From assembly GCA_964035545.1 (NCBI GenBank), contig OZ037766.1, positions 9,228,722-9,292,721 of the forward strand: 64,000 bases of DNA, given 5' to 3'. The translations under genes and the position numbers were made by a program. A model generated the notes under the pieces. The model searched no databases. It had not been told where the DNA came from and was given only the letters and a program-made list of their open reading frames with translations. This stretch comes from Bugula neritina (taxonomy: Eukaryota; Animalia; Bryozoa). Below, piece by piece: positions 1 to 64,000 of this stretch; within the stretch, counting starts at the first letter, position 1, and each line of letters starts with the position of its first letter.

Positions 1-3000
1 AGGCTCTAGCAATAGTCTAAGGGCAATTTGCAATAGTCCTGGAACGATGCAAGCAGCGGCCTTTTTCTAGGTGACAGTTACTAGATTATATACTAGTTTA
101 TAGGCTGTTAGATATTGTACCAGCTGAGTACATGCTATATATGATATTATTAGGAGATCTGCAACCTTGGGCCGCAGAAGAAGAAAGTCTAGATGAGCTT
201 TCACCTGTTGCTTCAACGTCAGGTGCCAAGTTGTCTTATAATGCAATCAATCAAAATAAAATAAGATGAAAGGAACCGTATTACCATGTTGGTTTGATGT
301 CCCTGTATTTTGACTTGAATATGTTATAATAAAAAATACATCAAGGTACAGCCTATTTGAATTAATAGTATTTGATTAATTGATTAATTATATAAGCTCC
401 ATCGTATAGCATTTACCTATGAAGATATAATGTGTCTCCACAGGTCAGTTCTGACCATACAATGGGTAAACATACACCAACATATTTTAAATACATAAAA
501 TGGTGTGTTAAAAAGCTTTGATTCAACATAGCAGATAGAATTCTTCTGCACCACGATTATAAGCAAATCAATGCATGAGGATTACAGTAAAAAACTAATT
601 TATTCATGCATATGAAAAACTGTGTAATTTTGCTTTTACAAAATTTTTATTAATATAATAAGTGACAACCAGTTGTTAAAGTTAAACTCTGGCAATATAG
701 AAATTAATTTTCAATAAAATTGAATTTAAAGAGTAATTTATTAAAATCAATTTTGCTAATAAGGATAAATATTTCATCTGGTAAATTTGAAAAATCTTTC
801 TATAGTCTATCTTTTACAGTTGCTGCTTACACATTTTAACTTATGCACATTTCAAACTAAACAACCCAGTCTTTCGAGTTATCTAAGCATACACTGGAAG
901 AGTTTGAATCAGCTAATCAGCTTGCAGGCAAGAAAACATTTAAGTTGTTAGATTTAACTGTAACTTGTATGACACACTTTTTCGCACAAGGCATTATTTT
1001 CGTATAGCAATTTACTTGTGTTTAATGATGTAGTCTTAACTTTTGAAATAATAATCTTTATGAATTAGGCCGCTTATTTTGAAGTTTAGATATCTTTATG
1101 AAATAAGTTGTGTAATTTTGAAACAGCGCTGCTAATATCTATCAATAAAAATAACATATTTGTATGTAAAAAATATTGATACTGGAGCTACTTCCTGCAA
1201 ACAATTTAGTATTTTTGAAGGGACTTTCTTAATTAGGGTAGAAACTAATGCAGTAAAACAAAAAACAGGAAAATATTGACAATGATGGTTAGGCTATGCA
1301 TGTTTTGTCAGACACTAATTTTATACACAAACCTAAACCTTGGCACACTTAGGTGTTGCCATAGTTATCACTATATTATTATATATATCCACATGCACTG
1401 TAAATATCAATATAAGTATATATAAATCTATGTCAGTATGAATATATTATAAACATGCACACAACACTCACACACTTATTGTTAGATAAAAATAACAAAT
1501 TGTAAGGCAAGTGAATACAGTATATGCTTTCATTGTTTTCACCACCATAAAAGAACTGCCCATAGTACAGGCAAATTGCATTCCATCAAATTATTTATGG
1601 GGTTTTCACCCCTTTTTTCCAATCTCCACAGGGAGCCAACTCATTATTTAGAAAGACAACTCCACTGCCTTACTTTATCCGCTAGCTAAGAGGGATAATT
1701 CCAGATGATGGATTTCTTGTAGTTTCTTTTTTAATCATTCTAGTCATCTCAACACTAAGGAACTGATCATCACTGTTGGTAGTTTTAAGGTATGTGCGCT
1801 TTGGACCAACTTCAAGTGTGTAGTTGTTGAAACAAATCGTAGTACTTGTTGAATATGTCTTATGCCCTAAAAGATTGGTTCATAACCCAAAAGTCATTAC
1901 AAGCTGGATAGAAGTGGTCCAATAACGTTTGCAGTCTCCCAGATTTTGAATAACAAATGCATTGGATCATACATGTAACTTTCCACAATACAATATATTT
2001 ATAGCAAAATTTATCATCAATAAGCTAAAACTTTCTGCTTGGGTCAAAAGTTATTTAGTCTGTACATATTTCAATTTGCAGTAAAATTTACCACTTTACT
2101 AATCTATACAAATATTGCTTCATCTTTTATGGCTTCGACATTAAATTTTCCTGCACATATAGAAGATGGTGAAACATAGATTAACTTTATCTAACTTGTA
2201 GCACAACTGTCACCATCTGCTCCTTTATTTTAGAACAAGTTGTCTCGTGGTTAAAAAAAAATTCTCTACTGTCTCAGAGTATTTCAAGTCTACAGAGACC
2301 AAATGCTTCCATACAATCGTTTAAAATTATCAGCTAAATTAGTGAACTGGTAAAAACTAGCTTCTTTGGTTTCTGTATTTAAGAACTGTGACATTCATAC
2401 CAGCAATATTTTATTAATTTGGTTCTTAAAGAACAAATAAAGAAAATAACTAAAATGAAGAATTATAATTATGACAATTAATATTAGTGTTTCCGATGAC
2501 AGTAATTGGCACTGATGAGATTTTTGCAATTATTTTCAAATTTAGAAAGCAGTGTTTTAATATTAGGCTGACTTTTTACGTTTGGTGCATTATATACAAG
2601 TAAGCTGCTTTATACTACAGTAATTTAAGAATGTGCATGTAAATAGTCCTGGTGTAGCAGCTACAGGATTTCTTCAGTAGATATTATGCATTGCACAAAT
2701 TACAACATGTAAGCACCTTTTCCTGTTGAAAACCAGTGATAATAAAATGTTACATTTTCTCTATTGATAAATTATAGGGAACATGTAATGCCAAAATAAT
2801 TGCATAAAAATGGTCGCCTAGTGTGTTTAAAATGTTATTGAACCCTTTTTCTCAAAATAGCTGGCTAAGATAGCTGAATTCAGAAATTATTGATAAGGTG
2901 AACGGCAGTTATATTTTTCATTATTGATCTCTTGAATGCTACAGGGCTGTAGTAGTGGGTGAATAATGAAAAAATCTATGAAATACCTACCTACAAGTAC

Positions 3001-3620
3001 AGAACAAAGTAGAGGATAATGTAGCTTACAAACTGAAATGCTCACAAATTAGGTAGATAGCCCGAAACTTTTAAAACTGACAGAATTTATATTTACTAGT
3101 CTTATCAAAAAGTAGAAAGAAAAATATTCCTACAAACAATGAATTCGGGTAACAAAATTAGTGTAACATTTCCTTCTAGAACTGTGAGAAAATGCAACAA
3201 TAAACTCAGGGAAAAGAAGAGAATATGACATTATTGAGAATGACAAAGTAATTAGCCAATTAAAGAGTAAAATGAGTCAATTAGCATAGATAGAAACAGT
3301 TTCTCAGCTGTTGCAGTAAGCAATCAGTCAGTTAGCTGCCATTTGGTCAGCAAACAGACTGTAATGCAGTCAGCATAAGTAATAAGTAGGGTACTATAAA
3401 TAACAAGCAGTAAACATGCTGTGTTGGTGACCAGATGGTATTATCTGGAACATTACATTGGTGCACTATACATATAAAGTCATGAAACCGTTTATAATAA
3501 AGTTTCTGCAAAAACTATTGAACAACGGATGATAAAAAAGTGTGCTAAGTCAAGAAAGAAGTATATTAAGTGCTGGGCATCTACAGAACTTATGTAAGTG
3601 TCTGTAAAAGGCGTAGTTGG

Positions 3621-6600
3621 TCAATCTCCCTGGTTAGATGGATCACATTGCAGCAGTCTCACGATAGAAGGGTCACTCTTGGCTCCATCCAGAAATTCAT
3701 TGAACGACAACTTCCCATCCGCATTTTTATCCATCTGTCGAAATATTTTATCTACTCGCTTTTCTGGAGTCGATTCATCTTCTGGCATTTTCATCACAGA
3801 CCCCACCATTTTATAAATAGCCTGAAAGAGACACAACAGTATAATGTAAGCCTACGGCAAATACCAAAGGTGGCATTTACACATTCTAAATCAAAACTGT
3901 AGAGTGCATTTCATAATTCAATAACATGATATTAGAACTATTATTACCTATATATTCTTATTTGTACGCATAACAAACATATATTTTATCAGTTAAATTT
4001 TGAAGATGTTACCTAATCTTTATTGCCAGGTTCACATTTCAAAATATTTGGTCAAAATTTTATAAGTTATATGCGCCACATAAGTGATTACTTGGCACGC
4101 TATTTCATGACTGTATTTGCTAGTTGCTAAAATGAAAATTCAAATTTCATCTCATAATATTCTGCTATTTAAAGTAATTTTTCCCCCAATTTCAGTTGAA
4201 TATATTAAAACATAAATGTATATAAAAGTAATTATATTCAGGACACATGTACGCCATGAGCATATCTACGTAACATAATTATAGTTGTCTTATCATTAGC
4301 AAAACATGTTACTTCATCGAAATGGAATCAACCAGGTTCTAATGCAGCTAATATATTTGGATCACCATCCAGGAGTTTAGGGTTAGTATTCCTACATCAA
4401 TTTTTTCATTTCATCAACAGAAAATCTGCCAAAGATAATTTTGAACAAAAGGAATAAAAACACAGTAAAATTGAGACAAAGATTTTCCTATCACAACTGT
4501 AAATTTAGCCTGAATCAATAAGAAACAATGTTGATGAGTCTCCATATACATGCTTCTGGGTGAACAATAATTCTTTGGAAATAAGCCATTCAATATTACT
4601 GCTACCCACGACCTCAGAAAAGGTAAAACTAAAGAGGGCACACAAATAACAAATTCCAAGTTAATTTTTACTGTAATTGAAAATAATAATTTCACAGTGA
4701 TTAGATTAAATTCCATGTATTTCCGGAACATAAATGTGATCAAATGCTATCATGAGACTTTTTGGGTTACCTTTTGTTCACCAGCATCATGGGAAACTTT
4801 GCTATTACTAAATTTGCTGTAATAAAGCAAAAAGTTAATCAGTTTCAAACGCAGAGAAGAAAAGTCGTATTGATTTTGTATATGAAGTAATATAATTTTG
4901 TTGAGATTACTTCGTGGTATCCTGTATTCATATATTATAGGTAATTATTAGTTATTTTTACCCAAACTGAAACAAACTTTCCTATTCACTTTGATTGGAC
5001 CAATTAAAACTGTTCTTTCTAATAGGTTCATTTTTCAGACCAATCAAAAGCTTCACTTTTTAAAAAAATAATACTTCGCCATAATTCCATATGGTGGTGA
5101 ATGCTAAAAGAAACTCTGCAGTTCAAATCTTAAACCCTGTAACTATTTCTGTAATTCCACTATAACAGTGTCAGATAGTACAGAGGATTCACAAATTATA
5201 ATGATATGAAGCACTAAATACTGAAGCAATAAGAACCGAGTAAACTCCTATAATTCAACTTAATTTTGAGAAGTCACTATTATTCCGCCAGTGATCCTGA
5301 TAGTGCTACTACTTGCCGCGCATAGCATGGAGAAACAACCAACACCCTGACCATATTGACTTAACAATGTCTGCCATTCTCAAGATAAGAAGAAATAAGC
5401 TGGAGGACAGCCAAATAACGATGTTAATCATCACCAGTTCTACTACTACAGCTTTTGTGGATCTTTAAGAACGATCCTCACCTTCAGATTAAAAAAAATT
5501 AAGAATCTCAATAAAAGATTATAAAAAGCTGCATTGCAGTTGCTCATTAAAAGTGAAATAGAAGGATTGTTAGGTGAAGTGATTTTGTACATCATACTAA
5601 TGGCTTCAAATAAGCTGGTTGACGCAAACTTTTTAATTAGTAATATTAAAAGAGCAGGAAATCTACCAACAACTAACCTTGGCAGAGCACCTTAATATGT
5701 TATTCTCACAAGAGTTAGTAGCTAAGATTACTTCATGCGTATCAACCATACAGTATTATAGTATTTAGTGTACCACCAGAATTAGTGTGGTAAAGTATCA
5801 CCATGTATATAGTATGACTTAGTATGATGACACAACTTCCCTGGCCCTACGCCCTATTGCTATCAGCACGTAGTACTACCAGCATAAGTAGATTCCCAAG
5901 TATTAACCAATCTTATAGATTGTAAAGAGCATTGGCAGTAATAGTAACCTTGAGCAATCATCTACAACACATTCTGTTGAGCAATTCACACTTCTTAGCA
6001 AAATACATGTTAGGTCTACTATTTTCATAGTGTGAATAACACAAATTTCTATATAAACTTTCGACAGAAAAGAGTTCAAATCACAGCTCCCGTTGTGCAA
6101 TATGCAAGACAAGTCTTTAGAGGCAAGTGCAGCAATGCGGATACTGGGAAAACGCCTGTGTTCTAGGGGAAAAATGTAGTAAAGGAAGTTATGTTCCCCC
6201 AGGAGTCTTAAACCCCAGCCCAAACCAAAGTTTCCAAAGAAAATTAAATTTCCCCACTACTGCACCTAAGTATTTTTTAGTTACTTTGTGACACATTCAG
6301 TGACTTGACAGTATTTAAGGGCTACACTCAGTTAAAAGAAGGACAACTCTGCTCATAGTATGAAATGTAATAGCATCAGCACCACTACAGTTACATACTG
6401 AAGATGTTGGGAGAATGATTAGGCTTGTGGCATGGTTACTCAGCAGTGCAGTGTATGTAGTGGAACCAGCAACATACTTAATTGTGACGTAACGATGAGT
6501 TTTCGGAAAGGCTTGTCATATCTCAAGATGAACAGTAAATAACCAACTTGATAAGGGTACTGGTAGATCATTTAGTAGCAGAACGCAGTATATTAACCCA

Positions 6601-8554
6601 ACTTACTCACTCTAACCTAGTTTCTACTTGTAGAATATAAATCTAATTGGGGGAAGGGGTTGACTTTTACAAGTTACAGAAAGCATGATACTGTTCAAGA
6701 TCAACTAGCTACACACTACCTCTGTATTGTGAATTTCTTAAATGTTAAATATGTGGCTGGTTTTACTCAAGATCGCACAGTGATAAACAATGGTAGCTCT
6801 TGACATATGAGACTAGTCAACTACACCAGTTTGTAGAAATTTCCAATCTCAAGGTTGCTGTTTGTTTACTTCAATCTGAAGAGGAAAATAGCCAACAAAA
6901 TCTTGATTATTAGGTAACACTAACTGAATTCCATTTTCATTCTGATTCCAATATGCTAATACTAATACTGAGGCCAGTAAAAATATGAAATTCTAAATGA
7001 ATTTCCAAATGTAGCCGGGCTAACTTAGTTTACACCAAATTACTAACTTCCTTTCTAGGCTAAAACTCAAGGAGATGTTGAAACATGAAACAGTGGAAAC
7101 CGATAGCCACAGCATATCCATAGCACTAACACTGCTGTATACATAAAAAGTTGATGGTAGAATGAAAACTGGAAACAAATTTACCAACACTAGATAAAAG
7201 TGGTCACAAGTGTTAGTCAACGTCTGATGTGATATATAATCTATTGCAGTTTGTGCAGCTGCAAATTCTGCAAGCAACTTCAGGAGCTAAACGCAGGATA
7301 ATTGCAATGTGTATGGTGATTCCACTCTTAATTGACTATTTACCAAAGGTATATGCAAGTCCCTGAAGAGTATATTACCACTAGCTAAGCTCAGTTACTT
7401 ACAAGGCACTACATAAAGGATGGTATAGACCCGAGTAGCCTATACAATCCACCCACTCTCTGCTGGGACCCCTAGTGCTTATATTTCACTTTCCATACAT
7501 GTATTAGCTGACAATATAATATTATTTCATGCCATCACAACGCATGCTTCAGATGGCATGCTTCTAATGGTTTGAGGTCCATTGTTAGTTATGTCCAATA
7601 TCGATCTGTGTGAGTATAAAGCAGGTACCAACTATCATCATGCATAGCAGGTTCTACTGTATACTTTAGTTACTCTATTGTCACGTCAGTATTAAAAATC
7701 AAGTTTGTTGAATAACACTCTGGTTGTCAGGAAAAGAAATATAATGATGAGAAAGTATTGAACTAATTCAAGACAGCTTATTCCTATTCCAATGCCCTTT
7801 TTAGCATGTGAAATCAAAAACTATTGTACTAAATAGAAAAGGATATATAACTGCATTTAAGAATTTTTTTGAGATTTATAAAAATATTATGTGCTTTCAG
7901 CTAAAAGTTAGCTGCTTAAGTACGGGAATGAATGAATCTAAAAGAAGTTTCGTAGAACCAATTGTAGTAGAAAAAGAGGACCATTGAAATTCAACAACCA
8001 ACTGACAACATTTTGAAAACTGAGAAGCCGACATCTTCGAAAACCGACAAATTTAATGGAATTGCAAGACAACTCACAGTGCCTTAAGCAAAGAATTTAA
8101 AAACACAATTCTCAATTTCTGCTGAAATATAATTTAAACTTAATGCTTGACTACAGACTGTAAGGAAACTGCTTACCCTAACAATTTCCAGCATCTCACT
8201 TCGAGAAATGAATCCATTACCATCCAGATCGTACATACTGAATGCCCACTTCAGTTTCTGCTCCAGCTGCCCCCTCGATGTCACACTGAGTGCACAAATG
8301 AACTCTCTGAAATCAATTGTCCCGTCACGATTTGCATCAAACGTGCGAAATACGTGCTCAGCAAACTTTGATGCATCACCATAAGGAAAGAAGTTCCCAT
8401 ATATTTTCTTAAATTCTTCAACAGTCAAGTGTCCTGATGGACAATCTTTAAGGAACCCCTTATACCACTCTGTGATTTCCTCCTCGTTAAAAGAGGTTTG
8501 ATCCTTGAGGTCGCTAATAACTTCTGGTCGCAACTTGCTTGTCCCTTTACCCAT
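3621..8554 (-). CDS. Neurocalcin/hippocalcin-like neuronal calcium sensor (192 aa; coding exons 8554-8177 and 3821-3621)
   Basis: Myristoylation-type start [23 protein letters not shown] motif, EF-hand loops [24 protein letters not shown] and [13 protein letters not shown]-terminal [11 protein letters not shown]. Phase-0 GT-AG intron 8176-3822 joins MLEIVR|AIYKMV. Closest to the NCALD/HPCAL1/Drosophila Nca type. Confidence 0.95.
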
Positions 8555-11239
8555 GTCTGTAACAATCCAATCTTGTAGCACTTATGAAGGATTTCCAAAG
8601 ATACTATAATTTAAAGATACAGCACATTAATAGACTTGGACTCGAGCTCAATTGCCACACTGCGAGTCAATATACAATAAATATATTTATAAATGTATAA
8701 TATTTATATTACAAAAGCATTGCTACCACTCATATTGATTTTACACCAACTTTGCTATATTTATAGAAAAATTTAGGATTTACAATAAGAGACTGCATGT
8801 ATATAAGTAGCAATGACCAGTCTTATCTGAATATATCAAAGATAGCAATTAATGTAATTCTCTATTCACCTACCCAACAAGTGCTGAATACTAAAGTGTA
8901 AATACAGCTACTATGTCAAATAAAGGGACGGTTTGGCCAATCACAACTATTGAGTTATTCATATAGAGCTTACGTCAACATAAAGCAACTAGCAATGAGG
9001 AGATGCATGAATAATTGCCGCTTTTTCTTCAGCATTTGTGTATATAATGCAGTGGATGCAAATAGCAAATAAATATTAATGGGATTACATATCATGAATA
9101 AACATGAGCTACAAGCAAACCTTATGCAAACCGCTGCTAAGTCATTTTTCATAAAAACGATAGGGTTACCATCTCGAACTTGCTGTAGCATGCAGCAGTA
9201 GTAGATTGAGAATGTAATCCAAAAACACAAATTGAATACATGAAACTAAATCCCAGCAGTTTTAATCCAAATTTATTATGGTATTTTGATAAAAACAGCT
9301 TCTGAATTAATTCCAAAGCGCATATATACAAATTTTAAAATAATTAAACTTTTTAGGGGTTCAACTGTGAACATTGAGAAAAGTTGAAAAATTAAAAAAT
9401 AAAAACATCGCATGTCTAATATAAGCCAAAATTTTAGCTACAACAAACTGTTTTTGGAAGTTGTAGCAGAAAATAACAGTACGCTACATGAATGGAGTTA
9501 GTTGTGAAGGCCTGCACGCTGAGTGTATTGATAAATATACATTACTGATTGTACTCAAAGGCCTTATAAAAGATGACATAAATTATTAGAAATTCCTGTA
9601 TATAGGAAATAACTTTTCCAGCATTCTCAAGCAGTAGCTGCATAAATGACTCACTAAATCATTAAATTTCCTACGGTGTTTGGCCAAATGAAAACGGCAC
9701 ATTTTAAACCTTTTTGCTACAAAAAAGTGGTAGCTTATTGTATCTAATAAGTATGAAGATGCACATGATACGATAGTTTTGCCATTTTATAACCTAAAAG
9801 AAATGGATTATTTTAAAAAAAATTGAGAACTTTTTTAACTAGTTTTTCAATCATTTTTTGAAAGGCCACTACGTGAAAACTTAAATAACATAAAACTGTA
9901 GTCAATATTTACCAGAATTATATAATTTAAACTTCGCAAATAAATGTAGAGCAAAGAAGTTGGGCCAAAGTTTAAATTGCTAAGTTTTTACAGCAATGAT
10001 AATATATTTAAATGGTGGAGTTGGAAAAGATGGAAGTCTTAAAACTGAGGGATCATAAAGTTACGTGGTTGCCATTGATTTTACAATAAAAAAGTAATCA
10101 ATCATCATATTGTAAAAGAAAATTGGAAAAGGCGTAGCATCAAGTCTACTAGCTAAGGAAATGACAAACCAAAGCTAATCAGGTAGATTGTTATAAAATT
10201 GCAAAAAAAGGAACAACTATCAACTGCTCTCAGCATAATCATTATAACAAACAGTACTTAAATCATTACTAAATTTAGTAAAATGATAAATAGATTCTAA
10301 AAAGGGTCAAGTCATTAATAGGTAAATTATAAACAATTCAACGCAGAAATAGCTTTGCTGTATTCAACTACAGCCAATAATTTTTTTGCATAATTCTTTT
10401 AACAAGTATAACCACGTGCAATATAAAAACTACTACACCACTATTTTCAAAATGAAACGTAATGAAATTTAGCAAGTGTTGCAGATGAACTACCATTCAG
10501 CTTCAGCTTTAAATAGTCATGGGTTATTGAGAACAGCTAACTGACAGCATATAATAACTGACGGGAAACTGTTTACAAACTGTAAGAATTTTCAATTGAT
10601 GACTAAACTAAGCACAAAAATTAGGCTTTCAACGTTAGGGCGTAGGTTCCTGTGCATACAATTATTGAATTTCCTTTAATGCAAATTATTAAACATTTAG
10701 CTATAAATTCACCAAATGAATATTTAATTGTAAGTCATTTGCCACTTTATTGAGGTGTGCTAAATAAGTTGAATAGCACAAAAATTTCGAGATATCTCAC
10801 TTTGGTACCATCAATTCACAAAGACAAATAAAGAAATTTTCTGTAATGACCAAATTTTTATTTTTGCCAGTCAGTGAACAGACAGGCCGATTTCAGTTTT
10901 AAAGCAGACAGAACAGTGTGAAAATAAGAAACCAGTTAGCAGTAGTTCTGCTCAACTATGTAATCCAACTGTACAGTCACTAAGAACTCAGAAATTCAAC
11001 ACTTTCTGATTTCCTCATAGATGAATATTTCGATGAGGATTCCAGAATAGTTTTGACCTAACCTTGTTACCTAAATTCCTATTTAGCTCTGATTAATTTA
11101 GTCACTCTAATATTGCATTTTACTTGAGATTTTGAAAACAACTTGGTAGTTGACTTTCCTACCTAACTCATGGTGACCTTGATTGCTGTGGTCTAGCATT
11201 TAGCTATAAAAAAAAACTTTTATAGTTTATAGTCCCTGT

Positions 11240-11355
11240 GAGAAAACCCCTGATGGAAGGGGTTTTTGTTAAATCGGGCTAAGGACTTGTTTAGATGAGG
11301 CACAGGAGCAATTATGACTGGATGCTCTTCCTAACATCACCAATGGCCTTTGGCT
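11240..11355 (-). mobile_element. Possible degenerate SINE/retroposon fragment
   Basis: Locally GC-richer patch with hairpin AAAACCCC-N8-GGGGTTTT and motif GGATGCTCTTCCTAAC. The motif resembles, from recollection only, the GGATGCCCTTCCTG motif of RTE-associated invertebrate SINEs. No second copy in the window. Confidence 0.3.
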
Positions 11356-11970
11356 TGAGAAGTTAAAAACACTAACTAGTTTTTAAGACAGCAAACATAT
11401 TTAAATGAATTGCATTAAATTCATAACTGTGATGATTTAGAGTGGTTATATCTCAAACAAAAACAAATTTCTTACTAGTTTAATAGTAAAAAAAATGAAA
11501 TTAAAAACTTCTCCTTTCCTTAGTTTTATAAAACTTGATAATTAAAATGCTAACAATTTTTTTCACCAGAAATTAAGGTCCAGCATTTATATTTCTGTGA
11601 ATTTTATCACACTCTACCTATACAAACAATGCACAATAATATTCATTAATGAAAACAACAGATAAATTATAGTGCAACCTAAACCAAAAATAAGATAAAG
11701 TTGTATCTAAATCTGAGTATATACACATAAAATACAAAAAGATATTTGTAGCAATTTATAACAACATGTTGTTTAACTACGCAGTAACCATCAACAACGA
11801 AATACATTAGATGTTCAGAATCTATACTCATGACTGAAAATATGTGATATTATAGAAGAGGTAAAAGGCCACATCAACATTTGTAATACCAAAATATTTT
11901 TACATATAATCTTAAAAAACCAGCTTTAAAAGTATTTTTGAGATACATGAATACATACACCATTTCAATT

Positions 11971-14950
11971 TTATACATCATTAGAACTGTTGGCTGTGAG
12001 CATAGAACAAAGTACGTTATCAGCTAAACAGCCATCTATGAACTCTTTCTTTGTAAGGACGCCATCTTTGTTTTTATCCATTTGAATAAAAATTCTCTCA
12101 GTTCTTTGCTCTGGTGTTTCCTGGGGTGCCTCTCTATCGCTGCTACTAACCATTCTGTATATTGCCTACAAAAAGTGCTTTAACTATACTCATTGCTGTA
12201 AATAGTTTACAATTATTTAGTTCAACTTCTATAAAATGTTCAAAGACCACGAGCATAAGAACTACGGTGATAGTTCAAACTAAAGTTGTTCATGTATTAG
12301 AAGATAACTTGTATCATACCTGATATTTGAAAACTGCTAAATGTGAATGTAAAGTAAATTTTGAAAAATTGAAAAACAGTTAATAACTTTTTAAACTTAA
12401 AGTAATAACTATTAGAATAACCATGTAAACTGTAAACCTTTGTCTGAGCACACTTATACAGTGGCAACACTGGATAGTCCATGTGCGACTTTTTGACAAC
12501 TCTACTCAGATACAGAGCTTTTATTAATAAATACACATCAATAGCACATCTTAAGCATCCAGCTTGGTAGTTAGTATAATTTAGGTGTGCATAACTGCGT
12601 TAGTAAAAAAAGTAAGTGTGTGATCTAGTTTTATCTGGTTGTCTACAACGTACATCAAAACACGATTAAAATATACCAACTACATATGTAAACCACATAT
12701 ATAAACTCATGAAGCTAATGTATTTTTTTAAAACAAAATTAACTCTTTATAATTAGTTACTAAACAATGAAAAATGAAGTTAAAATTACAATACAAGAAA
12801 ACTGGCCTATACAAAATATGGCATATACAGAATTTGTTCCACTTATCTAATGCCACTCAAAAGCTAGACATTTCTTTGCTGTTTCTTGTAAGGAAGTTGG
12901 TTTATTGCAGTTGTGAAACTTATACTATTTTAGTAGTTCAAATAGAAGCATAATAAATGGCATAACTTTGAGATAGTTAGATGGAAGGACAACTCCTATA
13001 TTGAAAGTGTTCATATCACCTTCTCTTGAAACTATGAAGCACAACTCCTAATACATAAACAACTGACCTTCTATTCCTTTTAAATTTCAGTATGATACAA
13101 AAGAACCCTTATTACGATACTCACACTAATAATTTGAACCATTTCAGCTTTCTCTATGGTCCCATTTCCATCAATGTCGTACATAGAGAAGGCCCAGTTG
13201 AGTTTGTCGGAAATTTTCCCAGAAGAAGTTATGTTTATAGCCAAAAGGAACTCCTTAAAATCTATAGTTCCACCATTGTCAGCATCAAATGTTCTAAATA
13301 CATGTTCACAAAATTCTTCAGCATTTCCACCAGGAAAAAACTCGGAGTATACTTCCAGAAACTTCTGTCTGCTCAGCTGGCCAGCTGGACAATCCCTCTA
13401 AAATTACAATGTTCTTACATTAAGTATTTGAACATCATATATACCATTAGCTTACTGAAAATAATGTTCTGACACACATACCACATATTTACATTACATC
13501 GTTTCAACATGATTGCAACTAGTTGATAATAATATAAGTATTCTCTCCAGCTCAAGTGGTGAAATACGGGCTGCGTGAAAAACATTCCCATAATCACTGG
13601 CTTCTACCTATCATGGTTGATTGTGTTCAGTGCATTTGTATCATAACTTTGGTCTTATTAGTTTCCTTCTCTTATTTGAAATGAATGTTAGAAAATTTGG
13701 CTACATTCAGGTCGCCTATCTAGTATCTACAACGGGTTGGGACTTTATTTTATTTATTTATCAAGTTAACCACTCACTACTCTACAACCATACTTTCTCT
13801 TGTTGTCAGTTTATTTTAATTTTGAACAGGTGTGTAATATATCAACACACCATCTCGGCTGCTAACAATTGAGAATGAATATGTTGATTATTTAACACAA
13901 ATACTGATAGCACCAGAAGAAATCAATGTCACTAACAAGCATGGCAAGTAGTCTTGTATTATTTTGTAACTTAGTAATGGCAACCTGCTTTTTCTACCTC
14001 TTAAGTGTATGAGCTACTCAGCCCAGATCAATTTGGCAGTTTTTTAATGAATTGACTGGCCTTGGATATAAGCTGAGCAGATGGATTTACCAAAATAGAA
14101 GTTTCACGTGTTTCCAGGTCCTGACTACAGGTGAAGTGAGATGAAGCATGAGGAGCTGGTGAGAGAAGTGCACATGGAGAGTGAAGGGGCGAACAAGTGC
14201 AGATTTCCTCTGAATTACAAGACTAGTTGAGCTACATCAAATAGCACTAAGGTTTAAGAGTAGTGATGGTGGCCAGCTGGTAGATGTGAAGAAGAATAAT
14301 TGGTATCAGAAAATATAATAGAAGTAAACTGGATGAAACCCTATTAGAGGATTAATTAATAGCAAGGTGCCTCTGTATTCAAACAGTTAGTTATTATAGC
14401 ACCGCTGAGCATCTATTTATCATTATACATATAGGTCATTATAAACAGGCTCAAAATAAAAGGTGAGTGAAGGCACCAATTAATGATTACAAATGTTGGC
14501 TGAAAACTAGGTTAAAATTGATTACGAGTAGTTCATCTACACCTTCATCAACATTAAGGATTGTTATGCATCATAAATTCTAGGGATAGCAACAGAAACG
14601 TAAAAACTGCAACAAATGTATATAATATTCTCTGATGCAGCATTTTTATATTATATACACCACAAAAAGAAACTTATATCATACAATAACATCAAAACTC
14701 ATTCATTGATTCATAGCCACACTGATCACAGAGTTGGTATATCATTTAGGACATTTTGTGCTGTTCAATACACACAAATAGCTCTTATAATGTTCGGTTT
14801 CTCAGTTAACTAAAAGGTAGATGAAGTCTACAGGCTACTCACCATAAAGCCTTTATACCATTGCTTGATTTGAGCTTTGCTGAAAGTAGTATTGGCTAAA
14901 AGAAAAGCTAGATCTTCCTTTGGAACATGTGATGAAGAACTTCCACCCAT
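11971..14950 (-). CDS. Neuronal calcium sensor 2-like protein (191 aa; exons 14950-14843, 13397-13125, 12165-11971)
   Basis: Three exons joined in phase 0 by GT-AG introns: MGGSSSSH...WYKGFM | [50 protein letters not shown]...[24 protein letters not shown] | AIYRMV...[17 protein letters not shown]. The middle exon was translated by hand (not in the ORF track). Confidence 0.92.
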
Positions 14951-17900
14951 AATACAGTAATCACCAAAATAAAACACTGCAGTGACCACTTCGCAGCTAT
15001 TCCTTCCTACAAGAAAATGAATGTAAACCAAAGCAAAATCTTGCAAACTGTGCACAGACTAGATACACAGTTAGAAGACACTCTAGATATTACATGATGT
15101 ACTATATTTCAACTCATGGATTTGCTTTACCAACACTTTCCTCCCATAGTTAGACCAGAGTCTGGTAGAAAAAGAACATGACATGATGATGAGAAAGTTT
15201 ATGACAATAATACTTATATTAGCCTATCTAGTAGATATCCATGTTTATGTAAACCTAAACCAACTATCTACTGCACTGAAGAAAATGAAAGAAGAACTGG
15301 TCAGAAGTGCACGACTGTGACATTTTCACCTTAAAAACCACTCTTAAAATTAACACCTATGAGGAGCTAAAACTATGGCATGCTGACAGAAGATGGTAGA
15401 GAACCATTGAAACATGTGACTATAACTGATCAAAGAATCACTAAAAATTTCGAAGACATAAATCAAATCAACTTCCTATATATAAGCAGAGTAAAACAAA
15501 TCCAATATCATCGGCAACAAGAAACCAACTCGAAGAAAGCTATAATAGCAGACAAGAACTCAAAGGTGCTTCATTTCACATACCTCCCTAGTGTTCTGTA
15601 CACTTACCTGCCTTTCCTTTAACTACTGGTACAGATTTCCTATACACAGCACAGCATATGCAGCTACTCACTAACAGTATTGACTAGATAATCAAATCAA
15701 TAAACTGAGGAGAGCTCCTACAACTTTATACTATCTAGTGCTAATCTTATTAGTAGCTTCTGCAATTAAAACTGTTGGATGCTGTATCCACTATCCGTCA
15801 AACAACTAAACAAATCTTTATAAAACTTTCAAGTAGCTTACTTCTTCAGATGATCTATTTGTAACTATTCCAGTAGTGAATAGCTATGAACTATATCGAT
15901 CAATGGACTACACTGCTATGTAGAATGTACCAATATAAATAGGCATAGAGAAGAGTTAAGTGATTGCCGAGGAGCAGATTCAAGAGTATAAGTAAAATAC
16001 AAGTAAAATATTGGCCTATCAAACTGCAGCAGCCTAATATCAAGCAAAAGGCTGGGCATAGCTTCACCAGTTAGAAGGGATAACTATTAGGTATGTTAAT
16101 GAACAAGTATTGGCAACACAAGATAAATCAAAATTTCAAGCAACAATGCAAAAGAAACAGATGACCTCTGAACCTCCCAACTGTGCAGCACTATTTGAAA
16201 CTGGCTACCCGTACCATCATTAAATTTTCTCTACAGACTTGCTGGAACTGCTACACATTTAGTAATTCAGCTGAATTCTTCTGTTAGGTTCTCTAAATTT
16301 AGTTAATTTTTATATCTATGCTATTAGGTATTATATTTCATTAAATCCATAATTACTATCAGCACTGGTTTCAATAAATTTTCATCAACAAGCATTATTG
16401 GGCTCATATCAACTTAGGTTTAGGATGCTGCTACACAAAACTTCAACTATCAAGAAAATTAAGGAAAACTGCATGTAAACTGCACAATATAATTAATTAT
16501 ATTAATTACTTGACCATTACAGATTTACAGGTGAATCACTTACAAGTAAAAGAGAAACTATCAAGATTGGCAAATTGATAAACACCAGTATGCAGTATGA
16601 AACTAATGCATAAGAGTTGATTGAGTGTTAAAACAAAATCTCAGCTTTATGCAGACAGATAATACTGTGTCGTGCTTCAGGGAATTATATATGGGTTTGA
16701 GAATAATAAAAAATGACATGCTGTTTGCTTTATGAACTCCACAGGGTAGGGAATAGAAGCTAGCTAGAGCTATATGATATGAAGGTGGGTTAGAGGCTAC
16801 TAGAGCCAACAACAGCTTGTTAAAACCTCTTGTACCATCCTTACATTATTATAACGCTTTAAGATTATAAGACTTTACCTATTGATTCTAGATACACCGT
16901 AAAAGTGTATTTTGCAATGAAGACAAGGGCAAAGAATGTATTCTAGAAATAACATTAAGCCGTAAAATGTGAATTTCATTTGTTATTTATTTAAAATATT
17001 ATAAGACTTTCTCAGACGCTAAATATATTTAACAAGTCTCATGCTTTTCACTTATGTAAAAAAGTGTTAGGAAGCCGAAAACCTTACTTACAATACACAG
17101 CTAGTTCAATAAGGTATATGTGTACATAATAATTATAATAAACGTAGCTTCTATTTTATAAACCTATGTGTAAACGTAGACTAAGAAATATCTACGCAAA
17201 TATGTGAAAATACTTTTACGTACTACTGTAAAGGAACTAATTTTCATCTGTATTGCTTTCTGAGAGCTCCATGAAAAAAATATGAAAACATTCCTATGGG
17301 TTATAAATAAGAATAAATTATTATGCAATGCTGATATCACATAACAAGACATGTGCCTGAAACGATGATTTCGTCACTACAGCCATATGCTGTTACACTA
17401 AAGAGCTGCCACTATTTGTGAATTTCAAAGGTAAAAATTACACGTGGCAACCTGGATAAAACATGGATAGAACTGCTTTTGATCTTAAAGATGTAGCCAA
17501 GAATCTCCATCTATTTTGATTGCTAGTTGCGTTAATGGAAAGTGCAGGCCTACTGCATATAGTTAGTAGAGTGTTTCCCTACCCTAGCATGCTGAACATC
17601 AATCGACAGTTTTCACCTCACATAACATAATGTTAGATAGGAGCATCCTTTAACTTCAGTTGTTTTTGCTAGTTGCAAATAATTAGTTTAATGAACTATA
17701 ACTGACTCTGCCAACAAGCTTGATGATTAACTTCCTGTCAATTGTAAAAGGCTACTTTGCTAGACTCACCAATAGATAAGAGCAGCAACAAAGAATTACC
17801 TCCAGCAAAAAGGCAACAATCTGAATTTTTAGATCAGCAAATTATCTACCAGGGACTAGAACGTATATTTCTGTTTATTCCTATAAATGCTTAGCCTAAT

Positions 17901-20900
17901 TTCTTTTTATAAATGTTATTTTTTAGCTTCTCTCCACAATATTTGGGTACAAAATGCTAACCAGCTCAAGTTTGAAACATCCATTATTAGGTAACTTTGT
18001 GACCCATGATTGAAGGATAGTTGTGAGTCTAATATTTTACTAGATATGTTTAGGGTATAACACAAAATTATTTTCACTTTTACTGCCAAAGAAAGAGGCA
18101 AAAATAGTTGTTTTCAAATGAATCCTTAACAGTAAATAATACTTGAACTGTGGTGACTAGCTTTGTCAAATTTTAGGTAAAAGTCAATTGCCAATCAGAC
18201 CAAATGACCGTGACAGAATGAAGAGCTACAAAAACCACCATTAGAACTTAAAATTGTAAGCAACTAAAAATTAGACGAAAAAATATATTCATGTTGCTGT
18301 AAAGGTATACTTGTATGCATATAAATGATTCAGGTAACAAGATTGAGCAGTCAAAGTTTCTCTATAAGCTTGGGCAGCTAATTTACTATGTGTCTCTTGG
18401 TTCAGATTGCAAAATTTCAAAAACTGAAACTGAGTGTTGGAATACCATACTTTTATAACCGGGAATACTATTAGGACCCTTACAGTTGTAGCAGGCAATT
18501 TTAAATCTTAAGAAAATACTGAGCTTGAATTGAATTAATCATGGTTACAACTTTTTGGCATACTAAAATTTCTACTAGAAACTGTGGCAAATTAGTCATA
18601 GTAGCCGTAACTACAATACAGTGAACAAGGTGAACTAAATCTTATATCTTATACATTAAAATTAATTTAACATACATACATCCCTGCTTGATATAAATAG
18701 GCAAAGTATTAATATAAATGGAAATAGTTTGCACAGCTTGCAATGCAGTATATATTACAGTAGATGAAACATTTAAAAGTGGTAATAGGAGACCAATTAA
18801 CCTCATTTGACTCTTTTGCATGTTTACAGACTTACAGCTCATGCTTACCAATTGAAATCAAATAGGATTGCACTACCAGAGAGAATATGTAAAGATCAAT
18901 CAGCTTATAAATATCCCATAGTTGTATGGCATTATATCAACAGCAAATGTTAGGTAATTAAATAACAAGAGAAAACAGAACATAGGCTGGCACCTTGTAT
19001 GTGATATTAGTGATTGAAGATATCAACTAGTAGCTAATATAATTAATTTGTGAGTAGAGTGATAACATATCCTAGAAATATATTGAATAGAATGGAGTTG
19101 GTCAGACTTTTTATAATATGAGCCTGTCATAGCAAATCACTCATCTAAACTTACATAACCGTTGGAAAATGGCAAAAACAGCTACATTTACTGGTTAAGT
19201 TGTCCTAAAACATGATACACATCAATTGTAAATGCAATTGAGCTAATTGTTAGTTGAATCACAATTCGAAATAAAAATAAAACCAGCGAGAAGTCTCAGC
19301 ACCATTTTCCAATGATTGCACAAAATTTCCACCCAACATTTAACATTACAACTAAGGATAGATATTGAAAATGTACAAAGAAGTGTGCAGACACTGCAGA
19401 CATCAGAATAGGACAAGACAACTCCAAATTATTTTATCTATGATTAGCCATACAAGCTATGTACAGCAGAACATGGTAAGGTGGACAATTCCAATTCATA
19501 TAAATATGTGCAAGTACAATAGAAGAGATACTTTAGCAATTATGATACAAATATACTTTCTCTAGTAAATTATCATGCACATCATTAGCCATTTCAGCAA
19601 TAAATTGTAGTAATTTTAAAAACATACCTCAAGACGAATGGTCAAGTCTTGAAAACATCCCAATGGTCTAAAATGAATGGAATTTGACTGAAAAGGGTGA
19701 ATATGAGGGAATAATTAGGCAATAATCAAATTGCATTATATAGCACTTGGCGTAGTGACTAAGTAATTAATAACTAATAACTGGATGTGGGAAATCACTC
19801 ACCTGAATTGATTTCTTTGACAGAGTTAAGGCAGTTCATAATCCTTATTATATGGTGTGATTATTATAAGCTGTGAGGAAGGAATCATTAAATTAAACTG
19901 ATTTGGGAGCAGCCGGATATTCAGATTATTAGTTGCAAAAGACAGCGATATATGTTATATAACTGAAAGCAAATGAGTGTGCTTTTGCGCTGCTAAAATA
20001 CCGATTTTTGGTTTTCAAACTCTGTCATCATTTTTAATATTACAGAAATTGAATAATAAGTTCTCATGGCTAAACTCTACAGTTTTGCAATAATAAACAG
20101 TAATGTTAATGGAACCTTTTTATTTTCAGCTGCATATACATTGTTTTTGAAAAAAGAAAACAACTCTAAATAATAGATAATGTATATTCTGGCAAGCAGC
20201 TTTATAGAAAGATAGGCACTGGAAACAAATTTTGTCTTTTTTTGTCGATGTAGATGACTAAAAATTTTTATAGCTTTAGTAGTATAGCCATTGTCAAAAT
20301 GTTCAGCTGGTTTCTTATAGTTTTGTAAACATAAGGCAGTGCCTTTGATATAAGCATTATAAAAATTGCTGAAACACCTTAAAAGAGAACCCACTTTATT
20401 AACAATTTATACACATTGAACAGCATATGCTAATTGTGGAGCCAACTAATTTATTGGGACAACTTAAATAGTTTCAGAAAAATTCATATTACTTTGAAAC
20501 AGGGGGCACTTCATGACACACAAAAAACAAATGGTTTGTGCAGAATTTTGACACTATGGCATTAGTGCAACATTTTCCCTACCAAAATGTTTATTGCTAA
20601 TGAACAGCCCCGCTACATTTTTATATCTGTTTTTACTTCAACTTGTTACAAAACTTAATACAATTTTGGGAGTAAAAATCAATGAAATCTGTTGTCTGTC
20701 GTTGCATATCAATTGTAAAACTTTAAGTTTTCAAGAAAATTCACAAATACTCAAAGGTAAAAAAAATTTATTTGTAAAATGCATTAAAATATTATAAAAC
20801 CATTGATCATGGAGGTTAGGGTACGAGATACTATTCTAATAAAAGAGAACTAACTTTTTGCTAAAAAAGAAAACTAGTCTTAACATTGTTAAATTGTTCA

Positions 20901-22019
20901 AATGCAAATTTGCAGATGAATATGGAAATGACAGCAAAACACGTACTTTTGATGACAGACCAGTTAACTCTGTGGCTGCATTTTAATGTATATACTGTGT
21001 CCATAAGATCCAACATGGTACAACATGGTACTTTGAATAAATTTCATTGAATAACCTTATTAACATGTTGAATAACATGCAACAGAGGGCTAAACTTCAG
21101 AAGTGGTTTCTTGATTTCTAATTGGAATTGAAGCATAAAAAGCATAACTTAAAGTATCACATTAAAACAGGAAAATGGGAGGTTCAAATTGGCAGACTAA
21201 ACAAAAAACTCTTAATGTTTTCATAGTAAGTCACAAGGAAAGCTATAAATTTTTCACCCAGATATGAACTGCCTAAATACTATTTGTTACTCACAGACAG
21301 CTATATATGAACATATATATAAGTCAAAAACTCAGAAAAGGCTTATTTGTTGGGATAAAAAGTTAATGACTTGATGCAGCATCACTTTTCCCCATTACAA
21401 GTATTCCAAGCTATAAACTTTAAAGCATTAATGCCAATTGATTGTTGCAAGCAAGTTCAATCAGTGCAAATACTACCCCCAATTAAAACTTTTTACAAAC
21501 TACAACAGTTTACAACCTTATGGTGCAGTCTTTATGATTAGCAAACATAAATTAGATCTGATAATTTCAGTTTAAAAATTACATCTTGGTGATCACTTAT
21601 AAAAAACTAGTAAATCATAGTAATAGACTGTTGTTTTCGTATGTTAGCAAAAACTCAAGCGATTATTTTGTATTTAATTGCAAAAGTAGAATATAACCAA
21701 ATCATATCAAGTATAATGTCTGATTAATAATACTAATTAATCAATTTGAAGGGTGGCCTAAAGCAAACACCTTGATGTACTGTTGAAAGAAAACAGCAAT
21801 AACAGCTGCTGTAGTAAAGCCACCATTTTTAATGACACTATCAGTTTTACTTTAGGCTCTATGAGTAACTTCTGGATCATGATTATTAATAAATTTGATA
21901 TTATAAAACTCTACAATTAGCATAGTATTATTATTTGTAATACTAAGCATTAGAAATAAGAGCCTGGGTGCAAGACTAAATCCAGGGGCAAGTAGTGGTG
22001 AGTAGAAAAATTTAATTTG

Positions 22020-23030
22020 AATAAAATATCAATAATAAAAATAACTAATATTATTAATAATATGTCATCACAGTTAAACTTAATACTTATAATATCAACA
22101 TGAATATGAAAATAAATATCAAAATTGCTATTAGTATTAGTATCAAAATAAATTTAACTACAGTTACTAATAGTAATACCAATATGATTAAGATTTAGAT
22201 TCTTAATATGATTTTCAATATCGTTATGAATATAATTCAAATTGAATAGCTAAACTATTTAGTATTCAACTTCTAACAACAATTAAAACACCGTTTAAGT
22301 TTAAAACCAAAATTACAATAATTCATTTTAACTTCAAGTAACCATCATTATCACGGCATCAGCATGGCATCACTTATTATATAGTGATTATCAACATCAA
22401 AATAAAAATGAATATCAATTTACCATAACCCTGTCCATTGTGAAAGACAAAGGACATTCACATTCAGTTAGACTTTGAGTTTCACATTGCTGTTGCATGA
22501 TGATGATTGCATTTGCTGTGATTGCAAAGCTCAAGCTGAGCCTGATGGTAACACTAACAGTAACAGTAAGTGCAATACTAACAGTAACACTGTCACCAAC
22601 AGTAACACTAACAGTAAGACTAAGTGCAACACTAGCGGCAAGTAAGTAACAAGATGACTAATCACCAAGACTAAGAGTAAGTTTAACAGTAACAGACAAC
22701 AGTAGGCGTAGCACAAGCTGAAGCTGCAAATTTAAACTATTGCATCATAGTCACTATGAGTATGACTATCGAATCATTATGATTATCATAATTCATACAA
22801 ATACAATTACAAATACATGCATTATGATTATGTTATTATAGTTTATAATTTATTAATAATTATTATTTCATCAAATTCAATTCACGTATTACTGTTAGTA
22901 TAAGTATTACTATTACTATTACTATTAGTATTACTATTAGTATTACTATAACTATTAGACTTATCACTTAGTATTAGATTTAGTATAAACTATAGTCAGA
23001 GGTTGAACTTTATGTCAACAAATATAAACT
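22020..23030. repeat. Degenerate 6-bp-periodic (drifting hexamer) tract
   Basis: Reads as successive hexamers differing by 1-2 nt, e.g. aatatc aacatg aatatg aaaata aatatc; aacact aacagt aacagt; tattac tattac tattag. Confidence 0.8.
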
Positions 23031-23357
23031 AACTGCCATTTTACGTAAATATCTACATCTATACCCACTATGACTTAAAGCTGATAACTTCGTTTTCAAC
23101 TTGAAGTTTTTAAGTATATCATAATATTATTGATATTCATATTGAATAATATTCATATTGCAGTGTTGCCATAAAACCGGATATGAAGCAAAATAGTAAA
23201 AATCGAATGTGTTTGGTGGAAACGCCGAAGAGTGGCATTTATAGCGATTACTTTTTCATGGGGAGAAAACCCTATAACCATTAATAAAATAATAAGACTT
23301 GTGAATTTGTAGTTGTCGCCACGGCATTGCGTTCGAGCATAATTCAGCAAGCTAGCA

Positions 23358-23376
23358 AGTTGCCCAGTGGGCAACT
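23358..23376. promoter_or_regulatory. RFX X-box-like palindrome AGTTGCCCA-G-TGGGCAACT
   Basis: Perfect 9-bp inverted repeat containing GTTGCC/GGCAAC half-sites, within a CpG-containing island. A second X-box-like GTTGCCATAAAAC lies at 23165-23177. The spacer is longer than in a canonical X-box. Confidence 0.4.
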
Positions 23377-23989
23377 CTTAATACCAGACATTATGTTGTT
23401 GCTGCATCAATGTACAGGCACCTGGGCATGGTATATTGGTAATATGGTATAAAAAGTTAATAAGCTAATGATGAATGATATAATGCAATACTAATAGGAA
23501 TAAAGAATATCTGCTCACACTAAATACACAGAGTTCAATTTTATCCATTTTAAGTGATACTCAACAGTGATATATTTAACTGTTTACCATTTCTAACCTA
23601 TCTATAAAATTATTTTGCAATAAAGGGAAACTTGTTAATTAGTTATAATCAAGAAACAAGTAGGATTTGGTAAAGGTGGAGCAAAAATTTAGAGACTATT
23701 GAGGCAAGTAAACTTCCAGTTAGATGCAATAATGGAGATTTTTGAAGACACATTTCCATTAAATTGAAATGGCATTTTGTTGAAAGGTTTTACACATATT
23801 AATATACCAACATTTGCAAATATGTAGAAAAATATTGATACAACTGTTAAGCAATGGCTGAAGAGTGCTTCAGATTTTTTGCATAGTGCATTGTAATATC
23901 TCCATTACTGCACCTAGTTCTACATTTAAATTTCATTGCAGTTTAAACAGTAAAACACTTAACTTCCTTCATCAAATTTAATGTGTGTA

Positions 23990-24170
23990 CAATCACGTGG
24001 CCCTTCATTCTGGCCCACTTCTGAACTTGGCCTTCATGCAAAGAAGTTGTCTACCCCTGCTCTATGGCGTTCAAATTACTTCGGTTTGAGAAATAGCTAC
24101 CCTGACAGTACGTAGAAGTGAAACTGAACGCGGCGCAGGCGGCAAACGGGACAGCCAAAATTGTTTATTT
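23990..24170 (+). promoter_or_regulatory. Probable POLDIP3 promoter region (CpG cluster, E-box CACGTG)
   Basis: CpG-rich stretch AACGCGGCGCAGGCGGCAAACGGG and TCACGTGG ~1 kb upstream of the POLDIP3 ATG in otherwise CpG-poor DNA. Confidence 0.45.
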
Positions 24171-24289
24171 GATGTTGATAAATTAAATTATTTAGTCTTA
24201 GACTTAAGTAATTATTAAATAATGTCTTTTAGCAGTTTCAAATTGGATAAAATCATGATGATGACTATTGAAGCAAGATTTACGTAAAA

Positions 24290-24685
24290 CTTAATTTACT
24301 TTTAGTTTTAGATTAAGTTTTACTTTTACTGTTTTACTTATACTTATAGTTATAGTTATACTTATAGTTAATGTTATACTTATACTCATACTGAGTTAAT
24401 CAGTTATAGTTATAGTTAATGTTATAGTTTTAGTTTATGAATTACAAATTACTATTAGTATTACTATTACTTAATAATAATTATCATAATTTAGATTATT
24501 ATAATCATAATTTAAATTGGAATCATTATTATAAAAGTTTAATAGTTATAGTTATAAACTTGAAGAAAAAGTGATAATCATAATCGTAATGTTGATGTAG
24601 CAGTCATATTAATACTAATGGCATATTAATATATGAATTTCATCATTGTGATTATAATTTTTAATAATAATATTAATATTAGAGT
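24290..24685. repeat. Degenerate 6-bp-periodic tract
   Basis: cttata cttata gttata gttata cttata gttaat gttata cttata ctcata ... actatt agtatt actatt. Confidence 0.8.
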
Positions 24686-25009
24686 CCTACCAGCTAGGTA
24701 ACAAGTCAAACCAAGTCAACTGAAGTCATGGAATCATTTGCTCAAGTCAACATTAACATATAATAGACTCATGACTCTATGAGTCAAATAATTTACATTT
24801 CCTTCTAGTCATACTCTCTTGTTGCAATAAGATTATCCTAAACAAATTCTAAAATAGCTACTGTATGCAGTTTAGTGATATGTATTAATAAGTGCTTGCA
24901 CTATAGACTCTGTATCAGTATGTGATATTTAGTAAACTTAAGCCTGTCATTATGTTTTATTGATTCTCTAATCTCATTTTTCTTATAATACTAGAACCTT
25001 TGCAGATCC

Positions 25010-28000
25010 ATGGAGGATGTTAGAAATAAATTGGTTCAGTCTCGAAGGATTAAAGGTGATGCAAGAAGTGTCATTCGCCAGCATGTTGTTGAGAAATTTG
25101 GTGATTTAAGGGCTAGGCTAAAGCCAAAAAATGTTGTCATACATGGCAGTCAAAAATATCTAGGAAATCAAAGGTAATCTACAATCATATTTTGCAAATA
25201 AATGATCTTGCTGCTTAGATGAAACATTGGCACATTTGCGCAAACCTGCAGCAAAGAGAAAAAATATGTCCATGACTTTATTGCTGAACTTTTTAATCAC
25301 TACGTCTGACCGCTGCTCCTTGCTAAGTAAATACAATAACGAAATTATTGATTTCCTGATAGCTGAGAAGAGAGAATTCATTTTTCAATTGGATATTTCT
25401 TATTGAGCTGGGGTAGTGATAATTATGCAGTGGCGTGTAGTAAATTGGCTGTTTGGAAATGAAAATTTATTTTAATGGTATTAATTGATATTATGATTAC
25501 GCAAGGGAATAATAGACTAGAATATGAAGTTAAAAGCGAAGACATTGTGTTTTATCATTTGAAGTTTTATTGCCATAATATTTTTGCTATCACTAGAAAT
25601 CTTGATATCATGTGAGTCTAATCTAGATGATGCTTAGCATAATGTAAATGTATATTTTTCAATGTAAGAAGATAAAAAATTAGGTTTGCTTTCCTATAAC
25701 GAAGTTTTTTTTAAAAATCTATAAGCAAAAGGCTTTCAATATTTTTTTTATCCAATTAAATGTTAACTTGCTGGGAAGGAACAAATGAGTTTTAATTTAA
25801 GCTGAAATTGTAACCCGTGGTAATTCAAATTAGTAAGAGTTTTGATTTTAATTAATGTGATGACAATAGAGTTGTTCATTTAAGATTGGTTTAAAAATTA
25901 GTTTAGTTATTTATTAAAGTTTATAAAAATGATATAAAAGTGATTCTGGACACAATTTAAATTGTTTTTCGTTGTATGCATCCAATTACACCTTGCAGTA
26001 GTCTTTTCACTATATGGCTCTAATCCTGGAAAGAGACATGTGTGTGTATAATATATATAGCTATGGCATAGCACATCTATGAATTTATTATTCAGTTTAA
26101 CCAAAACATTTCATTGCATTGTAACAATGATTGTTGTGCACTGGCTTTACTAATGGCTAACTGTGTAATCAATCTACTTCATTTATAAGTTTACAATATA
26201 TATATATGATGAGTTTAAAATTTTATTGTTTTACCTGAGAGTGTCCTTTTCTTCTTATTCCAAATTTTAAACCTATAATTAGTAGAGATTTAAATAAATA
26301 TTTTTTGTTTGCATTTAAAGCAGTTGCTTTTTGCATTTTCTTTCTCAGTGTAAATGATTGATTGTTTCTTTGTCCCGTAACATCATCACCTCAAGGTTTT
26401 GCCTCTGGTTTTAGATTAAATCAGGGTGGTTTTAATCGAAATGCAAAACCAAAGCTGGTTTATGCCGAGGATATAAGCAACAAAAAAGTACACAAGAAAG
26501 CTAAAAACCATCAGGTAAATTCCTAAACACTAGTTTGTCATTGTTCTGTTTTTTTTCAACTGCCAACTTTGCCTGATAAGCATGACAAATGTTGCTGCTG
26601 TAGTGTAAAGCTTCTGCTTATGGGTTTTTCATTACCTTTTGTCTTATATATAGAAAGCATCTAACGGAAGTGTTACTGTTACCGTCTCGAGACATAGAAA
26701 TGAGTTCATGGAAGATAATGTTCAACCTACTGGTATACCTGCTCACATGAGACGGCAGCCTTCGCCACCACCACCGCGCAATGTCAGCACTGCGAGCCCC
26801 TTGCCAAGTCGACCAACTAAATCAGTTTTCAATAGACAAAACTCTGAGGATTTCTTTCGTGGGCGACCTCACCAGGAGTTACCTGCTTCGGAATACCATG
26901 AAAGGTCTCTGACACCACCAATCAGAAGATCTCATAGCTATAAATTATCCCCTTTCAAGAGGCCCGCAGCATCCCCTATACCATCCGACTACAACTGGGC
27001 TCCACCTAAATCATTGAGATACAATGACTATCATGATAATGAAAGGCTTCAATCTGGGAATTGGAGCAGGAGACCAGAGTTGACCATGGCTGACTTAGAA
27101 GAAGAATATAGAGGACACAACTGGGAAAGGGAGCGATCACCGCTAGACAACAGATACAGACAATCTCCACCTACTATGTACTCAAGGTTAAAATATATTC
27201 TGTTTTGACAAGCACACACACAGTTTATAATTGTAAATTGTAAAGATGCTTTGGACTCTTTTGACGAGCACTACTAGTTTAGTTTCAGAAAAAAATAAGG
27301 TTGTTTTTTGCATATTATTATCATTTAGACTAAACAGTTGGTCAATAATGAACCTGATTTTTAAGCTAAGAAATTAAGAGCATCACATTTTACACTGTGA
27401 TTGATATACCTGAACTTCTATGAAATGTATTGATATGGCTATAGAGTTTTAGCACCGACTTATAAGCCTCCAACTGTATTCAACTGCACTACATTGCAGA
27501 ATGAATTACCCAGTTGATGAAAGGTATCCGTTCCTCTCAGGAAGTTACTCATCAACTCATCCCTCTAATCTACGGATGGATAGAATGGACAGGACTCGAA
27601 GCTCTGCGCCCAACTACAGACCAGACTTGAGGGAAGTGAGTTTGTACTCGTATATCACAGAGATTTAATGTGCCACCAAATAGTAATGCTGCGAAACCTA
27701 ATGGTAATATTATTAAGTTGTTGTATTTTTGTATCAACGGTCATGCTGGATATTTTATATTCCATGTTTCTGTAGGGAGCTACAGATACAGCTAGAAGGT
27801 ATAGACTTCCGTCTCCCGAAGACAAGCCTATGGGTAGCCTGGTAGGGGAACCACCCTCCTACACTGTCAGGGTAACCAACCTCTCTACAGAGGTTTCCGA
27901 AGAGGACGTTGTTGTATGTACCTTTTCATTCTTCTATTTTTTTTAGAAAGCAGTAACAATTTGAAAAAAGAAGTCTATTAAAACCTGTAGAAGTGAGATT

Positions 28001-28954
28001 ATCTGTAGCATGTCAGTAAGGATGTTTTTATGGTATACTGATTTATGTATTTGGTTGCAGGAGCTGTTTAGTGATATTGGACCCTTGTTATCTGCTCGGT
28101 TAATTCAGAAAGGTCTTGCCGAAGTGACGTTTGTTAAGAAGAAAGATGCAATGACTGCTATTGAGAAATACGATAGAAGAGAGTTAGATGGTATTCCTAT
28201 GAACTTAAAGTTGATAGACCAACTTATGAATACTGCCAGGTGAGTGAATGGTGTGCACATTTATATAGCATAGTGTTCCATTCTGCCCTTGTACAATATT
28301 GATAAAACTGAATATTTAGTGAAGTCAGTCGTAACACAATGTTTAATGTTCATTTTTATGTATTTAGTTTTACCAACACTTGATCAATAAGGAAATTGTG
28401 CACTGTGTAATTAGATTCAACAGCTGTTTTATATCTGTTTTAAAAGTAAGATGTACTTGTTCTATAGCTCAATATACCTATTACATTATATCTTTTGTAC
28501 ACATTAAATTTTAGATCAGCAAGAAATTACTGAAATGGTTAGTACTAAACCCTGAAAAACCCTCCAGTCATTGTGCTAGCGGCTTTCTTGTAGTTTCTAA
28601 AATGCAGTAACACCTTGTAGCCTTTTGCTTGCTTTAAATCAATTTCCACACCTACCTTCCTCACAGCTTGAATATTGCAACTGTCACCTAATCAAAAAAT
28701 TGAATGAGTTAAACTTTAGCTTTGCAATCACCACTGCTTTAATAAATTGAATCACAGCAATATTTCTCATCAGTACCAAGTTTTATATGCTAATAACGGA
28801 GAAGGGTGACACATTATATTGTCTGCAGTATTTCAACTTGATTTGTGCTTGTAGCAGCCAGGGCAAAAAACAAAAGATGCCAGATAAAGAATTTGCCTAC
28901 CTTAATGGCAGAAGAGCTACTCATTCTCTCAGCAAGAAACCTAAATACAAATAA
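25010..28954 (+). CDS. POLDIP3: Polymerase delta-interacting protein 3 (SKAR)-like RRM protein; exons 25010-25173, 26415-26514, 26654-27186, 27500-27635, 27776-27913, 28061-28239, 28855-28954
   Basis: N-terminal D-x-R-x-x-(I/L) repeats (DVRNKL, DARSVI, DLRARL). The RRM VRVTNLSTEVSEEDVV|ELFSDIGPLLSARLIQKGLAEVTFVKKKDAMTAIEKYDRRELDGIPM closely parallels the POLDIP3 RRM. All junctions are GT-AG and phase-compatible. The choice of last exon is uncertain. Confidence 0.85.
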
Positions 28955-30453
28955 TCACTTAGCCTTACTTGATGGATGCACACTGATTTCATAATCAAAT
29001 ATATATTTGTACAGAAAATTTGTTTTGATTGTATAAAGTAGAAACATGCATTGCTTCTTTTTAATGAAAAATAAGTTACTATGTAAACTTTTAAAAATAA
29101 ATGTGTTCTAATAAAATCACTATTTTATGTATATCTGATAGATTGAAAAGAGCTGTTAGAATCTGCTTGAACTGCTTGCATTGAAGGCTTTCAATATATC
29201 CAACTGTTGAGCAAATCCTCATGACTCAAGATATTGTAGAGCAAGTATTAACAAGAAAGCACACCAAAAGCAAAAAGCACATGAGACAAGGAACAGCGGG
29301 TGTTGATACAAAATAGCTTTTTTGGCTTATTAGCCCGATACATATTAGCATTATGTGCAATTAAAACGGTGATGTGGTGTTGGTTACTGCTACCTGAACA
29401 GGACAGAGTGGAGATAAGTGAGAATTGGTTGTAGCCAGATTCTCTTTTTGGTTCACTTAGCAGCAATAGTTTTATGACTTGCTCCAAACATTCCCCAGTG
29501 GATAGCTGTTGAGCCAAGTACACCTTTAAAATTGGTCCAAATGCTGTGATGCGCACCCAGTTTTTCTTAATTGTTTAGAAAGAATATATTTTTGTAGGAC
29601 AAGATTAAAAAAGTGTTGGGTGTAAAATGGGGTAACTTCAGCACACAAGCTTTCTCCAATAAATGCATCACTGTTGCTACTATTTTATGGGTGGAATTGT
29701 CGATTAACAATAAAGCCCTGAAAATTTTGAAGGAGAAAAAATGCGTTTTCAAGAAGGCACAACTCTTGATTAAAGTAGGGCTAACAGAGCAACCCTCTGT
29801 ATTTAATTTCTGTTCGGAATAATAGTGACAATGCCCTCATCATTTACAATGCAAACATACAAAAATCAGTCAACTTAAAATAATAGGTTGCATGTTTTAT
29901 CTCTGTCTATTTTCATAGGCGAGACTTTCAGATTAGCTTCAACCAAAACTGTTCTAGCTTTAACCTTTATATACAGTGTAATATATACATACATGCCCAT
30001 AGTTATATAATGCAGAGGATACTTGGCTTATAGGAGTTGCAGACCAACCAAGGAAATGTTTATTAGAGTATATATCACAAATTTATTGTACATCTAACAA
30101 GCGGTTGATTCTTGTACTTAACATGAACTCACAAAGTGGGTATGATTGAAAACGTAGCTACCATCAAATACAAATATTATGAGTTTAAAGTATAGATAAA
30201 TGTACATCAGTTTTACTATTGCTTTAATAACATAGTAATCACGATTAACTGCAAATAACAGTTAAGACAATAGCTGAAATATAATACATCATGTCTGAAA
30301 GCACAACCTAAAGATGCAATCAACATTATCAAACTCCCATAAGCTAACTACATTTGATCAGATGATACCCTTTACTTAGAGTGTTTAACCAAAATTCACT
30401 CCCTGATATTGCACACATGAACAAAGTCTTCTTGTCTAAAAGTTAATATTATG

Positions 30454-33400
30454 TTAACCAGTGGAGAGACCAATTCCAGCAATGTACTGAGCTTTCTTCG
30501 GGTTCCCTTGACAGCAAAGGGTGAGGCTCATGGGAAGAGGTGTTAGTTTCTTGTCGATGGTGGTTGCTATGCTCAAGTTGCTATCTATCGATGCTAAAGA
30601 TTCAAAATAAAAACACAAACATTATAGGTCAGGTCACTGAGCATTTTATATATTATTACAAAGCTTGAGAGGTACGGAATCTACTCAGTAAAAGTATATT
30701 ATATTGGCTAGGTCCCAGGGCTAAATGGTACTTTTCAGAGTATACCTATTAGGTAAGAGTCTTAAAGAAGCCTAAGCTTCTCTAATGACACAAAATAGTA
30801 TGACTGAGTGACAGAAGACCTTGATATAAACTATTGAGAAAATGCGATATTTGTCAAGATGAGAAATTTAAATGTGTATAGAAGTATTATAGTCCCAATT
30901 TTATTCTACAACTTTTGTAAAAAAATGTCGTTAAATACACATTCAAGCAGATGACTCTGCTAATATCCAAATATCTTAATGTAGTCAATGCATTCTACAT
31001 TCCTATTGCCTCATCAACTTTTTTACTAGGCCACAGCAAAATCCTATTCATGAGAAATGAGTGTTGATAAATCCCAAGTTACCTTTAACTGTGCACTCGG
31101 CGTTGGGTATTTCAAAACTATAGGCCAGTGTGGCTGAACATTCACCAGCAGCACCTCTGCCTTCCAGTTCTACTCCGACAGCCTGGTGCTCATTCATCTT
31201 GTGGTAATACGAGGTGTGCACCGACATTTCTAGTGGAGATATTTGGGCGGTAGCAGACCAATCCTCACCTGCTTACAAGATAAACTCTTTCGATTAAGAA
31301 TTAAAAACTGTGTGCAAATTATGCGAAATATAACGATAAAAAAAAAATGTCAGTCTCACTATAATACAATGTAAAATTACTGTTTAGTCATTGAATTAGT
31401 CACAACTAACTATAAAACACAGACACTGTGCAGTAGGTAGTTACTGTCTGATATATACAACAAACTGAACCTTACCATTGTATTTCGCAACAAGTCCCCC
31501 AGATAGCTGACTGACCACTTGGCCCAAAGCTGGGTGCATTACTCTTTGAAAGAGAGCTTCAGCGCCTACAGCTAAATTAGGCTTCACGGCAAAAAGACAG
31601 TGGCCGATGTATATCCCTGCAACAGTAGAGTGTGGGATCAGAGCTATTGAGGTTAGACAACAGGAGAACTACACAGCACAGATACGGCATATTTGACCTA
31701 AAAAATCCTAATTTGAAAAAAATTAAGAAAACACAACACATAAAAATGATTTAAAAAGAACATTTTGTGAGGCAACTCATTAAATTACTTTTAAATCGAG
31801 TCTTATAATAAAAAGCGCTAGTTTGTGAATAAATATATAATTTTTAAACTGCTTGACTAATCAAAATATAACGATTTCTAAAACAACCGCTTATCTAGAC
31901 GAATTTGGAAATCGGCAGTTTTATATAAATCAATGACAGTCATGTATTTCAAGTCAGCATCTCAGGTGAACAGGCCTACACATGGCACACACTCTTACCA
32001 GTTTGAGCTAAAAGATCTGGGTTTGCAGCAGTCAAAGACAGAGTACACTTTGAACCGCGGTAGTCTGTTCCCAGTTCCAGAGCAGCGAGTTCTCCATTCT
32101 GGTGCTACGTAAAAGGGGAGCATTCAATTGATTGCACATTGCTACTACAAATCATGTCATATTATCTTCATGTAAAATTATTAGTGACTTTACATGTTGA
32201 AAATAGACTTTTATTCAGTGAAAAAGACTAAGACCTGTATGGTGTAAAATTTAGATTTAGACTTAGATCTAGACAATAGGTGATTTAAATTTTAGAACAT
32301 ATTTTGGTGTCCCGATGATACAAACATTTATTAACATGGAATATCATATATCTATAATTTCCACCTTGAAAAAGATGCCATGAGGTTCCATATGTGGCAG
32401 CAGGTTAAAAGCAGACTAATTAAATTGGCAAATTCTGTATATTCAACTGTACAGAGCATGGGGTTTTCCTCAATAACTTTGAATGAATCTTATAGCACTG
32501 AAAGGTATAGAATATGCTGTGGAAAGTAAAGAAGACAGGTAAATTCGTAAGAAAAAAGAGTTACCTGGGCAATTAGCCTAGAACGAGTATTGCTAGTGAA
32601 GGCATGTAAACATTGCGCCGTGAGATTGCCCGAGGGGTCCATTTCTCCAGTGAGAATGGGGAATGTCTAAAATGAACGAGATATTTAGATGTAAATCACA
32701 CAAATGTTACAGAGTTTGATAAATAACTTTTACTAACTAAATCATCCTCAAAACTGCTCTACACAAACAAATATCCTTAAAAAATTGATATAAACTGTGC
32801 TTGACAATTGGGACTTCATGTTTATTTGATGGCAACAATTCAACACACCTCAGATTGAGAGAGTTGCTTCGTGCCGGCATAAGTAGCACCAAACTTGTAG
32901 GAAGACGGCTGCATGGCAGCGAGAGTAAAATTATGAGAGACTTGAAAATGGTGGCTGAGACCTTTGTTAAACACAGCACGGATTCCATCAAATGGCTGTG
33001 GCATCAACTCTACAAGGAGGCAAAGTATAATTGTGTCTGAACGATACAGAAGCATTAAAATAAAATGCAAAGCATATTATAAAATTTGGAACATCAAACA
33101 AACCTTACGGTTGGTTTCCTAAGGATACAGAGTCTTCAAAGCAAATTTTAGCTAACGAAACAAATTAGACTTTCATCCCCATAATATGAATCCTAAAGTA
33201 ATAATGTTATATGTTACTAGATAATAACTAAATGTTTATCAAGATTTTGACAGCCATACCTTTAACTTTGTGCAACTCATTCCAAGTACCAGGAAAACTA
33301 GGTAAGGATGAAGTGATTGTTCTAGGATCCTCTGCTATTGGCGACTCATTAAGTTTACTGGGTGTTTGAGATACAGAGTCTCCAGACGATGTGATTTCTG

Positions 33401-33560
33401 TTGGTTCAGTCGGCTTTAAAGCAGGAGAGTTATTCGAACCACCTAAGGCACTTTTTAAGGAGCTAAACAAACCTTCATTATGAGTATCGGGCTCTGACGC
33501 CTTTACAGTAAATGCTGGCCTCACCTGGGTAGGTGAATCTTGTGAAAATTTGTTCCCCAT
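30454..33560 (-). CDS. TOMM40: Mitochondrial import receptor subunit TOM40; exons 33560-33260, 33009-32849, 32666-32565, 32104-31999, 31616-31476, 31268-31083, 30593-30454
   Basis: PGTWNELHK, FDGIRAVFNKGLSHHFQVSH, YKFGATYAGTKQLS, FPILTGEMDPSGNLTAQ, SYYHKMNE and C-terminal IDKKLTPLPMSLTL...GIGLSTG*. All junctions are GT-AG and in frame. Confidence 0.95.
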
Positions 33561-34249
33561 ACCTATCATCAAAATACAAGAATGAAAACTGGGCACTGCA
33601 CCTACAGAATATTTTTCTACTTTGAAATACGTGGGGGTGTTTGGTTCAATATAAATATTTACAAGAATATTTTTATACATAAATTGGAAACAGTTGTAAA
33701 CTCTCACATTACTGTCAAAAATAAGGATTGCACTCCTGCTACAGCAATGTTACGGAGAACACGATTCAGTAAGAGCTACTCTTGTCCCCAATAAAAGTTC
33801 GGTACTCATTGATACCAATAAAACTTTACACCAAAGAAATCTAGTTTTTCTAAAGCGATTGTGGTTGGCTATTATTGAGGTGGATTAAAGGTATTGTTTA
33901 AGAAAATTTTCGGAGTACAATTTATAAATATTAATTCGTCTTTCATTACACATCAGTTCAAAAAGATCTATTGGAAAGATTAATTTATGTATTTGAAAAA
34001 ATTTGAGCCATGTAACAAAGAAAAGTTATTCCTACAGTTACTTGATTGGCCATAAAAATGTAACTCATTACTTTAGCTGGAATGAAATTTAACATTAGTT
34101 TAAATATTTACAACAAAACACATTCTCTAAATATTAAAAAACTTGAATAATAGCTTATAATGAATGTTTAGCATGAAACTGAAAGCCAGTCTCAGAAAAA
34201 CGAAGAGTCGCTACCTAAAGATCACATGACCCATGTTGACTTTAAGTCT

Positions 34250-35650
34250 TCAACAGTAACAATACTAATTGTACACCACCAATCCCAAATGTAACTATAG
34301 TATAATTATAACTAAACTAATGGTAATAGTTCAAAAATTACAATTATTACTACTATTTTTAGTAGTATTATTAATATTAGTATAAGTATAACTGTATAAC
34401 TATAAGTGATTACAGTTAGCCTAGGGCCACACGGTGCGTATTTTCGCATGCGAAAATTGAAATCACAAGTAGCAAAGGTGTCCACTGTGCGCGTTGAGAA
34501 AACCTTCGCACTTGTCGCTCAGCATTTTCAACACAAGTGCGAATCGTCCCTGTCGTCGTCACCTAATTGGCTGGTAGTTATTCAGCAAGCCCAATTTCTT
34601 TATTTTAGTGCTACATTCCAGTAAATTGCGTTTTATTGAAAGCGAGTGCGATTTAAAAATGAAAGCTTTATTTATCACGCATCACTGACCCTACAGTAGA
34701 CACCTTTGCTACTTGTGATTTCAATTTTCGCATGCGAAAATACGCACCGTGTGGCCCTAGGCTTACTGAGTTTGTGTAGGTGTTACTAATTCAATTATTA
34801 TTGTAAATTAAAATTTAATATTATAAAATTAAATATTAATATAAATATCATTGCAGTATATAAGCAGATTTGCTGATAGATTATTCATTAAAAATTACAA
34901 ATACATGTTCATGCTGGTAGTAATTGTAACCGTAAGTGAGTAACTCAGTACGAGTATCAGTACGGTTGTAAGATTTAGACTAAGAGTAAAAGAAGTGAAA
35001 TAGTAAAACTTTGAGAGAGTCAGCACATCACACTCATTCACATTGAGTGAATGTGATTGCATGTTGGCTGTTACTGTTAGACTTAGTGTTAAACTTTTGC
35101 TAACAATCACAATGACAATCACAATGACAGTCTTAAAGTCAATAGTAAAAAGCAATTCATATTTAATTTTATTGCATGACTGACAGTGATAGTGATACTA
35201 AATAACTAATAATTATAAGTAATAACTCTATAATAAGTAATAACTATAACTATAAGTATAACTCAGTTATATACTTATATTTGAATTTGGATGTTATAGT
35301 TAATATAATAATAATTGGCTTTTACTTTTAATATAAAACTAACAATAACTCTAAGTAATACTAATAATAATAAACTTAAAAGTAAAAGTAGTACTAACTA
35401 CAAATTGAAATTATATTAAATTTAATAATAATATTAATTATAATATAATTATAAAGTATAAACTATAAAGATATTATAATTATTATATCTTATTAATATT
35501 TATATTATTATATGATTATGATATTACATCATACATGTCATTATGATTATGATTATACTTATACCGGTATAACTTATAGTGTTAGTATACTTAATATTAT
35601 AAAATTAAATATAATCAACATCATAATGATATCAATAATAATAATAATGT
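34250..35650. repeat. Degenerate 6-bp-periodic tract (interrupted by the MITE)
   Basis: agtata agtata actgta ...; acaatc acaatg acaatc acaatg acagtc; actata actata agtata actcag; attatg attatg attata cttata. Confidence 0.8.
34419..34762. mobile_element. Non-autonomous DNA transposon (MITE), PIF/Harbinger-like, 344 bp
   Basis: 70-bp terminal inverted repeats (34419-34488 / 34693-34762, one mismatch) starting GCCTAGGGCCACACGG. Flanked by a TTA target-site duplication (34416-34418, 34763-34765). No coding capacity. Confidence 0.92.
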
Positions 35651-36111
35651 TTTTAAAACTAAAAGGCTTAACTCTAAACCAAATCCGATAGAATCAGAAC
35701 GATGGAGGTAAATTTTTTATTTACGATAAGAGCAACAATACCCGGTATCAAGCGTGCGAGTGCACTAGTTCGAATTTTAAACCTATTCACGAATGGGTGA
35801 GGCGGTTTTCTACTACAGCTCAGATAATAATTTCGTTAAACTTTCACGACTGGCTCAGAAGTCTTTGGTATCAAAGGCATGAACAAAGGGATATCTTTTT
35901 TTCTAAGCTGACTCGGCGTGACCTCGGCTGAATCAATGGAATAAAATATTTACGGTCATTACTCATTCAGTCATTGGCTATACTACTCATTGCAAATAAC
36001 ATTAATCGTAGCCATTGGTTAAAAAGAAATATACGCTTTAACAAAAGTTACCCCCCTGCATGTTTGTTACATATTGAATTTGATACATGCTTTTGTGGGT
36101 CTTACTGTTTA

Positions 36112-36750
36112 ACTGTACAATCACAATCACAATGATTTAATGAATGAATGATATTGATAATGAGTATGACACTGACAATTACTATTACTATTAGTATTAA
36201 TTACAATATCTTTTAGTTTCAACATGAACATCAACATGCTCATGCTGATGCTACAAGTACAACTACAAGTACTGAGTGTACTCACTCATCATGTTGTTGT
36301 ACTTGTAATACTACTAAGTCTAATAGTAATACTAATACTAATAGTAGTACTAGTTGCACTTGTAGTTGTACACGGCTAACTACACTAAGTCATATTCTTA
36401 CAGTTGCTCTTAAATTTACTCTTACTCTTAGAGTTGGTCTTGCAGTTATTGAGTTAAGCTTAAAGTTAATGTTATTCTTAGACTTATAGTTCATCATTAA
36501 TTCAAGCAAAAACGTGAGTTTATATGGTTATAATCATATCGATTATCTTTTTCACTTTTAGTTTAATTTTAGCTTCAAGAGATAATCATAATGATGATGG
36601 TATAATCATAATGATTGCATTGTTATTTAAACTTCAACTTTTTTATTTACTTCCCACTCTATTACTATTACTATTAGTATTACTTATTTACTATAATTAT
36701 AAGTATAACTATTATGATGAGCTTCAGCTTGAGTTATCAGTGTGACTATT
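36112..36750. repeat. Degenerate 6-bp-periodic tract
   Basis: acaatc acaatc acaatg; aacatg aacatc aacatg ctcatg ctgatg; aatagt aatact aatact aatagt agtact; actctt actctt agagtt. Confidence 0.8.
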
Positions 36751-37012
36751 TCGAATTTTTTGCAAATTTTAGTAACACCTTTGTCTTTTTTGTGCATGAC
36801 TTTTTGAACTTGTGTTTTATTTTAGGTTTTGTAGGTAAATGAAAACATTATTGTTTATAAGTTTCTAGTCAATTTTGTAGTTAATAAATTTGTTCTAAAT
36901 AGCACACGTGAGATGTACATAGGTAATGTAGTTTTATGGATGAATTTTTTAAATTTGAAACATTGTAATACTCAAAATTTAAAATAACGGTAAGTTATAT
37001 TTTATTTTCTAG

Positions 37013-40000
37013 ATGAGACGCCATTTGTACAATGAACAGTTATTCAATACACATTCTTCTAATTTTTCTCCAAGACTGTATTCAGCAAAAAGACTTATGT
37101 CATCGTCATTACATAACTCATTACAAAAATGGTGTGAATCACTACCCTTATGCTTTGGCATACATAGTAAAAATATAGAAGTTGTGTGTAAACCATCTAC
37201 AATGTACGACAAAATAATGGTGAGTTTTCTAAATTTAATTGTCAATAAAGTTTCTGGTCACATTTTTTTATTGACAAAGGTACCATCTATTGCTATTGTA
37301 TGCATTCCTTTTATATTAACATACACGTGTGTTTTAGGGTTATATTAAAACTTCTAAAAAACGAATTGGTGTTGCCTCGTTGTACTTGGGAAATGGTCAA
37401 CTTGAAATGGCTTTGGTATGTATAACTGACAATAAGTGTGAATTTTGATGTGATTTAAAGCATTGATTTTAAAAAAATTAAATAATGTTAACTTCTGTTT
37501 TTAAAGATAGTATATTAGTAATTAGAAAATTATTTTTGTTCTTGTGTAAGTGTGAGTATGCTTCTACTTTTGTTTGTAGTTGCCAGACATATGTTGTTTT
37601 TAAGTTTCACTCCACTATTTCTAGTGGTTTCTAAAATTTGAACATAGTTATTTAAAGTCCGGCTGTATATAAATTGTGTCTTATATGAATGCAGGTCTCT
37701 CAGTTAAAGAAATCTCTGGAATCAAATAATGACTTAAAAGCACACATATTGTTAGATTTCACAAGAGGCTCACGTGGTGACAATAACTCCAGAACAATGC
37801 TATTGCCTTGTATAGCTGAACATTCCAATAAAATGAAGTTATCTCTATATCATACTCCAAACCTCAAGGGGATGATGAAGCGTGTCCTTCCTGACAGATT
37901 CAATGAGCTGCTCGGTCTTCAGCACATGAAAGCATATATATTTGATGATACAATAATACTCAGTGGGTATGCACTCCCACACCAGCTCTGTGTTTATATC
38001 CCTGTATTCAAAAATATCTGATTGATTTAAAACCTTTATCGTGAATAAAACTGAATGAATCGTTTTACTTTGTTATTAAGATAAACACTAAATGTTTCAT
38101 TAAAATTCTTGAACCGCCGTTACAGCGTAGAATTTTACTCTCCAACTCTATCAAGAAAAACGCAAAGATTTGAGCTGAAAATTTAGTCCTTGTTTGAATG
38201 AAAATTTGTAAATATGCTTTGCATATATATTTTTATGTTGATGTTTAACATAAGGTGTGATACCATGCTTTGGTGTAGTAGTAGCAGTAAATCGGAAATC
38301 CATGTCTTTCAAAATTACAAAATTGTTGAATTTCAATTACAGAATCTAAAATATTTTCTTATTTTTCTTTTCAAGATGGAGAATAGATATTACCAGTAAA
38401 TAGATTCAGGGTTATTTTGTCAACATTTTTGTTTTCTTACACAGTGCTAACCTCAGTCATGACTACTTCACTAATAGACAAGACAGATGTATTGTGATCA
38501 AAGATAGTCCTCAGCTGTGTGACTATTTCTACTCCCTCATTGAAACTGTCGCTGGATTTTCATATCAAGTAGATGCTCAAAACAACTCTAAGCTTCATGA
38601 TTCTTGCAAAGGAGACCCAACAAAAAGTAAAACCTGCCTTTTATATATATATATATTTTTTTTTTTATTGATTATTGAAAATAATTTCTTTTAATTGTTT
38701 GATGAAATTTGCAGTTTGCATTTACCTAAGACTGGGTTTTCAATTTTTCACCTAGTCGGTTGTAGTCCTGTACAAGTAGCCTAACTCAAGAACATTTCAA
38801 TAGCATTATTAAATTAAGGAACTTTGACATCACATTACCGTTGTTTAGCAGTGAAGGCAACTACATTTTTGTATTCTAATTATGTTTTTACAGAAATTAC
38901 TGTTGAAGTTATTTGGCTTTGGATTTGCTGTGCCTTAAATTTTTATTGTTCATATTTCTGCAGATGTTCAATTGTCAACCTAAGAATTTCAATATAAAGC
39001 ATTAAAATATTCATTGAATTTGTTTTCCCAGATTCGGAAACTGCCAAGTTTGTAAAACACGCTTCATCCAGAGTTGAAGAGTTTTTATCCTACAATAAGA
39101 TGAGTCACATAGACTGCTGTGAGAACCCCGACACTTGGGTCTACCCCCTTATACAGATGGGTTCATTCAGCATCAATCAGGACCAGGCAGCCATGCGATC
39201 TCTGCTGCTTAGTGACAGGAGCGATGATAAAATATATATGTCGACAGCGTACTTTAACCCTTCGCATGAATATATTGACCTAATAACTAGGCACTGCCAA
39301 GGCGAATATCACTTGTTAACAGCTTCTCCACAAGTAAGTCAGCTCTGTAAAACACAAACTTCAACCAATTTTTACAAACCTGTGTTTTTGCTGCAACTAA
39401 TACTGTATTTTTAATTTGGTTGAATTTGCATATTAGAGTATGTTTTACATTTTAGGCCAATGGTTTTCTAAACGCCAAAGGAATTGCTGGATATATACCT
39501 ATGGGTTACCGGTGGTATGAAAAGTTCTTTGTAGAATATGTGAAAAAATATAGCCAAGATCATCGAGTAAAATTACACGAGTTTAGTAGAAAAAACTGGA
39601 CTTTTCACTCCAAGGGATTGTGGTATTATCCAAAAGACTCGAACCTTCCCACCATGACTGCCATTGGTTCATCCAACTTTGGTGAGGGGTTGTAATAACT
39701 TCTGTTGATTAAGATAATATTTTCAAAATCTCATACAAAACTTTGTAAAAGCTTCCCAATTGATCCCCATCAATCAACTCTAGACTGCATGTAATAATTA
39801 TTGTCAAATCTTTAGAATTTCACTGATCTATACAGAAGCATTTTATTTATCACTCTGTTTGAATAGGCTACAGATCAATTCATCTGGACCTGGAAGCTCA
39901 GGTTATATTGAAGACAGATAATCAGGAGTTACAGCAAAGCTTGCACCTGGAGAAAAATGAGTTGTTTTCACATTCTGCACCAGTTGATGGTGAATTCCTT

Positions 40001-40069
40001 GACTGTAAAGATAAGCCCATGCCAATATGGACTCGGATGGCTGCATATTTTGGTCGTTATTACTTTTGA
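37013..40069 (+). CDS. PGS1: Mitochondrial phosphatidylglycerophosphate synthase (PLD superfamily); exons 37013-37219, 37338-37415, 37695-37966, 38445-38626, 39032-39333, 39456-39681, 39867-40069
   Basis: ASLYLG, ILLDFTRGSRG, LYHTPNL, HKD motif QHMKAYIFDD, SGANLSHDYFTNRQDR, STAYFN, ANGF, WTFHSKGLW, GSSNFGYRS..LDLEAQ. Arg/Ser-rich presequence-like N-terminus. All junctions are in frame. Confidence 0.95.
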
Positions 40070-40765
40070 TACGTGTTAAGTAAGAATAAAAATATTATAT
40101 ACCCTACAGAAATATCTGAGTATGAATTTTCAATTCATCATTTTATATTATGCTACAGTATTCTGATTGATTTTACTCCTTCATTATAATTCACAGGTTA
40201 ATACACACTGTAATTTCCCTACTCATGTTGTGGCTATGGCTCATATTCATTTTAAATCTATTTATTTGTGGAAACTAGAAAATTACATAGCTTTCTATAT
40301 GGGAGTGTTATATCGAAAATAAAATTGTTAATTTGTTGTCATGAAACGTATATTGAGTTGAAGTGTTTTTAAACTAACCGCACCTTTACATGTAGGTTTT
40401 GACTAGTTTCTTCCTAATTAATTGTTCTTAAATAATGCCAATTTTTGCTGTAGATATGAGATGCGCTTTAAAAATGCCAATAAATTTGAAGCTTTTCTCT
40501 AAAGTGCAAGCAAATTTAAAGTTTTCATTTGTATGATTGCTGGATGAACTGCAGGATAAATAGGACAAGAAAGTAACCAGGTCATTAATTTGTTTAGGAG
40601 TTGTCTTGTCTTACTCAATTTACAACGGGTTTTCGAGCTTTGCTGGAACGCATCATAGTGTTACTCGCTGTAAGTAGTAACATTACTTTACTAAAAGTAA
40701 CCACTGTGGGTGCCGCATAGAGACACTTGCCGAACCCAAACTATTTTCTACTTTTACTATTACCT

Positions 40766-40778
40766 GTTGCATGGTAAC
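40766..40778. promoter_or_regulatory. RFX X-box GTTGCATGGTAAC in the probable IQCH promoter
   Basis: Matches the GTNRC-N-RGYAAC X-box pattern. Lies in a CpG-containing stretch ~860 bp upstream of the IQCH ATG, with a candidate first-exon donor GTAAGT at ~40922. Confidence 0.6.
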
Positions 40779-40959
40779 GGATTTAGACCTAAAATCCCAG
40801 GCTGACTATTTTTATTGTGCTTATATTTATAATCAGTCGTATTTAGGAAATTTAATCAATTTAGCATTAATGTTAATCTTAAATAGCCAAGCCTACTATT
40901 GTTGCTAAACAAACTTTTTTTGTAAGTAAGTTTGAGTTCAACTTGGTTATTAAACGAAA

Positions 40960-41100
40960 TGTGAAATTTATAAATTTAGCATAATCATTATGAGTAATAA
41001 TAATATTAATTAGTATAACTATAAGTATAACTACAAGTACAAGTATTGTCATCAATATCATAATTAGTAAATTACAATGTGAAACTGAATGTTTATTTAC
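40960..41100. repeat. Short 6-bp-periodic tract
   Basis: agtata actata agtata actaca agtaca agtatt gtcatc aatatc. Confidence 0.65.
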
Positions 41101-41638
41101 CAGTATTTGATACATTAGTTCTTGATACCAAATTGATACTATTGAATAGTTTTTATCGATAGCATCAGGTCTAAATGTGGATCAAATTTGATGCTTTTAA
41201 TAAGTAGTTAGAACTTCAATTATTTCAGAATCTTCTGTTTAAAAAGTTTGTAGAATCATTTAAACAAATGAAGATGAAGCATAATTTAACCTTGCCTAGT
41301 TATAACTTGTAACACACTTTTGGCCTCCTACATGTACAACGCAGTGATTATGAAATGTTTCGAAGCACATATTTTTATGTTAGATTGATTTAATTAATTT
41401 ATAGTTTTTTAATATGAAATAAAAAGTGTTTAATGGCAGAAGCATTTGATTGACTCAGTCAAGTTTATGAAATAGTATCAGTTTGTTTTCATTGCACCAT
41501 TGTTCAATTTTCTAAATGCAAGAGTTGAAAACTTTTTATTTGAAATCTGTGTGTTTGTGTCTACAATATCAAATATTTTTTGTTTTTACTACAATTGTCA
41601 GTAATCTAATGAAATTTATTTGCAGAAAGCTTAAGGAT

Positions 41639-44600
41639 ATGTCTTCAGAAGAACTTCTTACTGAAAATGTGCAGGATTTGCCGAGCACTAATCCTCAGCA
41701 AGTTGGAGATATTTTAATAAAGGTAATGATTTAATCAGTTCATATAATAAATTCAGGCTAGCATTTACTCCTCAACTATGCATCATTTATAATCAATACT
41801 GATGTGTATTCCTGTTATTATATTTAATTAACATGGGAAAGTTTAGTGCATTTTTGTATTTGTATAACCAAAAGCTTTGTGTTTGAAGAAACTTGAATAA
41901 GAAATCTTGACATAAAGCTATGGGAGATAATTTATTTCTGTCATTGATTATGAGTACACGGTACCTTTGTATACTGTCTCTGCAGGTTCATGAGGATCTG
42001 TTGCATATCAAGGAACAGCTGGTGAACAGTGGTCAGACTGATATTTCCATCATTCAAAATGCTATTGAAAAAACAGAATCCAACATCAAAGTAATTTTTG
42101 CTGAATTATTTCTATTTAACACAATGAAATTTTAAGTTTGTAGCAATTTATGTAGATTATGGAAGTATATTTTCAACAGTTGCATTTAATTCGCGGTATG
42201 GGCATTCAATGCTTTAAAGCTTTACTACTTGCTACAATAGTAAAGTTCCATTTTAGTTAATAATCACAATACGTTAGTTGACTGCAAATAATCTGATCCC
42301 TATTTTACTTTGATATTTATCTGATTACTATTTCAACTATCTATATTAGTAACCTATAGCTTAACAAAATATAGTTAGCTAGACAAGTTTAATTATTCAA
42401 ATATATGTAAAAGTCGACTTGAATATTTTAGCACCACTTCAGTAGTGTCTAAAATATTCAAAAGTGTAGCGTTGTTAATATTTTATACTTCATCAAGTAT
42501 TTAACCACTATTTCTATATGATGAAAGCTTTAATAATTTACAGCCAGTTAGCTAAACACGTATAGGGCTGTTAATGGTATTCTAAAACTAGCATATAAGC
42601 TAACCAAAGAAATACTAATGCTAAGATTGAATTAGGCCCATTTTTTGATTTCTAATTTCAGCATTTTAAACAATAACTGTTACTCTTGTGGTTAAAATTA
42701 TTTGAATTTTTTAGCAACAGACTGCTAACGTGTTGAATGTTATCAACAATCAAGTAAAGTCCTTGCCATCACTGAGTGAGCAAGCATCATCCCAGTTGAG
42801 AGCGGCTGCGGAACCAACATGGGAAGCTCAAATAACCCAAGGTGTTCTATCCGATGGAAAATATCCAGCAGTTCCTCGACTTAAAAACAGGTTAGAAAAA
42901 CCATATAACATACTTCTCTCTTAATGAAACTCGCTTTCAACACACAAAAAAGGAAAAAATTATAATATTTATATGATTTTAATATCTCAACCAGTCAAAG
43001 CGTATTTCATATTAAAAATTTAAGTATTCTCAGTTAAATTAAATATTGTTTGTAATGTCAGAATGAGGGAATGCATCTTATGATGAGCGGATTATTAAAC
43101 AAGAAGCAGGAGGAATTAGCAGGCAGCAAGGTGTGATTGCTCTGCTAACCAGCAATGGCTAACTTATTGATGAGTAATTGCTAACGCAACAAATTGATCA
43201 CTAAAACATAATTTCCATGTAATTTTTTCAAAACATTATATTGAAGTGTGTACAAAGTGTTTCTAGCAAACAATAATGATAAGTTTATTCAGTGATGTTT
43301 ACAATTATATTGACTAATAACAGTTTTGAGGATTACTCTACTATTAAAAAGCGAAAATATAAACTTTTTTTTATAGTTAAATGTTTTTAAGCTATTTATA
43401 GTCACAGTTGTTGCAAAACACCTCGAAGTGTGCAAAGCCGCTGCATGAAAAATGTAATTCTGTAGACAAAGCAAGTTGCCTTCGAACAGAAACCAGTACA
43501 GCTTCACCCCAGCTGAGAAACACAGGCTAAATATGGCACAGAAATCAATATTTAATCCTCAAAACATGTTGACTCGTCAAACTATGAATGAAAATTATGG
43601 GTTGCAGTTGCCTTTTATTACTGATCCTTCGCATCGCAAGGTAGGTTGATTTTTCAAAAATGAATGCTTATTTTCTACTTTACAAAATTAGCTAAATATA
43701 AAATCTGAATGCACAAATGTAAATTTTTATGATTTCTCATCATTACGTGATCAGCAACTGCAATTTAAAAATAGCATTTTAAAATCTACCTGCTCAAGGT
43801 GGTTAAAAATTCACTTTACATTCAGAATAGCCATGATGCTGTTGTGACAGCAAATTTATACTCACTTTACACATGTTGCCCCCCCCCCCCCCTAATGTCA
43901 TTACTCTGGCCCTCAAGCTAAATAATAGCTTTGCTGCCTAAAATTAAGTTATTGTCAGCATTCTTTTCACTAGTAATGGGGGTAGAGAACTGCACCTTCC
44001 AAAACATGCTTCACTGTTTATTGGTTTAAGGAATCTCTTCAACAAGCCTAATGAGTTTTAGTTTGTTTACAAGTTCCATAATCCCTATATAGATGGAAGA
44101 GTTGATTGATTTTGCTCAGCACAGCTAAAACAGCTGCTAATTTAAGTACTTTGTTCGTACAAACTTAGTATAATGTATGCATTTCTTCTATTCCCATAAA
44201 CAACAAGTGTGCTCTTCCATGTCTTCATCAGTTATTTTACTATATTACTTTTTTATTAAACCTACTTACCATTTATTTATTTAAATTAAAATAAAGCAAT
44301 TTTTTCTCACTTATTCTCACCTATCTCCGCTTTGTCTAGCTCGGGTAGCGGAAAAAAGCAATATTTTTATTTTATGCAATAAGTCATTTTATGTGTGCAT
44401 ATTGCTTTAAAATAAAGCAATATGCATACATAAAAAATTTAGGCTCAATATAAAATATTGTTTACAGGTATACTAAGATTGAAAAATTGTAATAATCTTT
44501 GTTCATATTATCTTTTGGAAGAACAATTGCTATATTGTATTTTAATAACATTTTTTGTCAGAAACCTGTTCAGCAGAGACTAATCCTAGGCTCAAATGTT

Positions 44601-47600
44601 GAACCATTGGCAGCACTACCCGCTGCCAACAGGAAAGACCCTCAGTTGGCTCCGCCCACAATAACTGAAGGTGAAGCACGGCATGGAATACTGAGTCTTC
44701 TAGAGCGTGGCTTGATTCCACCTGGTGCGGAGTTGTCATTCCAGCCGTCTCCCGTGAAACATAAGTTGGCTCAGATATATTCCGCTGAAGAGAAGAAACA
44801 GGAAACACTAGTCATTGCTGGTTTGTTGCTAATTAATGAAATTTGTAGCTAATATGTTGAGTTTCAAAATTCTGTATAATATGTGCATAGTTTATGGTTA
44901 TGTTGATAATCAAACTATTTGGTCTATGTGGCATAAATTTATTGTAGTATGTACAATACTTGGACATGTATGTACTATGTATATTATAATGTATGTGTAC
45001 ATTTTATTTATCATACATATGATAGTTATGATAAAGGTACATGTATGTGTGCACACTAGCATATAGGCAATCAACGTGCACCGTTCAACACCACAAATGC
45101 TGTGTGTAATGATTTATGCTATTTAAGTGTTCAGTGACTATTAGCAGGTAGAAAAAACTTTGCTAAAGTTAAACTTACACCTTGTTGATCACCTAGCTGC
45201 TACTAGATACAGGTGTTTGTTAGTTAGCCCCTCTAAGTATCATATCTAGTGACACCCTTCCTTCATGAGCAGCGAGTCATGTGACTGCGCAGGCGTCATG
45301 TGATTGCGCAGTCGTATGCATACATAGATCACATGTTCACAGCATTCGTATGAATATTGACAAATCTTGTAGACGGCACGACATATAACTTAGCTGGTGT
45401 GAAGCTAGATGGCAGTGTGAAGACTAACACACATTCTATTCAGGGCAGCTCAATGCTGGAGTCGGATAAGAACCGCCCCCTTGTCACACCCGTATCTCTC
45501 ACTAAGGATATACAGGCTAAACAGAAGAGCATTCATATGCCCAAGACTAGCGTACCACAAAAAACTCTCGAACTTCAACTTCAACCAGGGGTATGTTTTC
45601 TATTTTATGTGAAATTCTTTTTAAGAATTCTTTTAGGAATCTATTTTTTTAAACTACATATATGCATATAGGCACACTCTTATTCATGTAATATAGTAAT
45701 TACATTACTATAATTATTCACAGTCGAAAAAAACAACGCTGTGTGCTTTTAAACAAATTTGTTTTTTTTTAGGAATAATATCTGTAAGAGTAAAAATTCA
45801 CAAGATTATAAATTTGAAATAGTCTTTTCAACATAAATTTTATATTGTTCACCCCACTACTTTCCCTATATAAGCGATGCCCAAAAAATAAATGCCAAAC
45901 AATTGGTCATGAAATTTACTCGTTATAACTTATAGCAGGTGGAATATACAGAAAGTGATGCACCATTGCTGCCTGCTATTAATAATGCAGCAGGTTTACT
46001 AATGCTTCAGTTCTTTAACAAGGTATCAGACTATACGTTGGTCACTTTATAGTCATCAATAGAATCTCTCTGCACTAAAGCACTATGGAGCACTTTGCAC
46101 TGCAGAAAACTTGGTTGATTTCTTTTATTCTTTAGTATTTTATGATTTGTGTTTTTATGTGGCAAACTATGCACGCTGTTATATATGATGATCATATGGC
46201 AGTTCTAACCTGCATGAATATAGAGACAATCTCAGTCTAATCTCCAGACCCTTCAAACAACCTTGCTGTTCACCTTTGCTCAATGCTTGTTACTGAGCCT
46301 TTACTTGTACTTGTGTGCATACAAGCTATATATGGACTGCATGAACTCTTTAACATGGATGTATTAATATCACTTCTGACTGTTTTTATTGCAAAATAGA
46401 TTCTACAAATGTAAATACTCTTTCATCTTGTTTTGAAATCACAATCTAAATAGTCATTACGTTATTGTCAATCTCATGATCTTTCAGTTACCAATAAATG
46501 CAGACATTTGAATACAGACTTACAAAATTCACAAGTGGTCAATATAGTGTAGTAAACTGTGGGTTCTGAATGCAACTAGTGCCTACATGCTCTAGAAAGA
46601 ATAAGCCAAGTATTTGAGTACAAATGAGGATAACCTTTATTGTATCAGATACAGCTCATGTGGTCCTACTACCAGCGAGCTCCAGTAGTAGTCTGAAGCT
46701 ACACTGGAAACTCGCCTGCTTTTATACACAAGAATTCACATCTAGAATGTTCCAACAGACAAAAGAAAGTTAAGCTTGACAGTAACAAAAGAAAAATAGA
46801 CAAAGGAGAATGAATAATTCAATAGGCCAAGAATTTAGCTATAATAACAACCTATTGAAGGCATTCATAAAAGCTACACAAATTTCCAGTATCAGTATTA
46901 ATGCAAAACGATGAAATAGCAAAAGGGAAAATAACTCTGGAAATGCGTATTTAATGAAAATTACATTATACTGAAAGCTTAATCACAATAATAAGGCATT
47001 AGAAAGCTAGTGCAACTTAGCTACAATTACAGCATTCAAAATATACGCAACAGTAATTATAATACTGACACACGCAGTTACTTGAGAACAGTAGAGGATG
47101 AGAATCTATCACATTCTCCCCCCATCGAAAAGCATCCCTTTTCGATAACAAAACAATGATTCCACACAAAAAAAATGAAACACAAACGTAGAAAAATATG
47201 CGGTTAACAGGAAGGTATTATGATTAATCACACGTAACACGAGAACATTTACAGCTCAGTTGGCTATTGCCAGCGGCCCCTGGTTGTCCGGTTTTATCAT
47301 TAGAGGTGGTGCACCAGGCTTTCTATCTCTTCTGTACTTGGATCGAGGATATGGGACCAGGCCTCGATTGCGCTATCCAGGACGCACTCTCGGTAAGGAA
47401 GTGCCATACTCTGCCCGTGACGGGGCAATTGTGGGTGGGTTGGCTGAGTCTGTTCTTCTATCTGGTTGCCTGGTGCTCCAGATATCCAATACTGGCGGGC
47501 GACCAGGGCCCGAGGCATTGCCAGTATTGGAGAGTCCTCTTCGTCTCTGCCTGCGAGGTGGTCGCCGTATAGAGTGCCCTGCTCCTCCCCAGCTATGAGC

Positions 47601-50600
47601 TGGAGCTCAACCGGTTCGGGGTCAGGGCCACTAACGCTGGCGGAACACACCTCGGAAGAGGGGGTGTCGTACTGCTGGCTGCGGGGAGCCGAAACAGGAG
47701 CTGGTGGGGGAGGGGAGTCGGATCGACTGGCCTCCTCGGTATCCTTACGCTCCTCTGTTTGGGTATCTGGCGAGGTAACTCCCATAGCTGATGCTAGTGT
47801 CTGAATAACAGTGTTTAAATTATACTTAGGGGTATCAGGATTAGAATTCAACTTGAGCTGTAACTCACGTGCTAGCTGTGTGAAATCTTCTTCTTGGTGG
47901 AATTCTCCAGGGTGATGGAGGGAATTTCCAGTCAAGATGGGGTGGTCGTCCGTACTGGGTGGGTTGTCTTCATGAGGGGGCCACTCCAGGTGCCCTACAG
48001 CATAGTCTGCCAGATACCTGGGGGGTCTTCTTGACCGCTGGCTCCTCTCAATTGGAACAGGCACCTGTGGTGTTGGTGGCTCCTGGGCTACCCTAGTAGG
48101 GGGGTCCCCGCCTTCACCCAACACGGGGGTGGGGGTGTCCTCCCCCAGGGAGGGTGGTGGTCCTAGGGCTTCCCGCTGTTCCTGTTCCCGCTCTTCTCTC
48201 TGCTGTCGCTCCAGCTGCTCTATCAAGGCGGCCTGCTCCTGGTCCGACTCTCTGGGAACCACAATTTCCACCTCTCGGGGCTGGGTGGCCCGTCCTCGAC
48301 GGTTGGGCTGGCGGTGGGGCTCCAGGAGGGGTGGAGCCTCACCCACTGCGTCTGGGCTGGCATGGTAAGGCTTCAGGCGCTGCTCGCTCTGGACCGAGAC
48401 CTGTCCAGAGCGCTCCACACGGTATGTGTGGTTGGGCAGCACCTCCACTACACAGTAGGGACCGACGAACTTGGGCTGAAGTTTAGCCGACTGTCCGCGT
48501 CGCCTACGGTAGCTCACCATCCAGACCCAGTCTCCCACTTGGTACAACGGGGGCTCTTCCGAGTCCTCTGTGCGGGTCTGCCACTGCTGGGTACGCAGTG
48601 CATCATGAGCTTTGCCCATGATGTCTATCAGACCCTCCACATATTCGTGTACCGGTGACTCGGGGGCAGGAACATGGTATGTCAGGTGTTCCGGAACCCG
48701 CGTCTCTCGGCCTAGCATCAGGAAGTTTGGGGTCTCCTGCGTGGCGGAGTGTGGTGTGCTGCGGTAAGCCCGCATGATTTGCGGCAGCACCACGTCCCAT
48801 TCTTCCTGACCTCGACCAAGGAGCAGGCTCCTGAGGGCGTCACCCAACATCCTGTTGTTCCGCTCGACGACTCCGTTCCCTTGCGGGTGATATGGGGTGG
48901 TCCGACTCTGGTTCACCCCCCATATCCGGCAGAGGTCTCCCATGAGCTGGGACTGGAACTGGGCACCCTGGTCCGTATGTATCTGCTCGGGTAAACCGAG
49001 GTAACAGAACACATGTTGGTCCAGGGTCCGGGCCACCGTGGGGGCTGTTGCGTCTGGAATAGCCAGAGCATCTGCCCACCGGGTAAAGTGGTCCGTGAGC
49101 ACCAGTATCCAGGTGTTCCCTCTGGCGGATAACGGCATAGGCCCGACGAGGTCTACCGCCACTACTTGCCACGGTCGACCAGCGTATAGCCGGCGTCGAC
49201 CAGTGGTTTCCGTGGGGCGGCCATGCTTGCTAGCTTGGCAGACCTCGCATTGCCGTACCCGCAGTCGTACGTCCCGAGTCATTCCGGGCCAATACCAACG
49301 CAGCCGCAGACACCTGATGACCCGACTGACTCCAGAATGAGCCTGCTTATGGGTGTCCCAGATCAGTTCCCGTCGGAGGGCGCGTGGACAGACGACGCGG
49401 TCCCTCTCTTGCTGACGGTTGTCTGCTGCTAACGTTATCATCAGGAGGCCATCAGGACTGACCTTGAGGGCATCCCAGCGACGACAGAGGAGTTGGAACT
49501 CAACGTCTCCCTGCCGCTGCTGTTCCTCGCTAGGTCGTCGGCCCTCCTTCTTGGCCCGGAAAATGTCCGCTACCGCGCCGGGTAGCGTCTCCTGGAGTCG
49601 GCACAGCTCCTTGACATTCTGGTACAGAGTGGGGTTGGCGTGGAGCGCCTGGACGTCGTCTGAGTGGGTTTCGGTCCGAAGATGGCCGTGCTCCCACCGA
49701 TAGACGGCGCCCTCCCCTAACTCTGTTTCCACGTCAAGGCGAGCGGGTCCCCCGTCCCGCTTCTCAATGTGCAGGCACTGCTTACAGTCTCCTACCGGCC
49801 GGCGGCTCATGCCGTCAGCGTTCCCGTGCTTCCGGCCAGCACGGTGTTCTATCCGGTAAGAGAACTCGGCAAGAATCTCTAGCCAACGAGCCACCTGGCT
49901 CGAGGGCTCTGCACGTTTACACAGCCATATCAGTGATGCATGGTCTGTTCGCAAACGGAACGTTCTCCCATACAGATATGGCCGAAAGTGCTTGACCGCC
50001 TTGACTACTGCTAGGAGTTCCTTCCTAGTGGTGCAGTAGTTCTTCTCGGCGGCCGCGAGAGTCTTGCTGTAGTAAGCTACGACCACCTCACTTCCACCCT
50101 GAACTTGAGACAGGACAGCTCCCACGCTGTGGTCGCTGGCGTCAGTGTCCAGGATGTACTCTTGGGCTGGGTCAGGATACGCCAGAATTGGCGCCTCCAT
50201 TAGCCGCTGCTTGAGGTGGTCAAATGCCTGCTGCTCCTCCTGTGTCCACTGCCACCGGACCCCCTTTGCAGTCAGCCGATTTAACGGCTGAGCCACTCCT
50301 GCGAAGCCAGGTATGTACTGCCGGTAGTACCCTACTAGGCCCAGGAACGCGCGCAACTCAGGGAGGTCACGGGGGACAGTCCACTCCTTCACAGCCTGTA
50401 CCTTCTCCGGGTCGGTAGCGACCCCGTCACGGCCAACCACATGGCCAAGGTACGTGACTTCCGGCTGCAGGAGTGCACACTTGGAGGGCTTTAGCTTCAG
50501 TCCAGCTGCCCGGAGACGGTCAAAGACCTCCCGCAGACGACTGACATGGGTCGAGAAGTCTGGGGAGATGACAATGACGTCGTCCAGATAGATGAGGAGG

Positions 50601-53600
50601 GTCTTCCAGTGTAACCCACTGAGGACCTGCTCCATGAGCCGTTGGAAAGTTGCCGGGGCGGACGTTAATCCAAATGGCAGTACTTTCCACTTCCAGAGCC
50701 CGTCGCGGGTGATGAATGCTGCTTTATCCTGGGCATCAGGACTGAGGGGTACTTGCCAGTACCCGCTAAGCAGATCCAAAGTACTGAAGTACTTGCTACC
50801 CGCGAGGGCATCTAGAGACTCATCTATCCGTGGGAGAGGGTAGGCGTCCTGGATGGTAACACTGTTGAGTCTGCGGTAGTCCACGCAGAATCTCCAGCTA
50901 CCATCCTTCTTCTTGACCAGGACTACTGGAGAGCTCCACGCATCGTGGGCAGGCTCAATCAGATCCCGGTCGAGAAGATCCTGTACCTGTCGGCTCACCT
51001 CCTTCTCCTTCTCCGGGCCTAGACGCCGGGTAGGCTGCCTGATGGGAGTGGTGCCGGCTGCCAGGGGTATCTCGTGGGAGATGACCTTGGTCAGCCCCAT
51101 GTCTCCATCGCCACGACTGAAGACATCACTGTACTCCGCAAGTAGTTGAGCCAGTACTTGGCGTTCAGTACTACTTGTACAGTTTCCACACGCTCCATCA
51201 TATAGGTCAGCCATATGCTCTGGGACTGCTCCTCGTCTGGTGTGAGGGGGGTTCCCCTGGGTGTCGGCCACTGTCTCCAGTGCCGGACCCACATCCGCTT
51301 CCTGGATGGAGTGGTACTTCCCCACCAGCGCTCCAGCCGATAATCGGACAGGTTCCGTGAAGGGGTTGATGCACTGCACGAGGAGCTCCTGCCGACAATC
51401 TAGCCGATTCAGGCTGTTTGCTAGTCGGATCGCTCCGTGCGTTCCCTCAACCACCCCCAGGCCGGCGATCCCCTTGCAGTTGACTCTGCAGCGAAGAGTC
51501 GCCTGGGATCTCCCCGGAACCGTGCAGTCCCGCACTACCTGGACTCCGCCCACCAAGGGCCTTCCGAACTTGTCGACGCAGACAAGCTCCTTCCCAGCCA
51601 TCACCACCACTGACTTCTGGAAATCCATGTGACACTGGTGTTTCTCCAGAAACGGCATTCCCAGGATGGCGTCCTCCTTCAGCTGGCTGACTATGAACGT
51701 CTCGTGAATTGCTTGATCACGGACGCGTCCAGGTAGTGAAATGACGCCGTAGAAAGGAATGCATGATCCGTCCGCCAACGTACCATGCGCACCTTCATAC
51801 GGCTCGAGGCTCGCCCGCTCTCGTGCACCAAGAGTGTCAAAGAGACGCCTACTCAGCAGGTTGGTAGTGCACCCAGTATCCAGTAGGAATGTGGCAGCTT
51901 TACCCGAAATCTTTCCGGGCAGGAAGTAGCTGCTTCCATACGGCTGGGTGCTCCTGGAGCGGTCAGTCTCTGGGGGAGACACAACTTGGGTCCGCACAGC
52001 GGGCCTCCTCTTCGTCTTAGAGACAACGGGGGTTTTCTGAGGTCGGGAGGGTAGCTTGGGGTACTCTTGCGAGTAAGCTGAAACCTCCTCCACAACCTCC
52101 TCGGGCAACCCCGCGAACCGGTTCTGGAGTGGCCAGGCCGGAGGATCGGGCAGACCTTGCGGTCTCCGAGATCTCCGAGGTGCCTGCCATCCTGCTTCTT
52201 CTAGCTGCATCCGGGTCTCGAGTGACACGGCCGGAGGATCGGGTAGACCTTGCGGTCTCCGAGGTCTCCGTGGCCTCTGCCACTCGGTATCGGCAGACCC
52301 TGTGGAGGTCTCTTCTTCTCCTCTTCGAGTCCTATCCCGGATGGGATTGGCGTGAGGCCCACGGTTGGCGGAAGTTACCGTGAGCCTTGGGTGTTTAAAG
52401 GCCCTTGGCCTCTAGGGCAGTGCCTCCTCACGTGCCCTTGCGCCCCGCACCCCCAACAGGTTAGCAGAGATGGGCGGACAGGGTTGTCCCGTGAACGGGG
52501 AGCCCGCCTATCCGCCTGTTCGTTCTGCAACTTCGTCACCGTAGCCTGCAGGCCTTTCATCATGTCCATTAACATGGTGAGCTGCGTCTGCTCGGGTGAT
52601 TTAGTTGCAGCTGCTGCTACCTGTGGAGTTGGAAGTGGGGTGGTCTCCTCATGCTCCTCGACCACTTGGCGGGCTGTATAGCTCGGTCGCCTAGGCTCTT
52701 CCACCTGGAAGTAAGCCTTCCCCATTTCCAGCGCTTCCTCTATACTGTTGACCTTGGCGGCCAGCCAGTGTCGCTGCAGGTCCGGGTGATTCACGCTCCG
52801 GAAGAACGCGTTATAAACGAGGCGCTTTCGGTCGTCGCCAGTGGCATGACCGAAAGCAGCCTGAGCCAGGCGCTCTACCTCGTTAGCGTGATCTTCCAGA
52901 GGAGTCTTCCGGTCTCTCCTCATTATCTGCAAACGATCAGCTGCTTCTTCGGCTGATAGGCCGAACCGGGCTCTGAGAGCCCGCATGATGTGCTCTTCAT
53001 CAGGCCCAAGAGCAAAGCTCTTGGCCCGGCCTGTCAGACAGGCCCGGAGTTGGAGGATGCGCACCCGTACTGGCCATTCAGCGATGGTGGCCACATCCTG
53101 GAACTCCCTGATAAATTGCTCTACGTCTCCTTCTCCTCCGAAATTCGGGGGCTGGAGGCGATACCTGTCACCAGGTGATGCCTGTCCTTGACCCCGCAAT
53201 CCCTGGAGGGCTGTGACCAGCGCCTCAACCGTGAGGGCTGGTGGTGTTGCTGCCTCAGGGGCTGAGTCCCCTGGGGCCATTGCGCGCCGCTCGGCAACTA
53301 GTTATTCGAAAATCCCACCGCTGCCACCAATGTAGTAAACTGTGGGTTCTGAATGCAACTAGTGCCTACATGCTCTAGAAAGAATAAGCCAAGTATTTGA
53401 GTACAAATGAGGATAACCTTTATTGTATCAGATACAGCTCATGTGGTCCTACTACCAGCGAGCTCCAGTAGTAGTCTGAAGCTACACTGGAAACTCGCCT
53501 GCTTTTATACACAAGAATTCACATCTAGAATGTTCCAACAGACAAAAGAAAGTTAAGCTTGACAGTAACAAAAGAAAAATAGACAAAGGAGAATGAATAA

Positions 53601-56600
53601 TTCAATAGGCCAAGAATTTAGCTATAATAACAACCTATTGAAGGCATTCATAAAAGCTACACAAATTTCCAGTATCAGTATTAATGCAAAACGATGAAAT
53701 AGCAAAAGGGAAAATAACTCTGGAAATGCGTATTTAATGAAAATTACATTATACTGAAAGCTTAATCACAATAATAAGGCATTAGAAAGCTAGTGCAACT
53801 TAGCTACAATTACAGCATTCAAAATATACGCAACAGTAATTATAATACTGACACACGCAGTTACTTGAGAACAGTAGAGGATGAGAATCTATCACAATAG
53901 CACTCGATTAACAAAAAATATTTTGAAGTTACATGCATAATTGTCATTATTTCTTTTGTATTTTCCATAAACGTAATATTTTTTCAAAAACATGAATTTC
54001 CTCTATATAAATACATTTGAATTTATAGCAAACTAAAAAGCCATATATGGGAGTGCCATATCTGAAGTTCAAACGTGTTATGGTAGACCTGTTGGTTAAC
54101 GAAGACTTGAAATCAAATGTTAATAAAGATGAACAACCAACCAACAACCTAACATCCTCTTTCTCTCATCCACTAACTACCAACAAACCCATCTCTACAC
54201 ATCATCTCGTCAGTCTCAACTTCTCACTAACTTCTTACATCAATGTTGCATGCAATTATAACTACTTGTTTCAAGTTTTAGACTTTAAATTTTATAGTTT
54301 ATTTCTTACCATTTACTTGTAATATATCTGTATGGTTGCATGCTGTTATAGATCACTGGCCATCGGGGTTACTGCTACAAATTGATAAAATTACAATCAC
54401 TGCGTTTCCATTGCTTCGAATGGATCCATATGGAGGGATTTGTGGTTGTGAATTCATTTAATGCAACTGCTCCCAATCATCGATTGAGAAATCCGTTCGA
54501 ATAATCCGAAGCAATAGAAATGTAGTGTATATGTCTGGAAACCGTAATTTTGAGTTTCATATGTCGGCTGCTGTTTCAGGCAAATTTAGGCAGTAAAATT
54601 GATGAAATTAGTTGAGATATATTCTGTTCTGTTGACAGCCTCCGCCAGCTACACCTAACGTGATTTCTGTTGACCACAAGGCAGTTCAACATCGCTTTCC
54701 AATCCAACATGGCCACACTAAAGACTCCACCAATGAGTATATGGCATTCAGACAGCATTACTGTTTGTCCTGGGGGCCAGTCATAACTACCTTACAGCGC
54801 CTGGAGAGAGTACTGCAAGATTACGCTGTGCCTATAGCCTTTGTAAATGGGGACAAGCTGGCAGATCTAGCGTTAGAGTTCGATATGGAAATACAACCAA
54901 ACATCGATGAACTTTTGACGACCTTGGTGAATCATGAAGATGTAAAGGCTTTGATTAAAACTCCCGTAAGCTGCATAAGATTGTTTAATTGATGTGATTT
55001 TTCTTTAAATATTAAGTTCGCAGCTCATTAGGATTTTGACTTATACAGATAGTGAATTATAGAATTTGTGATGGCATAAAACATTATCTTAATGCTAGCA
55101 CAGCAAACACTGTTGATTTAAACTGTAATGCAATGTTGGTTACCAACAACTTATAAAGGTTTGTCTTTGCTGTAGTCAGTCACATGTTAAAAATATTCAA
55201 CTGCATTTGTATTCCAGGGTCAGAGATATAAAGGTCGAAATGGTGAGCATTCGGCTGCAACCCGTATACAATCCCAGTACCGAATGTATAAGCAGAGAAA
55301 AGCGTATTTAGAGTATCGCCACAGGAAGTGGGCTGCTGGGGTCATAGCTTTGACGTGGGTGATGAATGTCAAAATGGCTACCATGAAACGGCAACTCAAA
55401 GTCACTAGAAAAAGAGAAGTTGATCATTTCAAGGAGAGAGCTCAGGTAGTGTTTTCTACTATGAGTTGGCGTTTATCATGCAGCAACAGCTACAGTGTAG
55501 TCATTAAACTTGAAAATACTACAACTACTTGGTATGCTGCTTTTTACTGTCATTTTATAAGCATTATGTAGTAAAGAACAATAATAGCTATGATAAAACG
55601 TTGGTTATCAAATTGGACACATTTATTTTATCTTAAATTGATGCATCCTTTATAAATGCTAAATTCATTTTCAGTTTTTAGAAACTAATTAATTTTCTTA
55701 GAAGTAGGCAACTGCCAAATCTTCTGTTTTTAAAGAGTTTTAGTTTAACATAACCATAATCAAATGTTTAAATGCTTAGAGACTTTCATTATTAAAAATT
55801 ATAGATTTCTGTTTGGATAATTATTGAGTCTTTTTTAGTTTTTTGCATGTTTATTGTAACCGTTTAAAATAAACACACTTTCAATAATGTTTATTTAGAT
55901 GCTATCACTATCTTGGCACCGTATAAAAAGAAGCAGACGTGTTATTATTCACGTACCTTCACTGGGCTATGCACAGAGAGTGAGAGATACTATCAAAGAG
56001 TTTGGCACTTTACAGAACTCACAAATGGCACGGCTGTGTGACATCAGAGGTACGTGATACAGATTCTATTGAACGAAAATGTCTACAGATTTATTGATCC
56101 TCACTTCTGTACTGTTCTCTACGTTTAGTTCATAACTCTCATGTTTCAGATCCAAATGTGGACGTGATATATGTTTCGCCTGTTCCTGTCAATGACGAGT
56201 GCATGCAGTATTACGCTAAACTCATGGCACTCAAACCGGCTGTAGATTCTGGAAATGTAGAGGACCAGGCCGAAGTTGACGACAGATACAAGATCGTTGT
56301 ACCTGAAGCCATCAAGAGTTTTCCTGTAAATATCTTTACATCTGGCCACCACCTTATGTATATATTCATTCTTATGTCAAGTGAATTGCAAACTGGCCTG
56401 GCTAGTTTAGTTCTGGTTTACTTCAAGTACAACACAGCTGCAAGTATATATGATATTGTTGTAGACTCATAACATGTGTCTCAGCACTCACTTGAAGTAT
56501 AGTCCTAAGGCGTTAAAAAGGATTCGTGCTCTCATCAACGGCAGAGAGGCTTATATGGTGACAGGAATGCCCCATGAAGACGATCTCTCTGTTGCGGAAT

Positions 56601-59600
56601 TTCTCAACGTTCCGATTCTTGGCCCAGAACCAGATGTTGCTCATCTATACTCATCTAAGTCAGGCTCTAAGCGCATATTTCAAAGGTGAGCGTTGGCCGT
56701 ATAACATGCTATGCACAGCATGAAGTTGGAAATAAAGTTAGTTGCGTTTCTTACAGTTTGAATTGCTTCACAACTCATTTCATTATTGGGGAGTTTTAAA
56801 AAAAGCCACAGCAGCACACAGTTTACTCTCAACAGTTTTTGTTTCATCAAATTGGGTTTTTAACATCAATTTTAGGAATTGGTTACACAGGCTAATTTGG
56901 CCATAGAAAACAACATAATTTTCATACCACCAGTATTTACTATTTAGGTCGCAGCCTTTAACCAGAATGAAATTTTTTTCCATTCTTGTAATAATTCATT
57001 ATATTTTATGATTTTAGTGCTAACATAAAGATTCCACCCGGTGAATTTGATATTTACACTTTTCCGCAGCTGCATGATTCACTAGCACAACTAATTACTG
57101 ATAACCTGGATGTAAGAACCTGGCTATTCAAGATGGATCATGAGTTTGATGGTAGGTTGAGGAGTTTCAACAAACGTTCATCTATACTTTATTGGATAAA
57201 GAGAATTCAGTTTAGTGTCGAGGGGAGGGTGGGGTGGGTGATTAACACTTGAAATCTAAATCAAGATTTTACAACCACACTATTTCAACATTGCTAGTTG
57301 GTGTCTAGATTGATTGAGATATAATGTAGCTATTGCTGGGTTAGTAGTTTGTAAACTGTTGAAGTTCACTGATATTATAAACAATTTTTATTATATTTGA
57401 AAACAAATAAAATGTTTTATGATATATAATATATATCATAAAGCTATACATATTATGTGTAGCTTTATCGATCATAACAAATGTTGCATTGATGATTCAA
57501 ATAGTGACATTTTGCACAGATTTCAGTGTTGACAGATATTGTACAGTCTAGCTGTATACCTTCAGGTAGAGGTACAGCTTACTGCCATATTGCCGACCAC
57601 TTAAGGTGCTACATGTGGGCCAGGAAGGAGTGTGAGAGATATGGTGATAAATGGTCCAAGAAGTGGGCTCAAGAACCAGTTTTCAACAAGATACACAGCG
57701 AACTACCTCACATATTGGAGAACCACTGTGAAACGGTCCACAAGAATGTCTACAGTACATGGCAGCAATTTCTAGCAGCTTTTCTTTCTAGAGGTGAGTG
57801 GTTTGGCTGCCTGAAATTTTGTTTAAAGGTTACTTGCTGTAAAATATGTTGAGTAGTGATAATTTGAAACTAATATACGCTACTTATTTATTACTTGAAA
57901 AAATAGTATTATTGAAAATAATCCTTCAGCAATTAAGTAAAGCATCATCTTTTATATCAATTTTCATAGTAACTGATATTATTGGTGTTCTGTAGTTTTG
58001 ATTTATATATAGGCCTAATATATTCAACTTGTTAGATTGTTTTAGCACCACTTATTATATTGCTAAAATATAATTATTACTACTTACTTTTGTATGTTGT
58101 ATTAGGCGGAGTTGTAGAGGCCACTCCCCCTAGTGACTCAGTCACTTGTTTAGCAGTGAACATGCTAATAGAGCCGGATGGCCAAATAAGCATTGTGTCT
58201 TCTGGAGATCAAATACACGCTGAAAGTCCATACAGGTGATTATTTACCGTACAATATGACTTGATGAACTGCGCGATATGACTTGATGTACTGTACGATA
58301 TGACTTGATGTACTGTACGATATGACTTGATGTTCTGTACAATATAACTTGATGTACTGTACAATATGACTTGATGTACTGTACGATATGACTTGATGTA
58401 CTGTACGATATGACTTGATGTACTGTACAATATGACTTGATGTACTGTACGATATGACTTGATGTACCGTACAATATAACTTGATGTACTGTACGATATG
58501 ACTTGATGTACTGTACGATATGACTTGATGTACTCTACAACATGACTTGATGTACTGTACAACATAACTTGATGTACTGTACAATATAACTTGATGTACT
58601 CTACAACATGACTGTGCTATTAGGTGCTGGGGTCTCTCAACTCCTCAATGTTCCGTGGAGCCCGAAGATCTCAACAAATCCTGTAAACTGATAGCTAATG
58701 CTTGCAAAGCCAGAGGAATTGTGGGATACTTTGCTATTGACTTTGTCACTTATATAGACGCTAGAACGGTGAGTTTTATAAATTGCTTAATAATTTCGTC
58801 ACTTTTCAACAGGACTTTAATGCTAATTTATTGTTTCAACGTGGTAATCTAGGTTTTAAAATACAGTTGCTTAGTATCAGGTCGATAAAACTTTTATTTT
58901 TTCATATTTTAATTTTTAACTTTTTTCATTAGTTAAAATTTGCAATTTGAGTTAAAGCTGTATAACATTGATTAGGTTGAAACAAAAAATTAGCAAGTAT
59001 CTGAATAGTACGGAGTTCAAAACAGAACTGACTTACACATGATTTCATTGAATATAAATGTTACCTAGTTTGAAGTAATTGGTAACACCGACTTTGGTTA
59101 TGAAACGGGGAGTCAAACGTATTTGATAACTATAAGTTTCGAGCAGCATGTGTGGAAAGTTGTGTGTCCCTGCCTTGGTTAATTGAAAAATGTTTACTGC
59201 ATTCTTATAGGATTACTCATGACTTGCAACCCATGATTTTAGGTTAGTTAGGGATTAGTCATAAGTGAAAGAAAGATTATATGCTTACAAAATATTTAAA
59301 TAAGAATTTTCAAACTATTAGAAAAAAATTGTTGCCTCAAAATGACAAATGATAATATATCTGAGTGGGCAATACAAAGCAGGCGCTATTCAAGATTAAT
59401 ATACCAGCACGCTATTTTATTTAGGGCAATCAAGAGTGTTGGGCAGTGGACCTGAATCTCCACTATGATGACAGCATAGCCATGAACTGTTTAGTAAACT
59501 TTATGACCAACGGTGTGTTCAACGCCAATGACCATGTTTTCAACATCACACCTCCCATACAAGAGAGTAGGCGACAACGGAGAAGGCGTCATCAATCAGC

Positions 59601-60698
59601 AGAAGAAGAGGTAAATCTTTTTTAATAATTTTTTTTTAATCATGAAAATTTTATAGCACATCTCTATATGCTACTGTGCAGGTTAGATAAGTTTTAAAAT
59701 AGTTAGTATGATAGGTTGTTGATGTACTCTACTCTAATTGTAGTTCTGACTTTGTACTAACACTGGACTCTGCTATTCTTTTAGTTGCCTCCAACTGCTG
59801 ACAGATATGCTGTTTACAGTTCCAAGTTACAGCATTCTAACCTCACTGTAGTTCACTACAGCGTTTTCTTTCAGATGTGCAGAGCCCACGGCATTGGTTT
59901 CGACGTCAGGGTATGCTTACACTCAGATCAATTGCAAAGTTTGGTGTGCCATGAAGCCATAGAAGCTTTTGATCGTGGTTAATAATCTAGGCCACTATTT
60001 CATACAGTAGTTTAATTATTTTTTTATTTTTTCTAGGAAAAGCAAGGTACCATATTCACTTTGATTGACAGCTTCAACAGAGAACACTTGGGAATGTTGT
60101 AAGTTTACTTTGTGTTCTACATAATTATGTATTGCTATTTGTTTTAAATTGTGTGTCACAATATGTGTCTATGTATTATGAAAAGAAAATGTAATTTTAT
60201 TAAGACAACTGTTGAATTGGGGTGCAATATTTTCAAACCTTACTTGAACTATGGTTTTATGTTTTTGAGCATCACTGCAGCTATATAGTTTTCTCTGTTC
60301 TAGAACAATTGGGGATAATCTACAAGGAGCCCTGGCTACATTCGCACGTAATATGTCTTGTATACATCAGGAGATTTCTGCCCCCAATATGCAAGGTCAC
60401 ACCAACTTCAAGGTAAGACTGGGTTTGGATGCATACTATTTATATGAGAAATGATGGGTGATTGGTAATACTATTTCGGTAGATTTTAGCATCTCTGTTA
60501 CCGTGAGCCATATGTTGACAACATGACGCCTTATGAGTACCAATTAACTATACGAGAATCATTTGAATAGAAAGATGTAGGTGTGTAAAATTTAGTGATT
60601 ATGTTGTATTTTATATTTAGAATGCTATAGAAGATATAGAAAACATACTAGGAACTACTATACAGAATGCCAATGAAGTTGAAGACAATGAAGAGTAA
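41639..60698 (+). CDS. IQCH: IQ motif-containing protein H (~20 exons, e.g. 41639-41722, 41986-42090, 42715-42890, 43466-43640, 44562-44820, 45373-45590, 54639-54965, 55218-55445 ... 60621-60698)
   Basis: N-terminal [46 protein letters not shown] motif [25 protein letters not shown]...[44 protein letters not shown]. These are IQCH-family features, and the junctions checked are GT-AG and in phase. Confidence 0.93.
46548..47113 (-). repeat. 3' LTR
   Basis: Direct repeat of 53331-53896; adjacent polypurine tract GGGGGGAGAA (minus strand, 47114-47123). Confidence 0.97.
47300..52399 (-). CDS. pol: Retrotransposon Pol (protease, RT, RNase H, integrase), likely translated by -1 frameshift from gag
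   Basis: LLDTGC protease, YLDD reverse transcriptase, LDTDAS RNase H, HHCC plus D-D-E integrase, GPY motif. The frame is open from 52411 and overlaps the gag end in the -1 frame. Confidence 0.95.
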   Translation of the reverse strand, partial: FKHPRLTVTSANRGPHANPIRDRTRRGEEETSTGSADTEWQRPRRPRRPQGLPDPPAVSLETRMQLEEAGWQAPRRSRRPQGLPDPPAWPLQNRFAGLPEEVVEEVSAYSQEYPKLPSRPQKTPVVSKTKRRPAVRTQVVSPPETDRSRSTQPYGSSYFLPGKISGKAATFLLDTGCTTNLLSRRLFDTLGARERASLEPYEGAHGTLADGSCIPFYGVISLPGRVRDQAIHETFIVSQLKEDAILGMPFLEKHQCHMDFQKSVVVMAGKELVCVDKFGRPLVGGVQVVRDCTVPGRSQATLRCRVNCKGIAGLGVVEGTHGAIRLANSLNRLDCRQELLVQCINPFTEPVRLSAGALVGKYHSIQEADVGPALETVADTQGNPPHTRRGAVPEHMADLYDGACGNCTSSTERQVLAQLLAEYSDVFSRGDGDMGLTKVISHEIPLAAGTTPIRQPTRRLGPEKEKEVSRQVQDLLDRDLIEPAHDAWSSPVVLVKKKDGSWRFCVDYRRLNSVTIQDAYPLPRIDESLDALAGSKYFSTLDLLSGYWQVPLSPDAQDKAAFITRDGLWKWKVLPFGLTSAPATFQRLMEQVLSGLHWKTLLIYLDDVIVISPDFSTHVSRLREVFDRLRAAGLKLKPSKCALLQPEVTYLGHVVGRDGVATDPEKVQAVKEWTVPRDLPELRAFLGLVGYYRQYIPGFAGVAQPLNRLTAKGVRWQWTQEEQQAFDHLKQRLMEAPILAYPDPAQEYILDTDASDHSVGAVLSQVQGGSEVVVAYYSKTLAAAEKNYCTTRKELLAVVKAVKHFRPYLYGRTFRLRTDHASLIWLCKRAEPSSQVARWLEILAEFSYRIEHRAGRKHGNADGMSRRPVGDCKQCLHIEKRDGGPARLDVETELGEGAVYRWEHGHLRTETHSDDVQALHANPTLYQNVKELCRLQETLPGAVADIFRAKKEGRRPSEEQQRQGDVEFQLLCRRWDALKVSPDGLLMITLAADNRQQERDRVVCPRALRRELIWDTHKQAHSGVSRVIRCLRLRWYWPGMTRDVRLRVRQCEVCQASKHGRPTETTGRRRLYAGRPWQVVAVDLVGPMPLSARGNTWILVLTDHFTRWADALAIPDATAPTVARTLDQHVFCYLGLPEQIHTDQGAQFQSQLMGDLCRIWGVNQSRTTPYHPQGNGVVERNNRMLGDALRSLLLGRGQEEWDVVLPQIMRAYRSTPHSATQETPNFLMLGRETRVPEHLTYHVPAPESPVHEYVEGLIDIMGKAHDALRTQQWQTRTEDSEEPPLYQVGDWVWMVSYRRRRGQSAKLQPKFVGPYCVVEVLPNHTYRVERSGQVSVQSEQRLKPYHASPDAVGEAPPLLEPHRQPNRRGRATQPREVEIVVPRESDQEQAALIEQLERQQREEREQEQREALGPPPSLGEDTPTPVLGEGGDPPTRVAQEPPTPQVPVPIERSQRSRRPPRYLADYAVGHLEWPPHEDNPPSTDDHPILTGNSLHHPGEFHQEEDFTQLARELQLKLNSNPDTPKYNLNTVIQTLASAMGVTSPDTQTEERKDTEEASRSDSPPPPAPVSAPRSQQYDTPSSEVCSASVSGPDPEPVELQLIAGEEQGTLYGDHLAGRDEEDSPILAMPRALVARQYWISGAPGNQIEEQTQPTHPQLPRHGQSMALPYRECVLDSAIEAWSHILDPSTEEIESLVHHL
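52375..53280 (-). CDS. gag: Retrotransposon Gag (301 aa)
   Basis: Retrotrans_gag-like core ([20 protein letters not shown]) and CCHC zinc knuckle [14 protein letters not shown]. Confidence 0.93.
   Translation of the reverse strand: MAPGDSAPEAATPPALTVEALVTALQGLRGQGQASPGDRYRLQPPNFGGEGDVEQFIREFQDVATIAEWPVRVRILQLRACLTGRAKSFALGPDEEHIMRALRARFGLSAEEAADRLQIMRRDRKTPLEDHANEVERLAQAAFGHATGDDRKRLVYNAFFRSVNHPDLQRHWLAAKVNSIEEALEMGKAYFQVEEPRRPSYTARQVVEEHEETTPLPTPQVAAAATKSPEQTQLTMLMDMMKGLQATVTKLQNEQADRRAPRSRDNPVRPSLLTCWGCGAQGHVRRHCPRGQGPLNTQGSR
53312..53329 (-). other. Primer binding site complementary to the tRNA-Leu 3' end
   Basis: Minus-strand TGGTGGCAGCGGTGGGAT is the complement of ...ATCCCACCGCTGCCA-CCA, the 3' end of animal tRNA-Leu(AAG/TAG type); 1 nt from the 5' LTR. 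Confidence 0.9.
53331..53896 (-). repeat. 5' LTR
   Basis: No differences from the other LTR seen on manual comparison; contains minus-strand TATAAAAG and AATAAA. Confidence 0.97.
58245..58613. repeat. 22-bp minisatellite (consensus ATATGACTTGATGTACTGTACG), ~16-17 copies
   Basis: Direct reading of the array; the six-frame ORFs show a 22-aa period (3 units). It occupies almost all of IQCH intron 58236-58623. Confidence 0.95.
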
Positions 60699-61024
60699 CT
60701 TATATTCTAATTATATGAACATTCCTACTTACGTAAGAAGGCATATTAACTAGTTCTAGAAGTAGTTGTAAATATCGGTATCTGTTATTTTATTTATATA
60801 CAGTACACATTATATAAACTAATACTGCAGTTACATTGATATGACTTTGAATATGCTTAGTTTTGTTCATTATATTCAGTCATAATAATAAAGAAAAAGA
60901 AAACACACACAGCTAATTAAACCTAATTTAATCTTTCAGAAAAAACCAACAGTTCAAGACAAATTTACTCAGTTTTTATTTCTATGTAAAAGTTGGCGTA
61001 ACTTAACTTTGTAATCTATCTGAC

Positions 61025-63992
61025 TCAAGCTGTTGTGTAACTGTTGATTGAATCACGTCTTACAGGTTGATTCTCTAGCTTGTCGACTGCATCTGCTTGA
61101 TGATATGTTACCTGAATAACAAAATGGCGATATAAGCAAACTAGCGGTGATATAACTAATATTTAAATCATTTAAACAAAATGGCATCATTTTTGTAGTT
61201 TTACTAGAATATATAAAATGTATTAAATATAGGTCTTACATTTCTTTTCTTCAGCACAACCATTGCTGTTATCAAGATCCCAAACATCATAGAGACCATA
61301 ACTCCAACTAACACAAACAGGCCAGCAGTACTAGGAGTGCTATATGCATTCTACAAAAAGAAATGCAGGAAAGCATATAGTTTTTGATATAGAGTAGAAA
61401 CCTGCAATGCATAATGTCCAATTATTACAACAAAAATGTTTTCAAAATAAAGTAGAACAAAGTGTAATTGCTTTCTTTAAAAATCAGAGCAAGACTATTG
61501 ACACACTTTTTGGATTACAATATCAAGTGGCTACCGGCAAGTGAGTAAAAGTTGTAATAACCACCAGATTTCATTTCTACTCACCACATCTTTAGTAGCA
61601 GATAAGCTCAATTTCTTATTATGAGCTTGAATAATACTTTTAAGTTTCTCATGAGCTTGACTATTGACACTGGGTACATCTCTTTTGCTTCTTGCCGCAC
61701 TGTCCTGTGTGCCAGTATCCAGCATGCACTGTTTACACGTAATAGGGCAGATCTCCAAGATACCAGGTACACTGCAGAGGTTAGGTTCGCACAGGGGGTC
61801 TTCCCCAGGAATATCAGAACAAGGTGAACAATCTGCCTTCACTTCTAATACCAGTCTAAAATGTAAGTAATCAAAGTGAATTCCTAGATATGAATTGCTT
61901 TTCGATACCTGAAAAGTAAAATATGTTGGCAGTACATAAAAATGAGTTGCTTAGTTATATAGACACAAAATATTGAGCAACTATGCAAATTTTTTGGATT
62001 CTTCCCACAATGCTTAGACTCAAACAAAGCAGCTTATCTGTTTTTCTGACTGAGCTAAGAAACAGCGTATCATTTCAGTATTTATCTGCTTATTCAGTAA
62101 CTAATGAAATAAAGCAAATTCCTCAGCTGCAAAAAATCTACTGCAGCAAATAATTAATTACAAAAATTATCTGAGGTGAAGTAATCTAGTAATTGCTTTG
62201 TATTTTCACGGCCTAGCAAAACCAAAAATCATAATATATTAACCAACTCCTATGTAAACATTGCTGAATGTTATCGAAAAGCTATTTTATAAACTGAGAG
62301 AAAAACAGAATACTTTGCTGTAAAGACTCACATAGTCTTAGGCTCTGGGCGCACGCCAAGCTCCTTAATAACTTTGCTAGTTCCATCTTTTCTATCGATG
62401 AACACATCAAATCTAATCTCGTCAACATATCCAACAGGATTGGAACGGCCAGGATCAGCATCAAATACAGTGACAAATATACTGAAATTCTAAAAACACA
62501 AACAATAACAAATAGTATTATTTGTTCGTTTTATGAGACAAACGCCCAAGTGTCTATAATATAAGTAAACCAGTTGAAGGAGCAAAAAACATTAACATTT
62601 TTCATGTAGCTTTTCACTGTTCTATTTGGTAGGTAGATGTAATATTTCACAGATAATTCAACTCATTCTCACAGATTACATGAAAGCTACATAATTAGTT
62701 AGCAGTTAGCATCCTCACCGCCCAGTCATAGCCAGAAAGTCGAGCAACAAACGGATTTTCCCAGCCGGAGACATTCAGAGTTGCGAAATCAATCTCAGTT
62801 GACTCAGCCATTACTGGAGTGAAGAAGTTGTAATAGGAGCAGTCCCTAAAGCAAATAGCAATTCATAGTAAACAGTCACTGCTATGCATAAAGCTACAAG
62901 TATTTCACTGTGTTGTCTGCATGGTACAAAGAACAGTCCTTGGCCCACCTGAAACCCTTGTCATGGGGGAAGGAGGGGGGGGGTGGTGGGTTTTCATAGG
63001 GGTGTAGACTTGAAACAAAAGCTATTATTTTTTACAGTTAAATATTTACCTGCCATAATGTTTAATTTAACTACTAGCCCATAAATTTAGCACTAAGAAT
63101 AGCAAAATTAGAAAAAAATATGTCTTAATTTATCCAAACATCTTAAATGGCTAATTTATTCAAACAATTAACAAACATATATTTTAATTACTTTTGTAAG
63201 CTGCTCAAAGGTCCAATACATATATCAAATTGAATGTCACACATATCATCTGGGTTTTGAGATTGAATGGAATCACATGGACGTCCGATGGCTGTGATAT
63301 CATCTGGGTTAGTGAAGTTTATAAAGGTAACTTCAAGGTTAGTAAGCATGGTGTCTGTGCAAGGTTTCTCTGTAGTGGTGGTAGGTGTGGTGGTTGTAGG
63401 CGTTGTGGTAGTTGTTGGTGTAGTCGTTGTGGTTGTAGTTGGTGTTGTGGTAGTGGTTGTTGTAGTACTAGGAGTGCTATATGCATTCTACAAAAAGAAA
63501 TGCAGGAAAGCATATAGTTTTTGATATAGAGTTGAAACCTGCAATGCATAATGTCCAATTATTACAACAAAAATGTTTTCAAAATAAAGTAGAACAAAGT
63601 GTAATTGCTTTCTTTACAAATCAGAGCAAGACTATCGACACACTTTTTGGATTACAATATCATGTGGCTACCGGCAAGTGAGTAAAAGTTGTAATAACCA
63701 CCAGATTTCATTTCTACTCACCACATCTTTAGTAGCAGATAAGCTCAATTTCTTATTATGAGCTTGAATAATACTTTTAAGTTTCTCATGAGCTTGACTA
63801 TTGACACTGGGTACATCTCTTTTGCTTCTTGCCGCACTGTCCTGTGAGCCAGTATCCAGCATGCACTGTTTACACGTAATGGGGCAGACCTCCAAGACAC
63901 CAGGTACACTGCAGAGGTTAGGTTCACACAGGGGGTCTTCCCCAGGAATATCAGAACAAGGTGAACAATCTGCCTTCACTTCCAACACCAGT
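61025..63992 (-). CDS. 3' part of a type I membrane protein: ShKT-RSKR-Thr-rich-C2/MNNL-like-ShKT-RSKR-TM-short tail; exons 63992-63722, 63487-63192, 62845-62719, 62489-62332, 61855-61585, 61350-61240, 61111-61025; 5' end beyond the window
   Basis: All seven exons join in frame through GT-AG introns. ShKT-type CSD...C..LC.....CPITCKQC twice, poly-Thr/Pro stalk, MNNL-like Cys/aromatic pattern, TM segment GLFVLVGVMVSMMFGILITAMVVL followed by KKR, and a tail ending YTTA*. Confidence 0.8.
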
Positions 63993-64000
63993 CTAAAATG
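61327..64000. repeat. Intragenic tandem duplication, period 2137 bp (61327-61863 vs 63464-64000)
   Basis: The two 537-bp segments, exon and intron included, differ at only ~11 positions by manual comparison. Confidence 0.95.

Follow-up and report, generated by a model that had tools for sequence, protein, structure and literature searches.

Why should the DNA on both sides of a two-way promoter in Bugula neritina be built of six-letter units that repeat in step while their spelling changes? The question arises between the NCS genes and POLDIP3 in the window analyzed here, a stretch of 64,000 nucleotides. The initial annotation read these tracts as a promoter code like the 10-bp PATCs of C. 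elegans, or else as the footprint of slippage or template switching near promoters. In our analysis they look more like fast-turning-over, microsatellite-like DNA, a scar of local copying errors, than a conserved code.

The periodicity itself is strong. Lag-6 identity was 0.508 in the left tract (22020-23030) and 0.605 in the right tract (24290-24685), compared to 0.305 in the island between them, 0.297 over the whole window and 0.28-0.30 outside the tracts. We also computed a sliding score, the lag-6 excess over lags 4, 5, 7 and 8, with 20 composition-matched local shuffles as the control. Tract maxima of this score were 0.30-0.35 while shuffle maxima were 0.10-0.15, so the periodicity originally noticed at these positions lies far above what base composition yields.

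The only other non-coding tracts above threshold in the window were at 34201-34500, 34801-35800, 36001-36800 and 40801-41200, with a weak lag-6 patch at 1301-1500 and an additional hit at 63301-63600. The sliding scan detected no lag-6 tract in the long introns and 3' regions of the window, in agreement with the reported recurrence at 34.2-36.8 kb and 41.0 kb and absence elsewhere. Every main tract in the window adjoins a CpG cluster located 5' of a gene start and extends 0.4-1.5 kb outward from the promoter, on both sides where the promoter is two-way. The tracts are non-randomly placed relative to gene starts, and their proposed association with gene 5' regions holds here and in the divergent 5' regions of a second lineage (L027, below). 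They are 75-88% AT with C and G balanced (GC skew ~0), and in 12 of 13 tracts the strand that reads outward has more T than A. We rejected avoidance of start codons within the tracts, as ATG occurs at 1.10 times expectation.

At the main locus, the left tract (21901-23100, minus strand; lag-6 identity 0.51, sliding excess up to 0.30) consists of AATATC, TATTAG, TAACAS and TATTAS arrays. It is A-rich on the plus strand and hence T-rich reading away from the island; contigs of run X10, possibly RNA, span 22422-22554 within it. Next to it is an aperiodic CpG cluster at 23150-23400 (4-5 CpG per 100 bp), a candidate leftward core promoter that is conserved as L027:8001-8200. A second cluster at 24050-24200 on the plus strand (6-8 CpG per 100 bp; ortholog L027:8801-9000) is a candidate POLDIP3 core promoter or first non-coding exon. 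The right tract (24201-24700, plus strand; lag-6 identity 0.60), with TTTTAS, TTATAS and TATTAS arrays, is T-rich on the sense strand and lies between this cluster and the POLDIP3 acceptor. The 1.25-kb CpG island described in the initial annotation does contain CpG, but as two clusters with a CpG-free gap of ~650 bp rather than as a single island. The tracts were also said to lie between divergent NCS genes and POLDIP3; the connection of the left tract to an NCS gene is presumptive, as ~7 kb separate it from the closest NCS start codon, and no tract accompanies the downstream NCS gene. A protein cluster member, P0002, is annotated as POLDIP3 of Bugula neritina; protein look-ups with the exon-1 ORF and a tract ORF gave no match, and neither did an exact look-up of a window ORF.

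The 3' splice acceptor and first coding exon of POLDIP3 occupy 25004-25171 on the plus strand, with the AG at 25004-25005, 4 nt ahead of the ATG at 25010. RNA contigs of two runs, X7 and X10, begin matching at 25007 and continue spliced (25171>26413 and 26512>26652). The right tract thus probably lies in RNA that is spliced away, a 5' intron or outron, since an acceptor used in RNA stands between the tract and the start codon. An AG acceptor 0-4 nt before the start codon was found at POLDIP3, the PGS1-like gene, the Porin_3 gene, the downstream NCS gene and one other locus. At its 5' end, the contig of X7 has 27 extra letters that do not adjoin the POLDIP3 exon. An acceptor near the ATG and a contig start with a short non-adjacent 5' piece are features shared with the spliced-leader outrons of nematodes, tunicates and flatworms, and suggest trans-splicing at the POLDIP3 locus; the tracts here are probably transcribed, open DNA. 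We know of no report of outrons filled with periodic repeats, and our literature search on spliced leaders and Bryozoa returned only chaetognath papers.

The same arrangement is seen at a second CpG island (35700-36000, 3-7 CpG per 100 bp) between a Porin_3-domain gene on the minus strand and a PLDc_2/PGS1-like gene on the plus strand, both identified from Pfam hits on the L027 annotation. Its left tract, scored by sliding excess, spans 34201-35800 on the minus strand. Its right tract (36001-36800, plus strand, sliding excess 0.35) stops ~210 bp ahead of the acceptor that abuts the PGS1-like ATG at 37013 (ttttctag/ATG). A short lone tract (40801-41200, plus strand) is located 3' of a CpG cluster at 40600-40800 and 5' of the next plus-strand gene; the opposite side of that cluster has no tract. 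Inside the left tract of the second island sits a 344-bp MITE (34419-34762) that has terminal inverted repeats of 70 bp and is present in at least 40 copies, 97-98% identical. It is missing from L027, where the empty site shows a 3-bp overlap (TSD TTA). A CpG cluster at 34.4-34.8 kb was rejected as a promoter because it is this inserted element.

Within the tracts, the dominant 6-bp phase switches about every 50-150 bp, with ~12 phase changes in the left tract (21901-23100), and each tract is therefore a mosaic of short arrays. TRF reported many such arrays of differing units with 64-88% matches. The change of unit type along each tract was borne out by these results, while the claim that the 6-bp register is kept throughout was contradicted. 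The tracts differ from a classical hexanucleotide microsatellite in having no single high-identity head-to-tail consensus, and in that adjacent units are not alike at every position, as the C/G position diverges. They do show the whole-unit length polymorphism of a microsatellite (6-bp indels, and 12-bp indels between lineages).

To follow the tracts in evolution we used L027, an independently annotated public assembly of a lineage ~12% diverged, which was reached through the protein cluster of P0001. Orthologous loci in L027 carry tracts at the same places, and its main tracts are in the two divergent 5' regions; outside these there is an array within PGS1 intron 1, along with two patches that are weak or lineage-specific. 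The ortholog of the left tract (L027:6251-8000) is also periodic and is 1.75 kb long compared to 1.2 kb here; 22058-22560 aligns at ~88% while 22590-22890 is unalignable. The ortholog of the right tract (L027:9001-9750) is 0.75 kb long compared to 0.5 kb, with ends of the same sequence and a middle that has expanded differently, with TTTAAS/TTTTAS instead of TTATAS. The ortholog of the 36001-36800 tract is L027:20801-21650. Overall, the core arrays at 22590-22890, 24324-24472 and 34979-35574 could not be aligned to L027 and differ in length, and no motif was conserved between the tracts and L027 beyond the C/G lattice described below. Position is kept and sequence turned over.

Substitutions in confidently aligned tract sites numbered 79 of 865 (9.1%), compared with 966 of 11,686 (8.3%) in the flanks. 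This equal divergence, with inspection of apparent base swaps, led us to reject hypermutation of the tracts. Indels of 6 and 12 bp distinguish the two lineages, and variation within the L027 lineage is mostly of whole 6-bp units. The units TTTACT, ATGTTG and TTTTAG vary among near-identical haplotypes, and ACATTC is inserted in an RNA contig. In the right tract, one haplotype has a 6-bp TTTTAG insertion and no substitutions were found among five to seven haplotypes. Twenty small contigs (C12-C300) considered as allelic haplotigs were rejected; they have (CCCCAA)n caps and look like ciliate minichromosomes. The tracts thus gain and lose whole units of 6 or 12 bp, their cores are rebuilt and older blocks decay neutrally, while the promoter-side location lasts.

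What the arrays have in common is a lattice of one C or G per six bases, with a 3-bp sub-lattice; the C or G is mostly within a self-complementary triplet A-S-T or T-S-A. ACT/AGT and TCA/TGA account for 44.5% of tract C/G compared to 22% in background, and on the sense strand ACT and AGT are equally enriched (2.51 and 2.31). A and T are faithfully copied at lag 6. At the C/G position, C>G occurs at 2.23 times expectation, G>C at 1.65, C>C at 1.79 and G>G at 1.81. Complement swaps in the A-N-T lattice (92) outnumber transitions (23) and other transversions (23), and in unit pairs identical at the other five positions the C/G differs in 47 of 71, compared with 23% for A/T positions. The pattern is genome-wide: four-point AST lattice sites number 106,234 at lag 6 and 15,121 at lag 7, and in 9,097 windows of four TATTAS units a uniform C or G was found in 104 + 191 (3.2%, where random assortment gives 12.5%). 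The 6-bp slippage that we saw directly yields same-letter neighbors (TTTTAG TTTTAG) and cannot alone produce this excess of swaps.

The swaps follow the symmetry of the surrounding DNA. When the five bases between adjacent lattice C/G positions were scored as a spacer, complementary neighbors were commoner where the spacer was nearly palindromic: the swap fraction was 63% for doubly palindromic, 54% for singly palindromic and 36% for non-palindromic spacers, and permutation of S reached the observed difference in 0 of 1000 trials, within-array counts being non-independent. The direction was the same in all three sequence sets and significant in two; the effect was weak in L027 (59% vs 51%). 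The commonest five-letter context is TA-S-TA, with TAC, GTA, TAG and CTA each at 1.6-2.0 times expectation. We also considered folding of single strands. Compared to shuffles, z ranged from -0.5 to -12 across tracts and was lowest in TATTAS arrays, but real C/G order against permuted C/G gave per-tract z of only 0 to -2.4, and the values in control regions tended to be negative as well. In model arrays with a TATTA core, alternating S gave -21 kcal per 120 nt and pure arrays 0. In contrast, model TTATA, TAACA and TTTTA cores gained nothing in folding from C/G mixing, yet C and G mix there too. Hairpin optimization as a general rule is weakened by the small permutation z and by a model gain limited to the TATTA core.

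Of the explanations considered, we put about an even chance on a mutational by-product, in which unit slippage and a process linked to dyad symmetry act on disposable, transcribed DNA near promoters. The tracts would accumulate over the 0.4-1.5 kb that are transcribed first on the way out from the promoter, in RNA destined for removal as a 5' intron or, when a leader is spliced on, as an outron. Ordinary unit slippage would supply the copies, and the choice of arrays that arise and grow would be biased by a second process, one that responds to dyad symmetry in the DNA itself. A candidate is repair or synthesis templated by a fold-back or hairpin, acting where transcription initiation close by has left DNA single-stranded or under-wound. 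The pattern would survive here because the sequence is unconstrained, and no function would be needed. Of the two readings in the initial annotation, slippage or template switching fits better, given the whole-unit 6- and 12-bp indels and a C/G pattern tied to dyad symmetry; a PATC-like promoter code is not supported, given a period of 6, divergence at the flank rate and rebuilt cores. The persistence of tracts across ~12% divergence could reflect selection for a physical property, which we count against the by-product.

Selection of that kind, for a promoter-flank element defined by a physical property and not by exact sequence, has perhaps half the weight of the by-product. Examples would be an easily melted or cruciform-prone supercoil buffer, DNA that sets or excludes the first nucleosome, or a PATC-like boundary or anti-silencing tract. 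Tracts at the same places in the two lineages despite rebuilt cores, next to each of the window's CpG-cluster promoters and in no gene body, argue for it, as do their AT-rich, skew-free composition and a genome-wide rarity of uniform-S arrays (4-fold below chance) that neutral slippage does not predict. On the other hand, alignable tract DNA diverges at the flank rate, length and unit content vary freely, and the MITE inside one tract shows no sign of repaired architecture; we also know of no link between a period of 6 bp and nucleosome or helical geometry. Somewhat less probable again is that the hexamer lattice is a selected, genome-wide bryozoan promoter-flank device, either dyad-symmetric, easily unwound DNA or an array of sites for a symmetric factor; it is similarly unlikely that such a device marks and insulates the first kilobase of transcription units and is kept by turnover. 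That the lattice is an array of sites for a dimeric protein with two-fold symmetry (palindromes of the ACTA-N-TAGT or AGTA-N-TACT type) seems improbable. Such a protein could not tell C:G from G:C at the dyad, and the rise of complementarity with spacer palindromy, the TA-S-TA context and the strand-symmetric ACT and AGT counts are consistent with it; the same tracts, however, hold TTATAS, TAACAS and TTTTAS arrays without a palindrome, substitution is neutral, and overlap every 6 bp is probably too tight for most dimers. We know of no candidate protein.

Two further explanations we consider very unlikely. In one, the swaps come from local point mutation, for example cytosine deamination or base loss in single-stranded DNA followed by a C-inserting bypass polymerase. 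Somatic hypermutation acts within ~2 kb of the transcription start site, and the tracts match this length scale (up to ~1.5 kb from the promoter). C<>G changes, all in AST or TSA contexts, make up 10% of tract substitutions compared to 5.6% outside; a TATTAS lattice site carries one clean G>C polymorphism, and none of ~45 SNPs outside tracts (read from lists) is C<>G. Yet the tracts show no elevated divergence overall, and most of the apparent swaps reflect shifts of unit register, with just 3-4 fixed in place by unique flanking sequence. A source-like DNA run yielded no C<>G changes over 5.9 kb, and the right tract is free of substitutions among haplotypes. Point mutation would also be independent of spacer palindromy. 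In the other, equally doubtful, explanation, a single promoter-preferring mobile element or dispersed satellite gave rise to the tracts, as copies or as remnants. The TATTAS block at 22886-22990 does match more than 100 places at 75-92% identity, a 17-base variant, TATAACTATTAGACTTA, occurs at 16 loci on 7 chromosomes (reversed control, 0), and a 114-bp higher-order unit was found at two other loci. The matches of the TATTAS block, however, never reach into flanks and cover only the simple TATTAS part, and 82-92% identity is about that of any two TATTAS arrays. The bulk of each tract is made of other units that are distinct from place to place, orthologous tracts have diverged through local expansion of units with no element insertion, and Rfam, searched for known RNA families, gave no hit in the window. 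No copies align to one consensus that includes ends or flanks; the only true transposable element is the separate MITE, and the tracts do not belong to one element or satellite family.

If the by-product explanation is right, the tracts are an unusually clean natural record of promoter-proximal DNA instability, present at thousands of gene starts, in which the step is fixed at 6 bp and a rule of dyad symmetry applies; they could reveal the behavior of DNA close to polymerases at initiation in the germline of an animal. If they are functional, they would represent a novel type of signal at promoter flanks and, as the genome-wide bryozoan device, a new class of cis-element beside CpG islands and PATCs. 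In either case they provide a sequence-only promoter marker for a phylum in which functional genomics is nearly absent, and they account for assembly breaks and need careful masking in annotation. We found no description of such tracts in the bryozoan genome papers (PMC7576161, PMC13326412), in the B. neritina metagenome paper (PMC5041132), or in the wider literature on 6-bp periodicity and on hexanucleotide, tandem and outron repeats.

Among known systems, promoter-proximal microsatellites and "cryptic simplicity" share short-period arrays near gene starts, whole-unit change, fast evolution and no conserved sequence. The tracts differ from them in lacking a single consensus, in a period fixed at 6 across thousands of loci, in one C/G per unit within a self-complementary triplet, and in the rarity of uniform-letter arrays, which slippage should make the rule. 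PATCs are An/Tn clusters with a 10-bp period that lie in introns of C. elegans genes expressed in the germline and protect from silencing. Like PATCs, the tracts are AT-rich, periodic, non-coding and genome-wide, and they probably lie in transcribed, spliced-out parts of genes. In contrast to PATCs, the period here is 6 and not 10 (in the tracts at 22020-23030 and 24290-24685, a match of 0.30 at lag 10 compared to 0.51-0.60 at lag 6), the tracts are limited to the first 0.4-1.5 kb beside the promoter where PATCs spread through introns, and they are tandem units where PATCs are phased A/T runs. By analogy, A-N-T and T-N-A may self-pair around a central mismatch as in CNG hairpin triplets, although the stems here are weak and A:T-based and only the TATTA-core family gains real folding energy. 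The swap to the complement, in excess that follows local dyad symmetry, would likewise resemble quasi-palindrome templated mutation.

The strong 6-bp periodicity reported on both sides of the island between the NCS genes (- strand) and POLDIP3 (+ strand) was borne out. In the window (G000:C2:9228722-9292721, in an assembly totaling 216 Mb), the identity of bases six apart (lag 6) was 0.508 in the left tract (22020-23030) and 0.605 in the right tract (24290-24685), compared to 0.305 in the intervening 1.25 kb and 0.297 in the whole window. This signal was echoed at lags 12, 18, and 24, and lag 3 was slightly elevated. Measured in 200-bp windows, the excess of lag 6 over lags 4, 5, 7, and 8 peaked at 0.30-0.35, while in 20 local shuffles it never exceeded 0.15. 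Sliding this measure along the DNA yielded six main tracts (21901-23100, 24201-24700, 34201-34500, 34801-35800, 36001-36800, and 40801-41200), amounting to 6.6% of the window, a weak patch at 1301-1500, and a further hit at 63301-63600. None of the six lay in the long introns or 3' regions of the window, so the initial annotation was right both about this absence and about the recurrence at 34.2-36.8 kb and 41.0 kb. The continuous 6-bp register that it described did not hold up: the C/G lattice switches its dominant phase roughly every 50-150 bp, which makes each tract a mosaic composed of short arrays. At 58245-58613 a 22-bp unit forms a clean tandem array (16.8 copies, 91% matches) with no relation to the hexamer tracts.

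The DNA between the first two tracts, described as a 1.25-kb CpG-containing island, has its CpG in two clusters (23150-23400 and 24050-24200) separated by about 650 bp of CpG-free DNA rather than in a single island. Each tract begins 50-150 bp outside a cluster. At the second island, between the Porin_3 gene (- strand) and the PGS1-like gene (+ strand), the CpGs clustered at 34.4-34.8 kb belong to a 344-bp MITE (34419-34762), which has terminal inverted repeats of 70 bp, is flanked by a TTA target duplication, and sits in the near-palindrome CAG-TTA-CTG; its 3-bp TWA duplication suggests the PIF/Harbinger type. A first look gave 854 candidate copies. At least 40 full copies are 97-98% identical and the insertion is missing from the sister lineage considered below, so the element was active recently. 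Without the MITE, the second locus has the layout of the first, with a CpG island (35700-36000) between two tracts and the - strand and + strand genes on the outside.

RNA-like contigs from two runs indicate that the right tract lies within a transcript. Their match to POLDIP3, a name carried by one cluster member of the window-encoded protein (POLDIP3 [Bugula neritina]), begins at 25007, 3 nt short of the ATG and right behind an AG (25004-25005), and goes on spliced (25171>26413, 26512>26652); one contig has 27 extra 5' letters that are not adjacent to the exon. Because this acceptor is used, the right tract upstream of it is in a 5' intron or outron. An AG acceptor also occurs 0-4 nt ahead of the ATG in the PGS1-like gene (37013; AG at 37011), the Porin_3 gene (33563), the downstream NCS gene (NCS gene 1, 8557), and a gene in L003, another locus of this assembly, and 30-56 nt ahead of the start codon in NCS gene 2 (14950-15010). 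Outward from the island, T exceeded A in 12 of 13 tracts (mean AT skew about -0.085, no GC skew), as spliced-out RNA would be expected to show on its sense strand. For the downstream NCS gene, whose ATG does follow an acceptor, neither a tract nor a CpG cluster occurs over the 13 kb upstream; the tracts therefore accompany promoters, not start codons. We infer that the left tract belongs to the NCS genes. These two genes lie in tandem on the - strand, and with the downstream one lacking both a tract and a CpG cluster, they could form one transcription unit that leader splicing resolves.

Several independent orthologous copies were reached through the cluster of the window-encoded protein P0001: L027 from the public B. 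neritina assembly (GCA_010799875.2 VXIV02001672.1:29677-53176, compared with window 15000-38000), two JGI metagenome contigs, and four Logan contigs. In long alignments these were 99.1-99.9% identical to each other but matched the window's non-coding DNA at about 86-88% (about 12% divergence), and the POLDIP3 exon differed by 10% at the protein level between the window assembly and the 2020 public assembly and 2016 metagenome contigs. The copies thus form a separate lineage, and two deeply split lineages share the name B. neritina. Sliding lag-6 analysis of L027 found tracts in the same places as in the window (6251-8000, 9001-9750, 19351-20600, and 20801-21650), and the CpG clusters correspond. 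By its public annotation the main tracts sit in two divergent 5' regions. Exceptions are two weak or lineage-specific patches (3301-3500/4001-4400 and 16001-16200) and a strong array (22301-22750, excess 0.44) in intron 1 of the PGS1-like gene, behind the start exon. The window has only a faint trace of it at about 37500-37700, so the array arose or disappeared after the lineages separated.

Parts of the tracts align between lineages (for example 22026-22557, at 88%), while the purest cores are unalignable and differ in length (338 versus 445, 148 versus 299, and 595 versus 527 bp). The first and last units of the right tract are common to both lineages; the window has expanded TTATAS (S being C or G), and L027 has expanded TTTAAS/TTTTAS. 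Near-identical haplotypes differed in their tracts by three 6-bp unit indels, a handful of ordinary substitutions, and a single clean G>C, which falls on a TATTAS lattice site; none of about 45 SNPs outside tracts, in variant lists read by eye, was a C<>G change. At confidently aligned sites divergence was 9.1% in tracts and 8.3% in flanks. Most of the C<>G differences seen between the lineages turn out to be one-unit shifts, and only 3-4 are anchored by unique flanks. The tracts thus undergo unit turnover at a fixed place, without conservation or hypermutation.

The units follow an internal rule. A+T makes up 74% of tract DNA, and a C or G occurs about once every six bases. At lag 6 the letters A and T recur as themselves, at 1.49 and 1.52 times expectation (A<>T exchange, 0.7), whereas for C and G only the class is preserved: C>G stands at 2.23 and G>C at 1.65, versus 1.79 for C>C and 1.81 for G>G. 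ACT/AGT accounts for 26% and TCA/TGA for 19% of all tract C/G, against a background of 11% each. Among 71 pairs of neighboring units whose remaining five bases are identical, 47 carry different C/G letters, and the corresponding figure for an A/T position is 23%; on the A-N-T lattice, neighbors differ by 92 complement swaps, 23 transitions, and 23 other transversions.

Genome-wide, four AST points at 6-bp spacing occur at 106,234 sites, compared to 15,121 at 7-bp spacing and a chance expectation of a few hundred, roughly estimated from base composition; the reversed TSA lattice occurs at 23,104. TATTAS x4 occurs 9,097 times (104 all-C, 191 all-G), so that 3.2% are uniform, versus 12.5% for random letters. 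Plain slippage would instead make uniform arrays the rule. Uniform runs reach 35% in the general AST lattice, a figure that trinucleotide arrays of the (ACT)n/(AGT)n type inflate, judging from the listed matches; C/G mixing is therefore family-dependent. TATTAS arrays at G000:C5:6243227-6243449 (L003:1561-1785) and at C2:19.914 Mb (L002:1440-1710) have a 114-bp higher-order unit of 19 hexamers, whose C/G pattern is faithfully copied (94% between neighbors). A 17-base variant of this unit is found at 16 loci spread over 7 chromosomes, a hint that arrays at different promoters exchange sequence or share descent.

Six-bp-periodic stretches also begin 14 of 20 sampled small contigs of the assembly (C12-C300, loci L006-L025; for example L007:1-105 and L016:5870-6010). 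(CCCCAA)n was present in all seven read through, with internal (GGGGTT)n in at least two, and GC content was mostly 26-34%, two being about 43-45%. These contigs resemble ciliate minichromosomes capped by telomeres; the animal genome was apparently assembled together with an epibiont contaminant.

The order of C and G in the tracts appears to follow dyad symmetry. In model arrays, mixing conferred hairpin potential only on the nearly palindromic TATTA core (-21 kcal/mol for a 120-nt alternating array; about 0 for pure arrays and other cores). Real tracts folded better than shuffles (z to -12), but permuting their C/G reduced folding just slightly. The fraction of C/G swaps between successive lattice points varied with the five-base spacer: 63% (187/299) when both outer spacer pairs were complementary, 54% with one, and 36% (31/87) with neither. 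The contrast was 68% versus 26% in the window, 62% versus 22% in L002 and L003, and 59% versus 51% in L027. None of 1000 C/G permutations matched the overall difference, although counts within arrays are non-independent, so that the permutation result overstates the certainty. The excess of C beside G therefore amounts to a surplus of short ACTA-N-TAGT-type palindromes. Neither a neutral rule accepting any strong base nor the mere survival of interrupted arrays predicts this dependence, while a process or factor reading dyad symmetry does.

The proposal that the tracts are a promoter-associated signal stands in part: they are associated with promoters in both the window and its ortholog, while a conserved code is not supported. 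We found no description of such tracts in the literature searched. They may have a function at the level of a property. Our best reading, however, is that the tracts are a mutational by-product, in which unit slippage and a bias linked to dyad symmetry would act on disposable DNA just downstream of promoters.

Follow-up and report, generated by a model that had tools for sequence, protein, structure and literature searches.

Extending the analysis past position 64000 of the window (a 64,000-nucleotide stretch of Bugula neritina DNA) places its minus-strand segment 63992-61025 at the 3' end of one predicted 46.8-kb gene (G000:C2:9289746-9336501, minus strand), of which it is predicted to hold the last two repeats, the membrane anchor and the tail. 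The extension, which had been proposed when the segment was read from sequence only, located an ATG 43.8 kb past the window's end, a 19-residue signal peptide and, directly after it, the first of 17 C2 modules, together with three DSLs, six short ShK-like knots and long mucin linkers. We consider it probable that this gene encodes a giant type I membrane mucin that would be shed and would carry many metal-dependent binding domains. A part of a signalling protein, the C2 (MNNL) domain of Notch ligands, seems to serve here in a second role, as a structural unit of a surface coat.

The window portion consists of seven predicted exons with canonical AG/GT borders and compatible phases (Table 1). 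On the minus strand they read in order as a six-Cys knot with RSKR, a Thr/Pro linker with a three-exon domain, a second knot with RSKR, a transmembrane (TM) segment, and a short tail ending in YTTA, a possible class I PDZ ligand according to the sequence-only reading. The peptide strings given in the sequence-only reading were matched exon by exon, and its single-pass membrane protein with Thr/Pro mucin tracts agrees with the TM segment, tail and linkers read here. The acceptor AG of exon 63722..63992 lies at 63994-63993, and the remainder of module 16 is outside the window. Exon 63192..63487 encodes the N-P, the CD...CD and, in the 'ICIG' strand, the C; its GT donor is in phase 2. Between modules of the whole predicted gene, the Thr/Pro tracts are 30 to about 390 residues long and presumably O-glycosylated. 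From signal peptide to tail, the predicted protein would comprise 17 C2 domains, each encoded over three exons, with linkers, DSLs and knots, then RSKR, TM segment and tail. Its length, very roughly 4,500-5,000 residues, is an estimate from unassembled exons, and every search reported here used single exons or unaltered database proteins.

Table 1. Features of the 3' end of the predicted gene, with positions counted along the window.
Feature	Position	Strand	Basis
Exon: last strand of C2 module 16 (LVLEVKADC), ShK-like 6-Cys knot, RSKR, 32-residue spacer	63722..63992	-	direct reading
Short ShK-like 6-Cys knot, first window copy	63958-63863	-	
RSKR, first window copy	about 63829-63818	-	
Exon: ~38-residue Thr/Pro mucin linker and first third of C2 module 17	63192..63487	-	direct reading
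Exon: middle third of C2 module 17 (DC-SY...T-V...F...NP...W)	62719..62845	-	direct reading
Exon: last third of C2 module 17 (V-x-V-F-D-x-D ... V-D-E-x-x-F-D ... G-x-R-x-x-P-K)	62332..62489	-	direct reading
Exon: last strand of C2 module 17, ShK-like knot, RSKR, juxtamembrane spacer	61585..61855	-	direct reading
ShK-like knot, second window copy	61821-61726	-	
RSKR, second window copy	about 61692-61681	-	
Exon: NAYSTPST, 25-residue hydrophobic transmembrane segment, KKRN stop-transfer	61240..61350	-	direct reading
Last coding exon: 28-residue cytoplasmic tail, end S-Y-T-T-A	61025..61111	-	direct reading
Stop TGA	61027-61025	-	direct reading
AATAAA, candidate polyadenylation-type signal, ~45 nt 3' of the stop codon	60975..60980	-	direct reading

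The same three exon types are repeated 17 times over the 46.8 kb, with splice positions and phases conserved and no internal stop. Such recurrence of an exon triplet with kept splice positions is far beyond chance. The modules are 25-45% identical to each other and are therefore old and maintained. A decaying or mis-assembled repeat array, either a pseudogene or a tandem-repeat assembly artefact, might be suspected from the near-identity of the last two units and from the public DNA contigs, which are interrupted within the array. Nevertheless, about 55 exons are free of internal stops and keep their splice sites and phases, most of the window part reappears in an independent DNA run, differing by ordinary polymorphism, and the architecture is common to a paralogue at C2:4.22-4.25 Mb (an 11-fold C2 array with one EGF-like unit near the TM segment) and a relative from another sample (P0029). 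We regard decay or mis-assembly as exceedingly improbable.

The proposal that the repeat is a Notch-ligand-type C2 (MNNL) domain is supported, for the whole ~190-residue unit, by sequence comparison, in which the exon classes map in order on MNNL-positive domains. With hhalign, the first-exon class aligned to columns 4-51 of these domains (E 2.2e-13), and the middle and third classes to columns 57-90 (E 2.5e-5) and 97-122 (E 3.9e-6) of an MNNL-type alignment. Profile A8, in which 37 of the 46 rows are exons of the predicted gene, matched the Jagged-1 C2 domain in the PDB with E 9.5e-9 over residues 2-160, which is the whole domain, as well as DLL4 (7.7e-8) and fly Delta (1.1e-7). Taken together, the hhalign and A8 results extend the homology to bona fide MNNL members over the whole domain in the same order. 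Exon profiles also aligned in order to the Delta exon of the same genome (hhalign, E 6e-4 and 3.5e-5), the class of the middle-third exon 62719..62845 giving the latter value.

Pfam scores of single exons have to be read as scores of domain thirds. On this scale MNNL was matched by four of 16 first-type exons (best E 0.042), and it was the sole match of the trimmed exon 63192..63487, at 12.3 bits and E 0.12 against a cut-off of 22.5 with one third of the domain scored. Untrimmed whole exons gave nothing useful in Pfam because the Thr tract masks the domain; trimming helped. The predicted gene was missed by a genome-wide MNNL scan, and PDB searches with the second- or third-exon profile alone returned chance matches only. 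A first-exon profile search of 1.8 billion proteins recovered MNNL/DSL proteins, including a 'Delta-like' protein of the anemone Actinia tenebrosa (XP_031571273.1; E 3.9e-9, three matched stretches), and relatives at E<=1e-5 numbered only eight among 5.8 billion proteins. An AF2 model of residues 238-385 of the anemone protein, computed with exons of the predicted gene in the alignment, had eight strands and middling confidence (pLDDT 67) and resembled the C2 domain of Jagged2 (Z 9.6), Serrate (9.2), Delta (9.0) and also the tardigrade protein AMNP (8.7; 8.7-9.3 when the related Ramazzottius 'C2 domain protein' is included), with generic C2 domains nearly as high (Z 7-8.4). No whole module within one exon was found in the relatives or the paralogue; the fused exon pairs in the relative's contig L018 and in the paralogue were different ones. 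The Delta intron that follows 'FAWP' is no more than one codon away from the intron between second and third exons, but its phase differs and we did not count it as evidence.

The knots were initially taken for ShKT domains. Two lie in the window and four upstream inside mucin linkers, and all six keep the same cysteine spacing, with six Cys and a terminal C-x3-C-x2-C. The ShK-like spacing of that assignment held, and the match to the family profile did not: the best copy in the predicted gene reached 12.8 bits against Pfam ShKT (PF01549; E 0.18, cut-off 20.9), and the two window copies gave nothing at E<=10. Against 10 genuine ShKT domains of the same genome the knots aligned in the last 11 columns only, with 63% probability (hhalign), and a PDB profile search with the knot alignment returned no ShK. 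A model of the knot of exon 61585..61855 (pLDDT 83) had as its best and sole near PDB match a minimal ShK homologue, 5wcv (TM 0.66/0.70, rmsd 1.9 A), at a Foldseek E of 3.3, which is not significant. As judged from these comparisons, the case for ShKT family membership is weak.

It was also suggested that every module ends in an RxKR site and that cleavage releases soluble C2-ShKT units, perhaps lipid-targeted toxin or defence peptides. The two perfect R-S-K-R motifs after the two window knots, the ShK cysteine spacing and the likeness of the knot model to a minimal ShK homologue fit this suggestion, and the weak ShKT membership does not. Moreover, exons 63722..63992 and 61585..61855 are 97% identical and belong to a 2.1-kb tandem duplicate with 96-98% identity, introns included, whose junction is marked by a copy of the first 8 codons of TM exon 61240..61350 at the 63487 start of the linker exon. 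The two copies in the window thus reflect a very recent duplication of the last unit (C2-knot-RSKR). RSKR occurs only adjoining the membrane end, in two of 17 modules, and none of the four upstream knots has flanking dibasic sites. The expected products of cleavage are a single C2-knot unit and a mucin of roughly 4,000 residues rather than a string of peptides. A peptide precursor is therefore very unlikely, and the claim of a site in each module does not hold. Since the two RSKR motifs stem from one recent duplication, the ancestral state is a single juxtamembrane site, and the paralogue has RVKR at the corresponding place before its TM segment. A single ancestral site favours ectodomain shedding over peptide release; the ectodomain would be released by a furin-type convertase acting on the juxtamembrane RSKR.

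The window contains neither DSL nor EGF, as the sequence-only reading had said; that reading would have given way to an ordinary Delta paralogue had upstream repeats of this kind made the protein one. DSLs do lie upstream: one after module 2 scores 29.4 bits (Pfam cut-off 24.2), a DSL-like unit after module 1 scores 19.6 bits, under the cut-off, and another after module 6 is recognized by pattern only. In the minus-strand open frames inspected, which comprised segments of at least 40-45 residues for most of the gene and, in its middle third, only the Cys-rich or Thr/Pro-rich ones, nothing EGF-like was apparent; Thr/Pro tracts occupy the position of the EGF stalk. The canonical layout of one C2 followed by a DSL is replaced by 17 C2 domains with a DSL following just modules 1, 2 and 6. 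With 17 C2 domains and the EGF-like pattern unseen, this is not an ordinary Delta paralogue. The upstream DSLs, as far as sequence can tell, show descent from a Delta-like gene. Such a ligand gene would have become a giant mucin as its C2(-DSL) unit was repeatedly duplicated internally and its EGF stalk was lost.

The retained DSLs raise the question of whether the C2-DSL units of modules 1, 2 and 6 still bind Notch, so that the protein would be a non-canonical ligand or modulator whose mucin body presents or masks them, e.g., in cis-inhibition or in long-range presentation after shedding. Its N-terminus has the ligand layout (signal peptide, C2, DSL), one DSL exceeds the Pfam cut-off, and, like Delta, the protein would cross the membrane once and have a short tail. 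However, a DSL is missing after 14 of the 17 C2 domains, two DSLs out of three score under the cut-off or are degenerate, EGF/DOS repeats were unseen in the open-frame, Cys-rich or Thr/Pro-rich stretches inspected, module 1 has lost its acidic cluster, and the genome keeps a normal Delta (MNNL E 1.8e-29 in the genome-wide scan). We think a role in Notch signalling unlikely.

The acidic cluster is what suggests metal binding. Of 16 modules, 14 keep the first and 13 the second CD motif of the first exon, and 13 of 15 keep DxD/E in the third exon; the modules without CD...CD (3 and 10) are the same two without DxD. Each residue of the CD...CD pairs with its counterpart in AMNP C91-D92/C97-D98 (7dbt), residues that bind Mn/Zn (PMC9145152), and the module DxD would correspond to AMNP D161/D163. 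Most modules thus carry the AMNP-type motif, CD...CD with a later-loop acidic pair, and by homology with Jagged-1 C2 and AMNP the beta-sandwich tip is predicted, in most of them, to hold a divalent metal ion. On a mucin stalk the array would form a multivalent metal-dependent binder, most likely Ca2+-dependent in sea water, with lipids, glycans or surfaces as candidate ligands; the mucin may form a protective or adhesive surface coat.

A different use of the same site would be an extracellular antioxidant coat, in which the modules are AMNP-like Mn-dependent peroxidases arrayed on the mucin. AMNP was the only PDB match of the first-exon profile, exact at the metal-binding CD-CD motif (E 0.86), and was matched at 1.4e-5 by the profile of the relatives. 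The four acidic positions co-vary across modules, and AMNP activity requires these metal-site Asp residues (PMC9145152). Yet the full-length profile is nearer to Notch ligands (1e-8) than to AMNP (beyond 0.01), a single study stands behind the AMNP activity, Ca2+ greatly exceeds Mn2+ in abundance outside marine cells, and catalytic residues beyond the metal ligands are undefined. We know of no MNNL-type domain for which peroxidase activity has been shown. An antioxidant function is in our view decidedly unlikely, and metal-dependent binding remains the preferred reading.

Recognition of the C2 domain in Notch ligands dates only from 2013. To our knowledge, the metal-binding C2 (MNNL) domain has so far been known mainly from the tip of Notch ligands, and has been discussed almost entirely as the lipid- and receptor-binding tip of Delta and Jagged. 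Seventeen copies on a mucin stalk, mostly DSL-free and with EGF unseen, suggest an independent working life for the domain. The array offers many natural variants of one putative metal site, among them modules 3 and 10 as natural 'knock-outs', and a giant shed surface mucin would be a candidate for the mucus, adhesion or microbe handling of this fouling bryozoan.

Only tentatively, C2/MNNL may not be specific to Notch ligands and may be one branch of a wider extracellular metal-binding family that animals have reused outside signalling. Proposed members are the 17-fold mucin array, the 11-fold paralogue, a protein in which an MNNL-type domain is fused to a fibrinogen domain (P0044) and the tardigrade stress protein AMNP. 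If so, the bryozoan mucin could be a multivalent metal-dependent barrier, lipid- or microbe-binding or antioxidant, and a natural system for a C2 role before, or beside, Notch signalling. AMNP was published as a tardigrade-only family without known relatives; a link by sequence and fold would supply the evolutionary origin of this supposedly orphan stress protein and suggest a shared metal chemistry. A literature search with incomplete coverage found MNNL joined with mucins, or AMNP with Notch ligands, nowhere, which is weak evidence of novelty.

Among known systems, the MNNL domains of Delta, Serrate and Jagged (PF07657; PDB 4cbz, 5mw5, 4xl1, 7alk) resemble the bryozoan modules over the domain, beginning at the first strand and ending at the Cys that precedes the DSL, and share the Cys framework and acidic positions (the second CD; WD..D); a DSL follows the C2 likewise in three bryozoan modules. 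The bryozoan gene differs in having 17 C2 copies rather than one, most of them without a DSL, in having Thr/Pro mucin linkers and small knots in place of the EGF stalk, in a single Cys then Asp (CD) where many Notch ligands have CC, and in single exons that stay under the Pfam MNNL cut-off. The Actinia tenebrosa protein also has tandem C2-DSL units in one predicted protein. At 566 residues, with one or more DSLs behind each of its three C2 domains, it is far shorter than the bryozoan array, and mucin linkers, ShK-like knots and TM segment are all absent from its model. Tardigrade AMNP/g12777 and the Ramazzottius 'C2 domain protein' (7dbt/7dbu, 7df2; PMC9145152) are beta-sandwiches of the secreted pathway with a metal site made of a disulfide-linked CD...CD and two Asp on a later loop. 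The CD...CD alignment is exact, whereas the sequence similarity is local and weak (direct, or through relatives), and AMNP is a small single-domain Golgi protein, unlike the array. With the ShKT domain (ShK toxin; AsK132958, PDB 5wcv) the knots share six Cys, CP..CG.C and the C-x3-C-x2-C end, and ShK itself has a similar C-x7-10-C-x4-C spacing; the conserved Asp/Trp core of ShKT is absent from the knots.

The overall layout is that of membrane-tethered mucins such as MUC1, MUC4 and MUC16, in which globular modules are interspersed in a very large Thr/Pro-rich ectodomain, and a proteolytic site next to the membrane precedes one TM segment and a short tail. The predicted protein has the Pro/Thr/Ser tracts, signal peptide, TM segment and juxtamembrane RSKR of a membrane mucin. 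This likeness is one of layout: the globular modules are C2/MNNL in the bryozoan and SEA, NIDO, AMOP or vWD in MUC-type mucins, and the putative cleavage site is a convertase motif in the former, whereas the latter undergo SEA autoproteolysis.

The 3' end of this gene was read from the sequence as seven minus-strand exons within window 63992-61025, bordered by AG/GT throughout and compatible in phase (see table). Their single-exon translations give the peptide strings of the sequence-only reading, whose exon observation is thus borne out. In all searches the queries were single exons or unaltered database proteins. The window corresponds to G000:C2:9228722-9292721. When 60 kb past the window's end was added and its open frames were searched with the three exon peptides, the exon triplet encoding one domain was found in 17 copies reaching 43.6 kb past that end, so the gene is far larger than the window shows. 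It starts with an ATG and a 19-residue signal peptide, followed by an intron and then directly by module 1. Thr/Pro tracts, 30 to about 390 residues long, separate the modules, and four more six-cysteine knots lie between modules upstream. A dead gene is an unlikely alternative; splice positions and phases are conserved through all 17 triplets, and no exon contains a stop.

Coordinates of the exons and of other elements in and next to the window
Feature	Position	Strand	Borders or place
Domain's last strand, six-cysteine knot, R-S-K-R, 32-residue spacer	63992-63722	minus	AG/GT, phase compatible
Thr/Pro tract, then domain's first third	63487-63192	minus	AG/GT, phase compatible
Domain's middle third	62845-62719	minus	AG/GT, phase compatible
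Domain's last third	62489-62332	minus	AG/GT, phase compatible
Second knot, RSKR, spacer	61855-61585	minus	AG/GT, phase compatible
Transmembrane segment, then KKRN	61350-61240	minus	AG/GT, phase compatible
Tail ending in S-Y-T-T-A, then stop	61111-61025	minus	AG/GT, phase compatible
AATAAA	60980-60975	minus	3' of stop
Minisatellite	58209-58584	minus	
Minisatellite	L009:5594-7202		4.9-6.5 kb beyond window's end
Ty3/gypsy-type retroelement	47300-53280	minus	
EF-hand protein exon	8084-8581	minus	

Other elements were also observed. Two long tandem minisatellites are open in all three frames, with units such as HYSTLHCTTL and another of 21 letters; the one beyond the window fills the gene's intron before module 15. 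The retroelement is GC-rich within an AT-rich region and has an uninterrupted pol-like frame of 1642 residues with visible protease, RT, RNase H and integrase motifs, together with a gag-like frame of 301 residues carrying a zinc knuckle. The EF-hand exon is of the neuronal-calcium-sensor type, with EF-hand loops and an internal myristoylation-type MGK start.

Direct Pfam scans of single exons fell under the cut-off. The sole match of the window's first exon, with its Thr tract trimmed, was MNNL (E 0.12), which was also the only family recurring among 16 first exons. A profile of these 16, run against 1.8 billion proteins, gave 85 matches at E<=1e-3, mostly exon-sized fragments; the full-length ones were proteins called MNNL and/or DSL by Pfam, namely a 'Delta-like' protein of a sea anemone carrying C2-DSL units in tandem, one protein arranged as MNNL-DSL-MNNL, another combining two MNNL domains with a fibrinogen domain, a ligand of C2-DSL-EGF-TM layout and a mollusc 'delta-like protein' of 182 residues. 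In profile-profile comparison the three exon classes map in order along MNNL-type domains, to columns 4-51 (E 2.2e-13), 57-90 (E 2.5e-5) and 97-122 (E 3.9e-6), and the first and middle classes also align, in order, to the Delta exon of the B. neritina genome itself. A further profile, with exons of this gene in 37 of its 46 rows, matched, in the PDB, the Jagged-1 C2 (9.5e-9) over the stretch that begins with the first strand and ends at the Cys preceding the DSL, as well as DLL4 (7.7e-8) and fly Delta (1.1e-7). An AlphaFold model of the corresponding anemone domain (Actinia tenebrosa XP_031571273.1, residues 238-385), built on the same alignment, has eight strands at pLDDT 67; among its best structural matches were Jagged2 (Z 9.6), 7df2, a tardigrade 'C2 domain protein' (9.3), Serrate (9.2) and Delta (9.0), followed by DLL4 (8.8) and the tardigrade peroxidase AMNP (8.7), with generic C2 domains at Z 7-8.4.

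DSL domains follow three modules: module 2 (Pfam 29.4 bits, cut-off 24.2), module 1 (19.6 bits) and module 6, which fits the pattern C..FYYG..C...C. Given the profile and structural matches and these DSLs in the same gene, the C2/MNNL call made from sequence was right, and it is sound to read the repeated unit as a Notch-ligand-type C2/MNNL domain, whose fold would be that of the anemone model. An ordinary Delta paralogue had been envisaged should DSL or EGF repeats lie upstream: the DSLs are there, and those open-frame listings that were inspected by eye showed nothing EGF-like. A less likely alternative is that the N-terminal C2-DSL units, those of modules 1, 2 and 6, modulate Notch.

The first-exon profile alone had a single PDB match, the Mn-dependent peroxidase AMNP (7dbt, E 0.86). 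In this alignment the two invariant Cys-Asp pairs of the modules fall on C91-D92 and C97-D98, which in the AMNP crystal form a disulfide-linked, metal-binding 'CD-CD motif' acting together with D161 and D163 (PMC9145152). The third exon carries D-x-D at the position of W-D-S-S-N-D in Jagged-1. The first pair is present in 14 of 16 modules, the second in 13 of 16 and DxD/E in 13 of 15; modules 3 and 10 lack both the pairs and the DxD, the joint loss expected if the four acidic residues form one site. We infer a divalent-metal site at the sandwich tip in about 13 of the 17 modules. The published account of AMNP/g12777 describes a family restricted to tardigrades and without known relatives. Its structure (7dbt/7dbu) is matched at E 1.4e-5 by a profile built from MNNL-type C2 domains of other phyla, which share its CD...CD metal motif; AMNP may represent a divergent C2 domain of the Notch-ligand type, a link for which an incomplete literature search found no published statement. 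An AMNP-like antioxidant role is a less likely rival to the binding function favoured below.

The knots share the pattern C-x7-10-C-x4-C-x7-8-C-P-x2-C-x2-C in all six copies, a spacing close to that of ShK toxin itself. Pfam ShK reached E 0.18 at best, in one copy, and in an hhalign comparison with ten genuine ShKT domains from the same genome only the final C-x3-C-x2-C stretch aligned. The model of the window knot (pLDDT 83) had one close PDB match, the minimal sea-anemone ShK homologue 5wcv (TM 0.66/0.70, rmsd 1.9 A over 29 columns; E 3.3, non-significant). The ShK domains first proposed are fairly described as ShK-like, their family membership being weak. The genome holds at least 70 Pfam ShK matches, with dense clusters of genuine ShKT-domain exons at G000:C2:7.00-7.08 Mb, C4:5.31 Mb and C9:4.08 Mb.

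The same contig carries, at a distance of 5 Mb, a paralogous gene of about 11 modules (C2:4223517-4249400, plus strand, loci L019-L022). It has the same Thr/Pro linkers and ShK-like knots, one of which reaches Pfam ShK together with its neighbours, one EGF-like unit, and, before its TM, R-V-K-R in the matching juxtamembrane position. Some of its exons are fused, with last third, linker, knot and first third in one, and middle and last third in another.

According to the sequence-only reading, each module ends in R-x-K-R and could be cut there to release C2-ShKT units that might be toxin-like. This peptide-precursor model draws on the two RSKR-bearing units of the window, yet these are the only R-x-[KR]-R sites in the gene's coding parts and form a tandem duplicate with a period of 2,137 bp, which leaves the proposal unsupported. 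Identity between the units is 97-98.7% in introns and 93.7-97.4% in exons, and a copy of the TM exon's first eight codons (NAYSTPST) ahead of the module 17 Thr tract marks the junction. The duplication is recent, and before it one knot-RSKR-spacer unit adjoined the membrane. Conservation of a single juxtamembrane convertase motif in both gene and paralogue suggests that the entire ectodomain is shed, and not C2-knot peptides. When window 61585-63721 was compared with the other copy, which covers window 63722-64000 and about 1.6 kb past the end, exons differed at 29 of 844 and introns at 22 of 1038 aligned bases; this slight exon excess is too small for a selection call.

Most likely the product is a mucin that is anchored in the membrane and shed from it, with Notch-ligand-type C2 domains as its globular beads and a predicted metal site in most of them. 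Internal duplication within a Delta-like gene that also lost its EGF stalk would account for its origin. The favoured function would be a multivalent, metal-dependent binding coat, Ca2+ being the obvious ion for a protein in sea water; lipid, glycan or microbial surfaces would be its obvious targets, judging from the analogy with ligand C2 domains. Elsewhere, P0044 (665 aa, from a JGI/IMG contig of 2.4 kb) has two MNNL-type C2 domains (Pfam 7e-12) followed by a fibrinogen C-terminal domain (7e-56), another use of the MNNL-type domain outside Notch ligands. An incomplete literature search found nothing linking MNNL to mucins, which is weak evidence of novelty, and no account of a mucin made of C2/MNNL domains. 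Tandem C2-DSL proteins already exist as uncharacterised predictions, and the architecture is best seen as a variant on known kinds.
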